A stretch of DNA of 64,000 nt from Saccostrea echinata. Taxonomy: Eukaryota. The DNA is taken from assembly GCF_033153115.1 (NCBI RefSeq), contig NW_026889803.1:43090001-43154000 (forward strand), written 5' to 3'. Within the stretch, counting starts at the first letter, position 1; each line of letters opens with the position of its first letter. Below the pieces are notes generated by a model. The model made no database searches, was not told where the DNA came from, and saw nothing but the letters and a program-made list of their open reading frames with translations. Shown here in pieces: positions 1-64,000 of this stretch. Both the position numbers and the translations under genes were made by a program.

Positions 1-794
1 ATTTGTATTTCTTTAAAAAAAAAAAGAAGAAGGTATTTCTATATATTTTTTTTTTCCTTCAAAAGATATCGATGAAACGTTAAGTTAACCAATTTTATAT
101 TAAAATATAAAAATTATTTACAACGCGTAATGTTGATCCTGATTACCAAAGACAGACTTCCTGTGTATACAATGTGTATAGGGATTCCTGACATCTTGAG
201 TACTGGGGCTCTCCAGGTAAATAACACCAGTACAACGAAGACCACTCCCTCTACTCAAGTAACCGTGCGGTAAAAAAATTGGGTCTTTAAATCAAGATGA
301 CATCTAACACCTCTCACAATTTTATCCGAATGTTTGACAACTGTACTTGTGAAGGTAATGACACGAACAATATTCCGTACATTGACAATAGCATGGTTTT
401 CTCAGTTTATACGAGCACACAATTCATTTGTAATGAAGACACACAATGCTGAAAAGCAGTGAAAGTGGACACCACCCAAAGTCAACGCTCTTCAAAGATC
501 CAAGGAAGTGATTTAATTCTCGGGTGAGTTACCTTTGCTTGACTTCCACTCCATGCAAATCATGTATTTGCGCCAATCTTGAGATGGGAAAGAATTTTTA
601 CTTGTTTTAATTTTGTTTTAAAAAAGTAGTTTTTAGATCGTTAAGTGATTTTTTACAATATTTTTTAAACCTAATAATCACACTGATGCAAGCTTTTCCA
701 GAAAGTTTTAACCGTTTTCTTGTCTTATAACTATTAACCCTGAAATGCAAAATCAATATTTTAAATAACCTAAAAATAAATTATCACCATGACT

Positions 795-1495
795 ACGTTG
801 GTCCAACAATAGTAAATGCCGATGGTTGGTGTTGGGTAGACAACGTTGGGCCAACGATTGACCAACCTTTTCTGGAGTATCCGACCATGTTGGGATTCTG
901 GCCCAACATTGGTCCAACGTTAACCAACTCCCGTTTGCTATATTTTCTAAGGAAGTTTGGATAGTTGGCCCAACGTCTGTAAAGCATCCGTAACCAAACA
1001 TGTTTAGTTCAGCTGGTAGTGTGGTAACAGTATGTTGGCCCGACTTTGGCCCAGGGCTAGCATGTGTCTTTGTTGTTGAAGTGTTCTTAAGGACATACGC
1101 AACGTAGTTTGAACTTTACTGTCTTTTTCCCTGGAGTTGAAGAGTTCCAATTTCTAAAGGAACTGTGTGCTACATTTTAATGTCTATATATGCTGCTGTA
1201 CACTTCTTCTAAAACAAGTTTGGATAAATAAAACATCTAGAATATATGTTTAGTATTTTTTGTATATTTTTCTTTTAATTATACAAGAATCTTCATCAAC
1301 TGATATCTTTTCAAAACCCCTGGTGATACATGCTGACTTTTTGTCTACGAACATCTGATGGCACTTTAATCTTAAATTGAGAATATCTTGAAAAATTATC
1401 AGTAGGTAAGGTACGTTGCGTATGTCCTTAAACGTTGGGTAAGTCGTCTTCGAAGATGGGGGTGAGTACATTGGCCCAACGTTGGCCCAGTATAT
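795..1495. repeat. Repeat element rich in near-palindromic GTTGG(C/G/T)CCAAC motifs, interrupted by a MITE
   Basis: Recurrent gttggtccaac, gttgggccaac and ttggcccaacgttggccc at ~797-1050 and 1432-1490. Confidence 0.55.
1091..1427. mobile_element. Kolobok-like MITE (337 bp)
   Basis: Perfect 16-bp TIR GGACATACGCAACGTA, flanked by TTAA at 1087-1090 and 1428-1431. Confidence 0.75.
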
Positions 1496-2198
1496 AGTCA
1501 GGTAGTTGTACTGCAAAATGAATGATGATGTGCGTGTAAGCAGGGAACATTACGTTGCAAGATTCAACGTTGGTTCAGTGGTCCTGTGAGTTTGATTGCA
1601 TTAACTACCTTAACAGTGCTGGATTTACGATAAGATTCTGAGATATGAACACATTCTATGTCCATAATATGAGTCGACAGCTTCCTTCAAAACTCACTCG
1701 AACTTTGTCAATTAGCCGGAATATCATCAAGCCAGAAAAAGGTGATTCCTATGTATATATCCCAACTTTGTTTGCAGGGGGCGTAAAAATATATATCCGA
1801 GAACTGGTTTCCAGCTAGTTTGATAAAAAACGAAACGTTTGACTTAATGCGATATACTTATTGGCGAATCAGGACGATTCAAGAAAATGTTAATGGTTAT
1901 ATAACTTTATATACATGTAATATTTTTGAAGTAAACTAATAATTGATCCTGGACTGGTCGAAGAGAATTAAGAGGAGCTTATGTGATGGTACTGTTTCCG
2001 ACGTTCGTCTGTGTGTTAAAGTCTGCAAACAATTTTTAAATGCGTTACTCCTTCTACAGTCTTGGTTTTGTTTTCAACAAAATTTGTTACAAGTATAAAA
2101 AAACATCCGGATACATAATTCTGTAATAAAAAAAAAATTAATATCAAATCCATGTACATTTTTACCTCCCAATGTTATGAGTACAAACCAGTAGATTA

Positions 2199-2312
2199 CT
2201 ATCATGTTGTAAATTTTGAATTTACTAGGGGGAGGTAAATGCATAAAATACAACATGATATAAATTTTGCATTTACCTCCCCCTAGTAAATTCAAAATTT
2301 ACAACATGATAG
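2199..2312. repeat. 45-bp perfect inverted repeat with 24-nt spacer
   Basis: Arms 2199-2243 and 2268-2312 are exact reverse complements. Confidence 0.85.
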
Positions 2313-3574
2313 AACTACTGTCGTCTTCGAAACTGCTACAGTTTTATGAAATTAACTATAGAAATTGAATCCTTCTTTCAAAGGCTACCTTTTGGTTTTT
2401 CTATTGTGAAAAATACAATATAGTTATCTTAATTTATTTGGGGAAAGGAAACAAACTATATTTGGATATAATTCAGAGGTGAAATTTCGTTCAAGTTTCG
2501 GGCACATAGTATCGGGCGAGGGGGGGGGGGGACTTTTTTTTCGAAAATATTTTTTTACTGTTTATTTAGTATGAAGATATTCATTGAAGAGTACATGTAG
2601 GTTGCCCACCCCCACCCCTCTCCCACTTTTTGTTGCAGTAAAGTCAAATCGCCCCTTTCAATTTATTCAAAATTTTGCTTGTAGAAAACGTAAGATTGGA
2701 AGTAACAAATAGTCAGTCCCATAGTCTTGATAAACATTGAGAAAACTGACGCTTTCCAATCAGAAGATGAAATGCAAAGTATTCAGACTATGCACATATG
2801 AACGATTCGCATTGCCAAACGCAGATCATTAACACGTCGCCAATATAACGTGCTATTCTAAGTAATAAACAAGAAAAGTACAATGTAGATGATTGTTCAC
2901 AGCTTCTAGGAAGAAAACTCTCAGTTCATGCGAAGTTACAGAAAATATTCACAAGTAACTATCTCTTCTATTGATACGGCGTTCGACTGTCGAACTCTGA
3001 ACTTAGGAGTGAGACAAGATTTAACTTATTAAAACAAGTAGAAATTGAGTTAGAATTGATAATGGGTTAAAAAGTATTACAATGTACATCTATTCGAATT
3101 TCCAGGAACAGGGAAAAAATGTATTTTTAACCTCTAATGCAAAAGTCAATATAAATAATGATTTCAGATATGATAGGATGATATTCAATTTGCATCCTTA
3201 TAAAATAAATTTTCATTTGTTAACTGTATTGACGTTTTTAATTCACACCAAAGGCATTGAAACCTTTGTTAGTTTATAAACAATTTTTAGTATTTTCTAA
3301 ACGAAATGGTAACACAGCACATGTGAAAAATCAATTATGTAAATTGGCAGAATGCATTATTAACGCCGATTCCAAATGATTCTACAAGACATACTTGAAG
3401 TTCCAAACATGGGTTTTTTTTGTTTTCCGATTTGTATGTGAATCTAATTTTTTTGTGAAACGATTCCAAAGAAGCAGAGATATACTCTTAATCATTGTCT
3501 TAAATATTCATGTATTTTGTCATGCTTGAAATTTTACACTATAAAAATGGACTTTTGATAGTTTTGACATGGAT

Positions 3575-3676
3575 CAGTCTGATTAAAATCAAACCTTCAT
3601 TAAGTTCTTTTTATTTTGATTGTCGCGACAATCAAAATAAAAAGGAGCTAGTGAAGGTTTGATTTTAATCAGACTG
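3575..3676. mobile_element. Palindromic MITE-like element (102 bp)
   Basis: 51-bp arms CAGTCTGATTAAAATC...GATTTTAATCAGACTG centred on TCGCGA; imperfect 9-bp flanking repeat gacatggat/ggcgtggat. Confidence 0.6.
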
Positions 3677-6600
3677 GGCGTGGATGAATTTTCCAGCTAG
3701 TGCGAATTAGCTGGAAAATTCATCTTAGATAAATCGTCAAATCAAAATTTATCAGAAGTCAATTTCCAACATTTAATTGACCCGGAGTCGCAATTTTTCT
3801 CTTCTGATAATGCGTTGAAAAACCAACTTCAGTTCAAAACCCCGTAGCTTTGGGCTGTATTTTTCAACGGTCTTCAACGGCGGTTTAAAATGTTATTTTA
3901 CACCAGCCCCAAGCTGGCTTTTTATAGGACTCTAATCGGTTTTGGGCAAAACTGCAGAACAACATCCAGTATAGAGAATTGATGATGTCTGTCTGTCCTT
4001 CTGTCTGCGTCAACAATGTTGTCGAATGTTGAATTTAGCTTTGTTGTTTATGAGTTATGCAAAGTGTAATCGTGTTTTGAATACCACCAACGTAATTGTT
4101 CTTCGCCTTGATGAAGTTGCAAATAAAAAAAAAATCCGTGATGAGGATGATTTCGCTGACGAAGTTGCGGGGTATTTATGTTCTACATGTACATTTGTTT
4201 GACGGGCTTATGGTTGGGAACAGTTTCCTGTTAGTTTCAGAATGATAACTCGTGACTGCATTGCTCTGTTTGTTCATACTTTATGAACAGGGAGGAAGAC
4301 TCCAATTGTTTTTAAGTTAATATTCCAGGGCACTATATACTTTATGAAAAACTCGGTTTGATTTTTAGCCGGGCTTGTTGTCAGTGTGCTGCAACCGAAT
4401 GCTGACTGAACAGTTGCCAAATGAAAGAACAGAAAGAACAACATTGTCGGATACCCTCGGGTGATCTGGACTTAAAAGACGAGACCACCCGTGGGTATCC
4501 GACGATGAAAGAACAAGAGCCACGAATTGAAAAAAAAGTCCAAGATACCCCCCCCCCCCCCCCCCCAAATAAAGGTGCAAAATACAAGCATTTTACGATA
4601 GCATTTATTATATAATTTTGTAATAAGACATTTTCATATTTTTATTTTATTAGAAAACGTCACATAGTTTGTGTTACGTCGATGTTATGTCCCTTAGTTT
4701 TTTTTTCATCTTATTAAAATCATTTTTACCATATACTTGGCCTTTTCTATGACCTTAATCTCACATTTCTTGATGTGCGATTCAAATGCACCTCAATCAT
4801 ATCTGTGAGTTAATGTCTTTTGGACATATACAATGTATTTTCTTGTTTCAAGTTTTCAACTTTCTCTTTAATTCCTATATATAACCAATTCAAACAGTTC
4901 AATGTATCCAAGTCATTTTATACTCGAACTATATTCCTTGATTTTGCTTCCCTCATCGCAAAGTGTAAGAAAAAGGAATGAAACGTAATAACAAAGTGGT
5001 TTTCTGATGAAGCCCATTAGTGAATAAGGAAAATGGATAATTTCTAGTTTATGCAAGAAAGATAAAAGTGAGTAATTTTATTTCGCGAGTGATGCTTCTC
5101 GCAAGTGTTTTGGAATCAACATTAGCTGTGATCAAGTAACTTCTAATGAAACATTCACTTGGTGTGCAAGTGGCTTAAACTGGGAAGATCGGTGGTTGAC
5201 TTTTCGCATCTTTGGAAGTTCCCTTTCTATATCCCCCCCCCTTTTTTGAAATATTTGCATACCGTATACTGGAGATGAACTGGCAAGTCCATAAATAAAC
5301 TTAGCAAAATGAAAAAATGGTCAAGCATTCACCTTAATGGCAATCAGAGTTAGTGATCTTTTTATTTCCACACTTTTAGTTTTTACACAAGATGTATTTA
5401 CAAAACAAGAGACATTATGGACTTAAAGGTCGCCAGAGTAAATGCAGCATTTTGAAGACGATTTGTTATCAAAATTACATTCAGTACATTAAAGGACTTG
5501 AACCTATAAAATATTCTAGTCCCCCTGTCCTAACTTTGTCTCCTTTATGATTGCTAGTAATGAAGATGATTTTTGAAGACGAACTGGATTTTGACTATAT
5601 ATAATAACGTATCTTATTTAGCCCCGAACTGAGGCCAGAATCCCCCGATGGCTGGGACATAAAAGTTGAGGGACCTTTGCTTGTTAGAGATCCTGATGAT
5701 AATTTCTAATTTGTCATAAACATGATATCGTTAACAGTTAAAAAAAAAAAGATGGACTTACATGTATGATACCAGTAAAGGCAGGCTAAAGGAGTTTACT
5801 GAAAATTAACTTTATAAGCAGAATGCAAAACGACATTCGACAGGTTAATTATAGAGCTGCGCTCATCCTAACAGTTTCACCGTCGATAATAATAATAAAG
5901 AACAGGGTTCACTTAGGGCCTTTTTTGGCCCTGTGAATTTCAGAAAAACTGAAACTGCTTGGTTTTAATTGACAATGCATTAAATATCATTTAGACCTTT
6001 GGTGACTGCGTATCTATCAAAAATGACGTAATTTTCTGGCTAGTCAATGCATTATCACGTCATGAAATGTGTCATTTTCCTCATATCCTGAAAAATTCTA
6101 CAAAAACAGCCAATATTTAAAGCTATTTTTCGATATCTAATATAGAGCGCAACTTCTGATCTAAAATATGCAACTATTAAATGATAGAACTATTTCTGAG
6201 AATTACAAAACATGTTTTATTTTTTAGATCAGAGGGTGCGCTCATATTATTTCTCTTCTGTGAAAGTACTCAAATATACTTGTTTTCCTTAAAATTCAAG
6301 AACATTGCAATTCCATGAAGCCTGTTTTCCAAGATCTTGGCTTTAAGAAGAAAATTTTGAATAGGAAATGAAAGCACTAAGTCTCTACTTTAACTTGATG
6401 TTTAAAATGGAACATAAAGTGTTAGTCAATAAATTGGTATATCTACAGGGCCATTTTATGCTTAAAACGAACCTAGCTCTTTAACCTAACTTTGGTGACT
6501 GTTTCCTGACATTTATCTAAAAAAAAAAAAAAGTAAAGCAAAATTAAGATGTTAAATAATGTTATTATTAGTAATTCTTGGGCAAACAATGTTTAATTAA

Positions 6601-6927
6601 TTAGGTATGTAATATTGAATATCGATCGGTGAGTTTTTTTTTTTTTTTTTTAATACAATATTTTCGGACTGATGTTATTTGATCGGGATCGGGATCTATT
6701 AACCAGCGAAGTTGTTTGCCTGCAAATCTTCATCTTGTAAGTTATTTGCTTTCTAACTAAGTAACAAAATTTCAAATTAAGTTAAAACAACGATAAATTT
6801 TATGACATATCTTTCATATTACCTATCAAATTGAATCATAAATATTCAACATATATTCAATGCACACTACAATAAAGTATATCCCCTACTACCCAAACTC
6901 ATCATAGCGGTAGCTGCAGAACTGTTA

Positions 6928-7018
6928 CAGGCCCGTAGGAAGCAATTTGGGGGGGGGGGGGGCACAGCCATACATTTTCAGTTGGAGGAGCAATATCAAC
7001 TACCAAAAATTCTTGACA

Positions 7019-7064
<46 letters not shown>

Positions 7065-7185
7065 TCATCAGACGTTTTTATTGAGGGGGCACAAGCATAT
7101 GGTAGCTATGTTTTCTATAGTAATCTATATATCGGCAAAATTATTGGGGGGGGGGGGGCACGGCCCCCCGGTTCCTACGGCCATG
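6928..7185. mobile_element. MITE with 5-bp TSD, internal poly-G and poly-A tracts
   Basis: Imperfect TIR CAGGCCCGTAGGAAGC / GGTTCCTACGGCCATG; TGTTA on both sides (6923-6927, 7186-7190). Confidence 0.65.
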
Positions 7186-7325
7186 TGTTATTTTAGTCTT
7201 TGACCATAACGCTACAGTTCCCGTAATGCAAATAAGGTGCAATTTACGGCGCAAGATTTTCTGCGCAAAGTTTGGGAGAATTTCTCCACTTTTCAGCATT
7301 GGTCAATCAATTACCTTTTACTCCC

Positions 7326-7657
7326 GGCAAGCGGTAAATCTAATCTTCCCGACTCCCGACGGTCACGGATTTTGGTTTTTTGGCGATTTCTGTTTTATTG
7401 GTGCACAGAAATTCTTCAAACTTTCTAGGCACCTTTTCTAAGTTTAAATGAATTCATTAATACATAAAAACCTTAATAAATTTACGTATTTAATACTGAA
7501 TGAGCAGTATCACCTGCCAAAAAGCGGTAAATCTAGTACTCTGTTAGGTACCTGAAAAGTTTGAAGAATTTCTGTGCAACGATAAAAAAGAAATCGCCAA
7601 AAAAAAACCAAAATCCGGGACCGTCGGGAGTCGGGAAGACTAGCTTTACCGCTTGCC
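7326..7657. mobile_element. Mutator-like (MULE) MITE
   Basis: ~105-bp TIRs starting GGCAAGCGGTAAA; perfect 9-bp TSD TTTACTCCC (7317-7325, 7658-7666). Confidence 0.85.
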
Positions 7658-8725
7658 TTTACTCCCTATGATTACCCTCCCTATTATAGACATAATTTTT
7701 AACCAACCTGTAAATTCTAGACATATTTTTGGCCATGACCCCACCTCCCTAAGGATCTTGAGACCAGATGGGGCACTAATACACTATAGAGGATATTTTA
7801 AAATTTTGCTTGATATTGGCTCAGTACTTTCAAAGAAACTGAAAATGTTCAAAAGTAAACAGATGACAATATTGATACGATAGGTCGGATTCAGAGTGAC
7901 TCGAGTGACCTAATTACTACCCATTGACCACAACTTTCTTTTGCCATTTAAAAATTGAAAATCAAAACTTGATGTAAACAGTATTTTCAGAATGACAGGT
8001 TTCCATTTGATTAAATGAATATTTGATGAAAAATCATTATTTTTTATTTCTTTTTTTATCCCCCGACATGCGAAACCCTGATTATTTAAAAATGCAAAAA
8101 GACAGTTATACTTCAAGACACACACACCCTCAAACATATATATCCCTCAGTTTATTTTTTCTTTAATGACGATAATAATAAAAAAAATATGACTAATAAA
8201 CCTTTTTTTTTTTAAAAAAAAAGAAAAAGAAAAAAAAGAAGCCTCTATTGTAAAAGAATTTTTATGCTATTTGCCCATGAGACCAGCTTTAAAAAATTCT
8301 TTGTTTGCCCTCTCCTGACTGACTGGCTAAAATTGGCCCAACTCAGAACTTCAAACGTTTTTTTCCCCTTTTCATTCCTGAATTTTATCATCTCACCAAC
8401 AAATATGTTAAAGATTTTCTGGAGAAAAAAAAAAATTTCCACCTACATGTATCTAAATACCAACCCAATTTTTTATCCTGAGTCGGGAAAGGGCAAACAA
8501 ACATTATTTTGAAGATGGCCTGGTAAATTAGGCAAAATAAGTTGTTAAACTATTCACTGGCAGCATTTGATTTCCCTTTTCATCCTGGAACTTTCCTGGT
8601 TTTATCTGTATTGTGAAGTGACACAAGTAAAGTCTGCTCTGTTAATGAAATAGATATTGACTGGACAATAGCAAAATTATTGCCCCCCTGGACAGCAAGT
8701 ATTTCCAATATATTTCCAAGTATTT

Positions 8726-8727
<2 letters not shown>

Positions 8728-8783
<56 letters not shown>
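8728..8783. repeat. (TA)n microsatellite
   Basis: About 28 uninterrupted TA units. Confidence 0.95.
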
Positions 8784-8785
<2 letters not shown>

Positions 8786-8806
8786 GATAAATGGAGTTGA
8801 CATATA

Positions 8807-8965
8807 CAGTAAAACTCGTTTAGTACGAACACGGATATTTTGAATCCACGGATGAAGTGAACTTTTCTTGGATCCCCAACTATATAAATTTAACGATTTC
8901 CTTATACGGATATAGCAAAGTAATTTCACAGGTCCCAGTGACTTCGTTATAACCGAGTTTTACTG
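8807..8965. mobile_element. pogo/Tigger-like MITE
   Basis: TIR CAGTAAAACTCG...CGAGTTTTACTG flanked by TA. Confidence 0.75.
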
Positions 8966-9395
8966 TAGATATATTCCCAACCTTACCCCCACCATACACA
9001 CATTGAAATAATTTATTGCTACCTAAAAGTTAAATCTTCCTGACTGGTTTTTGTATTCATTTCTTTGTTAATTTTTATAATTGATAATATTCAAGACTTT
9101 CATACTTTCCTACATTTTATATTGCATGCATCTCAACATGAAATAAAGTAAGCATTTATTAAACAATACATATAAAGACAAAGTGTGTATTCTGTTTTTC
9201 TACCTGGGAACAAAATAATCACAAGCATCTGTGGCCTTTATTTTTTCTCTTTTTTTCTTTTGTAGGAACATGTTTTTATTTTACAATGAAAAATAAATGA
9301 TAGATGGAAATTTCTCCTACCCTATTAAGTTTTGATAAGGAAGAGCATGAGAAAAATATTTTCATCATATTAGATCTCATAACATATTATAATAT

Positions 9396-9635
9396 GAATC
9401 TTCCTTTGAAAATATTTGCTATGCAATTTGACAAATTACCCCACCTGAATTAATTAACTTCTACACATAATCAACTGGTTAACTAACTGAGCTGTAAAAT
9501 CATGCAAAAGAAGGAATCTCCCTTTGAAAATATTTGCTATGCAATTTGACAAATGACCCCACCTGAATTAATTAACTTCTACACATAATCAACTGGTTAA
9601 CTAACTGAGCTGTAAAATCATGCAAAAGAAGGAAT
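9396..9635. repeat. Near-perfect 118-bp tandem duplication, probably in the AMFR 3' UTR
   Basis: Two copies starting at 9396 and 9514, very few mismatches, GAAT microhomology at the junctions. Confidence 0.9.
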
Positions 9636-10595
9636 ATTTGTTCCCTGTTTGATTAAATCAATATTATAATTGCTAAATTGTACATTAAACTGTGGCTGCC
9701 CCCCCTAAACATGAGAAATTCAAGATAAAATTTTAGTATTATTCATGATTCTCAAATATCAGAAAGAAATGGTCTTATCAGATAATTCTGCAAGTTAAAT
9801 TCTGGCTTATCAACACAAGAATAATTCAATATGATAACACATGGTCAAAAAAAAAAAAAAAAAAATCTGAACAACCTAGAAACATGGACAAAATTAGTGT
9901 ATGGTTTTATAACACTTTTCACAGTTTATCACTTTGGCAAATCAAAGTACATAAAAAAAAAAATTATAGTAGACACCCATGAAGTATTCAGATTTGTTTT
10001 TTAACAATGGCCATTCTTTGCTTTATATATCTGACTAAATTACTATAATAAATAATTCCTCAAAACAATATAATAGAAAATGATGTAAGATTTCATGAAT
10101 CATGTGTGGCATGTAAAAAGCATTTCATTATTGGAATGACTTGTAGATACAAGAGATAGCTAGTGCATATAAATACAAAATAATTCAGTAAGGATTGTTC
10201 ATTCCAATGTACCATAAAACTTGGAGAACACAAAAATACTATACTTACAAAAATCAATATGCCTTTCAAAAGTACGGATCAATGTAGTTCATGCAATTAC
10301 AATATCTACATTAAAAGTAGTTTTAAATTCCTATATTTGATACTCACCTTTCAAAAGCATTAAACCGAGTACAAAGTTCAATATTCCCAAAACCTTTATC
10401 TGATTTCAGGGGCACAGTCATTAAAAAATAATAAATTAATATTTGAAATAAAAACTGAAAGTAGATGCTTCCAGTGATTTCAAAATAGAGACTTTAAAGC
10501 ATTAAATCTGTTATTTTCAGTACAAAATATATTTTTAATCCCTCTAACTTTGCATTGACAAGATATACATCACAACACTGAGGTCTTCATTACAG

Positions 10596-13500
10596 TTACG
10601 AGCTGTTAAACCGCCGCTGAGCTGCTTGAAATGCGAGTTCTCGTCGCTGCTGTAACTCAGACTGACCTGTTGTACTGTTCTCTGGTGACTCACTTATTTG
10701 ACTAATTTGAGATGCTGCCTCCTTCTCTGAACTTGTTTGTCGACTTAAATATTTCCTATAAAAACAAAAATGCTAGATGAAAACTTGTATTTTTAAAGCA
10801 CTGTCTTATTTGAAGACAAAATGGCAGAAATTTCCCCATGATGTTTTCGCTTTTCATGTCCAAAGATGGTATTCATAAAACCTGAGATTTCTTATAAATG
10901 AAAAGAAATGTTATTTAATACTAAAGTTCATTTATTATACAGTCAAACTTTCTGTATCATATCTTGAAGTGGAATGTACAGAGGAAAAAAAACATCAAGA
11001 TATGAGGGTTCAAGATATTGAAGGTAAAATTCTTTGGGGAAAAAAAAGTGGTTGGGACTTCCAGCTCTCTTCAACATAATCATAGTAATTAAGATATCAT
11101 CTTTGAAATAATAAGGTTTACTGTGTAATGTATTAGAAATTAAATTTTGACCAATCTTTTTTTGTGTAAGGCAACAAGGTATGGAATCGTTTTCAAGTAC
11201 ATGTAGTTTAATTATATTTTTTATAAAGAGTAGTTGATCCCATTGACGCTGTTCTAGGAGCATACTTGTGAAGTTTGTGTCTTATGGTATGATGTACAAT
11301 GCAAATATAATCTTTACCAATGGTCAGTGACTATTCTGTATATTGACATCCGTCCTGGACAGCTTACATAATCTTTAATCTGATTATCATGTTTATCTTG
11401 TCTTACAGAAAAGTCTTACACTTTTATATCCTGGTTGGATTGAAGGTCAATGCACCATATAATGAGTATGTTGTAATTAATTTATTATCTATACTTTTTT
11501 GACTAAAATATTTGTCTCAACCCTTATAGGATTACATTTGCCTTAACTTTAATTCTTAAATTCTTGATTGGGATAGATTCAAACTGAATTTGTGTTCTCA
11601 GTGATCTTCAGTTGAAAAGAAGATTTTGAAAGATTTTCCCTGTCTATTACTACAGGGATGGGTATTGCCAGAAATTTTGTATCATGGTTTATCACAATTT
11701 TTTTCCAAAAATATCATGATATTTTTACACATACTTTTAACTATGATTTTGAATGAATTTCTTCGATTTCTAACAAATACATGTGAAAACATAACTTCAC
11801 TTTTTTCAATTTTTTTTATTTAATAAAGCATGTTTGGATGCCATTGTTTTATTGTTTTTTAAACAATTCCTGTAATTGTAATTCAAGAGTTTGACCAAAT
11901 ATTTATTTCCAAATTTATAATTATTTACTGAATACATGTACTGGTATTTTAGTCTCTGTATCATGATAAGTATCGCACAATTAAAAATCATGATATACTG
12001 GTATACTGATAAAATGGCACCGTTCCTATTACAGATAGAGGCTAAAAGGCCTTGACAGTCACCTGAGTATCATGAGTTTCTCAGGCTTATATTCTTCATT
12101 CTACTTGAAACTGGACCTCTGATGTGACAAAAACAGTTACATTAGAATCAGTTAGGTAGGACCCTACTATCATTGTTTGTATATTTGTGCAGCATTTATT
12201 CCTGGCAGTTCAGGAATAAAAAAGATAAGGTTCATTGTATTTATAATAAATTTTAATAGTATGCCCTGGCCGGGCCTGATCCATGGAATTGAATTTTTGA
12301 AGAGGGCTAGCTGCTTAGTATAATAATGTGAATTTTGTTTCAAAAAGAAATTTTTCAAAAATTTAATGCACCTTGGGCCTAAACTCTGACCTATGGGACA
12401 TGAATTTCACAATCTGGGAAAGGCATCAGCTTTTTTTTCATCAGAAAAGCTCAATTGAGCTTTTGGCTCTGATGAGCTAAAAAATACTGGCACCTATATG
12501 TAATTTGTATATTTTACCGGTAATATGGATTCACTTACTTTCTAGCATTCTGTAACATTTGTTCTTTTCTACTCTGTAGCATTGTTTCTCTCTCTGAGGC
12601 AGACTTTGAAAATCTTCCACCCCTGGTAAAATGAGTTTCATCACTAAAAAAAAGAATATTTATGATGATTTCATCCCTGATCAACAGAATACTGCAGTGT
12701 ATGTTTAAATATATATCACTTGAAATGACCAACGATGTAAACAAATTGTTTCTCCATATTAAAAAAGTTCTAGACTGGACACAAATTCAAATTTTAAACG
12801 TCTTCCAATGACCTTGAACTTACTCAAATGACTGTGTAAAGGTCATTAATTACCCATCAGATCTGTCAAGTATGAGTTTCTGATGTTTCTCAATTTGATA
12901 CAGTAAAAAGTTATGACCTGGACAAGATTGCGCAGACAGAAAGATGGAAAAAGGGACAAGTTGATTCATATATCATTCCTAAATCCTAAAACTTTGAAGG
13001 GGATTCAATTATAAATTTTCAAAGTTAAAGGGCAATAACTTTCAAAAAATAAGAAATTGACATGTAACTCAAACTGAATCTTAAGTCAGTAACATACGAA
13101 AGATCACCAAACATTTGTGACCCCTTATTTTCCAGGGAATGTTGTTTGGTATCAATAAGCCAGACAAAATTTTCATGAATTTTGGTTATTTGTGTATATA
13201 ATATTTAATGATACAAAAATATGCGAGAATGAAATTTTCATGCGCAGACAGCCTGGCTGAATGTTTAAAAAATTTTCAAAGTTTAAGAGCTACAACTTTT
13301 GTAGAAATGTGTCAATCAACTTGCAACTCTATCTTGATTTGCAAGTCATAAATTTGAAAAAAAAAAAAATAAAAAAAATCAGCTTATAACCTACAAGCAC
13401 AGCCCCCCTCCCCCCAAAAAAACTTGTGATGGTATGACATCACGAAAGAAAGAAAGGGATAACATCTTATGACATGGACATAATTAAAAAGAATGCTTAG

Positions 13501-16500
13501 CCTAGTACAACTAAAACAAGATAAATTAGTAAGTACTACAACATGGTGAGCCATAGTGGGTTCTAGTTTTTGCACAGAGAAACTAAATGTCTGAACTACA
13601 AGATATGCAACCATTCATTTAGATTTATTGAGTCAGAGGTTAAACTTTATGCCTAATTCAGTTGATTCAATTTAATAACTGAATAAAACTTAGCTGGTGT
13701 TGGTTGCCTACATAGTACCAGTACTGGATAAGGTTTAATTTGTGATATCTGTAAGTTCTGAGGTTTGTGGTACATCTAAAAGATCTAGCTTATTTGTATG
13801 GAACCTTGTAACATATCAATTAATATTTCTCCTGAAATTGTAGAGTTTGTTACCTTGGTTTTGTTTCCATAAGAAATGGGACATTATCGTCCATTATGCT
13901 GCTGACCTCCTCAGCCCCCTCGGCAGGCCTCGTCAGTTGTAGGGCCCTGCTGGAGGACTGTGAGATACCGGACTGGGCATCACTGTCATCACTGCCCTCC
14001 TCAGAATCTGTCAAAGCAGCCATTGTGGTTAAACCAGGCTACAAAAGAAAATTCATTTCAATGTTTCTGTATTCTGGAATGAGGGATTATAATTATATAT
14101 TCCTAGCTTTTCCTTTATTAATAAAATCTATATAATTATTAGTAAAACCCAGAAGTTTTTGATGAAATTGAAGCTCTACTGGTGTACTTGGTGTACCTTA
14201 GTAAAGGGTACTTGTATACCAAGTGTTATTGAAATTGGACCAAAACTGTTGGAGGAGAAATGTTCAGAAAGAATTTCAAAGAAATTTTTATTTTTAATTA
14301 CCATGGCAACATCATTTGTCGAAATCAAAAACCAAAATTATTGAGTTATGTATCTTAGTATAGCTTATTTGTGTACCAAATCTTACTGAAATTGGACCAA
14401 GACTGTACGAGGAATAATTCAAAGAAAATTCTATTTTTAGTAACCATTGCAACACTGTCAAAATCAAAAAACAACAAACAGAACTACAGGGGTGTGCAAT
14501 TAAAAAAATCAAGTACTAGCCCACGGGCTAGTGGCAGCAATAAAGTTACTAGCCCCAAGTAAAAAGTTACTAGCCCAAATGTAACGGGGGGGGGGGGGGG
14601 TTAACAACTACATGTAATATTGAAAAAAAAATAGATTATTGTTGAAAAAATCAGGGTTTTAGGGTCATTTTCTTTAAAATTAAAGTTTAATTCTCACTAG
14701 TTAAATTGAATCATGTATAAATAAATTATTATGATAGAAAATAAATTCGAATTAAAATAAATTATTTTCCCCTTTTCTGAGCATTGCACTAGCTCATCTA
14801 AAACGAAGTTAAATCAATTTTTTTTCATCCTAAATTATTGAAAACAATGGAAATATATTTTTTGTAAATCACATAACACTTATCTTTCAGTTGATTGAGT
14901 GATCGTAAATAATTTAATGAGATATCTGCCTTTATTTTAAATAAACAGAGGAATAGAGGAAATTCGGATTAGAAAAAAACTGATCGTTTTTGGAAGTAAA
15001 TAAGTCAGGAAGTGCTGCAAAATGGATAAGATTATGGAGATTTACGAACAGTTGGGGCATGCTGCCTGGAAACTTTTCATTGGTTGGGAATTTAATGGCA
15101 AAAATGAGTGAAAATACCGGAAGTGATTTTCATATATTACATTGGTATTTTTAATTTTTACTAGCCCAAGGGGCTACCTGCATGCAGAAAACCACTAGCC
15201 CGACCCCCAAAAATGGTAGCCCCGGGCGTCGGGCGATGCTAATTGCACACCCCTGAACTATACAAGTATATCTTAGTATAGTCATTTTGTGTACCAGATC
15301 TTATTGAAATCAGACAAAAACTGTTGGAGCAGTAGCATATTTTGAAAGAATTTCACAGAAATTTCTATTTTTTAGTAACCATGGCAACACAGTTTATTGA
15401 AATCAAAAAATGAGACACAGAATTATGTATCTTAGTATAGTCTACTTGAATATATTGAAATCAGACCAAAACTGTGGGAGGAGTAGCATTTTGAAAGAAT
15501 TTTAAAGAAATTTTAATTTTTAGTATCCATCACACCACCATTCAAGGAAATCAAAAACCGATATCAGAATTATGTATCTTAGTATACTATGAAATCACCA
15601 ACACAGTTTATCTTTTGTATTCCCATGTAACACTTCACACACAGGACCTAAATGAGTAACTAACTGAACATAATTCTATGCTAAATAGCCATGGAAATAG
15701 TTAGAACTTCCCAACCTACAGACTGCCATTTAACCTATCAATTGTGAGCATGATCAATTCTGGATTTCTCGGGTTAGCAATTCTGATATTTATCTCTTTA
15801 GACTCTGCAGTAAATGTCAGCTGATACAGGAGCTACATTTCATCTAAGATAAAATCTTAATTAGTGGTCAATGACCTTATCCCATAAACAGACTGGACCT
15901 CACAATTAAGATAAAGAAAATGTGACCCATCATTGCTCATGCAAATAATTTCACACAAAATGTATACACATGACTATATTGTATACTTTTTTCACACTCT
16001 ACCAGGTGTTTTTTTTTTTTTAATTCTTAATTTTTTCAAGATATTTTCAAACATTTTCACACAAAATTCCACTTTAACATACACATAATTTTTTCACACA
16101 TTACTGGGTACTTTAATTATTCCTTTAATTCTTTGATTTTTGCATATACATGTATCCCAGTATTTATAAATACATATATTTATATATCTTTGGCTGACCT
16201 AGTTGAAACATGTCCTTGACTTCAAATGATACTTACAGGAGGCACTTGAACTCTGCCTTCTAAAATGTTTTCAATGGTGAAGTCTACAGATCTTGTATTC
16301 CTCAAATCCTCAATGATAACATTCATAGGGATGTGTGGGAAGACAGACTGCACTTGACGAGCCTGTAAAACACAACAGAATAGAACTACATTCTTATAAT
16401 ACAGCAACAGAAAACAAGAAAGTCAGCTACATTTTGACTGCCTTTATAGAGCAGCATAACACAACAAGGACGGCACAAAGCGGAGCATTATTCCCTCATA

Positions 16501-19500
16501 AAAGAGCATATCGCTCATGATATGAATTATTACATGTGTAACTTCAGAATCTGTTACGCACACTCACACACACAAACACAAGCATGTTACTAAATCCCCT
16601 CCAACTTTGTTGTGAGGGGATAAATGTTTGTTTGTCTGATGCTCTGTTAATGTTGATTTTCAAAATTTTATTATTGATTACACGAAGAAAAACCAATTCT
16701 TTATGATTGACCAGTGTATTAATTAAATTTCTGTGCTTTAATTTAAACAATATGGCATAAAATACATATGAGGGGCCTCCAATAATTTTTTTATTCCATT
16801 GCAAGGGGATAAAAGGGACTAAATTTTGTCTGCCTGTATACAGCAGTAGAACACAAACATAGGTAACCAAAGATTACAGAGGCAAGTGGTAAATCGCTAT
16901 AATTTACTACTGCTTACAGATTACAGAGCTCACCTCAATGAATGTTATCTTTAAGGCAAAGTTTAACACTAAACTAAAAAATCTAGTAGTATGCATTCCT
17001 AGATGCAACATTAAATTGTATGTATTAATAGAATTTGTGTACAAATACCATTTTGTCTGTTTCTCTTAGATGGTTTTAAAGGTCAATACTCTAAATTTAC
17101 TAGGTCAAAAATTGGACCAGTAGATTGTGAAATGACTTCTTACATAATAAATAAACAGTTTCCTTCCACACCTAAAGAAACAGGATAAACAGATTTCCTA
17201 TTTCTGGATGGAGGACAATGAACTTCAATTATTAAAAATCAATTCCAAATTCAACTGTTTTTAATAAAGTATAATCATTTATCTGGATAAAAGTTAAATT
17301 TCCTTCTTCTACAAAGAAAAGGACAACTAGAAATCTATCTTGGGATGTAGAGCAATAATCTTCAATCAACAGAATATTTAACTTTCCTTTAATGTTATGT
17401 ATGCGAATCAAGAAGGCACATTCATATATGTTTACTTCAGTCAACAAACCAGAATGTGGGACCCTCTGGGACCATTATTTTCTGTATAAAAGGAGGAACT
17501 GGGAGAGAGTGCAAAAGAGAGACTAAGAGACTCCTGTGATTTCTTCAACATACTCCTGACATTCCTCCCCTGAACTGGGACTAACTTTACAAACAACTTT
17601 TTGAACTAACTTTTAAATTCAACCTTTTTATATGAACATTTATTTTATTCTTTGAACTGTTAAAAAAAACTATAGGATCACTTTTAATTCATTGATTAAT
17701 TTATCAGTGTTTATGATCTTGTCCTGATTCTACCTCTGTTACATAGAGTCCTTCAACATTCCTCCCTAACTAATGATGAATTAAGTTTAATTCATAATTC
17801 TGTTGATATTGAAGCACAATTGGTTTATTACAGAGTAGACAATTGTAGAAAAAATCAACTGGTATGTTGCTTCTAATTTCTAATAATTTCTAATGTCCAT
17901 TATAGGCTCCACAATGGAGGGATGGACTTAAATTGCTTTGTTCATAATATATTTATGAAATAATTCTCACGTCAGAGGAACTGTTGGAGAATATAACCGT
18001 ATAGTTATTTTTTTTGGCAAATAAAATCTTGAGACTGAGGGTTATATTATCCAACAATTCCTCCAACAAGCTATGGTGAATTTTTAAACTCCTATCTAGG
18101 GAGAAGCTAGATATTAATAGCGATTCTCTGTAACCACTTAAACTTCTTTGCCACGCATGGTCACCGATTTTGATGAAACTTTGCCCATTATTACACCTTG
18201 ACAACAGAAACATGTATCAAATAAAATTTCGTTGCTATGTGTCTTGGTTGCCATGGTAACAGCCAGAAAAGTTGAAAAAATTGAGATTTTCAGCTACTTT
18301 AAATCTTTATTAAGCCTTAATAAAGACCAAGAAAAACAAACAAACCATTCTCCCAAAAACATGACACCTTGTTGCCACTTATGCTATAAAGAAACTATTT
18401 AGAATTTATCTCTAAGTAAGTGGTAACCATGGGTACATTTGGAATACATTTTAGATGCTGAAAAATGCTGAAAAACGCTCTATAGTCACAAATGATGGAT
18501 GTTACATGATCAAACTCAATCAACAAAGTAAGAAAAACAATGAAAAATATTTGACCTCATGTAATTAGGTATTGGCAATATTATTCTAAAAATAACTTTC
18601 ATGGTTGCCATGGTAACACAGTGTCACCATGCAAAATCTGTTGCTATGATTGGGTTAATGCTACTATCGTAAGGAAAAACAATAAAATTCATGACTGGCA
18701 CCTATGCATCCTTAGGACCTTGCAACATCGACAACATAAGAAAAATTGAGATTAATTGTTACTTTGCAGTGTAACCATGGAAACAAAGTACTAGTTGTTA
18801 AAAGTGATATTTTTTTGCTGCTTTAGGAATTTACTAACCTTTTGATCAAGAAAAATATTACTTGAATCACCTTGAATAGTACTTATCTCGTAGAACTAAA
18901 GCTGAATATCATTTATTGATAAAGGTTGTTGAAAAATACAACACTGTTGCTATGGTTACCAAGAAGAGAAAATGTTCGATTTTGTTAATTTTTTGTCAAT
19001 ATTAGACCCTATGTGCCAGCTTTTTGCATCCAGTTAGAGATTGGGTGATAGTCAAAATTGAAAGTCAGGTTAGTTGTTCACATATATCAATCATTAAAGT
19101 TTTGGGAATCTACCAACAACGGTACGTATCCAAGGAAACAGAGTATTTTTCAGATTTTTATGCATGTTTTTTCGCCTTATTTCCATAGCAACGCACTATT
19201 TAAAGAATTAAAATTGAATTTTTTGAAATGCGAAAATTAGGGTCACACCAAGGCCTTTCAAAATTTATCATCAGTTATATAGAAATATGCTTTTTAAAAA
19301 GACAGGATAAGATTAAAACACTAAGAGAGTAAATTTAAAATCCCTTCGTGGTATTAAAACCATGGCAACCATTGTCAACCTATACGAAATATCATATTTT
19401 GTCCTTGGTATATGTTACAAGGATCTCTTCTCTATTATTTGCTTGCATTTCTACCTATAATTGTTTTTATTCTTAAGTGTATGACTTTATAAAATTAAAT

Positions 19501-22500
19501 GAACAAAATTATTACTTTTGAATACTTTGTTTCCATAGTAACGTATGTTATAGATGATTTACCAAACATGTTTATCATGTATTTAAGACACCAGGCCTTC
19601 AACATTCAGAAACAGTCATTGCCACTTGTTTGCTTTGCTGCAAACGTTAACTGTGGGACTCTGAAGATGGTGAAAAATGCCATTTTTCAAACTTTAGGAC
19701 ATGTTGCTATGGTAACCATGACACGTAGCAACCAATTTTTGCCTGATTTGAGTTTACGGTATCAAAGACTTTTATCTTAGAGAGTTTGGAGAAATTCTGA
19801 AACTATGCGTGCCACAGCTCCTATATAAAAGTTCAAGTCATTACAGAGAATGGTTCTTAACATGAACACAAGTGCTTTATTACGTCACAATTGAATGCTA
19901 CTTATTCTCATTCAGTTGCACTTCATGCATTAGAAAAAGTATGAGATAATTCCCAAGTTAACTTTTTCCCCACTAATTTGAGTCGCAATCAAAAGAGGCC
20001 TTCACTGATCCTTTTCCTATTAAGAGCAGTCAAAATTAGAGGCAACTGGTTTCAAGTTATTGATTATTTGTTGATGATGTTTGTGATTTAGTTAAGAAAT
20101 AATTCCTGCTTCGGAAGATCAATTATTGGATAATATACCCAGACCGGATAGTTGAGAGATTTTGTTGGCAAATAAAAACAGAGAATGAGTCTGTCCATAG
20201 ATATCTCAATATCTTGTAATTTGAAACATTTTTTTGTCCATTTATTAATATTATTTATGTATATTCGATTCATGAATGTACTAATACACTAATTAAAACG
20301 ATGTATAGATATCAATTGTGTTACCTCATGTATTATATCAGGAAAGCTTAAGCCCCCCCCCCCCCCCCCCCCCCCCCCAAAATGGAAAATCAAAGTTATT
20401 TGATATACTATAAATAAGTCTCTTATTATGAATTTAACATTAGGTTAAAAAAATCCTTTAAGATTTTTGATTGCTTGAACTTTAAATTCATTTCTAGAGT
20501 AAAATTGAAAAGCAATTAAAAAAGTTATCAATACTTGAAAGAACTATATACGGTAAGGGCGTATTCCTGCCCCCATAATAGTCAAATTTTGAAAATCTCT
20601 TGAAATGAGAAAAAGTGCATATATTGTATAAAATAATCCAAATTAAGACAATATATTATGAAATTGGAAAAATTAGTTGGCCTTTCTTGTCTCTGTGAGG
20701 TCACAAACTATTTGGATTTCCGTTATTTTTAAAATAGAGGCCAAAATGCACAGAGTTTGTTCAATTTTGACTATAGTATTTATAGAGCGCAAGCCTGCTC
20801 AGGTACCATATTCACATATTTCATTGATATTATCATTCTACACATTATATCAAAAGATCTAGTCTGAGCAGACCTGCGCTTGGTAATTTCCAATCAAAAT
20901 ACCGACGTAAAATACGCTATTTTCTCTCAAAATCATTGCAATTTGGAATTTACGTCATTTTATTGACGTCATATCTAACTAATGATGTTATAGTTGATAA
21001 AAATAATTAATGCTTTGAAGTCTGCAAATATCCACCTGGTTTAGAACATAATTAAAGACTTCTCCATCAAAGTTTTATTTTGGGGGCAGATACTGGCCAC
21101 TACAGAATAAAGTCCTTTGCTGCTCAGTTTGTTCAAAAATTAGTCCACAGGTCTGTACCATTTCTATGCCAAGTTTACTAATGTAAGAAGGAAAGAAACA
21201 TATATCCTAAATTTTTAACATCTCAATGTCTAGTACATTTGTGCAAAAGTATCAGAAACCATCCTTATTAACTGGAACAGTTAATGTGATAGATATGTGT
21301 CCATATGCCTGAGGTTATTAGTTAATTAGGGTACAATTATACCTCACCTTGACATGTCAAGCTGACCATCCCACCTAATGTGAACTACACACACATATCT
21401 AAATCTGGCAACTGACCTCCCCATTGGCTCTTTATTGCTCTTGCTGTCATGTTTGTTAGTTATCAATCTGTGTGACTGTGTGTAAAACGCTTAAGAGAAC
21501 CCTCTTTTTGCTTTTGTGGTGGATGGACAATAAATGATTTAACAATTTTGGCAGTGATGGAATTAATTTGAACAAAGAAGAATGGAATTTTTTTAAAAAG
21601 GTATTTTAAATTTTAAACCCCCTCCCCCAATTTTTAAACAGTATGTCTTATACATGTTATATGCTGGAAGTGTTTATTTGATGAGTAACTCTTTTAAATA
21701 AAAATTCAAAAAATTGTGATGAAAATTTTTCACCATTTTGTTTATAGTTAATTACAATTACTTAATGCATTGATCTACTTTTGGAAATTTAAAGGGAGTA
21801 AGTATAAAAGGCTCATTGAGAATATTAACTTAGGTCACAGTTATCATAAGTGGTCTCCAAAACTTACATAACAACCACTAAATCTACTTTTATTTCTATA
21901 GAATGTGAATAAATGGGCTATGTTTGATGTCGAATACCATGTGAATACTACCTAGCTTATTAATCCATTGTCAATAAGGACATTGCATGTTAACACCCAA
22001 GATTAATACATTAAGATTTTATGGCTCAATATGGACCGGATGATGAATGTATTTATAAGGATATTGATTAATAGTTATCCCTCGGTCATGGTCACTTTGA
22101 CCTGGGTATAAGTTTGCTTTAAAAGGAAAATTACAGCACTTTATTTTACGGATATTACTCCAATTAAATGTCCCCTCCACTGGTAAGTAGAGACTGCAGA
22201 AATTTAAGTGTATGCAAGCTTGTTTGATCATGTTGATGATCACTTGAACAATTATCTTTTTGCTACTGTATTGTTCTGTATCTTAAAATTCATAATACTA
22301 TATTTAACCTCGATAAAGAACCTGTGACATGTAGAGAAAAATTGAAAAAAGGGGTGAATATATTATAGATCTAACTTTGATTGATTATGATGTACAATTG
22401 TAAGTTGTTTATACTTAAAAAATTGTATAGATTGCTGTTTTTGAATAAAATGTTATTTTTTATTTAAACTGACGTTTTTGTGACCTAGTGGCAATTTTCT

Positions 22501-25500
22501 TGTTGAGTAATTGTCATGTACACCAAAGGTGAGGGGAGATAAACTTTTTAAATGTGGTGTGGGTTCCTACATGGGTTCTTATGGAGGAAATAAAGTGCTT
22601 CAAATATTAGATTAAATCCTCAAGTTCGTAAGACTATATATAGTAATGGATGTATCAGTACAGAGTGCATTTTGTGTAAGCCTGCTTTACCATACTGTCC
22701 AGCTGTGAGGTTTGGACTGGTCTCTGTCGCCCTCCTGGTAATAACTGGGTATGTGTCACCTCTACAGAGAAACTGGGGAACCAGCTAACATATCTTGACC
22801 CTGTCAATGAAATTTTTTTAATTTCTTACTGACATCATTATATACAAAACAAATATAAATTTCATACAAGTTTCACAGGAAAGTCTTTCACAATAAAATG
22901 TTTTCTGTGTATAAGAAAATGCATTTTAATGGTTTGTTGGTACTGATTACTAGCTGTTAAGTGTTAAGATACACCATGTGTGTAGCATTCTTTTTCCTCA
23001 GATGTAGTTGGTTTAAGCAGTTGACATATAGTTGCTCAAAAAAGCATCAATTCTCATTTTTACCCTATTCTATCTGATTTTATTTACATTTTGATATACA
23101 GTATGTAATAAACTAAATTGAACATAAATCTATAAATTTAAATATGAAAAAATACCATCAAAATGGAAGAAATGATTGGTGAATTGGTTCTGTGGCTGTT
23201 GTTGAGGGGGTTGGGGTGGTGCAGCACCACGCTCATCTAGGACATTAAGATTGGGGTTCACCTGTGGTCCCTCATTGAGGGACATTCTGCAGGTGGGACA
23301 GGAGGTGTCTTGTTCCAACCATGACCTCAGACAGGAACTGAAAATAATTTTAGATCCTGAATCAGTAATAGGTCCTATATCAGTGATTATTGGAAAATAT
23401 CGATTTGTAACCTTAATAAATGTAGATTATTTAAGAGAAACATTTCTGCTTAATGATTAAATGATTGTGAATTAAGAAATTTTAAATGACCATCTAGTTC
23501 AATCTTAAAAGACTATATAACTTTTCGCACTTTAGAAGTGTAAAATTTAGACAAGAGAATTTGCTGAAACCATAAATTCCCTCCCCCCTCCTCTCCCACC
23601 CTTACCCAACAAGCCAGTGAAGTACATTAATAATTAAAGTTTTTACAAAATTACTATGCTGAAACCCAACAAAGAAAAAAAATTAGGCTTAAAAATCTTA
23701 TCCCTTGCCTTGTACACAGATAAACATAAATAATGTACATTAATAGTCTGACTGTATGTAAGGTAATGTGATATGTCAGGAGATCACAACTACTTGAGAG
23801 CTGTTTTAACATATGTATAAATATTGAGGTTTGAAGACTGAGAAGGTCACATATTTTATTAATATATACATACTGCAGTGGGAATTCTGGCTAAATACCT
23901 CTGGAACTCTGACCATCATTTATAATTCAGTAATTAACCAATGTAGGACGCAATTCTCCATATTGACTTTGATATTATATGGTCATTGATATTATATAAA
24001 ATATTCTGTAGCCAGACAGATCAAGATTAAAATGAAATGACCACTATATATATCCAAGCATAGAAACATGGCCATTTACAGGCATGTAGTAGCATTTTTT
24101 GAAGGGGGGGGGGGGGGCTGCCAGAAAAATATTTGATTTTGTTAGTGTTACCTTGAAAATCTTTCACAAGCACAAAAAAGGGGGGGGGGGGGCGTTTTCC
24201 AACCCTCACCCTATTTTATGGGTTGAATGTTGGTGTGGATGTAAGTTTTCCAACTTTTTACATTTTAAGACCATCTGGTAAACAATTCAATTAATAGACA
24301 ATGAATAAAACATATCAATTTAACAGATGCCATACAAGAAAATTTGCTCAAATCATAAATTACCCCAAGCCACTGATTTACAGTCTTTTAAAGTAATTAA
24401 TTTGAAACTCACAATAAAGCAATTAAAGGCTTACTAAAAGGAAAGTTTTTATGCCTTAAGCTACATAAGTAATGTCCTGGGTAATCTAATTACGGATATT
24501 TTTGTAATTAAATTGGTAGTGTAACCTTAATTGACATGTTATGCTAACTATCAGATCACACTCAAGGGAGAAACTCCTAACAAGCTGCAGGCTACCTGTA
24601 GCATATAAATATAAGAGGTCATAGGGTAACATATGTTATTTATATACTGCAGCAGGAAAACTGACCTACATGATCAGGAACTCTGACCATATATATCTGT
24701 GCAGTACGTAACAGCCATCTCCACTTACTTTCACAGAAATCTGCTACCTGTGTTCACTACTGAGCTTGGAGTCTGGACTAACAACTTTGAGGTATATGCA
24801 CTTTTCATTACAGTAGTAATTATAATTAATGTTTATCAATGTTGGATCTGTAATCTTTTTCTTCTTCCGCTTTTACTTATCTTTGTGTGTGGGTGTGGGT
24901 GTGAGGGAGTTGGGGGGGGGGGGGGGTATTTGCATGTACTTAGTCTATTTTAATAGTATATAAACTTTATATATTAAGTATATGTTAAGTATATGTATGT
25001 TCAGCAAGAAAGAGTTTGTCAGAACATTAACTAGCTGTTACTGTATATCTAAAGAATATGTACAGCAGTTATTAAAAACCTTATTGGCTTGATTAGAATG
25101 TGTAGTTGTAAAATAATGAATTACTGATGTTTCATGTAACAAAAGCTTTCTAAATTTGGAAATTTTGCATAAAATTTTAATAGACTCCAGCTATTTAAGA
25201 CTTTTACTTTTATATGCTCCTATATTTCTAACATTAAAAACTAATGAGAATTTTTTAACAGATTCATATTTTCTATGCTGAGGATTAAGAATCTTGTAGG
25301 ACTGGAACTCGGTCTTGATTTACCTGTTATATGCCAACACTCAATGGAAATTAAAATGTTAAAAAAAATGCTTCTTTCCAGAAAGAGTAACCAGCTAAAA
25401 GTAAAGAGATGGAAGAACTTACCAGAGGAGGTAACAGAAATACATCCCAGGAATCTGGCAGAAATCCAGAGGACATTATCGGTGAAGCATTGGAGAATCT

Positions 25501-28500
25501 TTTATCACTAGCCAAAATGTTACAGGAGAAAACTTCACCTCAAAAGTCTTCCCCCACAAAACCAAATCAGACAGTTTCAGCAGAGAGCTATCGAAGTATT
25601 CCGCAGCAGCAAATACAAGGAAAAACCAGCCAAACAGTGTCTAGAGATGTTTCCCCTGCAGCAAGGCCTGTAGGGAGAATATCTAAGACACAGACTCCAT
25701 CACCCAAAAAGAGCTCCACCCAGCGAAATCAGACCAAAGGTACACTCTATCCATGCCTAACCTGCTGGAAACATGGCATCCAACCGTCCAGCTTATGTGT
25801 TCATAACCAAACTGAGGGGATTGGTATGTCAACTCCATCAAAAAGGATTGCTCTTGTTTTCACAAATCATGTATTTTGTATAAAACATCTTTATATCACT
25901 CTACAAACTACAGTGTATATGACTGCTTTCCCTTAATTGTCATCAATTATGGTCATAAGTTAAATGCTACAAAGTTTACCAGCAGTGTTTGAAACTCACC
26001 GTAAATTAAGCTAGACTGCTAATGAAAGATGTCAGCCCTGCAAAAAATCTGCTAGCCTGAGAAATAATTGTCTAAATTTGTTTTTTGCAATAATGTGAAG
26101 AGGGTCAGATCATAAAAACTTTGATCTCAAATCTATAGGCTGACGAATTCTACCTTTTTGTTTGTAACACTTTGCTACCAATATCATTAGTTGATTTGGG
26201 AGAGATTAAACAAATTGGTGAATTGTAATTAATGGGAAATTTGAACAAGTCCAGCTGGGCATTAATAGGTGCAAATCTGTTAGCCCGCGGCAAAATTTGT
26301 GCGTCTCGGGCGGTCAGGCACACGGTTATTTCAAACACTGTTTACCAGTCATTCGTACCATGACATTTTAATTAGAGGATAATGACACTATAAAATTTTT
26401 ATAGTGTCATTATCCTCTAATTTTCCCATTTAGGTATTTTATTCATAGATATAGCATAACTAAATAAGATGATACTTTTTTTCAAAAAAACTATTCTTAC
26501 ATCATTTTATGAAAGCAGCTTACAAAGTTTTATCTGTTTTCCTCACTTAATTTTTACAACTCAGTTATCAAACACAACACATTTATTAAGACAGTGTACT
26601 GTTTATTAGTTGAATGAATAATTTTTCACAAATTTTAACAATTCTTAGCTGTAACAGCTAAAAAAAGGTTTGACGTCAATTCTCATCCAGAGTTGTCATT
26701 CTTTTCTCTCGCACACTTCTGACAAAATCTATGATTTTACAAGATTCTTGCAAAGCATACATTTAATACTTCAAAGAAATTTACTTTTATGTTTAAATGA
26801 ATTTCTTTAATAATGTACATACCGGTAATATCCAAGAGATAAAAAAGTCTTTGAAATAATTAAATTCTAGCTATATAGATATCTCATTTTAACTACCGTA
26901 TACTCGCATGAAATACAAGTATTTACATATTTCAATAATTTTATTTTTATCTTAAGTGTGCATTACTTATTTTTTTTAATGATTTAAAATTAAACATTGG
27001 CATCATTTAAAAAAAAAAATACTTAAACCAGGTTAAAACATTGATTTGAAATTGTAAGCTGGTTCTTGCAAAAAGTTGACCCGCATTTAAGTCAGTACTA
27101 TAGCAAATCCCTCCAAAATAACCTTGAAAATTACAACTGACTTATAGGGGAGTATACATGGTATATACAGTATGTGCACCATATTTTAAGTGTAATGTGC
27201 TCCATTATTTCATAATTCAAGTTCAATATAAATTTAGGCTCCAGATTTGAGACTATGTGACTGAAAAGAGCAACAACTTTGGACATAAAGCTTTGTTTGA
27301 AGTCCTGTAGACCTACATCTAAATTGATGAAAAGAAAAAGACTAGCTATGAATGATAGACTCATAAAAAATTAGAAAATGTTAATAGGCTAAAAGAGCAA
27401 CAAACTTTGGTGGGACATTTTGAGTAAGAGTTCCATTGATAAAATAAGGAATGAATGTTTCAAAGGCATGTGACCCCCTCCTTTCCTTATCTTTTAAACA
27501 GAATTATTTGGTTGTCAGAGCTAACTCTGTAGGAATAAAAAAAGGAGAAAAGAAAACTATACGACAGTTTCTCATTAATTGACTACATTTCCCATTAACA
27601 GACATGAATGGACATAAAGATCAGCAGTAAAGAACACTTGACATGTTTATGGCAGTTGGGTAACCTTTGACTTTTACTCCTCTGATCTGACAACCTTTAA
27701 GAAAGATTTGTTTGCTATTCCTATCCAGTGAGTATAGATAGAGTGATGACAACATAAGGATTTTATGTCCTCGAAAGATGGCAATACGTGGCATCTCGAT
27801 TTCCTCACAGTTATCTAACTTCTGTTGCTCTTTTGCAGCAGAGTCGAGGAAGCTCTAAATCTCGCATGATAACCAGGGCATACAAAATTGTTTACAATAG
27901 TGACAATCAAATGATTTGAACAATCAGTATGCCGAAAGTTACAATGTATTGCCATGGGTTGAACTCCCAATTAGTAGGTTGTCTAATTATGAATGTTTAG
28001 AATATTTTATCAGTTTCCAAAGGTAACCATTTTCAGAAAGAAATGATTGAATTTAATTAAAAGAGTCCACTTAGTGAAAGTATCATAAAAAAATGTAACA
28101 CACGGGGATTAGCTCCTCTCAAATTTTACTAGAATGGTTCACCGAAGGTTCAGCAAGATATTTCGCTTTTTGTATTTTTTCCTTATCTGTCCTTATAAAA
28201 TCCACAATGATCGATCTTGCATTGTATTCAAAAGCACATTGCCCCCAGCCAACAGACGTTCCTACCTCCACCGCAAAAGAGTTCCATTAAGTTAAGTAAC
28301 TGCGATATCAAGTATTCACATCTCATTGTGACATTTGACCTTTGACCTAACAACCTTTTATTCACCAATCTGCATATATGAAAAGATGAGGATTGGACAT
28401 AAGTCTCCCAAATGATTTCATAATCAAGATCATTAGAATCTTTGACAAATAAGACAAGAAGCATTGCACCTTTGACCTCAGAAAACCTTTAGGGTTCATG

Positions 28501-31500
28501 AGCAAGTCATAAACAATATTGGCAAATGTAAAGTATAAAAGAATTCAATTTTTTTACTATGATTAAATGTCATACATGATAATTCACCTTCCTTTCTTGG
28601 AGGAAAAAATGGTGAAAGTATGCATTCCATTTCAACATGAATACAAAATCCATAATGAGCAAAATCCTTTACTAGTGTGTATTTATTTTAATATATTCAG
28701 AAACACAAAATATGGTGTGGTTTAAATGTAATAAATTACATTTTGACAGTTAACAGCTCAAAATTTCAGTTTCATTCAAATAAGTATACACATGGTATTC
28801 CAAAATCCATTTAAGAGGGAATGTCATTCAAATATACCTGACAAACCCAAGACAAATTTTTTGTTTATGCTAAAAACAATTTGTTGAGTTTCTAAAAGTA
28901 TATATGTCATCCTGAACAAAGTCGAGTGACATATGATTATTGTTCTACCTAATTTTGTCCTGCAGATGGCTTGAGCAATATTGTTTGAATGAATAGCACA
29001 GTAATGATAATAACAAAGTGCATGCAACATTTAAAATTTTCAAAATGACTGCCATGGAGAAAGGACAGTTCTGGGTGACATACAGTATTTTTGGTAAAAA
29101 CAAATTTTCTAGTTAATTTAGGCTCTTTTGAGGATATGTATGAGTTAAAATTAAGTCAACAAGTCAATACTCTTAAAATTGTCTGTGACACCTGTGCAAT
29201 TTGATTCAATTTGAATTCCGACCTTTATTTTCATTTCTACTTTACTGTTTTCTATGTTTTAGAACTGTGTAATCCAAAACCCAGTCTATTTTGACACAAA
29301 ATATGTGTCCCATTGTATGTCAGATTAGACAGGTTTAACTGTATTTTAAACTCCATGTACATGTAACACATGAATTATTATAATTTCAAAGATAGTCTGA
29401 ACTTTTGCTATACATGACATATTGTATCTGCATTACATCTAACTCCCATTTAGTAACATGAATGCTGTATATTACCTATCAGAACAAGTGTAAGCATTGG
29501 AAATGTTGGGTAAAGAGCTTGGTTTACTTAATGCAAAAAAGGTCCTGTCTATGAACCAATCAAATGTTACCATAGGTGATTTTTCATTTTGGGATTAAAA
29601 AAAGAATTAATGCTTTCATTTCTCGTTAAAAAACTTGTGAAACTCTAGGTATTGGATAATTAGCTTTATGAATTGCCATGTTGTTGAATTTTACAAAAAA
29701 TTGTTAAATATGGATACATTAAAAAAAGAATTATATGCACACCACTCAGTAAAAAAAATATATATATAAATAGAAAAGCTTATTTTGTAAACTCCAGTTA
29801 CACTTCTGTCATAATGTACTTATATTTCTTAGATTTGAGATTAATTGTGCTGCATTGGAAATAATGAAAAACGCAGCTTTAATTAAATATTGTCCATTTT
29901 AGAAAAAAAAGTGAAAATTCGTAGCATCAAAATACATTTACTGGTTAGAAAATTTTGTTATTTGAAATAGACATGTATTCACCATGTACGTGTCCAAAAG
30001 TTATTTCTAGCATTAAATTTTCAGTGCATTACAGGACCAAAGAAAGATTTTTGTGAACCTTGCTCTTTCACCAAACTAAATTGATGCACACTTGTTTTTT
30101 TATTTAAGAGGTTATAGGCTTATCAGTTACACCTGAAAGAAATTACTACAACAGGAATATTTTCCTATTTATGCAGACATTTTTTTTGTTGAAATTAACG
30201 AAAAGAAGTTTTTGTACATATTTTTTAAAAAATGTCTCAGTTGATGTTTAATACCCTTGAATTATTATGACTATTTGAATTTTATATGATATAAATTATA
30301 TGTATCAATTTTAAACCATATTTGATATATATGTACTACATGTACAGTTGAACTTTGTTATCTCAAACTTCAATATCTCTCTACTACCAAAGGTACATCA
30401 AAATGTGTTAAAATCCCCAACCACTTTTTATGGCATCAAGCAGAGCTCAAACATCATCTAGCCAGCATCCCATCAAAGGGCCACCAGAAGTTATGCAACC
30501 AAAGGTGTCAGTTGATGCATTCACGAAAGAAAATAGCAATATATCAATTTCTTCAAAAATGCTCAAATTTAAAAAGAACTTTTGAAGTTGTTTTTCATGT
30601 TCGATGTCATTGACGCCTTTCAGGCTTTTGATTCTTACTGTATTTTAATCTTAATATTTCAAATCATCAGATATCTCAGTATTTTTTTCTGGATCTTATT
30701 GGGTTTGAGATAACAAGGTTTGACTGTATATCTAAGATACTGAATGGTTTAGGCAGCATGTTGAACTATTTGTTAAACTATGCAACATTTATAAATATTT
30801 CCTATTTTTTCCTTTTTAGATCACCAAAGTAGAACGGAGGATCAAGAGCGAATGAAGACTTATTATTCAACAAACCAACAAATAATATCAAACCCTACAG
30901 CTTACAAGAGAAACAGACTCAATGAAACTGTCAACAAATATTCTCACCAGAGAGTTCACAGTCACCCTTATAATAGTGCCCCATCAGTACCAAAGGCAAC
31001 CAATGTGACTGCAAGTGCCTCACGAAACAGAGATAAGAATGTTACAAGGAAATTCAATGTGTCACAAACAAATGATTATTCACAGTTTGGGAGGAACAGA
31101 TCTTTGGCAGGACAAAATCCTTGTGCGATATCAGCTGCCAATGACAAACTTAATGCCACTGTCAATCAATCAGAAATGAATGGTGGCAGAAATGTGTCAA
31201 ATTTAAACAATTCTCATTTAAATCTTAGCTCTGTAAATCAATCACAGGCAGGTATGGTTGATTCCAGGTTAGATATCAAGTCTAAATCTGAATCACTTCG
31301 GGTTCACCCTGGAAGCTCTGGACACAACCTCTGTAACATTAGTCATGGTACATCATCATTTGATACTACTCCCTCACATAACTTACAAACAATAAACTCA
31401 CAGAAATTACCCTCCGAAAAACAAATGCACAAATTAGATAGACAGAAGCAACAACAAACACATAGTCAGGCTCATTCAAAAACAAAACAGAATAAGCAAT

Positions 31501-34500
31501 GCAGCAAATTGTTGCAAAACGAGAAATATACAAAAACTACAACACAATTTGAAGCTAACACCAGCATCTCACAACATACTAAACACAGCTTGAATAGGGA
31601 AAACAAACATGAAAAGTCACATAAATTGAATACAAATGTAAGTGGTTTCACATCCAGTGCAAAAATGAATCAAGAAACTTCTGCACCAGGAAAACTTAAA
31701 TCTAGTGGTAGTGCTAAAAATGTAGAAGGTAGGAAAAGGTCTGAAAGTGCTCCAAAGTCAAGTGAAGATTTCAAGAGTAGTGCTCGATACCCACCTGGCA
31801 TTGAAAAAACTTTACAAGTGATTGCCAATAATATAAAGAACAATTTAGAACAGAATAAAGAGACAAAGACACAATCCTTACCAAAGAAAAGGTCATCTTC
31901 AAAATCTAAAAAAGATTCCAAGCCTCATGAAAGAAAATCTGTAACCAATTTGACTGGAGATGAAATATCAGATTCTGCCTCTACAATCCTTCAAAATAAG
32001 CTGAACAGTCATACCCAAGAAAGGAAGCAAAGCCAAAATACTGCTAAGGATCCAATAAATACTTGCTTATCTAAAGATACATCTAAGGGAGGAGTAGAGG
32101 AACAGAAAATTGACAGGAGTGTGCAAAGAAAAAAGTCAGAAGTAGCATTTGAGCCTTTAAAACGTTTTTCCTTTGGAGATTCAAACACCCCTAAACAAAA
32201 ACACCCGACAAAGACAAACATCAGAATTTCATTAGAAGATCTTGTGTCTTGTACTGAAGATCAATCAAAACAGGCTGGTGAAAAAGATCATCATCAAAGT
32301 GTTTCATTAGGGAATGAAGAAGTAACAAATCAAAATCATTCTGCTGAAAATCAGGGGCTAGATGAAGATCTGCCTATGCTTGTCAGGAGCAGGAGGCACT
32401 CGGCAAAACAATGTACAAGTCACCATGATGCAAACACTTCTACAACTGAGAACCCCTTGACGAATAGGAATATCTCTCCAAAATCTAAAGACTCTGATAA
32501 TAATGGACACAAGGAAGTACATAAAAGTGTCAATGAAATTCCAAAACTTCAAGATATCTCAACAACTGAATATAAAGATGCTAAAGAGACCACAGCCAAA
32601 AGTGAACCCATTCAACAGACAGTCACAGTAAAAAATGACAATTCAGTTGAAAGTGAAGTCAAGATATCTGGAGGAAAAGCTATTAATTTTGAGAATTCAA
32701 CTGAAGTCAACCAAGCAAATGCTCATTGTAAATTTCTCAACTTCCTAACAAGACCAGTGATCATAAAAAATAGGACAAACAAATCGATTCCTGATGATAA
32801 GAATGCTTCAAAATCCAACAAGCAGTTTAGCTCTCCAGTAAACTATCAAAATGATGCTGTTACAACAGAAACAGAAAATATGGACATAGAACAAAGCATA
32901 AGACCACAGAGCAATAAGACATCAGAGGTCAAATCAATGGAGAAAGATGATTCAAATATAAAAAGTAAATTGAAAACAGAAAATGACAGATTCTCCACAA
33001 AGGACTCGGAAAAGCAAGATACAGCTCAGCCATTGATGTTAACAAACATTAAGGAAGAACCAGTGTGGGAAATAGACAACAGTATACTAACTGGATCTTC
33101 AAACATTCAAATGAATGAGAACAGCAGTGACAAGGTGAACAATAAAGAAGACGGCAATCGGAACATCTGGGAAGATCTACAACTCCATGATGAAGCAACC
33201 TCCAGTGGACTATTCAAGACAACAGCACTGAACAATTCACATACTCAGACAAGCCACTCAACAAAAGAAAGTCTGCAGGGAAAAGAATCACAGAAAACTC
33301 ATTCAAATGGAATGGGAAAGACATGGCAGCAACTTATGAAACCAAGTGAAGCTTTAAACATTGAAATACCAAAAAACCCTGAACTGATGCCCATGAGAAT
33401 CAAAACTGAGCCAGTATCTCCTCCTGTTCCCATTGATAATCATGATTCATCCCTCATGACTGAAAAACCTAAGCAACTAAGCTATAACAGACAACAAAAT
33501 CAAAACATAAAAGTAAAAGAAGAGCAAATTGATGATGCTGATAATAACAAAGTTGACAAGACGACAAAAAAACAACAAACTAGAAACTCAAATCCATTAC
33601 CAAATCAACAAAACAAAGACCAACAAAATAAAAAAAGAAATGTTCAAGACATTCATGTAAAAAAAGAACCAGTAGAGGATGCATTTCCAACTCCAGAGGT
33701 CACTGAGCAAAATGCTATTTCAAAGAAACCTGCTGAGATCCTAACAGAAATAGAAAAGTCCAGTTCTTTACATGTAAAACAAGAGAAGAAAAATACAACA
33801 GAAACAACAACAACACCCACTGTTGATAGTTCAGAATTTTTGCATCAAAAGGATCCTTCTTCCAAAGTATCAACTTGTCTGGAAACTAGAGCCGCTAGTG
33901 TAACAGAATGTGATGAAGAAAGAGAAAATGTCAACAGTCTACGAACGATTGAAAATTTGAATGAACAATCAAAAGTGAAAGACAAAAATAATTGCTTTGA
34001 TGCTTCCTATGATCCAAAAAGACCCAAAACAAAGATTTCTCCAATAAAATTCATATCAGATTCACATGAAAAAGAAACTTGTGAGCAAACAGAAGTAAAT
34101 TTTGTAAACCAGAAGGGGTACATCAGCACTGGCAAAACAAAAGTAATTAAAAAAGGAAATAGAACTTCAACTTATCAAAACACAGAAAATTCTTTGCCAA
34201 TATCCATTCCATCTGAACAAGCACTCCATACTACTAGAAAAAAGACTGCCAGTAAAAGAATTGTGACTGTAGGAGACACATTTCTACAACAAAAAAATTC
34301 ATCAACTTCTTCAGACAAAAACACCTTGGCTATGTCCAAACAAGACAAAAACAAACCTGACACTTCTAGAGAAGCAGAAATTTCAACATCCAAAGACACT
34401 CTTGGTAAAAACCCTGTTCATTCAGATAAAGAGGTAAAGAAATTTGTCTCAAGTGTTGTAGCTGTTGTTAGTGTGAAAGAGAAGATAATTGAAAGACAGA

Positions 34501-37500
34501 AAAAGGTAGTAAGACAGACAAGAGAACAATCAGTTGCACGCCAGATAGTTAGAAAGAGAATCACAGCAACACCAGCAAGACCCCTCAAGACACAATCTAA
34601 GTTAACTCAGTCAAGAAAATCTATGAAGGAAAGCATCAAGCCATCCACAAAAACTGATGAGGGTAAAAATTATCAGTCACAAAATTCATCAACAAAACAG
34701 AAGGAAAAGCCAGTGTCACAAAATGCTAGATCAGAGACAACTGGAACTAGCAAAGAAAAGGACACAACACTAAGAAAAACATCAACAAAACTGATGGAGG
34801 AAAAAGAAAATCAGAGAACAACACAAAAGACCAATTCAACTCGTAGGAGGTGGAGTCCCAGAAATAATGACATGGAATCGAGGAATGTTGATTGTACTTG
34901 TTTACGATGTAGACAACAAAGATACAGAGAAAAATCTCCAGAAAATAGATTTATTAGTCAATACAAACCAAATTACAGGTATGAGTCAGTAATCATTGAC
35001 AAATACAGATCAAGAGACACAAGATCGGATAGGAGTTACTATTATGACAGTGAATATAGTGCACCTAGTTTTTATGAGAGGTATCCTAGGTACAGTTCTC
35101 CTCCTATGTCACCAGGCAGTTGGAATTCAAGCTATGATTCCTACAGGAGAGGTAGATCTCCAATTTACAGATCTCCATCACCAGACTACAGATGGAGGTC
35201 ACGAAGAGGTAGATCTATATCACCTTCTTTTAGAGGGGAACTGCCTCCAAGAAGGTCCAGATCACCACCCTATAGAACAAGATCACCTTTTCAAAGGCAT
35301 CGATCACCTTTTCACAGGTCAAGATCTCCAATGCACAGGTCAAGATCTCCTCTGCCCAGATCAAGATCACCAATTCACAGGTCAAGGTCTCCTATGACCA
35401 GATCAAGGTCACCAGAGTACAGAAAATACAGATCTCCAAAGAACGATACTCTGTCAAAACGGATCACATCACCTCCACATTCAAACTCCTCCACGGGTTC
35501 TCTTCTTGAGAATTTTGCAAAAGGTACAGCAGAAGAGTTCAATGACAATTCACAGCTTTTTTCAACATCAGTAAAGAAATTTGGACATGAATCATTCATG
35601 CCAAAAGAACTACCAAAACCAAAACCTCAAAAACAGGTAATGAAACACAACAAACTTGAAAAGCCATTGAGAAATAATGCCTCAGTCACAGAGAAAATGG
35701 AGGAATTTGCAGAAAAACCAACTATGACAGAAGTTAGTTCAGCATTCAAAAAATGTCACTCTAGTTCTGCAGACTTGATCAAGAACAATCAAATTCAGCT
35801 GAAAACAACCCAAGTTAAAAAGGCAGAACATGTAAGACAATCTAATCTGATTCAAATTGATACAACTTCATTTCAAGTTAGTATAGAAACTGTTGCATCA
35901 TTAAAACCAAACAAACCCATTCAAATGCCACCCATATCAAGTGTAAAGAAGGCTGCAAAGTTAAAGAAATCGAATGACAACATGAAAAAAATGTTAGTAG
36001 GAAAAAAACAGAGAACTCCTGGTAAAACAATGACACATGAAGTGAGTGAAAAAAATATTGAGGGAACATCAGACACAAAGTCAAAGAACTTGAAAAAAAT
36101 TATAAAAGATGGAAAGAAGAAACCAATTGAGGTGGAAGAACCAAGAATGAATGAGGTCGCAGAGCAGAAAGGTGGGAATGCAGGGGAACAGAATGTAATT
36201 GATGAGAAACAGCAATCAAAAGATCAAACAAAAACTAAAGGAAGTAAAATTGAAAATGGACATACTGACAAAGTAAAGGAAGCAGTTACACAAAACAATG
36301 AGAAAACTCTGAAGCAGATGGAACTTGAAACCAAACCTAGTGCAAAGAAGGCAGTGAAAAACCTTGTACCATGTGAACAGAATGAAAAGCCTATTGAAAG
36401 GGGGAAGTCATCAGAAAAAGAAGAAAAGCAAATGGCAACAGATGACATAATGAATATTACCAAGGAAAAGTCAATAGAAAAAGAAGAAAAGCCAATGGCA
36501 ACAGACAACATAATGAATATTACCAAGAAGTCAACAGAAAAAGAAGAAAAGCAAATGGCAACAGACAACATAATGAATATTACCAAAGAAAAATCATCAA
36601 AAAAAGAAGATAAACAAATTGCAACAGACAACATAATGAATACAACCAAAGAGAAGTTATCAGAAAAAGAAGAAAAGCAAATGACAACAAACAACACAAT
36701 GGTTAAATGCAAAACAAAGGAAACAGATGAGGCAGATGAATCGAAACTCAGTGCATCAGAGGATGTTCAAACAGTAGTAGAAAGCATTGAAAATGCAAAG
36801 CTTAAGAAGACGAGACAAGAGTTACACCCAACAGAACTACCAAGTAATCAACAACCTGAGAAAGAGACAAGAAAAGCTCCCTCCAAAGATGACACTACAG
36901 AGGTCAAACCAAAAGAAAAACCAAGTAGACCAATCAGCCCTTCTACCAGTGAGTATGTTGATATCAACCTAAAGAACATGACACACATATATATTTGTGA
37001 TGGCCGACAAGTGTGCAATGCATTTAACATGTCAAGTTTTACTGGCATTGACTGTCCAGGAACATGTAACCAGCTCCATCTTTCTCTGCCTATCTACAAC
37101 CCATCTGCAAAGATCAATATGAGTATTTCACAAACAGAAGAGTTGGCAGATGTACTGAAAGACTCAAAGGGAAATGTGTGCTTCTTCAATTTGTCACAGA
37201 AAATGATATGTAACAACTTCAACTCAGCAGAGGGCTGCATGAACAGAAACTGTTTTATGATTCACACATCATTTTATAAAATTTTCAATGCATTTTTCAT
37301 CAGAAAACTGAAAGGGAGAAAATTCCCAAAGTATGTGAAACAGCAGTGTTCTTTGGCAAAACCAGATAAAACAAAACTCCCTGTTAATAGTGATCACAAG
37401 TGTAAGGTTAGACTGCATCCAGAAGAAAAAGTAACAGAGCCTCATGATCATACAAAAGACACTCCCATTCAAGTAAAGGATTGGAAAAAAGAAAAAGGTT

Positions 37501-40500
37501 GTGAAATAAATGTTAAAAAAATCTCTGACAATGAAAATGAGGCATCTAACAATAAAAGTTCTGTAAAGAAATTTCAAAACACCGAATCAATAACAGATCA
37601 GAAAAGTGTGGTGCAAAACCAAATCAGTGGCACAAGTTCAAAGCAACAAACTCCTGATGACAGAAATGACAACAACCAAAAAGATACATCAAACAAGGTA
37701 CAGGGCACATTTTCTGATTCTGTGGTAAATAAATCAGAACAGACAATAAAAATTGACACAAGTGAAAGAAAAGAGACAAACCAGCCTAAAAATGCTGATG
37801 ATCTTGTCACCGTTATCAATGTGAAATCACCTTGGAGGGTTTGCAGATATTTCAATACTTCCAGAGGATGTAGAAGGTGGAATTGTTCATTTCATCATGT
37901 ACAAAATCAGCCATCTAGGTCTGTAAAGAGCAATGTAAAATCCCATCTCAAAAATTCAACTTCATCTGACAACCTATTCACAAGAAAAGGAAGAAGTCCA
38001 CAAAAAGATTTACCAATATCTACAGAGAAACAAAATCATCCACCAGCAAAGAAAATGAAGAAGACCAAATCATTAGAAATAAGCAAAGAAAGTGAAAAGC
38101 AAACAAAGGGGCAGACTTGTGGTAAAATAATTGGGCAAATAGTGAAACAGGAAACAATTGCTTCCAAAAACACTGAAAATGTAGTGATGAAAACCAATGC
38201 TAATGCTGAATCAAACAAAGCTCGTGAAATAGAAAATCAGAAAACGGGAAATCATTCAACTGAAATTGATAAGAAACCATCAGACACATCAAAACTACCA
38301 GAAAGCAATACAATAAAAGGGCTCAACTCTGGCTCAAGTGAGATAGCTACCAGTTTAAAAGACATCAGTGGGAATAACAATCAGGAAAAAACTCTTTCAG
38401 CTTCTCAAAATGCAGCATCCTCTAACTATCCATCAAACAGAAAAAGAAAACCAGAGATGTGTTTTCAACACAGGGCAGCAAAAATGCCTAGGCAAAGCAG
38501 GAAATCTAACTGGCAAGCACTACTGACTAGACAACAAAGATTTCTGACCAGAAATCCTTCATCTACTTACCATCACAACTACTACAATTCTGAACCGCCA
38601 GACTGGAGATTAGAACAGACAGAAAACTATAGGTTACCAGACAGGAGATTAGAACATTTACAGAACTATAGGGAGACAGTGGAACATTCCGAAAACTATA
38701 GGGAGCCAGACTGGAGATTTGAAAATTCGCAAAACTATAGGGAGTCAGTAGAACATTCACAAATCTATAGGGGACAGAGGTTGTGTCCTGATTTTAACAC
38801 CCAGTGGGGATGTCCCCTCCCATATTGGGAATGTCCATACATTCATGACTATGCTGAAGACATTCACTTCTCTTAACATACCGGTACTATTTAAGATTCT
38901 CTGCATTAATGTGTACCGTATTTGGCTGAATATAATACGCACTTTTTTCCCAAAATTATTTTCTGTGAGAAAGGGGTGCGTATTTTACACCACAATGGGA
39001 TTTTGATAGGTTTTTCTTTCATGTGAAACACGACTATCATACGCTCATACCGTAGTATTACCTAGTAACTTATGCAATTTCTTGCTGTTTATCGCCGTAT
39101 TTAAAACTTCGTAAAGTTATTGTTGGAATGTAGGCTTGCTAAAAATGTTATATTTATAACCTTTTGATAGTTAAATTAAATTTAAAAGCAAGTTAAAATT
39201 AATTTGAGCAGCATGTTCATCGTCTCCGTGTAGGCCGCCATTAACGATGTTATTTATAGATGTTCACCCATTCCTTTGCCACGTGCTTCCGTAATCATAG
39301 TACACATGTACCTAATCAGTCAGACACTCGGTCAAAAAAAGTAATGTCTTTTTTTAATGAAATACAATAAAATAAAAATTTTATTTTAGGTTTTATATAA
39401 CTCAGTGAAAATTCATTTCAACATAACACCCCTCTATACGTCCCAATGGAAGCCAATGTTGTGACACACGTGCGCTTGTCACTTGATGATTACCACTCAA
39501 CACCCCTCCAGGCAATTAAATTGTTTACCGACTCCAAAGCATTGTTTTTACAGTTAGAGCACTGATTATTTACAGCCCTTATTAATGGCTTTGATTATTT
39601 TCTTTGTTAAAAATCGGGGGTTGGTTTATGATCTTTCGTATGTATAAGCCTGTGTTGATTACGACACATTAAAGTTAAACGCTTGTTAAATGTAATTTTA
39701 CTTTATCTTATATCGGCCTCGTGTTAAAATGATTGAGAGTTAAAAAAGGAAATGTGAAGTATGTTGAAACTTGTGTTATCATTTACTCGTGCTCTGTAGA
39801 AAATAAGATATCCACAAAGATTACCTCGATGTATGAAGACATATAATCCCACCTTTGTACATCATTTTTCACAACTTTGGAGGTGTGTTGATAACTACAC
39901 TTTACACGCTTGTTAAATTTTGATTTTAATTTTATAACATCAGTTATTTATTTAATTAATTAATTTCAAGTTCAAAAGAAGAAAATCGTAGTCTATGAAT
40001 ACTTTGATGTTGCAATATCGCTTGCCCTGTTAAATTTACATAATTTTCAACATGATTACCTTAAACTAAAAATAAATACGACAACTGTTAAACTTGCAAC
40101 AATATCTCGTGCTTTGTTGAAATAAAATTATTTCCACAAAGAATAGTTAGAATACGGCGACGTATAATTTCAATATCACCGTATGCTAAAAAAAAAATTA
40201 ATAATAAACTCTGTTAATACTTTAATGCAACATTATCTCGTGCTTTGTTAAAATAAATAATTTCCTCCAGATTGCCGCGATATAGAAAGTCAAGATTAAG
40301 AAATAAAAACGCATTTGAATAAAATATCGTGTTCTGTAAATTTTCGGCACTTTATCTCCGCGCCAATTTTCATAGCAAATTACCGCAATTTTCAAAAGTT
40401 CAGAACATCGCTTGGTCAAATTTTCTGCTGCGTATAATACAACCGAACTGCGTTTTTTCCCCAGTTTCAGGCTCAAAAAGGGGGGTGCGTATTTTACACC

Positions 40501-43500
40501 AATGCGTATTATATTTGGCCAAATACGGTAAAAAGAAAAAAAAAAAGAAAGAAAATTAAAGCTTTGTCAATTTACCTATAATTGTTTTTTAATATGTTGT
40601 TTTTTTCTGCATCAAGATATTGAAAGTAAAACAAATTGTTAAAATCAAAATATACTGAAAACTTTTTTTTAATGAAGTAAACATTTCATTACCTTATAGA
40701 AATGGTTGAAGGGTGTGAACATATAAATAAATTTTACATGTTATACAATTATGGACTTCAGTGTAGGTTGATAAGTGGTTCTAAAGACCCATGTCAAGTG
40801 ATATTGACCAAAGATACAGAAAGTGATAGTGACTGAGCTTGCGACCTTATTTTCTCTGTCTGAGGTCAATATCACTTGACACAGGTCCTTACAACCACAT
40901 ATTGACCATTCCCTGAAGTCCATAATAGTTATATTATATAATCACTCAAAGGGAATAATCTGACACAGTCCCTTCTGAACAGACTTGACTGTCATCACGT
41001 CACAATGGTAAAAACATGCTTCTTATATTATGACGTAACGTTTTATGTAACTTTGGTGCAGCCAAATGGTGAGCAGTGCGATTTCATAATCCGTGGAGGC
41101 ACTTTCATGTCAGTATCACAAAAGGAGGAATTTCACATGATGTCCTTTCAGCCAATGAAAATTAGGAAAATAATACTCTTATATGGCAAATCGCTATTCT
41201 CTGGGCACTAATACATGTAATTGATCTATCACTTGTGTCTAATTCCAACCTTCATTCTTATAAAAAATACTACAAACAGAAAAAAACTATATACACTTAT
41301 TCAGTCAAATATTCGACACAACTGATTAACCATGGGTATCTAATGATGGTAAACAGTGCACACTATGTTCACTTATGCATAATGGCTCATCAGCATTGAA
41401 TAAATACACCAAAATTTTATACTGATAAAGGTTATGAATACTCCATTCCATGTTCCTATAGTAACAAGCTGATTATGTAAACACTTGATGGTAGTGATGG
41501 GAAATCAGAAAAAAATGATTTTATCATAATCCATTATCAGTAATAATCGGCTGCGCATAATCGATTAATAATCAATTATAATCGAGTTTTTATATTTAAT
41601 AAAATAAATATAAAAAGAGTTATATTTATTCAGATTTCAGTTTATACTTTTAATACCAAAAAAAAAATTATTTTAATTATTTATTAAATTCATGAATGTT
41701 TATTAATTCTTTCATTTCAATAAAGTGAAAAATAAGAATTATTTCTTTACTTTTTAAAAAAAATGTCATTGAAATATACTGAATGGGAATTTATTTTTAT
41801 AAAAAAAATCTCATGAAATGTATTGAATGGAAATATTACTGTTATTAGTCCCACCTTGCATAACATGTATTTATTTCTTGGAATTACAAGTTTTTTTTTT
41901 AAAAAAAAATAGTTATCCAGTATTTGCACTTGTATTCCTCATTAAAGTTAAGTTTACAGACCGTCTGTACTGTTAATGTTTTCTTTTACATAGTAAAACC
42001 AGGTAATTTTGTCTGTTTTCTGTTATTAGTCTGACCCTATATTCAATCATGGCAGTAAAAATATCAACAAGGCATGGAAACTTTCGATGTGTCGAACATT
42101 CATCACTACTTTAAAACTCTTTGCACATGAATTTGGTAATAAAATTAAAGTATTAAAATATTAATTTAATAAAATTAAAGTATTAAAATATTAATTTTTG
42201 TCAGTGATGTTGGCGACATTTATTTCATAATCGATTAGTATAGCATCGAAGAGCACCAAACAACAGACAATCGATCGTCGGCGACAATCGGCCCATCACT
42301 ACTTGATGGAGTGGAGTGTCTTTTTATATTTAAACATCCACATGCACAAAGAAAACAAGGTCTTATACAAATGTAGATGAGCAAACAAATAGTGGATGAA
42401 GTCAGTATATACTATGGGCAGATAACATAAAGGCACTTGTGCCTGTAGAGGGAAGATTTGGCTTTGACTTCTGATTAGGTCAGTCATTAACATGTACATG
42501 TAGTATATTGGGTATGTACTTCCTTTATTGTTGTTACGTCAAAAAGTTTAAAATGAAACCCAGAAAGTTTTTTTTTATTAGAAGCTTGAATAATGCAGTA
42601 CAATTTAATTATCACAAGTGTTTCTCTTCACTTTCATTTTTTGAGCAACAACAGTTTTTTTTTTACTATTGTGACTTCAACCAGGTATTGCATTTTCTGC
42701 TGTGTTCCTGAAAATGTTTCATGAAGACTTGGATATAAATGTGAGAATGTGACAATTTGTTTTCAAATTTGACAGCCCCAAAATCCTGGATAAAAAGGTG
42801 CCAGACAAAGTGGTCCCTTACTGTCTACGGTATAGGCAAAACAAAAATGATATGTTACATACTTATGAAACAAATGTCCACACGGCAGTTTTCTTGCCCC
42901 CTCCATTCTCTCCCAGCATACAGCACAGTTGTCATTGTGACCCTGCAATTCTTCTTTGGTAGCCATTGGAAATCTGAAAAGTTTTGTGATGAATGAAACG
43001 GAATTCAAGTTTTGAACATTCAATACCTCATGATATGATAAGTATGACTTGAGAATACTGAATGATGGAAATGACAAAGCATCATGGTAACCTAACAGAC
43101 AAGTCTGAGGAAAGGACAATGAGGACATAGGGACAAACCCCACATTACTACTCTCCAAAATCTGGATTTGCAATGCAATAATCATGTAAGAGGAGACAAA
43201 ATATGGAGATATTTATTTATACTTTTCTTCCTTTAAAAACTTTTTCAACTTTTTAGTGTTCTCTCACTTCTTGATTTTCATCCAGTGCCTAGGCAGTTTA
43301 CATGCATTTCAAATATATTTTTGTAGTGTATACCTTGCTTCCATATTTTGTACAACTCTTCTGTAATTCTTATGACGATTGATCCTCCTTTTGAATTCAT
43401 AAAATAGATACCTCAGCTGCATACAAATTACAAGACTGGCCATGCTCAAGAAGATATTTCCCCACAACTACAAAATTAAACACACAAGAAATTATGTCAA

Positions 43501-46500
43501 TTCAGGATAAATGAAATTAGTTTCTAAATAGTCATGTAAAAGGAAGTTGGAATTTACAATTTATTCATTTTTTTCTCAACAAAGAATTTTTCATTCCTTG
43601 TATGGCAAACATTTCTTGAAGATGAACTAGCAATTATTCAAATTTTGGGCAATTTTAAATTTTTTTTAATTCATGCAGATTTTCTTACCAACATATGAAG
43701 ATGATGTGCAAAATCAACAGCTAAATAAGCCAATTCAAATCCCAGTTCTGTGTAATAGATATAAATAGACTTGTTCTCCCAGACACTGGTGACAGTCATG
43801 TCCCACAAGTGGATCACATATCTAAAACAAAGGGATTCTTGGAATTATAATCTTCCAACAGTATTGATAACAATCAATTCTTAATTAAGCTTGACAGATT
43901 TGCACTTTCAGAAATTTGTATCCTAAAAAACAAACAAACAAAAACCAAAAAATTGATATATTGCTGTGCAATTCTTTAAAAAAAAAAGTAATAAAATCAT
44001 TCCCTTAGAATGTGTAAATTAAAAGTTGGTTTATGATAAAGACAATATGAAAATGGAATGATCATCTCAAAACCAAAAAGACAATTTTCACCCTACACTA
44101 TCTATTATTCAGGGACATAACTAAATTCATGTAGTTATTTTCTCTTTTACTGGAAGTTTATTGAAAACAAGCAATTCATAATGAATATCTCTAAAATTTA
44201 ACCAGAAAAAATTGCTTGAATCAGGCAAAATTCTTGCATAGGTGCCATGTTTTAAAAAAGAAGCACATAAATGGGTTTAAAATTCTATGAAAAAAGATAT
44301 CTTTTTCTGAACTACTCCTTATTTCTAAAGTTCCAATGTGTTATAAGGGACACATAACAAACATAGAGTATTAAGTCTTAGGCAACTCTCCTGGAAGCAA
44401 ATATCAGATAAAGGTCTAGGACATTAATTAAGCAGAGGTGGAAAACAACACAGTCAAATAACTGAAAACAATTACAGTCAAACCTTGTTATCTCTAATTC
44501 GATGGGACTAATGAAAAAATTCAAAATATCAAAGAATTCAAGATATCAAGGATAAATGCTTAAAGAATAAGTGGTTAGGACTTCCAAATCACTTTGACAT
44601 ATTCAAGATATCAGTGTTCAAGATACTGAAGTTCAACTGTACATAATAGTACACTAAAACCTTGTTATCTCAAACTTGACGGGACCAAGCTTAAACTTTG
44701 AGATATACTAGGACCAGAGATAATGAAACTAAAAAAAAAACAAGAAAAAGTGGATGGACTGCCAACTCTGACATATCTCTGATATTTGAGATATTGGTGT
44801 TTGAGATAACAAAACTCAACTGTATATGGATTTTGCTCTTCCTGACTTTCTAATCAATCTTAATGCATGCTACAAATTCAATTACCTTACTACAACATAG
44901 AGGGCCCTAATGCCCAACAGAAGGCACTCTGCAGCTAAGAAGGCAAAAATAGTGGGGCCTGTCTGAAGCCCAACATATCCACTAAGGAACAGTAATGCAA
45001 AGCTACATAGCAGGATGACAAACAATAGGCCCAGCAGCTTGAGATGGATACCACGGGCAGCTATAGGAGAAAAGGACAGCTGAAATGTAAAAAAAATATT
45101 CAGTATCAATGAAGTATCATTGCAAGGCTGTACCCTATATTAATATACTTTACATATCTTAAAATTCTTATACAATGTACCATATCCTACATATTCTACT
45201 TTTTTTTCAAAAATCTCATAAAATATTCCATTTTCCAATCTACACACTTGTATGACTTACATTTTCAGATGTAAGCACCTGTTTGACTTACATTTTCAGA
45301 TGTAAACACCTGTGTGACTTACATTTTCCAATCTAAGCACCTGTATGACTTAATATTCCAATCTAACACGTGTGTGACTTACGATTTCCAATCTAACACG
45401 TGTGTGACTTACGATTTTCAATCTAATACCTGTTAGACTTATGATTTTCAATCTAACACCAGTGTGACTTACGATTTCCAATCCTACACCTGTGTGACTT
45501 ACATTTTCACATCTGAGCACCTGTGTGACTTAATCACCTATGTAACTTACATTTTCCAATCTAACCTTGTGTGTCTTACAATTTTCAATCTAACACCTGT
45601 GTGACTTAAAAATTTTCATTCTAACACCTGTGTGACTTACGTCTTCCAATTTTACACCTGCGTGACTTACATATTCAAAGCGGTCTTTGGAGAGCTGTGT
45701 GAGGAGATTGAAGAAGCCAAGGATAGTGAACCACGCCACCCAGGATACCACCTCCTCCAGTGTCTGAACATTCAACACCCCAAAAATAAAGATAAACTTG
45801 TAGAACAGGAAGTTCCAAAACTTGTCTTTCAAATGCTGAAAAAAATATGTGAAAAATAAATGCTCAGTGAATAATTTCTCCTTGACATAATGTACATGTG
45901 CTCTTTTGGAAAAATACATATGCTAGTGAACAAGAGGCCCAAGGGCCTTAACAATCACCCTTTAAAGGATCCATGGAATTGTAAATAATTATATAACTCA
46001 AACTGAAACTGTAAGTCTCTCTTGATCTTTGAATAATATTTAATGTAGATAAATAAGGTACTTTTGTTTCATTTTCATTTATCTATTATGTATGTCTACA
46101 TGGCTATTAAAAACTAAGAAGATACTTTTTAAATTACATATAGAAAATTCCTGTACAATTCCTTTATTCAATTTACCTATCAATTACATTACTTAAATCA
46201 ATTTATTATCAAAAGTGCATAACAAAGGGGAATAACTTCTCTTAAAGCAGAGTAAATATTCCCAAACATGATTAGAATAAACCTCCATCCTACCTCCAGA
46301 ATCCCTGTCTTAGGGTCCATGAATTTAAGAATTTTGGAAGAAGCACTCTTTCTAATCATAACCATGTATGAAGTTTGTCTGCTTAACATTCAATAGGATA
46401 AAAGAAGATTTTCAAAGAATTAATGCTTTTTCACTATGTGATCAATGGATCCCAGCCTTAACTCCAGAATCTCCATAGCAGGGGCCTTGATTTTCACAAT

Positions 46501-49500
46501 TTTGAAATAGGCACCCTTGCTTATCAACACCTTGCACTTAGTTTGTCTGCTTGATACACAGGAGGAGAGGAGGAGATTCTAAAAGAATTAATGCGTTTTT
46601 ACTATATGATCAATAGCCCTGTCCTAACACCAGAGCCCCTAAACCAGGGGTTATGAATTTCACAATTCTGGAAGAAACTCTCTTGCTCATTATAACCATA
46701 TTGGTGCACACATTTCCACTATACCTGTATTATCTTTAAAGCCCTACCCTAACTCCAGAACCCCTTATCCAAAGTATATGCATTTCACAAGTTTGGAAGA
46801 AGCACTCTTGTTCATCATAACTAAACACTTAAATTGTATTCTAAATACCCAGGAGTGGTGAAGAAGATTTTCAAAGAATTTATGCAATTTCACTATGACC
46901 TATAGACCCCCCCCCCCCCCAAACACCAGAACCCCTGATCCAGGGACCATCAATTTTACAATTTTGGAAGAGGCAGTCTTTCTCATCATATCAGGGAAGA
47001 AAAGAAGATATTTACAGAATTAATGCATTTTCACAATATGATCTTTTGAGCACCACCCTAACTCCAAAACCCTTGACTCAGGGTCAAGGGTTTTGAACCC
47101 AGAGCAGAGAGGAAGATTTTCAAAGAAAATATGCATTTCATTATAACTGACCAATTGAGTCCTGCCCCAACACCAGAGCCTCTGACCCAGTGGCCACCAA
47201 TTTCACAATTCTGGAAGAGGCACTCTTTTCATTATATCCATGCACATAGTTTCAAATGAGTTTTAAACACAACAAATAGTAAAGTCAAAGGTCATAAAGA
47301 ATGCCAAGGTAAAAAAAATTTGGACACAGTTGATAAGTTCTCACGAGTATGTTTTAGTATAATTATGTGTTTAGATTAAAATATCTTGAATAGTAATCTT
47401 TGAAATTGAGCTAAAACAAATTTAAGAATCATACGGTCAAGGTCATAGAGAAGGTCAAGGTCCAAAAATGTTAATGCAGTTGACTAGCTGAGTAGTTCTC
47501 ACCAATATGTATCTGCATATGAGGTTTGATAAATATATCTTAAATAGTTTCTTTGAAACTGAGCTAAATGCAAAGTGTAATGGACGGACATACAGAAGGA
47601 TGGCGGGACAGAAGGATGAAAAGGATGCATGACGGACATGACAAATACTATATTCCACAGCCATATTCATGGCAGGGCATAAAAAATTCAATCTCTGTAA
47701 TTCAACTATCAAGTTTCTTATATTGCATGTATTTTGGTAAATGTTTTTTTTATTGTATTCATCTGTATTTATACACTCCATTTTTATCCAATAATTCCAG
47801 AATTTAGTCTTACTGTATACACAGACATAAACTCAGTCATACCTGTTCTTCTGACACTCTTAGCTCCCCAAACACAAGCTTTTGTATTGCTTTTCCAAGA
47901 AGTATCAAACAGCAGTATGCAGAATTAACCAAAATCTGAAAATACAAGGAATGCATTAGGTAATCTGCTGTATATATTGCTTATTTACTGAATGCCAGTT
48001 TCATCAGGAAAATTAATCCATACTTAGAATATTTTTTTTTTTTTTTTTTTTTTTTTTTCTTTTTTCACATTTATTTCCCAGACCTATAACATTAAAGATG
48101 ATATATAGGGCAGCTACCAGGGATGGGGCCCTGACTAAGCTCCCTCTATAACAATATATAATAATAATCCCTACAGCACCACGCAGGATGCTAAATATCT
48201 AAATCTTAATACAATGTCTCACATAATGTATTCATATCATACATTCAATATGTATATTAATTAAATTGTATAACATATAAAAAAAACCCCAAAAAACAGA
48301 GAATATTTATCCGGAATCAATTTTGGTTCTAAATTTCTTGTTCGTATTTGCAATCCGGTGCGATTCATGAATGTATTGCAATATATTGAATAAATGGGAA
48401 AACATACATGGAGCTTAACTTAAATCTGGATTGTGGAAAACAGGTAACAGTTTCTCGAATTCTGTTAATACAGTTAACGTTAAATTCATATCTCCCTTAA
48501 AATTGCGTTTATCATTTTTTAACAATTGAAAAATTAATTTCATTTCTTTCGTGAATGCTTTTTGGAGCAATGAGGTAGTTATTTTTTTATTTTCATACTT
48601 GATACTGTTTCTTGTTTTCCATATTGACCACTTATATATATAAATCAAAGTGTTAACACATATTCGAACGTTTTTCGGTTCACTGGCAAATCCCAGTAGA
48701 ACAGTACATGCATCAAAATTGATTGAATCCTTTACAGGTATTAGTAAAATTATTCTTTGTACCAATTCTAAAACTGGTTTGACGTGTTTACATTCAAAAA
48801 ATAAATGCTTCTGGCTCTCAGTATTTGCTTTACAAAAAAGGCATTTGCCATTTGATAAACCAAGACTTAGAATATTATTTCATACAGATTATTTGACTCA
48901 TGGTTTACATTAAAAAAAAATGGTATTACTGTTAGTGATTGACCTATATTTCTTGATCGAAAGTAACTGTTGCTAAATCCCTACATTTAATACCTTGCTC
49001 TGAACATCTGCAAAATCTACACTCTGTGCATACCTGGTAGTATAATGTTAGAAGAGATGTGAAAAAGAACACACAAAAGAATTTTATTGCATACCTATTT
49101 CTGAGGCATATCTAGGTTTCAATTGATGAGGATACCTAATTCATGTATATCAGGCAGAGGGGCTTTAAAATGAATTGGATCCAACAAACTAATACATGTT
49201 GGAGAACAGATATTAGATAATTCCATCAATCAGTAGAAGTAAGACATATCTTTTGTGAATCATATGTTATAGATACATTAGAACTACATGTACAGGTTAA
49301 TATGTATACATGAACTGTAGTATACATAGAACATTGTCCTATAGTCTCAGTCTCTCTGGCAGTATCAACATCATCATTTTTTGTATTATTTCTCAAAATA
49401 CATAAACACCTTGGTTTTTAAACTTATTTTGAATCAACAAATACAATGTAATTTTTTCCCCAAACTTTCTGCTTTGAAAGGAACGTTAACCCCTAGATTT

Positions 49501-50561
49501 CAACTAATATATTAACATTGCAGCAAATTAAAAGTCTACCTGGATTTAAAATTGCAAAAATGGCTACACTTCAGAAAAGGATCCAACGTTATTTGTGATT
49601 TTCTGTTGCTTGCCATCAAAAAGTAATGATATAGTACAATTTCCTAATCAATTTAAAAGGTCACACTTCGAAAATCCCTAGAAATAGTGACAACTCCTGC
49701 AGACACCTGACAGCTAGTTTGGCTGAAATTCTGTAGACTTTGGAAAATTAATTCTGTCATACTACTTTCTTTCAAGTTGTACAAATGTATAGTCATTTAT
49801 CATGTGTCATCTGACTAAACATGGTGGGAAATGATGTATAACCAGTGAAGGAAAAAATGCAGTGGACCAGTCCAGGATTCGCACCCACAACCCCTGAATC
49901 ACTAGTTAAGTGCTCTACCAACTGAGCTATCTGGCTACCAGTGATTGAACCTGTCTGGCCGCCACACTTCGATCTTCTCTCCCGAAGACACCAAGCCAGG
50001 CTCTTCCCTGGAAGGTCTTTCACCTGTCACTTCCAGGGAAAGTTCAAGACACAAAAAATAATGGACAAGGGAGAAAAATGAGGTGGACTAGACCATTGAA
50101 TTTTTATCTCTTGCCCATCTCAGATGAAACTTCAATATTTCCTTTGAAAAAATTAAGTCAAAATTTATTTGATATTATTATTAATATGTGGTGGAAGTGC
50201 TCACGTGGGATAGATTATAACTGTGACTATGCTGACATTAATTTTTTATCCAGATTGCAGAAGAGTAACATACCCAGACACACCAAACCTCTGTGGTCAA
50301 AATATGGAACATATTCCAATGCACAGTGTCATAAGGAAGGGTCATGTTGATCCCCTCCCGTGAGTCTGTCAACACTTCATCATCTTCCACTGGTTCAACG
50401 GTCACTCCATGAGCTCCATCCCCCAAATCAACTGTGAGAGTGTCAAAAGTGGACACCATATGATATGCATAGTATAATGCCACTGACAGAACGAGGACAG
50501 AAACTGACGTGTAAGTCTGTAAACTTGGAAGGGGTATCCTCTCCAGTAGGATTACCGGCAT
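10596..50561 (-). CDS. AMFR: E3 ubiquitin-protein ligase AMFR/gp78 (multi-pass ER membrane, RING-H2, CUE, G2BR, VIM); 13 coding exons, ~661 aa
   Basis: Hand-assembled exons on the minus strand: 50561-50274, 47935-47843, 45835-45671, 45079-44886, 43821-43689, 43467-43334, 42973-42863, 23337-23156, 22800-22691, 16362-16237, 14038-13854, 12643-12539, 10755-10596. Total 1986 nt, all GT-AG, phases consistent. Recognisable gp78 peptides: HLKDKFWNFLFYKFIFIFGVLNVQ; RING CAVCWERMEGARKLPCGHLFHN|SCLRSWLEQDTSCPTC; CUE ARQVQSVFPHIP...TIENILEGR; G2BR FSKSASERETMLQSRKEQMLQNARKKYL; C-terminal p97-binding VIM RRELAFQAAQRR. Exon 14038-13854 encodes a low-complexity linker and is the least certain. Confidence 0.95.
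14487..15255. mobile_element. MITE with 5-bp TSD, inserted in an older tandem-repeat element (~14150-15590)
   Basis: TIR CAGGGGTGTGCAATTA / TAATTGCACACCCCTG; AACTA on both sides. Flanks carry repeated tatcttagtatag...gaaattggaccaaaactg...aagaatttc units. Confidence 0.8.
17960..19860. mobile_element. Probable non-autonomous repeat with many GTTGCCATGGTAAC-type palindromes
   Basis: At least six copies of the motif (18247, 18604, 18771, 18946, 19529, 19703); boundaries approximate, class uncertain. Confidence 0.4.
24604..24793 (+). promoter_or_regulatory. Possible TATA box and non-coding first exon of the nested giant gene
   Basis: TATAAA at 24604-24609, donor-like GAG|GTATAT at 24791/24792, candidate acceptors at 25261 and 25381 before ATG 25409. 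Motif-level evidence only. Confidence 0.3.
25409..38876 (+). CDS. Uncharacterised ~2823-aa, largely low-complexity protein with RS repeats and four CCCH zinc fingers, nested antisense in AMFR intron 7
   Basis: join(25409..25823,30820..38876). ATG 25409 (gagATGG) has an in-frame TAA upstream at 25388. The donor G|GTATGT at 25823/25824 is phase 1, and the acceptor tttttcctttttag|AT at 30819/30820 restores the frame into the 2674-aa ORF. The 8057-nt stop-free exon cannot arise by chance in AT-rich DNA. The first exon is inferred from phase match only. Confidence 0.85.
25983..26340. mobile_element. hAT-type MITE in the intron of the nested gene
   Basis: TIR CAGTGTTTGAAA; perfect 8-bp TSD TTTACCAG (25975-25982, 26341-26348). 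Confidence 0.85.
26370..26422. repeat. 53-bp palindrome
   Basis: aattagaggataatgacactataaaa-t-ttttatagtgtcattatcctctaatt. Confidence 0.85.
30345..30726. mobile_element. pogo/Tigger-like MITE
   Basis: TA|CAGTTGAACTTTGTTATCTCAAAC ... GTTTGAGATAACAAGGTTTGACTG|TA. Confidence 0.65.
35259..35426 (+). repeat. Coding 21-bp tandem repeat giving eight RSPxxR(S/T/H/K) heptads
   Basis: RSPPYRT RSPFQRH RSPFHRS RSPMHRS RSPLPRS RSPIHRS RSPMTRS RSPEYRK. Confidence 0.9.
36408..36702 (+). repeat. Coding ~63-bp minisatellite (about 4.7 copies of SSEKEEKQMATDNIMNITKEK)
   Basis: Visible at both DNA and protein level; one copy has an in-frame 3-bp deletion. Confidence 0.9.
38916..40528. mobile_element. Tc2-like (Tc1/mariner superfamily) non-autonomous element, 1.6 kb
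   Basis: TA|CCGTATTTGGCTGAATATAATACGCA ... TGCGTATTATATTTGGCCAAATACGG|TA; internal direct repeat ggggtgcgtattttacacca near both ends; no transposase ORF. Confidence 0.8.
40745..40932. repeat. Degenerate palindromic MITE-like element
   Basis: Arms attatggacttcag...tgtcaagtgatattgacc / ggtcaatatcacttgaca...ctgaagtccataat. Confidence 0.6.
41492..42301. mobile_element. hAT-type MITE (810 bp)
   Basis: TIR TAGTGATGGG/CCCATCACTA; perfect 8-bp TSD CTTGATGG (41484-41491, 42302-42309). Confidence 0.85.
44475..44822. mobile_element. Two adjacent pogo/Tigger-like MITEs (44475-44639, 44652-44822)
   Basis: Each is TA|CA(G/C)T..AACCTTGTTATCTC ... TCAACTG|TA; same family as 30345-30726. Confidence 0.65.
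45229..45670 (-). repeat. ~30-bp minisatellite (~15 copies) built from the AMFR exon 3 splice donor
   Basis: Unit on the minus strand is ~GTAAGTCACACAGGTGTTAGATTGGAAAAT; the first GTAAGT (45670-45665) is the real donor. Confidence 0.9.
45929..47245. mobile_element. Helentron-associated (HINE-like) element with ~150-170-bp satellite array
   Basis: Begins aacaagaggcccaagggcc; repeated gaagattttcaaagaattaatgc...ttcactat...ccagaacccct...ttcacaattttggaaga units, resembling oyster satellite monomers from recall (not aligned). Confidence 0.55.
47250..47686 (-). mobile_element. Fragment of HINE-like element, same family as 60370-61142
   Basis: Reverse complement reads ttttttatgccctgccatgaatatggc...gtttgtcatgtccgtc, matching the start at 60372. 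Confidence 0.6.
48034..48864 (-). mobile_element. 5'-truncated L1/Tx1-like LINE with poly(A) tail and 12-bp TSD
   Basis: Open frame 48864-48415 with the ORF2 C-terminal CCHC finger CLFCKANTESQKHLFFEC and the WSIWKTRN motif. AATAAA at 48075-48070, A-tail 48065-48032, TSD ACTTAGAATATT at 48022-48033 and 48865-48876. Confidence 0.88.
49863..49935 (-). mobile_element. Degenerate tRNA-derived SINE head
   Basis: Minus strand GCCAGATAGCTCAGTTGGTAGAGCAC...GGTGCGAATCCTGGACTGGTCCA: intact A box, mutated B box, poorly paired anticodon stem. Confidence 0.6.
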
Positions 50562-50920
50562 AATTAATAGTTTACTAAATCCAAGAAATTGTCCTTATAG
50601 AAATACAGTCGGCTGAAACTGCGTTACAACCTAAAAGGTGTTTACTTTTTTTCTTTCATGGTTGACAATGACGAAACTTCCGGGAGTTTTCGAATGTATG
50701 GAAGAACGCTCCAGACATAAAATGCGATTATAGAAATGTTTCAACGCCTAAATTTAACGTTGTGACTTACTGGTACTCATCAAATTTTGTATTTAAAAAA
50801 TCTAAATGCCATACAAAGGCTAAAACGTGTTAAAGTAGGTGATGAAATGCCAAAAATGTTAAAGGTTCCATGTGCTATAAAGTTCTAGTGTCGAAACGTC
50901 GTGCAACCGTTTTTACTTTC
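50562..50920. promoter_or_regulatory. Putative bidirectional promoter region between AMFR and SDR39U1
   Basis: Divergent start codons at 50561 (-) and 50921 (+), 359 bp apart; ETS-type ACTTCCGG at 50676-50683; locally more CpG than the flanking introns. Confidence 0.7.
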
Positions 50921-53900
50921 ATGATGGCACCGCTGAAAATCCTAGTTGGTAGGTTTTTGGTATTTTCTTTAGCTGTCTCGCAACTCAAGTTGCAGATATA
51001 TTACTAATTTTTTATGTTAAGATGTAGTTAAGCAAAAAATCCCACCATAGCATTGTCATTGATCATAATTTAAAAGATGCGCTTAATCCGAGATTCCTCT
51101 AACTCTCACTCGCCTTTAGGCCTAGTTTATCATGTGTTTACAGCTGCTAAATTTTGACATGCAAGGGGATAATCAGTCTGACTCACTCGGCACATGACAA
51201 AATATTAAGCTGTAAAAAAGACAGAGGAATTTCGGGTTTTGCACTCATCAGCTACATAAAGTGATAAAAAGAGGGTAGCTGATGTTACAGTTTTATTCTG
51301 AATTTCTAATGTTTCTATGGTTAATATTTGTATTGCAGTTAAAATGATATATTTACATTCCACATGTATTTTGCTTATGAAGTGTGTGGAAAGTATATGG
51401 CACCTCATTTAAATCACCATAACACAGACGGGGGTCAAAAGGTTAAAGGGCCTGGACACAGTTGCATTCTGTTTACATTTTAAATTTATATGCCTATTCA
51501 AAAAATAAAACCAGTTAAATGAATTGAACTTACATGAATAATCTTAGAATTCAATGACAACAACATTCTTCTTTACATCACGTCAAACATTTGTTTTTGT
51601 AAACAAGCTCTGTTATTGTTAATGTTTACGTTTGCACACATCACTGTGCATGGACTAACAATACTGGTGAGTTGGTTTTGCTTTCTCACATTTTTACTCT
51701 GAGTTTTCTGGATTATGGTTTTAATATTTTTCATTAATACACAGCAAAATTTCTACTTTTCCAAACTATTAAGTAGCAATCAAACATGTCCCGAAATTCG
51801 TAGTTTCAATAATTTCCAGATAAAGGAAGTTTCTGAACACGCTTATATTATATTTCTGTGTGAAATGCTGTTGCAACATATAAGTCATGATATTATACAG
51901 AAAATTTGAGAAAATATAATTTCAAATCTGTGTCCAGGCCCCTTTAAAGTATAATTTTTATTTTATAATTTTGATGTCGCAAATGTTGAAGGCTCTGCAA
52001 CATCATAAGTAAACTGCAACATCATAAGCAAAAATCAAAATTCATGCTGTCATTGAACAGTTAAATGGTAATAGCTGATGGAATGGATTTTCCATCAATT
52101 GTAACTTACCTGAAGAATAATACAGTGAGGGATATTGAATTAATTATATAAAAACATTTGCAGACAAGGCAGGGAGTTAAAATATGTAAATTGATACACT
52201 CTTCAGAAAAAGGAATGTGTCGTAATTTTTTTTTGTCGGTTTCTGCACCACATCCTTCAGGTATAAAAGTGCTATCAAAAGCTGGAGTTCTCTATATTTT
52301 GATTCTGTTTTATTTGTCTCTGAAAATTGACACTACATATATTTAAAAATGCTGAATCTGAATGTTGCATATCACAAAAAGGAAATTGAGCAACTGGAAG
52401 CAGGTGTACCACAGTCTACATTTGCAAGAGGTTTTAAATTAATCTTGCATAAATATAGGATCTCCCATGATTTGTAGTTGGATATGATTTTTATGCAACG
52501 AGTTGTGTGTTTTTATCCTCGAGCCTTGGCAAGGGGATAAATACACACAATGAGTTGTATAAAAATCATATCCAGCTACAAATCATGGGAGATTCTTTTT
52601 ATCCCTTGTTTTATGCATCACTATCAATATTTTACACCATTTTATACATGAATCCACTTTATTTTACTTCATCACTTTCACGCAAAACCCATTGTGATGT
52701 CACAGCAGTGGGATATGAAAAAAATATCTATTGAGTGATATCCATGGGATAAGGGGTAAACATGGGGTAAAGCACCATATTATCTAACCTATGAAACAGA
52801 TACCAATATGGTACAGCAAATGATCGCCAAAAATATGGCAGGCCATGCGTGACATCAGCAGCACAGGGTCGCTTCAGTGGTTTGCATATTTTTCATCAAT
52901 GTTTCACAATAATGTCATCTACAGCATTAGCTATCTCTGAAGTGCACAGAATATCTAACAAGACCCTTTGCAATTGAATATATATGGGATTCTGGAATTA
53001 TCACCAGATCGAGGACTTATTTATGCCATTGTTCTGACCCCACAACACAACAAAATATCAACTTCAAAGGTCTCAGACCAAAAGAGTATGGCCACAGCAA
53101 CACCGCTGAACAGTTTGGTTTAGATACTATATGTTTATTGCAAAGCCTGATGTAAGAGTGCATAAGCTTTCTAATGAATGTTTTACAAAAAAATGCCTCC
53201 GGGAAGTTGATAGATTTAGTGGTGGTAGTGTAATGATGTGGAAATCTGTATTATATACAAGTAGGACAGATTTGGTTCATATTCAAAGGACTTTGATGGA
53301 AAACTGTACTCTTACGACGTCCTACCTGCACATGTCTTTCCAATAATGCAGCATCCTGGAGCCATATTTCAGTCTGGCAATACATGGTCAAATACTGCTT
53401 GTTTGACAATCGCATTCGTGCAAAGCCAGAGCATCCTGTTCTGCCTTGGCCATCTAAATTGCCAGATTTAAACCCCATTGAATATGCATTGGAAAAAATG
53501 GATAGGCATATACACCAAAGATAATCACATCCCCAAGCTCTGTAACAGCTAATAAAAGCACTACATTTAGAGTGGGATAGCATTCTCATACAGTTTTTAT
53601 TCACTCATTTGCATCCATTGGGATGACGTTTTAGGCTATCATTGGTGTGAGCAGGGGGCATACCAGATATAGACCTTTAATGACCTTAACTTGAACTGTC
53701 TATGATATTGTAAAATTTTTGAGTAATTATAACATTTAGGTTGTAGACCTATTGTTTACCACATTTCTTTATTATCAATAAATCATTCTACTAAATAATT
53801 TTTATGTTCAATGTGACACTACAATTTTACTATACGTTTTCTTTTTTCGAAGAGTTTATAATAAGCCATTGAATCATTATTTTTTGAAAGATGAAGTCTC

Positions 53901-56900
53901 ATAACTGCTACTGTGTGTGCAAACAAATTTTCATGATGCGCTAATGAATGTTACTCAATTTTTTGGCAATATTGTTAAAAGCAGTATTTTTATGGTAATA
54001 TGTGCTGATTGCTTCATCATTTATAATGCCATAACACAGTTGGGGAGGTCAAAAGATTAAGTAATGATTTTTAACTCACCTCAAGGAAGTTGGGGGGAGC
54101 TTAATATGTAATATATGTACCCTCAGCGTCAGCATCCCAGGTTAAAGTTTTTGGAGCAGTTTTCTTTTTAAGTACTTCTGTGCCCTACATTAATCAGAGA
54201 TGCATGGAAGGTTTTCCCTATCTGTTGCATAAATTTGCCATGACTGTGAAAGGGAAAGGCAAAAAAGAGAATTGCAAAAAGAATATATTTAATATCTAAT
54301 TATGATTTTTCAGACTATTCTTAGGTATGTTTGTTTCAGATTTATGTAAATCTGACCCAAAAATTTAAAGAAACTCTACTAGTTTCCTGTGTTATATATG
54401 AAGACTTAGTCAGCTGTGAGACCTAAGGTAAGTTTGTATGCAAGTCGGTTAACCTATCACAGATTGCCATCCCTAATATAAAGACAATCCTATTCGTTAT
54501 CTAGAATTTGATTCTTTTACTAAAACCAGTGGTATAGTGTAAATGCATCTTGTATATGAAATTCCAATCAGCTATTAACTTTTTAACAAGATTAAGCCTA
54601 AAACTTTGTTTTTGAAAAAGAGCTGGGCAACTTTTTCCAGATTAATTTTTTGTAGATATCATTGTTTATTTCTAAAATTTATAGATGAAAGATTATAATT
54701 AAAGTTTCAACAAATTTAACAGTAATCAAAGAATGTTTTTCAGTGTATCATCCAAGTATATCTTGAGAGAAATTTTGCTTTTTTGTAGAGAATAAAATGG
54801 CCTCTGATCTTTTGATGGGTGCCATTCACAACAAAGACTTGCTGTCTGTCAAAAAAATCTATGAGATGGAGACAAGAGAAGATAATTTCTTCTCACTGGA
54901 CTCCATCAACAGGGAAGAACAGATGACCCCTCTGTGCTTGGCAGCAAAACTTGGAAATAAGGAGATAGTGGAGTTTCTCCTGCAAACTGGGGCCAAACCA
55001 AATATTGCATGCACGTGTGTCCACAGAAACAAAGCTGCTTTGCATTTTGCTTGTGAACACTGTCATGCTGATTCAGCTCAAATTGTGCAACTTCTGATAA
55101 ATGCTGGTGCTAATGTGGAGCAAGAAACTTTTGATTTTGAGAAAGCACTGCATTTTGCATGTGAATTCAACAACCTGCCAGTTGTGGAATGTCTAGTGGT
55201 GAGTGGGGCTGATATTAACTGTGTCAATTTAGATGGAAAATCACCTTTGTCCTTAGCTTGTTCAAGAAAAAAACACCCAAGAACTCTGTCCATAATCAAA
55301 TTTTTAATTGATAATGGAGCAGATACTAATAACTCAGATGGAATGCAGAATATCAACCCAGTCAGATTGCTTATTCAAAACAAAAACATAGAGGGCGTTC
55401 ATTACTTGATTGACAAGCAGCTTTTACCTCAAGATGAGGATTTTTTAACAGATGCTGTATTGACCTCATATCCAGAAATGGTGAAAGTCTTGATAGATCA
55501 ACAAATTGAAATCAACGAATCTTCCTCCCTGTTTCAGTTGACTGCCCTCCATCAAGCATGCATGTCCCCTGTGGTCAGCCCAGAGATTGTGGAAATATTA
55601 CTGATGCATGGTGCTAATCCAGATGTTAAGAGCAAGTTAAAAGATACTCCTCTTCATTATGCATGCCAAAAAGGAAATGTCCATAAGGTGGTGTTGTTGC
55701 TCAAATATGGTGCAACCATTAACAATTCTAATAAGCATGGATTTACTCCACTTGATGCTTGTTTTGTGAAATCAAGTTGTACAAGTGATAAGAAGCTGTT
55801 GATTATGAAATGTTTTGTGTTTGCGGGGCTAAAAGTTGACAATGCCTTACAACAAAAAATGTCCAGATTTAAAGATCACATAGATCCAGTAGAATTCACC
55901 TTGATAGACAGTCAGCTAGCTACTTACTTGAAGGCTCCGATGAGTCTTTTGAGTATATGCAGGATTTTTATAAGGCAGAGAATAAATTTGCACAACCAGA
56001 ATATCCAAGGCATGTTGTCACAGGAACTACCTTCTGCTGTTTGTGAATTTCTACAGTTTTCTGATTTGTTGTCTTTGTGTGAAAAAGACCAAGACTGAAT
56101 GTAGAAATGATAAATATTTATGAACTTTTTTTGTCCCAGTATTATCATTTCAAAGTGGTTGCATATCCATAATATTTGTTGTAATTTGGAATTTGATGCT
56201 TATTTATTATTAGAGCTCATCAAGATGCAGGTGTCCTATAGGAATCACCTATCTGTCTGTCAACACTTGTATCTGACATAAGAACTGGAGTAACACTGCA
56301 TGTTTACTATGTGTGTGTGTGTGGGGGGGGGGGGGATTAGAGGAGGAAACTACCTGTATTGACCAGTTGGTCAAAGGTCAAAAGTAAACTACATAAATTG
56401 TACTGGTTGTTTTTATTATCATTCCTACAAAGGTAGAGAGTGGTTGATGGAAGACATCTGGACTTTTTGGAGTCACTTAATTGGTCTAAGGTCAAAGCTA
56501 AAGATTATCAAAATGACCAGTGTGATGCAATGATATGGACATTTTGTAGCCTGTAGATTTCATATGTAGTATAAATGGAAAATGGTTAGAGGAAGACTTT
56601 TAAGTCACTTCTCAAAGGTCAAGGTCACTGATTGAGATTAAAATGTGTGATGCAATAACTAATCCTACAGGTTTTAATTTACTTCAGGAATGCTTTGAAA
56701 AGAATCACTTGGTCAAAGGTCAGAATTGTTCTCAAATAACCAGTGTGATGCAATAACAGGAATAGTTTTACAACTGAAAATCTTTTTTTATAACTACATA
56801 TTATATATGAAGATTTGTTAAAAGGAGAAGAAATTTCTTGAATAAGGTCAAAAGTTAGACTATTTAAATGGGTGTTATATAAGAGATGCAGTTGCTGAAA

Positions 56901-59900
56901 AATTTGGTATTTTTGAAGCTAATGAAAACATTTTTACTACATGTACATAGGTGAACAATGACTTTGAGTTAATTCTTTCAACGGTCAACATTAAAGTGGT
57001 TTATCTTCATGACCACAGATTATGTGGTACAAATTTTGAGTATAATTCAGAATGCAAAAAAATATTCACACCACAATTAAAAAGACTATTATATATACAT
57101 TCTATATGGCCAATTGTTCAAAGGACAATGTCAAAATCTTAGATTATTGATACCTAATATAAGCATACCGTTTGACTTTGTTAGTTTTCTAGTTTTAATT
57201 TCACCTGAGCAAAGAGGCTCAAGCGAGTTTTTCTAATTGAAAAGTGTCTGACCTGTCTTTTCATCATGTATAGTCTGTACACTTTCACTTCTTTCGACTT
57301 CTTCTCCAGAGCAACTGGACCAAATTCAACCAATCTTATCACAAAGCATCCTTTAATGGTTAAGGTGATTGAAGATTCTTCAAATGAAAGTCCATGCCCT
57401 CTTTCAAGGGGAGATAATTAAGAATTTTTGAAAATTTAATGGCATCTAATTCAAGAACCACGTACAGGACCAGAATGATGAAACTTTTGTGAAAGCTTCA
57501 TTATCTAGTGTAGAGTCAACTTTGTTCAAAACATGACCCCGAGGGGTAGGTTGGGGCCACAATGGGAGATCACATGTATGTAGGAAAAATGTTGTTCTCA
57601 AGATTAAGTGTTTTAAAGAATCTTATTAAAAAAGCTATGATTAGTCATATTATTTGGAAGCATCCTCAAGAAGTGTAGATTCAAGTTTATTCAAAACTTG
57701 ACCCCTCGGGGTAGGGTGGGGCCACAACAAGGGATCAAAGTTTTACATAGAAATATGAAGGAAAAAATCTTAAAAATCTTCTTCTCAAGAACAGCAAAGC
57801 TATGATCATGATGATTAGTAATATTTGTATGGAAGCATCCTCTGGTTGTGTAGATTCAAATTTGATCAAATCATGACCGTTTGAGATAGAATGGAGCCAC
57901 AATATGTGATCAAAGTTTTACTTAGGAATATATCAGAAAAAATCTGCTGCTGCTGAAGAACAGTAGATACGGCCTTAGGAACTCATTTAAGCATAGTGGC
58001 CCATTGGCCTGTTGTTATTATTATATTTAGTGTTGTCATTTCTAATTCTGGAGTATACTGCAAAAAAAAAAAAAAAAACTTCAAAGAATGTTTATGTATT
58101 ATAAAGTATAGGCAGTACATTTATGACTTTGTTGAAGGAAATTAATTTGTATTTAGATATTCTATTTATCTTAAGTACAAGTAGAATTGATATCTATTGT
58201 TTGATTAAGGATTGTTTTTTTCCCCTCAGTTATTAAACTGTTGATTTTCAAACATAATTATTTATTTTGATTTATTATATTAACTTTAATTGTCTATAGT
58301 ACAACTTTCTCCTGGTGCAAAAGCCATTTATACAATATCTGTGTACTGGAAGGGGAAGGGGGGATAGTGACTGCATGACCTGTGCATGCATCATATCCAC
58401 ACCATGTATCCATACTTATGCTTGCTTCAGAGGTCATGACATGCTAAGTTGCAAGAGGAATAAACCAGAAGATGTGTCAAAGGTCAAGGTCAGAGGAATA
58501 ATGGATTATGAACATGTAGTAGTTACAAATTAGGAGGTTCATGTAAAAGATGCACAAACAAAGGAGGGTGTTATGGTGGAATATTATATGCAGGTTATTT
58601 TTCTACAGATTTAATCCAAGATAATTATGTCATATATCAACATGCAACATAACTATGTTGATCTTCATGCAAGAAAAATGTAATCAGATAGGAATTTTCA
58701 AATATTGCCCTTCAAGCATACTAGATACAACTTATTTATGTTGGCAAACAAGCAATTTTATGTTGACATGCAACTTATTATCATCTATTATAAACCTGAA
58801 ATGATTTTCTTCTTAAGCGGGCTCCAGTGGATTTGTGGGACGAAATCTTGTTCGACTGTTGTCTAGATCAGAATGTGAAATCATACAGCTAAACAGACGA
58901 AGTAAACCCTCTCGAAGCAAATTAAGCAAAGAAATCACTTGGGTAAGGTCTGTTTATTTATCAGATTTTTGTTTTGGATTAATAGTATTATTTTTATGCT
59001 TGAATTCTAAAATGTAAATAATGATAAGCATAATTATAACTGTACATAGCCCCCCCTTTCCTCTTAAAAAAAGGAGGATGTTGCATGTAAGCATTGATTT
59101 CTTTGGAAGAGTGTTGGCCACTCTTGATTAGAAAGACATATTTCTGTTTTTGTTGCTTTTTCAATGTGCATGTGAACCATGTATTCTGTTTTGTTTTTGA
59201 AATACAGAGTGAGGTGAATGACAATGGATTTCCAAGTGATCTAGATGTCCTCGTAAACTGTTGTGGTTACAACATTCTGAATCCATTTAAGAGGTAATTC
59301 TTCTTCTTTGCCATTTCAGTCTTTGAAGGGTAAAAACCTATTTCTGAAGTCTCGTATATCTCACTTCCTTGATTCTGCATGACATATTACATGATGAAAT
59401 TGAGTTGCCATTTAAAGGCATTGGGACAGGTGAATTTCAAGAAATTTCAATTTCTGCCTTGACCAAACTTAACGACCCTCTATACATAATGAAAAAGTTT
59501 TTGGACATTGAGAAAATTAAATTGTAAAAAGGTGTAAATATTGAGTTGATCTCTTTCATTTTCAGCATAGGTTTATCTACCATTTACAGATTTACCCCCA
59601 GGAAAAATGAAACTTTAATGTCATTTCTGATAGCAGCATTAAGATTTTTATCTTTATGATTATTTTAATTTTGCAGGTTCAATGCTGAATATAAAGAGCA
59701 AGTGGAGTCTAGTCGTATAGAGACGTCTAAAATATTATCTCAGTATTGTGATACTACTCCTCGCACTCCCAAAGCTTTCATCAGTATGTCTGGAGTAGGT
59801 ACGCAAATAAAAGCTTCTGTGGTATTCCTCCAGTTATACACATGTGCTTCAAATACATGTTGTTTGAAAGCATTATTTCAAATGGAAATTAGAATGTTGA

Positions 59901-62412
59901 CATTTCCTTAATATTTTACAAATTTAAAGAATATAATTACATTTTTAAAAAGAAAGTTTATATTAAATACCGGTAAAATCCATTTTAAATCTAGGTGCAA
60001 ATAATAAAATTGGTAAACTACAGAAAATTTGGGACTGGCTTCACAAAAAAATTGAACTTTGTAAAATTGCTTTCACTGGCGTATTTTGTTACTTTTTTTT
60101 CCAGCCATATATAAGCCTGACCCAGTCAAAGAATACACCGAAGATTCCCCGGTACAGCCGTATGATTACATGTCAAACCTCGTCAAAGACTGGGAGTTAG
60201 CGGCCAAAATTCATGCAGACACAGAGAAAAAATGCCGACAGGTCATTTTACGATCAGGTTAGTATCAGTGAGTTGCTCAAGGGATCACTGAATATTTTCT
60301 ATAAAAAGGAAATTGTAATTAGAGACTATGTTTGGAATTGATAGTTATTATGAAACACACAAAAATTAACATTTTTATGCCCCACCATGAATATGGCCGG
60401 GGCATATAGTGTTTGTCATGTCTGTCTACCGCCCTTCCGTAATACTTTGCATTTAGCTCAGTTTCAAAGAAACTATTCAAGATATTTTTATCAAACCATA
60501 TATGCTGATACATACTGGTAAGGACTATTCAACTTCTTCAACATTTTTGACCTTGACCTCACTTTTCTTAAATTAGTTTTTAGCAAAGTTTCAAAGAAAC
60601 AAATGAAGATATTTTTATAAAACCGTATAAGCTGATACTTACTGGTGAGTTCTATTCAACTTCATCAACATTTTTTTACCTTGACCTTTCCTTTGACTTC
60701 GACTTCACTTTTCTTAAATTTGTGTTTAGCTAAGTTTCATAGAAACAAATGAAGATATAATTATCAAACTTTATATGCTGATACACATTAGAAGAGTTAT
60801 TCAAGTTCATCACTTTTTTGTCCTTGACCTTTCCTTTGACCTTGACCTAACTTTTTTCAAATTTGTGTGTAGCTCAGTTTCAAAGAAATTATTCTAGATA
60901 ATTTTTATGTAAGCCTGTGCACTAATAAATTATTTGTTGAGAATTTATCAACTGTGTCCAAATTTTTTACCTTGACCTTCCCAATGACCTTTGACTTTAC
61001 TATTTATTGTGTATAAAACTCAGTTTTAAAGAAACTATTCAAGATATTTTCATCAAACTTCATGCACTTACACAAATTTTCATATTTCATTACTAATGAA
61101 CCCTGGGCGGGGGCATTCATTCCCTATGCACATATTTCTAGTCCTTTTTAAATTCAACCTTTAGAGCACAGGCACTTGACATTTTAAACCTTTCTCTTTA
61201 TTGATAAAATATCCCCATACTATATTAGTATGGGGATATTTTTATCAATAAAGAGAAAGGTTAAAACTTCAAGTGCCTGTGCTTTAGAGAGAAATATACA
61301 GAAATAGTAATTTTTTTAATCTTATTTTTACCTTACTGTCATTTAGCAAAAAATCTGAGTAGGTACATGTTTACAAGTATTGATAAGGGCCCAGCATGAA
61401 AATGCAGGAGCCCTAAAGGAATCACATTGTCTGTCCATCTGTTTTTTCTGTAAACACTTTTGTTGTGACGAGTTTTAAATGATATGCTTTCAAATTTTGT
61501 ACGTAACTACTTTACTGTAAGAGCAAGACACCTACAAAGTTTAGGGTCATATCACTTGTTTGTCTATACATGTGTTTGAAGGTATATCGTGGACTTTTTT
61601 GTGACTTGATAACTTGACAGTTTTCAACATAACATTTTCACATTTTACACAGAAGAACTTTACTATAAGAGAAAGGCCATTATAATTTAAGTGTCATTTC
61701 ATTTTGTCTGTATGTACATATGTATGCCTGAATGTACATCTTGTTAGTCCTTTAACAGCCCTTAGCAGGCCCTCTCTGACTATGTCAGTTCTCTTGTTTC
61801 TGATAATTTGAGAAATCAGAATAAATTGGAGCAAACATTACCAAGTAGAGAAGAATGTAGCTTGTCAGACAATATGCTGAAGAAAAATTGATCAATACTT
61901 AAATATACATGTATTGGCTTGCACTGTCACTATATTATCATTGATTAAGTTAATCCAGTCGTCTATGGTGCCTCTAAAATAAAGCTCTTGCTCTCTTTAC
62001 AGGAGTAGTTTTAGGACGAGATGGTGGTTTGATACAAAACCAGTACTGGCAGTTTTACTTTGGTTTAGGTGGCCCCATTGGTAAAGGAACACAATGGTTA
62101 CCATGGATTCATGTGGACGATGTTGCTAGTTTAATTCATTTCTCTATTTTCAATGATCATGTTCGGGGTATATTAAATGCTGTGGCTCCTGACACTGTCA
62201 CAAATGAACAATTTTCAAAGGCTTTTGGCGCTGCATTGGGACGTCCAGCAATTTTACCTACACCAGGTTTTGTCATGAACCTTGTTTTCGGAAGTGAACG
62301 TTCTGTGGTAGTTTTGGAGGGACAAAAAGTTATTCCCAAAAGAACTTTAGAAACAGGTTTTCAGTTTCGGTATCCAAAGGTACAAGATGCTTTGCGTCAG
62401 TGTGTTGGATGA
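50921..62412 (+). CDS. SDR39U1: Epimerase family protein SDR39U1 (atypical short-chain dehydrogenase/reductase); 6 exons, ~307 aa
   Basis: join(50921..50948,58818..58942,59208..59293,59677..59798,60105..60257,62003..62412) = 924 nt, phases consistent. Rossmann motif ILVAGSSGFVG spans exons 1-2. NILNPFKR, SSRIET, RQVILRSGVVLG, GLGGPIGKGTQWLPWIHVDD and LEGQKVIPKRTL match SDR39U1/YfcH-type proteins. Confidence 0.9.
51447..51943. mobile_element. Kolobok-like MITE
   Basis: TTAA|AGGGCCTGGACACAG ... CTGTGTCCAGGCCCCT|TTAA. Confidence 0.75.
52197..53856 (+). mobile_element. Decayed Tc1-like transposon (transposase pseudogene)
   Basis: TIR TA|CACTCTTCAGAAAAAG ... CTTTTTTCGAAGAGTT|TA. Broken transposase motifs IEQLEAGVPQSTFARGF, DRFSGGSVMMW..RTDLVHI, LPWPSKLPDLNPIEY and GHTRY-stop, with multiple stops and frameshifts. 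Confidence 0.8.
52459..52594. repeat. ~135-bp palindromic MITE core inserted in the Tc1 relic
   Basis: atctcccatgatttgtagttggatatgatttttat...gtgtg / cacac...ataaaaatcatatccagctacaaatcatgggagat. Confidence 0.75.
54797..56098 (+). CDS. Ankyrin repeat and SOCS box-containing (ASB-like) protein, 433 aa, single coding exon, nested in SDR39U1 intron 1
   Basis: Multiple ankyrin repeats (TPLCLAAKLGNKEIVEFLLQTGA, ALHFACEFNNLPVVECLVVSGADIN, TPLHYACQKGNVHKVVLLLKYGATIN). C-terminal SOCS box PMSLLSICRIFIRQRI...LPSAVCEFLQF. A strong acceptor ttttgcttttttgtag ends at 54788, 8 nt before the ATG. Confidence 0.88.
   Translation: MASDLLMGAIHNKDLLSVKKIYEMETREDNFFSLDSINREEQMTPLCLAAKLGNKEIVEFLLQTGAKPNIACTCVHRNKAALHFACEHCHADSAQIVQLLINAGANVEQETFDFEKALHFACEFNNLPVVECLVVSGADINCVNLDGKSPLSLACSRKKHPRTLSIIKFLIDNGADTNNSDGMQNINPVRLLIQNKNIEGVHYLIDKQLLPQDEDFLTDAVLTSYPEMVKVLIDQQIEINESSSLFQLTALHQACMSPVVSPEIVEILLMHGANPDVKSKLKDTPLHYACQKGNVHKVVLLLKYGATINNSNKHGFTPLDACFVKSSCTSDKKLLIMKCFVFAGLKVDNALQQKMSRFKDHIDPVEFTLIDSQLATYLKAPMSLLSICRIFIRQRINLHNQNIQGMLSQELPSAVCEFLQFSDLLSLCEKDQD
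57193..58014 (+). mobile_element. HINE/Helentron-like element with ~175-bp internal tandem repeats
   Basis: Start tcacctgagc...ggctcaag, end gtggcccattggcctgttgtt; three units gaagcatcct...gtgtagattcaa...tgaccc...ggggccacaa. Confidence 0.55.
60370..61142 (+). mobile_element. HINE/Helentron-like element with tgaccttga-rich tandem units
   Basis: Start tttttatgcccc, short GTCT microsatellite, repeated ctcagtttcaaagaaactattcaagatattttt units, end gggggcat...ttctagt. Confidence 0.55.
61167..61281. mobile_element. 115-bp hairpin MITE, hAT-type
   Basis: CACAGGCACTTGA...TCAAGTGCCTGTG, nearly fully palindromic; perfect 8-bp TSD CTTTAGAG. Confidence 0.85.
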
Positions 62413-62722
62413 GGATTGTTAAGCCTTTAATTCCAGTTAATGTATTTTCAAGCATCATTTATAATTGATATTATTGTTCTTAGGACTGTTGTTTTCTTGC
62501 TTTTTGAGAACAGATTTTGAGTAAAACTTTGTGCTAAATCTATTTGTTATTAACAAAGATATGTCAACTAAAGTTCTTAAATAAATGACTGTTCTTGCAA
62601 TTCTAATGCCATATTTGATATTATGGTGTGAGTTCTAAAGTTTCCCTCTAGATCTGCCCATGAACCATGCATTTAATTATTTAAGTTCCCCAAACGAGGT
62701 TTGGGAATATACTGTTTTTTTA

Positions 62723-63815
62723 TCAATTGATATATGCTGTGGCAATTAAATCTGTGTAAGATCCGAAGGACACCGTGTAGGTCTTGACATCCATGCTATG
62801 GCCAGCCATTGTGAATCTACAGTCTCTGTTTTGGCGCACAAAGAAGCAGACGGTATACATGGCAAGGTCAAACTCAGGACTGGAGCCGACAATGAATGAA
62901 CTAAGGGATTTAATCTGATGATGCCACTGGAAGTGAGTGCCTATAATTTCCGGCTTTATAAATTAAAAAAAAACTTATAAAAAAGGTTATTTAATAAATT
63001 TTTCGTCCTTTTTAGAAAATTTCAATAGAACAATATTATTAATATTTCTCTATTTTAAATAACTCAAAACGTTCGTCCTTTTATAAATATCAATAGAACA
63101 ATACATTTTCTCTATTTTAAATAACTCGAAACGATCGATTGCTTACCTGTTTTGTATAGACAAAGCCAAGATAGTTAAGGTTTCCATGCTTTTCTTCGAG
63201 GTAATATTGGATCCAATTGTGAAAACCGTCAACTTTTGAGCTGGTAGTTTCACCAACAAAAACGTGTTCAAATCCACTTGTATCTTCGTGTGTCGTGTGA
63301 GATGAGCGGGGGTAAAATTCAAACCAAATTTTCCTCAGAGTGCTTATAAAGGCCGACATCGAACTCCCGGTGTATCCTTTTTTTCAAATTGTATACAATA
63401 TTTACTTTAACTACATCTGCAATTATGGTAAAGTTGACATTAAAATTCCTTCTATCAGATGAGTTACTGAGGTAGAAGGAGAATCAAGACAAGTGAGGAA
63501 ATGGGTACATGTATATTCAATTCTCTGATTTAACAGCAGTGGAGTAAAGCGAAATGATGAATACAACGAATTTTCAAACTAAGCTATGGTAGAGAAAAAA
63601 AATTCTGAAAACCTTTTGAGTGTAGGAACTGCTGTGCTAGTTTTATGACACTCGTCTGCGAAATCTGGGAGAGAAACATGGAGACTTCTGTATCCTCGGT
63701 CGTTGTCTGGTATTCACTTGTTCCGGTCCTGTAGTGGTAGTTGTTCAGAAGGGAAATAAAAGTGGAATAAGTTGGTCTATGAAATAGGTGACCCTCATTT
63801 ACATAGCTAAAGAAC
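62723..63815 (-). CDS. ENDOU: Uridylate-specific endoribonuclease EndoU/XendoU family, last three exons (5' part outside window)
   Basis: Exons 63815-63613, 63376-63147, 62953-62723 (TGA), phases consistent. Catalytic His-His-Lys in SGFEHVFVGE, GFHNWI and QIKSLSSF; also GSSPEFDLAMYTVCF and IATAY. The exact paralogue is unknown. Confidence 0.9.
63002..63133. repeat. ~70-bp imperfect tandem duplication in the last EndoU intron
   Basis: ttcgtccttttta...caatagaacaata...tttctctattttaaataactc.aaacg occurs twice. Confidence 0.8.
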
Positions 63816-64000
63816 CTGAAAAAACGGAACAATTCATCATTTTGTATATTAAGGTTCATCAACCCTTTGATAAGAGAGATATCTCTTACTGAGATAAATT
63901 ACAATTATTCTCGTATAAAATTGTCAAGTAAAAAGCTATTTATGTCAAACTTTGACCCAGTTTTTGCTAAGGTATTCTAAAATTTTTACATCTTAATCGT

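What the first reader, a model, noticed from the sequence alone, without database searches (positions are those of the whole stretch)
25409..38876. Giant uncharacterised gene hidden antisense inside the intron that splits the AMFR RING finger
Seen: AMFR intron 7 (23338-42862, 19.5 kb, three times longer than any other AMFR intron) falls between ...CGHLFHN and SCLRSW... of the RING-H2. It holds a phase-compatible two-exon CDS of ~2823 aa with an 8057-nt exon free of stops and transposons, while the surrounding DNA is TE-dense. I recognise no RT, integrase, transposase, recombinase or viral motifs. Architecture: long S/T/K/E/N/Q-rich disordered region, SUMO-consensus cluster, basic region, Tyr/Arg-rich RS domain, charged minisatellite, then four dispersed CCCH fingers. 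I cannot assign it to a known family. Inference: a lineage-restricted nuclear RNA-binding or condensate scaffold; convergent transcription could also modulate completion of the AMFR RING-encoding mRNA.
Basis: partly seen in the sequence, partly recalled or inferred. Interest (0 to 1): 0.85.

Follow-up and report, generated by a model that had tools for sequence, protein, structure and literature searches.

The report
Oyster-only giant spermatocyte zinc-finger gene
A real, single-copy, two-coding-exon gene for a 2823-residue, mostly disordered protein with an RS domain and three conserved CCCH-type zinc fingers sits antisense inside the long intron that splits the AMFR RING finger of an oyster; relatives turned up only in oysters, where the Pacific oyster copy is a reported spermatocyte marker, so it is a fast-evolving orphan gene of an ordinary kind, not a new type of system.

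Summary
A stop-free 8057-nt exon (30820-38876, +) plus a 415-nt coding stretch (25409-25823) give a phase-compatible 2823-codon CDS. It lies inside a 19.5-kb intron between the two halves of an AMFR/gp78 RING-H2 on the minus strand.

- **Copy number:** the big exon is unique in the 923-Mb genome. The DNA between the two exons carries interspersed repeats.
- **Relatives:** both exons are homologous to one uncharacterised protein of Magallana gigas (LOC105329656), M. angulata and Crassostrea virginica. Overall identity is only 26-34%, but 60-68% over a 125-residue two-finger block.
- **Transcription:** contigs from two studies start matching exactly at an AG acceptor at 25380, so an upstream 5'UTR exon is spliced on. 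No contig bridging 25823 to 30820 was seen.
- **Expression in a relative:** a published snRNA-seq atlas lists the M. gigas ortholog as a pachytene-spermatocyte marker.
- **Fingers:** three CCCH-like fingers keep their ligands across oysters. The fourth does not.
- **Family:** no Pfam family, solved structure or non-oyster relative was found. AlphaFold gave no usable model.

Best reading: a rapidly evolving, male-germline, nuclear SR-related CCCH protein. Its effect on AMFR is pure speculation. This scan's other note on the same DNA (s1-814374) covers the fingers only.

The parts
25380..25823 (+). Exon carrying the start codon (ATG at 25409; CDS 25409-25823, 138 codons + 1 base). An AG acceptor lies at 25379/25380 and the donor G|GTATGT at 25823/25824.
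   Evidence: Contigs of runs X1 and X3 (two studies) begin to match exactly at 25380 after 188-200 unlike letters, so an upstream exon is spliced on. Homologous to the N-terminus of the M. gigas protein, aa 14-150, E 5e-15. The start position coincides in M. angulata and C. virginica.
25824..30819 (+). Intron of the nested gene (GT...AG, polypyrimidine tract before 30820), rich in repeats.
   Evidence: Sequence. Own-genome DNA search gave 3206 repeat candidates, including a ~535-bp repeat at 27783-28317 with at least 40 copies at 77-83%. No contig bridging the junction was listed.
30820..38876 (+). Giant coding exon (8057 nt) ending at the TAA stop at 38874-38876. The 3'UTR was not mapped.
   Evidence: Unique in the genome. 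32-45% of its sampled words are held by five small runs. The C-terminal tail motif and the stop position are shared with Magallana.
31785..32744 (+). Conserved short islands in the disordered N-terminal half: RYPPGIEKTLQ (31785-31826), DEDLP.LVRSRR.S (32355-32402) and CKFLNF (32727-32744).
   Evidence: Invariant columns in the five-sequence alignment A1. Coordinates.
33048..33791 (+). Cluster of SUMO-consensus sites. IKTEPVSP (33399-33422) fits the phosphorylation-dependent type psi-K-x-E-x-x-S-P.
   Evidence: Motif scan. K851, E853, P854, V855, S856, K889, E891, K937 and E939 are invariant across oysters. That these are modified is inference.
34518..34631 (+). Conserved basic segment (TREQSVARQIV... 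ATPAR).
   Evidence: The 40-residue windows here have the highest conservation score outside the finger block (0.63).
34917..35555 (+). Tyr/Arg-rich region leading into an RS domain built of RSRSP-type heptads (21-nt tandem period at 35278-35413).
   Evidence: R+S reaches 52% in a 100-aa window, with 19 RS/SR dipeptides in aa 1401-1530. Tandem repeat. An RS run is also present in the M. gigas protein.
36405..36701 (+). 63-nt minisatellite, 4.8 copies, encoding a charged 21-aa unit.
36948..37316 (+). Conserved ~125-aa two-finger block. Finger 1 is C-x12-C-x3-C-x3-H (37014-37079), finger 2 is C-x8-C-x4-C-x3-H (37209-37265), followed by a conserved segment ending in RKLK.
   Evidence: 59-68% identity to oyster orthologs, with all eight ligands invariant. 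Pfam gave only sub-threshold matches.
37842..37898 (+). Finger 3, C-x8-C-x4-C-x3-H.
   Evidence: Ligands conserved in Magallana and C. virginica. phmmer matches down to E 3.9e-11 to proteins that are true Pfam zf-CCCH members. Its own Pfam score is 12.7 bits against a 20.5-bit cut-off.
38598..38777 (+). Tandem 30/39/69-nt repeats (..ENYRE.. units), absent from the aligned Magallana tail.
38784..38873 (+). C-terminal tail. A C-x8-C-x6-C-x3-H pattern occurs in this genome only (38784-38846), followed by the conserved DY.ED..F end.
   Evidence: Magallana has Y, Y, R, Y at the four ligand positions and C. virginica lacks the segment.
42863..42963 (-). AMFR exon encoding the first half of the RING-H2 (ends ...CGHLFH + 2 bases).
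   Evidence: Best PDB match is human AMFR 4lad_B residues 19-51, E 7e-13.
23130..23337 (-). AMFR exon encoding the second half of the RING-H2 (SCLRSW.EQDTSCPTCR...).
   Evidence: Best PDB match is human AMFR 4lad_B residues 53-75, E 1.8e-9.

Best explanation
This is an independent, single-copy protein-coding gene nested antisense in the RING-splitting intron of oyster AMFR.

Gene structure: it has at least one upstream non-coding exon, a start-codon exon (25380-25823) and a giant 8-kb terminal coding exon. Together they encode a 2823-aa protein.

Protein: about three quarters is a fast-evolving disordered chain dotted with short conserved motifs. These include invariant SUMO-consensus sites, a basic segment, a KRK-type basic cluster, and an RS domain. 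It ends in three conserved CCCH-type zinc fingers.

Most likely function: a nuclear, SR-related RNA-associated regulator of the male germ line (meiotic spermatocytes). The fingers would contact RNA, the phosphorylatable RS domain would tie it to the splicing/speckle machinery, and SUMO sites would tune its interactions.

What is shown: gene reality, structure, copy number, conservation within oysters, splicing of the 5' exon, and spermatocyte-marker status of the M. gigas ortholog (from a paper).

What is inferred: nuclear location, RNA binding, SUMO and phospho regulation, and the germ-line role in this species.
For: - **Open frame:** P about 6e-92 by chance.
- **Orthologs:** M. gigas, M. angulata and C. 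virginica have orthologs of 1900-2711 aa. Logan contigs of 8.3-8.4 kb encode 2702-2709 aa in a single frame that includes the exon-1 part.
- **Junction:** homology runs to the donor and resumes with HQS.R right after the acceptor.
- **Copy number:** single copy at both protein and DNA level.
- **Transcription:** RNA-type contigs from two studies break exactly at the AG at 25379/80, which is canonical only on the + strand.
- **Coding constraint:** variants in those contigs are 7 synonymous to 6 non-synonymous, a weak sign of constraint.
- **Fingers:** all ligands of fingers 1-3 are invariant, and block identity is 59-68% against 26-34% overall. Finger 3's sequence neighbours are bona fide Pfam zf-CCCH proteins.
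- **RS domain and SUMO sites:** both conserved.
- **Expression:** LOC105329656 is listed as a pachytene-spermatocyte-specific gene, upregulated in stage I male gonad (PMC10987912).
- **Rate:** very fast divergence (33-34% between genera, about 96% between M. gigas alleles) fits a reproductive protein. That link rests on general knowledge.
Against: - No contig spanning 25823 to 30820 was seen in this species. The runs' RNA nature is the tool's guess, although the splice break argues for RNA.
- No finger reaches a Pfam gathering score.
- AlphaFold gave pLDDT 29 and 34, so no fold could be checked.
- No RRM or other RNA-binding domain was found.
- Expression evidence comes from one paper on another genus, from a cluster label based on few markers.
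- CCCH fingers can also bind protein, DNA or poly(ADP-ribose) (own knowledge).
Confidence: 0.6

Rival explanations
1. It is the unrecognisably diverged oyster ortholog of a known metazoan CCCH or SR-related nuclear protein, not a lineage-restricted gene. Candidates are a ZC3H-type protein or a germ-cell CCCH protein such as TOPAZ1. It would then work as that family does.
For: The divergence rate is extreme. Two oyster genera share only 34% identity, so homology beyond the family could be erased. The general architecture (long disordered chain, RS-rich region, CCCH) recurs in several ZC3H proteins (own knowledge). Searches were limited by query length and word sharing. The all-length library did not even return the known oyster orthologs.
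Against: The most conserved block (60-68% within oysters) found nothing outside oysters in three word-indexed searches, one full HMMER scan, Pfam and PDB. Finger spacing and the dispersed layout match no Pfam CCCH family at threshold.
Confidence: 0.2
2. It is a structural scaffold of a nuclear body (SON/SRRM2-like), whose main role is multivalent condensation and not sequence-specific RNA regulation.
For: It combines a giant single exon, about 78% polar or disorder-promoting residues, an RS domain, internal tandem repeats and C-terminal nucleic-acid-type modules. This resembles the SON layout (own knowledge).
Against: No G-patch, DSRM or cwf21 domain was found. There is no localisation data. 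The repeats are not conserved between oysters. Scaffold behaviour cannot be read from sequence.
Confidence: 0.12
3. The gene's main significance is regulatory. Its antisense transcription through the AMFR intron interferes with completion of the AMFR pre-mRNA, and the protein itself is secondary.
For: The two transcription units are convergent and overlapping by position. Nested genes can cause intron retention or premature polyadenylation of the host (PMC3192792, title and abstract).
Against: An 8.5-kb frame kept open across genera, with conserved fingers, shows selection on the protein. No expression data for AMFR were examined. Antisense nested genes are common and mostly neutral for the host (own knowledge).
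Confidence: 0.05
4. It is a domesticated or decaying transposon or viral gene.
For: It lies in repeat-rich intronic DNA, and the strongly A-rich coding strand (AT skew 0.31-0.39) differs from the flanks.
Against: It is single copy, has no RT, integrase, transposase or capsid match, is a spliced two-exon gene with orthologs in three other oyster species, and no terminal repeats were noted.
Confidence: 0.02

Closest known systems
Uncharacterised oyster proteins: M. gigas LOC105329656 (XP_011429290, UniProt K1QIH5 and A0A8W8K537), M. angulata LOC128190588, C. virginica LOC111133269 and LOC111133256
   Same: Orthologs. They share the N-terminus, the order of conserved islands, the RS domain, the two-finger block (59-68% identity), the third finger and, in Magallana, the C-terminal tail.
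   Different: Overall identity is only 26-34%. The repeats differ. The fourth Cys/His pattern exists only in this genome. The C. virginica copies are shorter, and one lacks the finger block. None has been studied. The RefSeq name 'serine-rich adhesin for platelets' looks like a composition artefact.
SR-related CCCH proteins of the splicing and RNA-processing machinery (e.g. U2AF35/ZRSR2, ZC3H13, ZC3H18), from own knowledge
   Same: They combine CCCH-type fingers with an RS or R/S/E-rich low-complexity region, and a nuclear RNA-processing role is expected.
   Different: No sequence relationship was detected. There is no UHM/RRM. The fingers are dispersed at the C-terminus, one has unusual C-x12-C-x3-C-x3-H spacing, and the protein is far longer.
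SON / SRRM2 nuclear-speckle scaffolds, from own knowledge
   Same: A giant single coding exon, a mostly disordered chain, tandem peptide repeats, an RS domain and small nucleic-acid-binding modules at the C-terminal end.
   Different: No G-patch, DSRM or cwf21 domain, no homology, and no localisation data.
Nested antisense intronic genes in animals
   Same: A complete gene sits on the opposite strand inside a long host intron. The host here is AMFR, whose RING halves flank it.
   Different: Nothing unusual beyond the size of the nested gene. Conservation of the nesting in other oysters could not be tested.

Membership tests
CCCH (C3H1) zinc fingers (Pfam PF00642 and its clan) | Three Cys and one His with C-x7-8-C-x4-5-C-x3-H spacing | tested here: met
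   Fingers 2 and 3 are C-x8-C-x4-C-x3-H. Finger 1 is the atypical C-x12-C-x3-C-x3-H, and the fourth pattern is C-x8-C-x6-C-x3-H.
CCCH (C3H1) zinc fingers (Pfam PF00642 and its clan) | Score at or above the Pfam gathering threshold | tested here: not met
   Best scores are 12.7 bits (cut-off 20.5) for finger 3 and 11.8 bits (cut-off 27) for finger 1 against PF21457. The whole protein gave no hit at E <= 1.
CCCH (C3H1) zinc fingers (Pfam PF00642 and its clan) | Metal ligands conserved among orthologs | tested here: met
   All ligands of fingers 1-3 are invariant in the oyster alignment. The fourth pattern fails (Y/Y/R/Y in Magallana).
CCCH (C3H1) zinc fingers (Pfam PF00642 and its clan) | Sequence neighbours are family members | tested here: met
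   For finger 3 only: phmmer hits at E 3.9e-11 to 5e-4 are proteins with above-threshold Pfam zf-CCCH domains.
CCCH (C3H1) zinc fingers (Pfam PF00642 and its clan) | Zinc binding and RNA binding | not testable with these tools
   AlphaFold models were unusable (pLDDT 29 and 34).
SR-related proteins (RS-domain proteins) | A run of alternating Arg-Ser dipeptides | tested here: met
   19 RS/SR dipeptides in aa 1401-1530, R+S up to 52% per 100 aa, and an equivalent run in the M. gigas protein.
Classical SR splicing factors | N-terminal RRM | tested here: not met
   No RRM or any other Pfam domain.
SON / SRRM2 speckle scaffolds | G-patch plus DSRM (SON) or cwf21 (SRRM2) | tested here: not met
   No Pfam hit at E <= 1.
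Transposable element or provirus | Multiple copies, and RT/integrase/transposase domains | tested here: not met
   One copy in 923 Mb by protein and by DNA. No such domain.
AMFR/gp78 (host gene) | RING-H2 most similar to AMFR | tested here: met
   Both half-RING exons best match human AMFR chains (E 7e-13 and 1.8e-9), ahead of synoviolin and RNF4.
AMFR/gp78 (host gene) | CUE domain and a G2BR-type region downstream of the RING | tested here: inconclusive
   Recognised by eye in minus-strand ORFs at 16222-16407 and 12535-12744. Not scored against a profile.
Nested antisense intronic gene | All coding exons inside one host intron, on the opposite strand | tested here: met
   The CDS 25409-38876 (+) lies between minus-strand AMFR exons ending at 23337 and starting at 42863. 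The position of the 5'UTR exon is unknown.
TOPAZ1 (vertebrate germ-cell CCCH protein) | Homology to the TOPAZ1 CCCH and its C-terminal conserved region | not tested
   Recalled from memory as a lead only. No TOPAZ1 sequence was available by reference. The region after the fingers is disordered and unconserved here.

The most novel reading that the evidence does not exclude
The conserved 125-residue block (C-x12-C-x3-C-x3-H, a conserved linker, C-x8-C-x4-C-x3-H, then a conserved segment) is a new two-zinc RNA-binding domain. It would define an oyster-born, positively selected meiotic spermatocyte factor. Its fixed residence antisense in the AMFR RING-splitting intron would couple its germ-line burst of transcription to local shutdown of AMFR.
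Probability: 0.08. Interest if true: 0.6.

Novelty: new member of a known kind. Interest (0 to 1): 0.33.

Why it matters
The finding adds a well-supported gene model to an oyster genome. The gene is a very large, very fast-evolving orphan that is probably specific to male meiosis. Such genes are candidates for reproductive isolation and fertility traits in farmed oysters, and this one offers a clean case for studying how a huge disordered protein keeps a few short motifs and a small zinc module under selection. It does not reveal a new kind of system. Nested antisense genes and SR-related CCCH proteins are both familiar, and relatives of this gene are already modelled (unnamed) in RefSeq.

Tried and rejected
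- **Pfam:** the whole protein gave nothing, and the finger pieces gave only sub-threshold CCCH matches.
- **PDB sequence search of the finger block:** 0 hits at E <= 10.
- **ESM Atlas, twice:** only generic CCCH leads at scores <= 0.82, which is no evidence.
- **The search of protein representatives with aa 2025-2360:** 11 weak hits, all generic CCCH proteins matching finger 3. It failed to return the known oyster orthologs, so its blank says nothing about distribution.
- **AlphaFold2:** the 336-aa and 131-aa finger regions, with 7-8-sequence alignments, gave pLDDT 29 and 34. No fold search was run on such models.
- **The look-up of encoding contigs:** I therefore could not fetch oyster genomic contigs to test whether the ortholog is also nested in AMFR, or to compute dN/dS.
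- **The search for related loci on metagenome contigs:** no relative.
- **Exact look-up:** the window's own ORFs are not in the collection.
- **Rfam on 23000-43000:** nothing.
- **Sigma-70 promoter scan:** irrelevant for a eukaryote and ignored.
- **Alternative donor at 25739|GTACAC:** also phase 1, but rejected because homology to Magallana continues to 25823.
- **TE or viral origin:** rejected.
- **Paper searches:** the neighbouring LOC numbers and other accessions gave nothing.
- **Spliced model:** all searches were done exon by exon, by reference. The joined model was never sent to a search tool. I concatenated the two exons only inside a local script, to check the frame, count residues and scan motifs.

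Full report
**1. The observation**

The window holds a + strand ORF at 30852..38876, 2674 aa from its first ATG. It stays open back to a canonical acceptor (pyrimidine tract, then AG) at 30819/30820. With the window's base composition a stop is expected about every 13 codons. The chance of 2685 stop-free codons is about 6e-92.

An upstream ORF starts at ATG 25409 and meets a donor G|GTATGT at 25823/25824. Donor and acceptor are both phase 1. Together 415 + 8057 nt make 2823 codons plus a stop (the exons were joined only in a local script for this arithmetic).

On the minus strand, the exon ending at 42863 encodes the first half of a RING-H2, and the exon starting at 23337 encodes the second half. 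Their best PDB matches are human AMFR/gp78, chain 4lad_B residues 19-51 and 53-75 (E 7e-13 and 1.8e-9).

Further AMFR exons can be recognised by eye at 22655-22807, 16222-16407 (CUE-like), 13850-14023 and 12535-12744. The other introns I could place are about 6.2 kb or shorter. I did not verify the intron number.

**2. Is it a gene or a mobile element?**

- The finger region, searched as protein, has exactly one place in the 923-Mb assembly.
- The whole 8-kb exon, searched as DNA, also has exactly one place.
- By contrast, the 4.9 kb between the two coding exons gave 3206 first-look repeat candidates. These include a ~535-bp element at 27783-28317 with at least 40 copies at 77-83% identity.
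- Pfam finds no reverse transcriptase, integrase, transposase or any other domain at E <= 1.
- Rfam finds nothing in 23000-43000.

**3. Relatives**

Word-indexed HMMER searches found only oyster proteins. Cluster look-up names them:
- Magallana gigas LOC105329656 (XP_011429290; UniProt K1QIH5 'C3H1-type domain-containing protein' and A0A8W8K537). RefSeq currently auto-names it 'serine-rich adhesin for platelets'.
- M. angulata LOC128190588.
- Crassostrea virginica LOC111133269 and LOC111133256.

Logan contigs of 8.3-8.4 kb encode 2702-2709 aa in one frame. These include the part homologous to exon 1, so in Magallana the two parts are contiguous on intron-less, mRNA-sized contigs.

Exon 1 aligns to residues 14-150 of the M. 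gigas protein (E 5e-15). The Magallana sequence then continues with HQS.R, as the window does immediately after the acceptor. This favours the 25823 donor over the alternative phase-1 donor at 25739. The start codon position coincides in M. angulata and C. virginica.

Pairwise identities:

| Pair | Identity |
|---|---|
| window vs M. gigas | 33% |
| M. gigas vs C. virginica | 34% |
| window vs C. virginica | 26.5% |
| two M. gigas sequences | 96% |

The window's species is thus about as far from Magallana as Crassostrea is. This agrees with other agents' notes that this genome is an oyster (a lead only, and the species was not determined).

The protein evolves very fast. Conservation is confined to short islands and to a finger block.

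**4. Transcription in this species**

Five small runs (33-75 million letters, two studies) hold 32-45% of the sampled words of the 8-kb exon. The tool only guesses that they are RNA.

Laid on 25200-31150, contigs of X1 and X3 (different studies and organism codes) start matching at exactly 25380. That position follows the AG of ttctttccag, and 188-200 letters that do not fit the stretch come before it (table 8). This is the signature of a spliced upstream exon. The AG is canonical only for the + strand.

Contigs also cover 25420-25820 and 30836-31019. No listed contig bridges 25823 to 30820, so that junction rests on phase, signals and homology.

Differences between the X1 contig and the window in exon 1 are 7 synonymous and 6 non-synonymous. 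This is a small sample that mildly favours coding constraint.

**5. Anatomy of the protein** (coordinates)

- About 78% of residues 1-2020 of the big exon are polar or disorder-promoting.
- Invariant islands include RYPPGIEKTLQ (31785), DEDLP.LVRSRR.S (32355), CKFLNF (32727) and a basic segment around TREQSVARQIV (34518).
- Five SUMO-consensus sites lie between 33048 and 33791, and three are invariant. IKTEPVSP (33399-33422) fits the phosphorylation-dependent SUMO motif psi-K-x-E-x-x-S-P (motif definition from my own knowledge).
- A Tyr/Arg-rich stretch leads into an RS domain of RSRSP-type heptads (34917-35555; 21-nt tandem period). The M. gigas protein has one too.
- A 63-nt minisatellite (36405-36701) and C-terminal ENYRE-type repeats (38598-38777) are not conserved.

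The best-conserved part is a ~125-aa block (36948-37316; 59-68% identity). It holds two fingers, C-x12-C-x3-C-x3-H and C-x8-C-x4-C-x3-H, followed by a conserved segment.

A third finger, C-x8-C-x4-C-x3-H (37842-37898), is conserved as well. Its sequence neighbours in a full HMMER scan are proteins with above-threshold Pfam zf-CCCH domains.

The fourth pattern (38784-38846) has Y, Y, R, Y at the ligand positions in Magallana and is missing in C. virginica. It is therefore not a family feature, although the terminal DY.ED..F motif and the stop position are shared.

A conserved KRK cluster (ORF aa 2531-2533) could serve as a nuclear localisation signal (inference).

**6. What family?**

None that I could establish.
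- No finger reaches a Pfam gathering score.
- The PDB sequence search is blank.
- Atlas look-alikes are generic CCCH clusters at non-significant scores.
- The all-length library search did not even recover the oyster orthologs, so it cannot speak to distribution.
- AlphaFold models were unusable (pLDDT 29 and 34), so no fold search was made.
Synteny and dN/dS in other oysters could therefore not be tested.

**7. Function**

The only functional datum is from the literature. A single-nucleus atlas of the Pacific oyster gonad lists 'uncharacterized LOC105329656' among pachytene-spermatocyte-specific genes. It was upregulated in male stage I versus stage 0 (PMC10987912).

I combine this with the RS domain, the conserved CCCH-type fingers, the invariant SUMO sites and the very high evolutionary rate. 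The best-supported reading is a nuclear, SR-related, RNA-associated regulator of male meiotic cells.
- **Shown:** gene reality, structure, single copy, conservation pattern, a spliced 5' exon, and marker status of the ortholog.
- **Inferred:** nuclear location, RNA binding, modification, and the same expression in this species.

Nested genes can interfere with host transcripts in other systems (PMC3192792), but the long conserved frame shows that selection acts on the protein.

**8. Verdict**

The gene is an uncharacterised, apparently oyster-restricted (or too diverged to trace) member of a familiar kind, sitting in a familiar genomic arrangement. Relatives are already modelled in RefSeq and UniProt, and one has been mentioned once in a paper.

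Interest is moderate to low (0.33). The points of real interest are:
- the unclassified two-finger block;
- the extreme evolutionary rate;
- the likely role in spermatogenesis.

Noticed in passing
window 27783-28317 and 25984-26343: Interspersed repeats inside the nested gene's intron. One is a ~535-bp element with at least 40 genomic copies at 77-83% identity. The other is a ~360-bp element with an 88% copy on contig C1. Type not determined.
   Followed up: partly
window 30340-30380 and 30588-30731: Short pieces matched by many different, often deep, contigs in all four runs (summed depth up to 242). Many joints skip about 323-343 bases between ~30364-30380 and ~30698-30709. This looks like an expressed repeat family whose copy here carries an extra ~330-bp insert just upstream of the giant exon's acceptor.
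   Followed up: no
P0005 / P0006 (C. virginica LOC111133269 and LOC111133256): Two loci fall in one 90% cluster. The 1768-aa product lacks the finger block. This could be a recent duplicate, a truncated copy or a haplotig.
   Followed up: no
P0011 (M. gigas XP_011429290.3): RefSeq's current product name 'serine-rich adhesin for platelets' (a bacterial surface protein name) is almost certainly a low-complexity naming artefact. Earlier versions said 'uncharacterized'.
   Followed up: partly
Search of protein representatives library: The 50%-representative library did not return any of the oyster orthologs that the other protein search scores at E 1e-48 to 1e-63. Blanks from that library for animal proteins should not be read as absence.
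   Followed up: no
window 25401 and 25699: The X1 contig has a 10-nt insertion behind 25401 (in the 5'UTR, 8 nt before the ATG) and a 1-nt deletion at 25699 near the contig's end. A second X1 contig lacks the deletion. This is probably allelic variation plus a contig-end error.
   Followed up: no
window 12535-23337, minus strand: Downstream AMFR exons are recognisable by eye: FSVEV-type segment at 22655-22807, CUE-like at 16222-16407, an acidic Ser-rich exon at 13850-14023 and a G2BR-like segment at 12535-12744.
   Followed up: partly
window 32000-38000: The coding strand of the giant exon has a very strong A-over-T excess (AT skew 0.31-0.39, against about 0 in the flanks). This reflects the Lys/Asn/Glu/Ser/Thr-rich codon usage.
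   Followed up: no

Follow-up and report, generated by a model that had tools for sequence, protein, structure and literature searches.

In the oyster Saccostrea echinata, the first exon and promoter of SDR39U1 probably also feed a second gene, which encodes an ankyrin-repeat protein resembling the ankyrin-SOCS box (ASB) family and lies inside the first SDR39U1 intron; we put the probability that the two form one complex transcription unit at roughly 0.7. The stretch of DNA analysed (the window) is 64,000 nucleotides long, and all positions refer to it. The use of the host promoter and first exon by the ASB-like gene had been proposed from the sequence, and assembled contigs from two runs, X1 and X3, do carry SDR39U1 exon 1 joined to that gene. 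The features of the locus are collected in Table 1.

Table 1. Features of the SDR39U1/ASB-like locus in the window
Feature	Position	Strand	Basis and remarks
Shared first exon, minimum extent	50870..50948	+	Sequence, translation; X1 and X3 contigs ending at 50948
E1b, new 88-nt internal exon of ASB transcripts	54340..54427	+	Joints 50948->54340 (X1) and 54427->54789 (X1, X5), GT..AG
ASB-like exon	54789..56289	+	ORF, Pfam, contigs; CDS 54797-56098; 3' UTR covered at least to 56289
GC donor inside the ASB ORF (CCAAG|GCATGT)	56010..56011	+	X5 splice into SDR39U1 exon 2
SDR39U1 exon 2 (GSSGFVGRNL...KEITW)	58818..58942	+	Sequence, tblastn; weak AAG acceptor
SDR39U1 exon 3	59208..59293	+	tblastn of P0030, 100% identity; splice sites read from sequence
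SDR39U1 exon 4	59677..59798	+	tblastn, 100% to P0030; sequence
SDR39U1 exon 5	60105..60257	+	tblastn, 100% to P0030; sequence
SDR39U1 last coding exon	62003..62412	+	tblastn, sequence; stop 62410-62412

Layout of the host gene and the nested gene

The conserved start codon of SDR39U1 is the ATG at 50921, from which the exon (ATGATGGCA...) codes for MMAPLKILV plus G and ends in phase 1, followed by GTAGGT (donor GT at 50949-50950). An in-frame ATG further upstream, at 50870, serves as the start in the RefSeq model P0179, the N-terminus of which is MCYKVLVSKRRATVFTFMMAPLKILVAGSSG. Exon 1 is assigned to SDR39U1 by P0179 (S. echinata) and P0123 (S. cucullata), both of which read MMAPLKILVAGSSGFVG, and by the C. 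gigas transcript-derived protein P0180, which reads MAPLKVLVAGSSGFVG. Exon 2 follows the acceptor ...CTTCTTAAG, an AAG that is the weaker site the original prediction took it to be, and opens with (G|CG) GSSGFVGRNL..., the Rossmann glycine motif; joined, the two exons read ...KILV-A-GSSGFVG, an N-terminal glycine-rich nucleotide-binding motif. P0179 and P0123, with the reading MMAPLKILVAGSSG, and P0180 would imply a host transcript that skips the nested block, from exon 1 to 58818. Exons 2-6 in the window match P0030 and P0179 at 100% identity, and both proteins contain PF01370 (Epimerase) and PF08338 (DUF1731). On its other side the promoter stands head-to-head, at about 360 bp from ATG to ATG, with an apparent exon 1 of AMFR, which encodes an E3 ligase.

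The ASB-like open reading frame of 433 aa lies between SDR39U1 exons 1 and 2 (intron 50949-58817) and on the same strand. This nesting, like all the other sequence features described earlier, was present at every coordinate checked. The ankyrin repeats are strong (Pfam Ank_2, E=4.3e-58; Ank, E=1.7e-42). They are followed, as in ASB adaptors, by a C-terminal SOCS-box-like segment (PF07525), which is divergent and remains under the Pfam cut-off of 23.5 bits, at 17.9 bits in the whole protein and 21.9 bits in the C-terminal 72 aa. The same segment is found at the same place in P0002 (21.8 bits), P0015 (16.1) and P0124 (13.6), and all four oyster proteins scanned (these three and that of the window) thus fall below the cut-off, at 13.6-21.9 bits; the relatives P0031 and P0036, of 32-33% identity, clear it with 34 bits.

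The acceptor of the ASB exon (...TTTTTTGTAG|AG at 54788/54789) is strong, as is that at 54340, compared with the weak AAG of SDR39U1 exon 2. Since the 8 bases preceding the ASB ATG contain no stop, exon 1 joined directly to this acceptor reads G|AG AAT AAA ATG in frame. Behind the CDS, the poly(A) signal scan found the first ATTAAA at 56637 and no AATAAA before 58459.

Contigs joining exon 1 to the ASB-like exon

Four contig sets (X1, X2, X3 and X5) were placed on 50601-56600, a stretch that ends before SDR39U1 exon 2. The contigs are assembled, the label 'RNA' of the runs is a guess, and X1 and X5 come from two studies with two different organism labels. Coverage behaved like that of RNA, with zero depth in all four runs in 7 of the 30 bins, all of them within intron 1, and with the ASB exon bins (54801-56200) covered in every run. 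Record 6 of X1 (1542 letters; 4 other letters in 1427) connects exon 1 (28 letters) with 54340-54427 and then with 54789-56213, GT..AG being present at both joints, and thereby reveals the exon E1b. Record 26 of X5 repeats the joint 54427->54789, again GT..AG, and leaves 13 letters 5' of E1b unplaced. The direct joint 50948->54789 predicted from the sequence was found in one contig, record 18 of X3 (155 letters, 0 other letters), with GT..AG and 21 letters on exon 1. E1b is thus included in two of the four runs and the direct joint is seen in one, X2 having no contig over the 5' end. Among the 24 of 44 loose contig ends that were listed for 50601-56600, none lies at 50948, and the host junction 50948->58818 does not appear among the contig joints of this stretch.

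Both exon-1 sides are shorter than the 31 letters per side of the splice-joint rule, which, together with the guessed label of the runs, could mean that the joints arose in assembly or alignment, as artefacts at contig ends that are short. We regard this as very improbable: the same donor is joined to two acceptors in two runs, each time at an exact GT..AG boundary, and since the two sides have no 30-mer in common, de Bruijn assembly could link them only through reads crossing the joint. Moreover, a search of the 923-Mb genome with up to 2 mismatches allowed yields a single site for the 28-mer 50921-50948, and E1b is single copy, so that the short sides cannot derive from another locus. The match of frame had a one-in-three probability by chance alone; with the predicted junction present in RNA contigs, chance is no longer its basis. 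The original prediction stood against ASB transcripts that start from their own promoter or a non-coding exon and lack this junction; what the contigs contain is the junction, and a non-coding exon which is itself joined to exon 1.

The two forms differ in what they do with the SDR39U1 start codon. E1b (acceptor TTTGTTTCAG|AT, donor CTAAG|GTAAGT) closes the SDR39U1 frame with a stop at 54363-54365 (translation LCKSDPKI*), and the start codon then opens only an 18-codon upstream ORF (MMAPLKILV-D-LCKSDPKI-stop); two more short ATG-stop units lie within the exon. In this form the ASB protein must start at its own ATG, 54797, and the shared exon is a 5' leader with an upstream ORF, not shared coding sequence. 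The 445-aa product with the reading E-N-K-M across the acceptor at 54788, confirmed in the sequence, arises only from the direct form. A first coding exon common to two proteins, as initially conceived, therefore holds for the direct form (X3) and fails in the E1b form (X1), where the frame stops after 18 codons.

Could the ASB-like gene instead be nested but independent, driven by a promoter of its own within intron 1 (for instance just upstream of E1b or of 54789)? The exon-1-bearing contigs would then be minor by-products, produced when SDR39U1 pre-mRNA is spliced into strong intronic acceptors, and the strength of the sites at 54340 and 54789 relative to the AAG of exon 2 means that host transcripts could indeed be captured incidentally. 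X5, with just 13 unplaced letters before E1b, and X2, with no 5' contig, are compatible with this, as are the transcript-called Crassostrea proteins, which start at the ASB ATG, and the C. virginica orthologue, which NCBI names ANKRD61-like, an ankyrin protein of its own. We nevertheless consider it unlikely. The sole full-length ASB contig, that of X1, begins in exon 1, and a second run supplies an independent exon-1 joint. No contig contains a different 5' exon, and none extends unspliced past 54340 or 54789 in the upstream direction; in X1 the depth of bins 54401-54800 is about 1-2 units, compared with 15.4 in the exon contig. The numbering of the C. gigas isoforms, described below, also suggests a shared exon in that species.

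Read-through, fusion models and other oysters

Contigs in all four runs pass the ASB stop codon into the 3' UTR, reaching 56213 (X1), 56282 (X2), 56289 (X5) and 56165 (X3); further contigs cover 56348-56600 (X1) and 56378-56600 (X3), and coverage continues beyond 56600. One X5 contig takes another path. Behind 56009 its loose end continues with the opening 30 letters of SDR39U1 exon 2 (58818-58847; 30/30 identical), which places a GC donor within the SOCS box, after residue 404. The resulting cassette (54789-56009) is 1221 nt, or 407 codons, long and in frame at both ends. Since this read-through enters SDR39U1 exon 2, enzyme and adaptor are not, in the strict sense, the mutually exclusive outcomes that they had been thought to be, and fusion models exist in four oyster species as well.

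These ASB-SDR39U1 models (S. echinata P0030, S. cucullata P0121, C. angulata P0298 and C. gigas UniProt K1R481, P0305; RefSeq/UniProt) have their junction at the same protein position. This agreement, and the in-frame joint of 56009 to exon 2 in X5, would fit a locus whose real product is a single fused ankyrin-SDR39U1 protein (RefSeq 'SDR39U1-like isoform X2', 460 aa), the stand-alone messages being partial. We give this little credence. The P0030 junction in the window is GAA|CTCTGT, neither GT nor GC, and the only fusion junction in the RNA contigs, at 56009, lies elsewhere; the P0030 model may have been projected from Crassostrea, where the residue is Ser and an AGT codon at the junction could give a GT donor. 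The passage of contigs beyond the ASB stop in all four runs also argues against a purely fused product. Among the best 120 proteins in the SDR39U1 search, ankyrin domains occur in the P0030 cluster only, the others being SDR39U1 proteins of 261-333 aa. Finally, the fusions lose the first Rossmann strand (KILV), and the 56009 junction cuts the SOCS box in addition. With SDR39U1 and the ASB-like gene as two genes of one transcription unit, the fusions are probably minor by-products.

In C. gigas the orthologue of the ASB-like protein, XP_011429294, bears the NCBI name 'ankyrin repeat and SOCS box protein 13 isoform X1', while 'SDR39U1 isoform X2' is the name of the adjacent accession XP_011429295 and 'X3' that of XP_019923359; in the C. 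gigas clusters read there is no SDR39U1 X1 and no ASB13 X2. Names and accession order suggest one gene, with an ASB13-like X1 and SDR39U1 X2/X3 that share an exon. The in-frame spacing is also found in C. virginica, where proteins called through the intron (e.g. P0133) have the same 8-nt distance from acceptor to ATG and no stop (...FVDRK-M). No protein with an extension beginning MAPLK... at its start occurs among the 15 listed members of the C. virginica cluster or among the 55 listed from eight C. gigas-related clusters, the first of which has 277 members, with 40 read and 15 listed. The listed Crassostrea proteins therefore seem not to be called, as a rule, from the in-frame direct form.

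An origin of the ASB-like gene by retroposition or through a transposable element, which the original prediction had considered, is unsupported. The gene is single copy. Across the 923-Mb genome the nearest paralogue reaches 31% identity and likewise occupies one open frame, of 458 aa, and no close intron-containing parent gene was found. As the Crassostrea orthologues are 70-75% identical, any insertion would be old. The ASB-like gene appears to predate the Saccostrea-Crassostrea split, and insertion marks such as a poly(A) remnant or flanking target-site duplications would probably be gone.

A model of the locus and its relation to known loci

As far as the contigs can show it, a single promoter and a first exon ending at 50948 would serve two unrelated proteins, the exon-1 donor pairing with 54340 (E1b, and then 54789), with 54789 directly, or with 58818. 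Inclusion of the ASB exon, with transcription or processing terminating in the 3' UTR of that exon, would produce ASB mRNA; where the whole nested block is skipped, the product would be SDR39U1 mRNA. In the E1b form the SDR39U1 AUG would open the 18-codon upstream ORF, two tiny ones would follow, and the ASB protein would be translated from its own AUG through leaky scanning or reinitiation, while the direct form would give it an N-terminal extension of 12 residues. If the ASB 3' end is not used, the cryptic GC donor would splice into exon 2 and yield the in-frame fusions.

The closest parallel is perhaps the cholinergic locus (ChAT/VAChT), in which, as in the oyster, an ORF contained in one exon is nested on the same strand in the host's first intron, and alternative splicing from a shared exon 1 leads to two unrelated proteins. 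The shared exon of ChAT/VAChT is non-coding; that of the oyster holds the host start codon and nine codons, and the extra 88-nt exon decides whether these codons form an upstream ORF or an N-terminal extension. The products of ChAT/VAChT serve one pathway, the synthesis and packaging of acetylcholine, whereas we know of nothing that links SDR39U1 functionally to an ASB-type adaptor. In loci of the calcitonin/CGRP type, transcripts begin with the same coding 5' portion and then continue into one of the mutually exclusive 3' blocks, each of which has a poly(A) site of its own; the peptide precursors so made are related and come from one gene. The direct exon 1 to ASB form corresponds to this layout, but only 9 codons would be shared in the oyster and the main assembled form shares no coding sequence.

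According to PMC2568002, CPNE1/RBM12 and more than 20 other human pairs share a promoter and the 5'-most exons while their coding sequences are unrelated, and the choice was proposed to lie between polyadenylation of the shorter gene and splicing on to the longer. Its Table 1 also includes pairs in which one of the two members fuses neighbouring genes, e.g. TNFSF12-TNFSF13, to which the ASB-SDR39U1 fusion transcripts may be compared. The shared exons of CPNE1/RBM12 are described there as 5' UTR exons, the taxa are vertebrate, and the genes differ from the oyster pair. The arrangement is already known from such loci as ChAT/VAChT and CPNE1/RBM12 and is not a new principle.

A more ambitious and quite doubtful scenario is a translational switch conserved across oysters, in which inclusion of E1b would place translation of the ASB protein under the control of the 18-codon upstream ORF, skipping of E1b would give the extended ASB protein and skipping of the whole block the enzyme, the ASB-like gene being co-regulated with AMFR and traded off against SDR39U1. 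If this were true, one promoter would set three outputs by splicing.

For annotation, the locus matters in that RefSeq holds a 460-aa fusion model, with a junction that is non-canonical in this DNA, in place of a stand-alone ASB-like protein; the 433-aa S. echinata protein was absent from the protein collection searched. Taken together, the locus would be a case from an invertebrate, other than the cholinergic locus, in which one promoter with its first exon drives two unrelated proteins and the shared exon contains the host start codon. It may also serve as a small test system for how acceptor choice, intronic 3'-end formation and upstream ORFs split the output of one promoter between an enzyme and an E3-ligase adaptor.

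Reading frames and splice sites of the locus

The sequence features on which the original prediction rested were all confirmed where it had placed them: the open reading frame of the ankyrin/SOCS-box-like protein (ASB) inside SDR39U1 intron 1, exon 1 and its donor, the ASB acceptor, the frame across the joint, and exon 2. These are collected in the table below, together with an additional exon (E1b) and a donor inside the ASB frame. The ASB product carries ankyrin repeats (Pfam Ank_2, E=4.3e-58), and its C-terminal segment matched the SOCS box with 17.9 bits when the whole protein was used and 21.9 bits when the last 72 residues were used, against a Pfam cut-off of 23.5. When the ASB protein was searched against PDB sequences, the matches were generic ankyrin ones only and did not clarify the SOCS box. 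There is no stop in the 8 bases preceding the ASB ATG, so that the frame of exon 1 would continue as E-N-K-M; with a shared coding start, the putative N-terminus of ASB would be MMAPLKILVENK. SDR39U1 exons 2-6 match the S. echinata RefSeq 'epimerase family protein SDR39U1-like' (P0030 and P0179 in the protein collection) with 100% identity.

Features of the SDR39U1/ASB locus, numbered along the window (a slash marks the splice cut)
Feature	Position	Strand	Description	Basis
SDR39U1 exon 1 coding start	ATG 50921	+	MMAPLKILV plus one base	sequence, translation
Exon 1 donor	50949	+	G/GTAGGT	sequence
E1b	54340-54427	+	88 nt; acceptor TTTGTTTCAG/A (good), donor AAG/GTAAGT (consensus)	X1 and X5 contigs, sequence
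ASB exon acceptor	ending 54788	+	...TTTTTTGTAG/AG	sequence
ASB ORF	54797-56098	+	433 aa	ORF translation
Donor inside ASB ORF	after 56009	+	CCAAG/GCATGT, GC donor	sequence, X5
SDR39U1 exon 2	from 58818	+	AAG acceptor, GSSGFVGRNL...	sequence, translation

Assembled contigs across exon 1, ASB and exon 2

Sequencing runs were searched with the ASB exon as query. At least 20 runs were listed, 4 of them with at least half of the sampled words, and the contigs of four assembled sets (X1, X2, X3 and X5) were mapped onto 50601-56600. The four runs behave as RNA. Zero depth was observed in all four in 7 of 30 bins, all within intron 1 (51001-51400, 52201-52400, 52801-53000 and 53201-53800), the ASB exon bins (54801-56200) were covered in all four, and what depth remains in intron 1 falls on short pieces resembling repeats.

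X1 record 6 (1542 letters, with 4 other letters in 1427) runs from exon 1 (28 letters, to 50948) through 54340-54427 to 54789-56213, and both of its joints are GT..AG. The same 54427-54789 joint was found in X5 record 26 (660 letters, 13 of them unplaced at the 5' end). The direct joint from 50948 to 54789, again GT..AG, is found in X3 record 18 (155 letters, no other letters), whose exon-1 part is 21 letters long; among the mapped X2 contigs none crosses the ASB 5' end. With up to 2 mismatches allowed, the 923-Mb genome contains a single occurrence of the exon-1 28-mer, and the E1b region is likewise single copy. A full bridge was defined as 31 letters on each side, of which the exon-1 sides of 28 and 21 letters fall short; these joints were accepted because two runs display the same unique donor, with exact canonical boundaries and two different acceptors. 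The predicted 50948-54789 junction is thus present in one contig, and a promoter and first exon common to ASB and SDR39U1 are borne out by the exon-1-containing ASB contigs of X1 and X3.

Translation from the SDR39U1 ATG enters E1b as G/AT (D) and continues LCKSDPKI to a stop, an 18-codon uORF; two further ATGs in E1b each have a stop close behind. As E1b closes the SDR39U1 frame, exon 1 is leader and not coding in the longest assembled ASB message, and in this form ASB must initiate at its own ATG, which has A at -3 and G at +4. The 445-aa in-frame product comes only from the direct form. The proposal of a shared coding exon therefore stands in one minor-looking form, the direct joint of X3, and fails in the form containing E1b.

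The proposed mutually exclusive choice between the two proteins proved to be leaky, as X5 joins the ASB ORF to SDR39U1 exon 2. This is indicated by a loose end behind 56009 that is identical in 30 of 30 letters to the beginning of exon 2. The resulting cassette, 54789-56009, is 1221 nt long with both ends in frame, and the cut falls in the SOCS-box segment, after residue 404. X5 record 30 continues unspliced past 56009 into the ASB 3' UTR, so that read-through and spliced forms coexist, in shares that contig depth cannot give, just as it cannot rank isoforms or genes. At 56303-56347, probably in the ASB 3' UTR, a (TG)n run gives way to a G-run; this tract breaks the contigs in 4 of 4 runs, so that the ASB message cannot be traced to its true 3' end in them. 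An ATTAAA at 56637 is a candidate signal for a poly(A) site near 56.66 kb.

Annotated models and other oysters

The exact 433-aa ASB protein is absent from the 15-billion-protein collection. S. echinata RefSeq isoform X1 (P0179, 324 aa) begins at an upstream in-frame ATG, 50870, followed by MMAPLKILVAGSSG, and isoform X2 (P0030, 460 aa) joins ASB residues 1-163 to exon 2 onward. The junction of this fusion reads GAA/CTCTGT in the window, neither GT nor GC, and it was rejected as a real splice site in the S. echinata genome, where the site reads A/CT. The same fusion point is found in S. cucullata X3 (P0121), C. angulata X2 (P0298) and C. gigas UniProt K1R481 (P0305). The ASB residue at this point in Crassostrea is Ser (...VRS LS...), for which an AGT codon could supply a GT donor; the Saccostrea fusion models may be projections of Crassostrea-type evidence. 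Among the best 120 matches of the SDR39U1 search, ankyrin domains occurred in the P0030 cluster only.

ASB-like orthologues with 70-75% identity are abundant among transcript-derived proteins, one cluster having 277 members. NCBI names C. gigas XP_011429294 'ankyrin repeat and SOCS box protein 13 isoform X1' and the C. virginica orthologue 'ankyrin repeat domain-containing protein 61-like isoform X1'. SDR39U1 is represented in C. gigas by XP_011429295 ('isoform X2') and XP_019923359 ('isoform X3'), and no SDR39U1 isoform X1 was found among the 37 members examined. Judging by names and accessions, such complementary isoform numbers and adjacent accessions would be expected of a single C. gigas NCBI gene whose isoforms share an exon. 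A MAPLK... start was seen in none of the 15 C. virginica members listed (of 21), nor in any of the 55 listed from eight C. gigas-related clusters (in the first, 40 of 277 were examined and 15 listed), an absence that speaks against a coding exon shared in frame in Crassostrea. Such N-terminal extensions as were seen (MKSFFFHFVDRK..., in P0133 and others) are unspliced intron running into the ASB ORF, with the acceptor-to-ATG spacing of the window, 8 nt and no stop. Of two metagenome scans for the JGI contig encoding protein P0027, as upstream DNA of another oyster, the first gave nothing and the second gave two loci (L008, L009) that were unrelated or partial and were left out of the analysis.

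Two further stretches of the window match parts of models from other oysters. At 50658-50687 (+), upstream of exon 1, the translation is 100% identical to the first ten residues of the old C. gigas fusion model K1R481 (MVDNDETSGS); this is either a conserved upstream ASB/SDR39U1 exon or conserved AMFR 5' UTR/promoter sequence mis-joined in K1R481. In S. cucullata, SDR39U1 isoform X1 (P0122, MIDFKSKLGGSCKDALTKESVMVE...) has an alternative first exon that maps in two frames to 58527-58592 (+), just upstream of exon 2, with a donor-like CAG/GTTATT at about 58593, and may represent a second SDR39U1 start downstream of ASB, non-coding or altered in S. echinata.

Surroundings, origin and comparison with known loci

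An ORF at 50238-50561 (-), starting MPVILLERIPLPSLQTYTSV..., is a candidate first coding exon of AMFR, by its resemblance to the vertebrate AMFR N-terminus; a PDB search with it gave no meaningful match. Its ATG lies 360 bp from that of SDR39U1, and this head-to-head arrangement suggests a bidirectional promoter. X1 contig depth was 17.1 in 50601-50800. Within intron 1, an X2 contig omits 1741 bases, 52126-53866 (52125 joined to 53867), with non-canonical TG..GC ends and a side of 25 letters; degraded transposase-like reading frames lie at about 53200-53600 inside this stretch, and the gap probably reflects either polymorphic insertion of a transposon or a related copy at another site. Many short RNA contigs of high depth, with loose ends, accumulate at 51400-52000, 52440-52640 and 54100-54210, and are expressed dispersed repeats; 52440-52600 forms an inverted repeat that looks like a MITE.

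The ASB gene is single copy. Nothing supports the suggestion that it arose by a recent retrocopy or a TE-borne move, and such an origin was rejected because no parent gene was found in the genome. The nearest paralogue (G000:C25:5154233-5155375, minus strand, locus L003) is 31% identical over residues 37-424 and is also one open frame, of 458 aa; single-exon coding regions may be general in the oyster ankyrin/SOCS family.

A literature search for SDR39U1 with oyster found no paper, supplementary files being outside its scope. In its architecture the locus resembles the cholinergic locus, in which exon 1 is shared and a single exon within ChAT intron 1 contains the VAChT ORF (PMC7524744). It also matches pairs sharing a promoter and 5' exons, such as CPNE1/RBM12 and over 20 further human pairs, for which the outcome is proposed to depend on whether the short gene is polyadenylated or the transcript is spliced on to the long one (PMC2568002). 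Unlike in both systems, the shared exon of the oyster holds the host start codon, and the fate of the shared codons depends on an optional 88-nt exon. The oyster locus is a further example of an already known locus type, and the finding is of immediate use in correcting the annotation of S. echinata.
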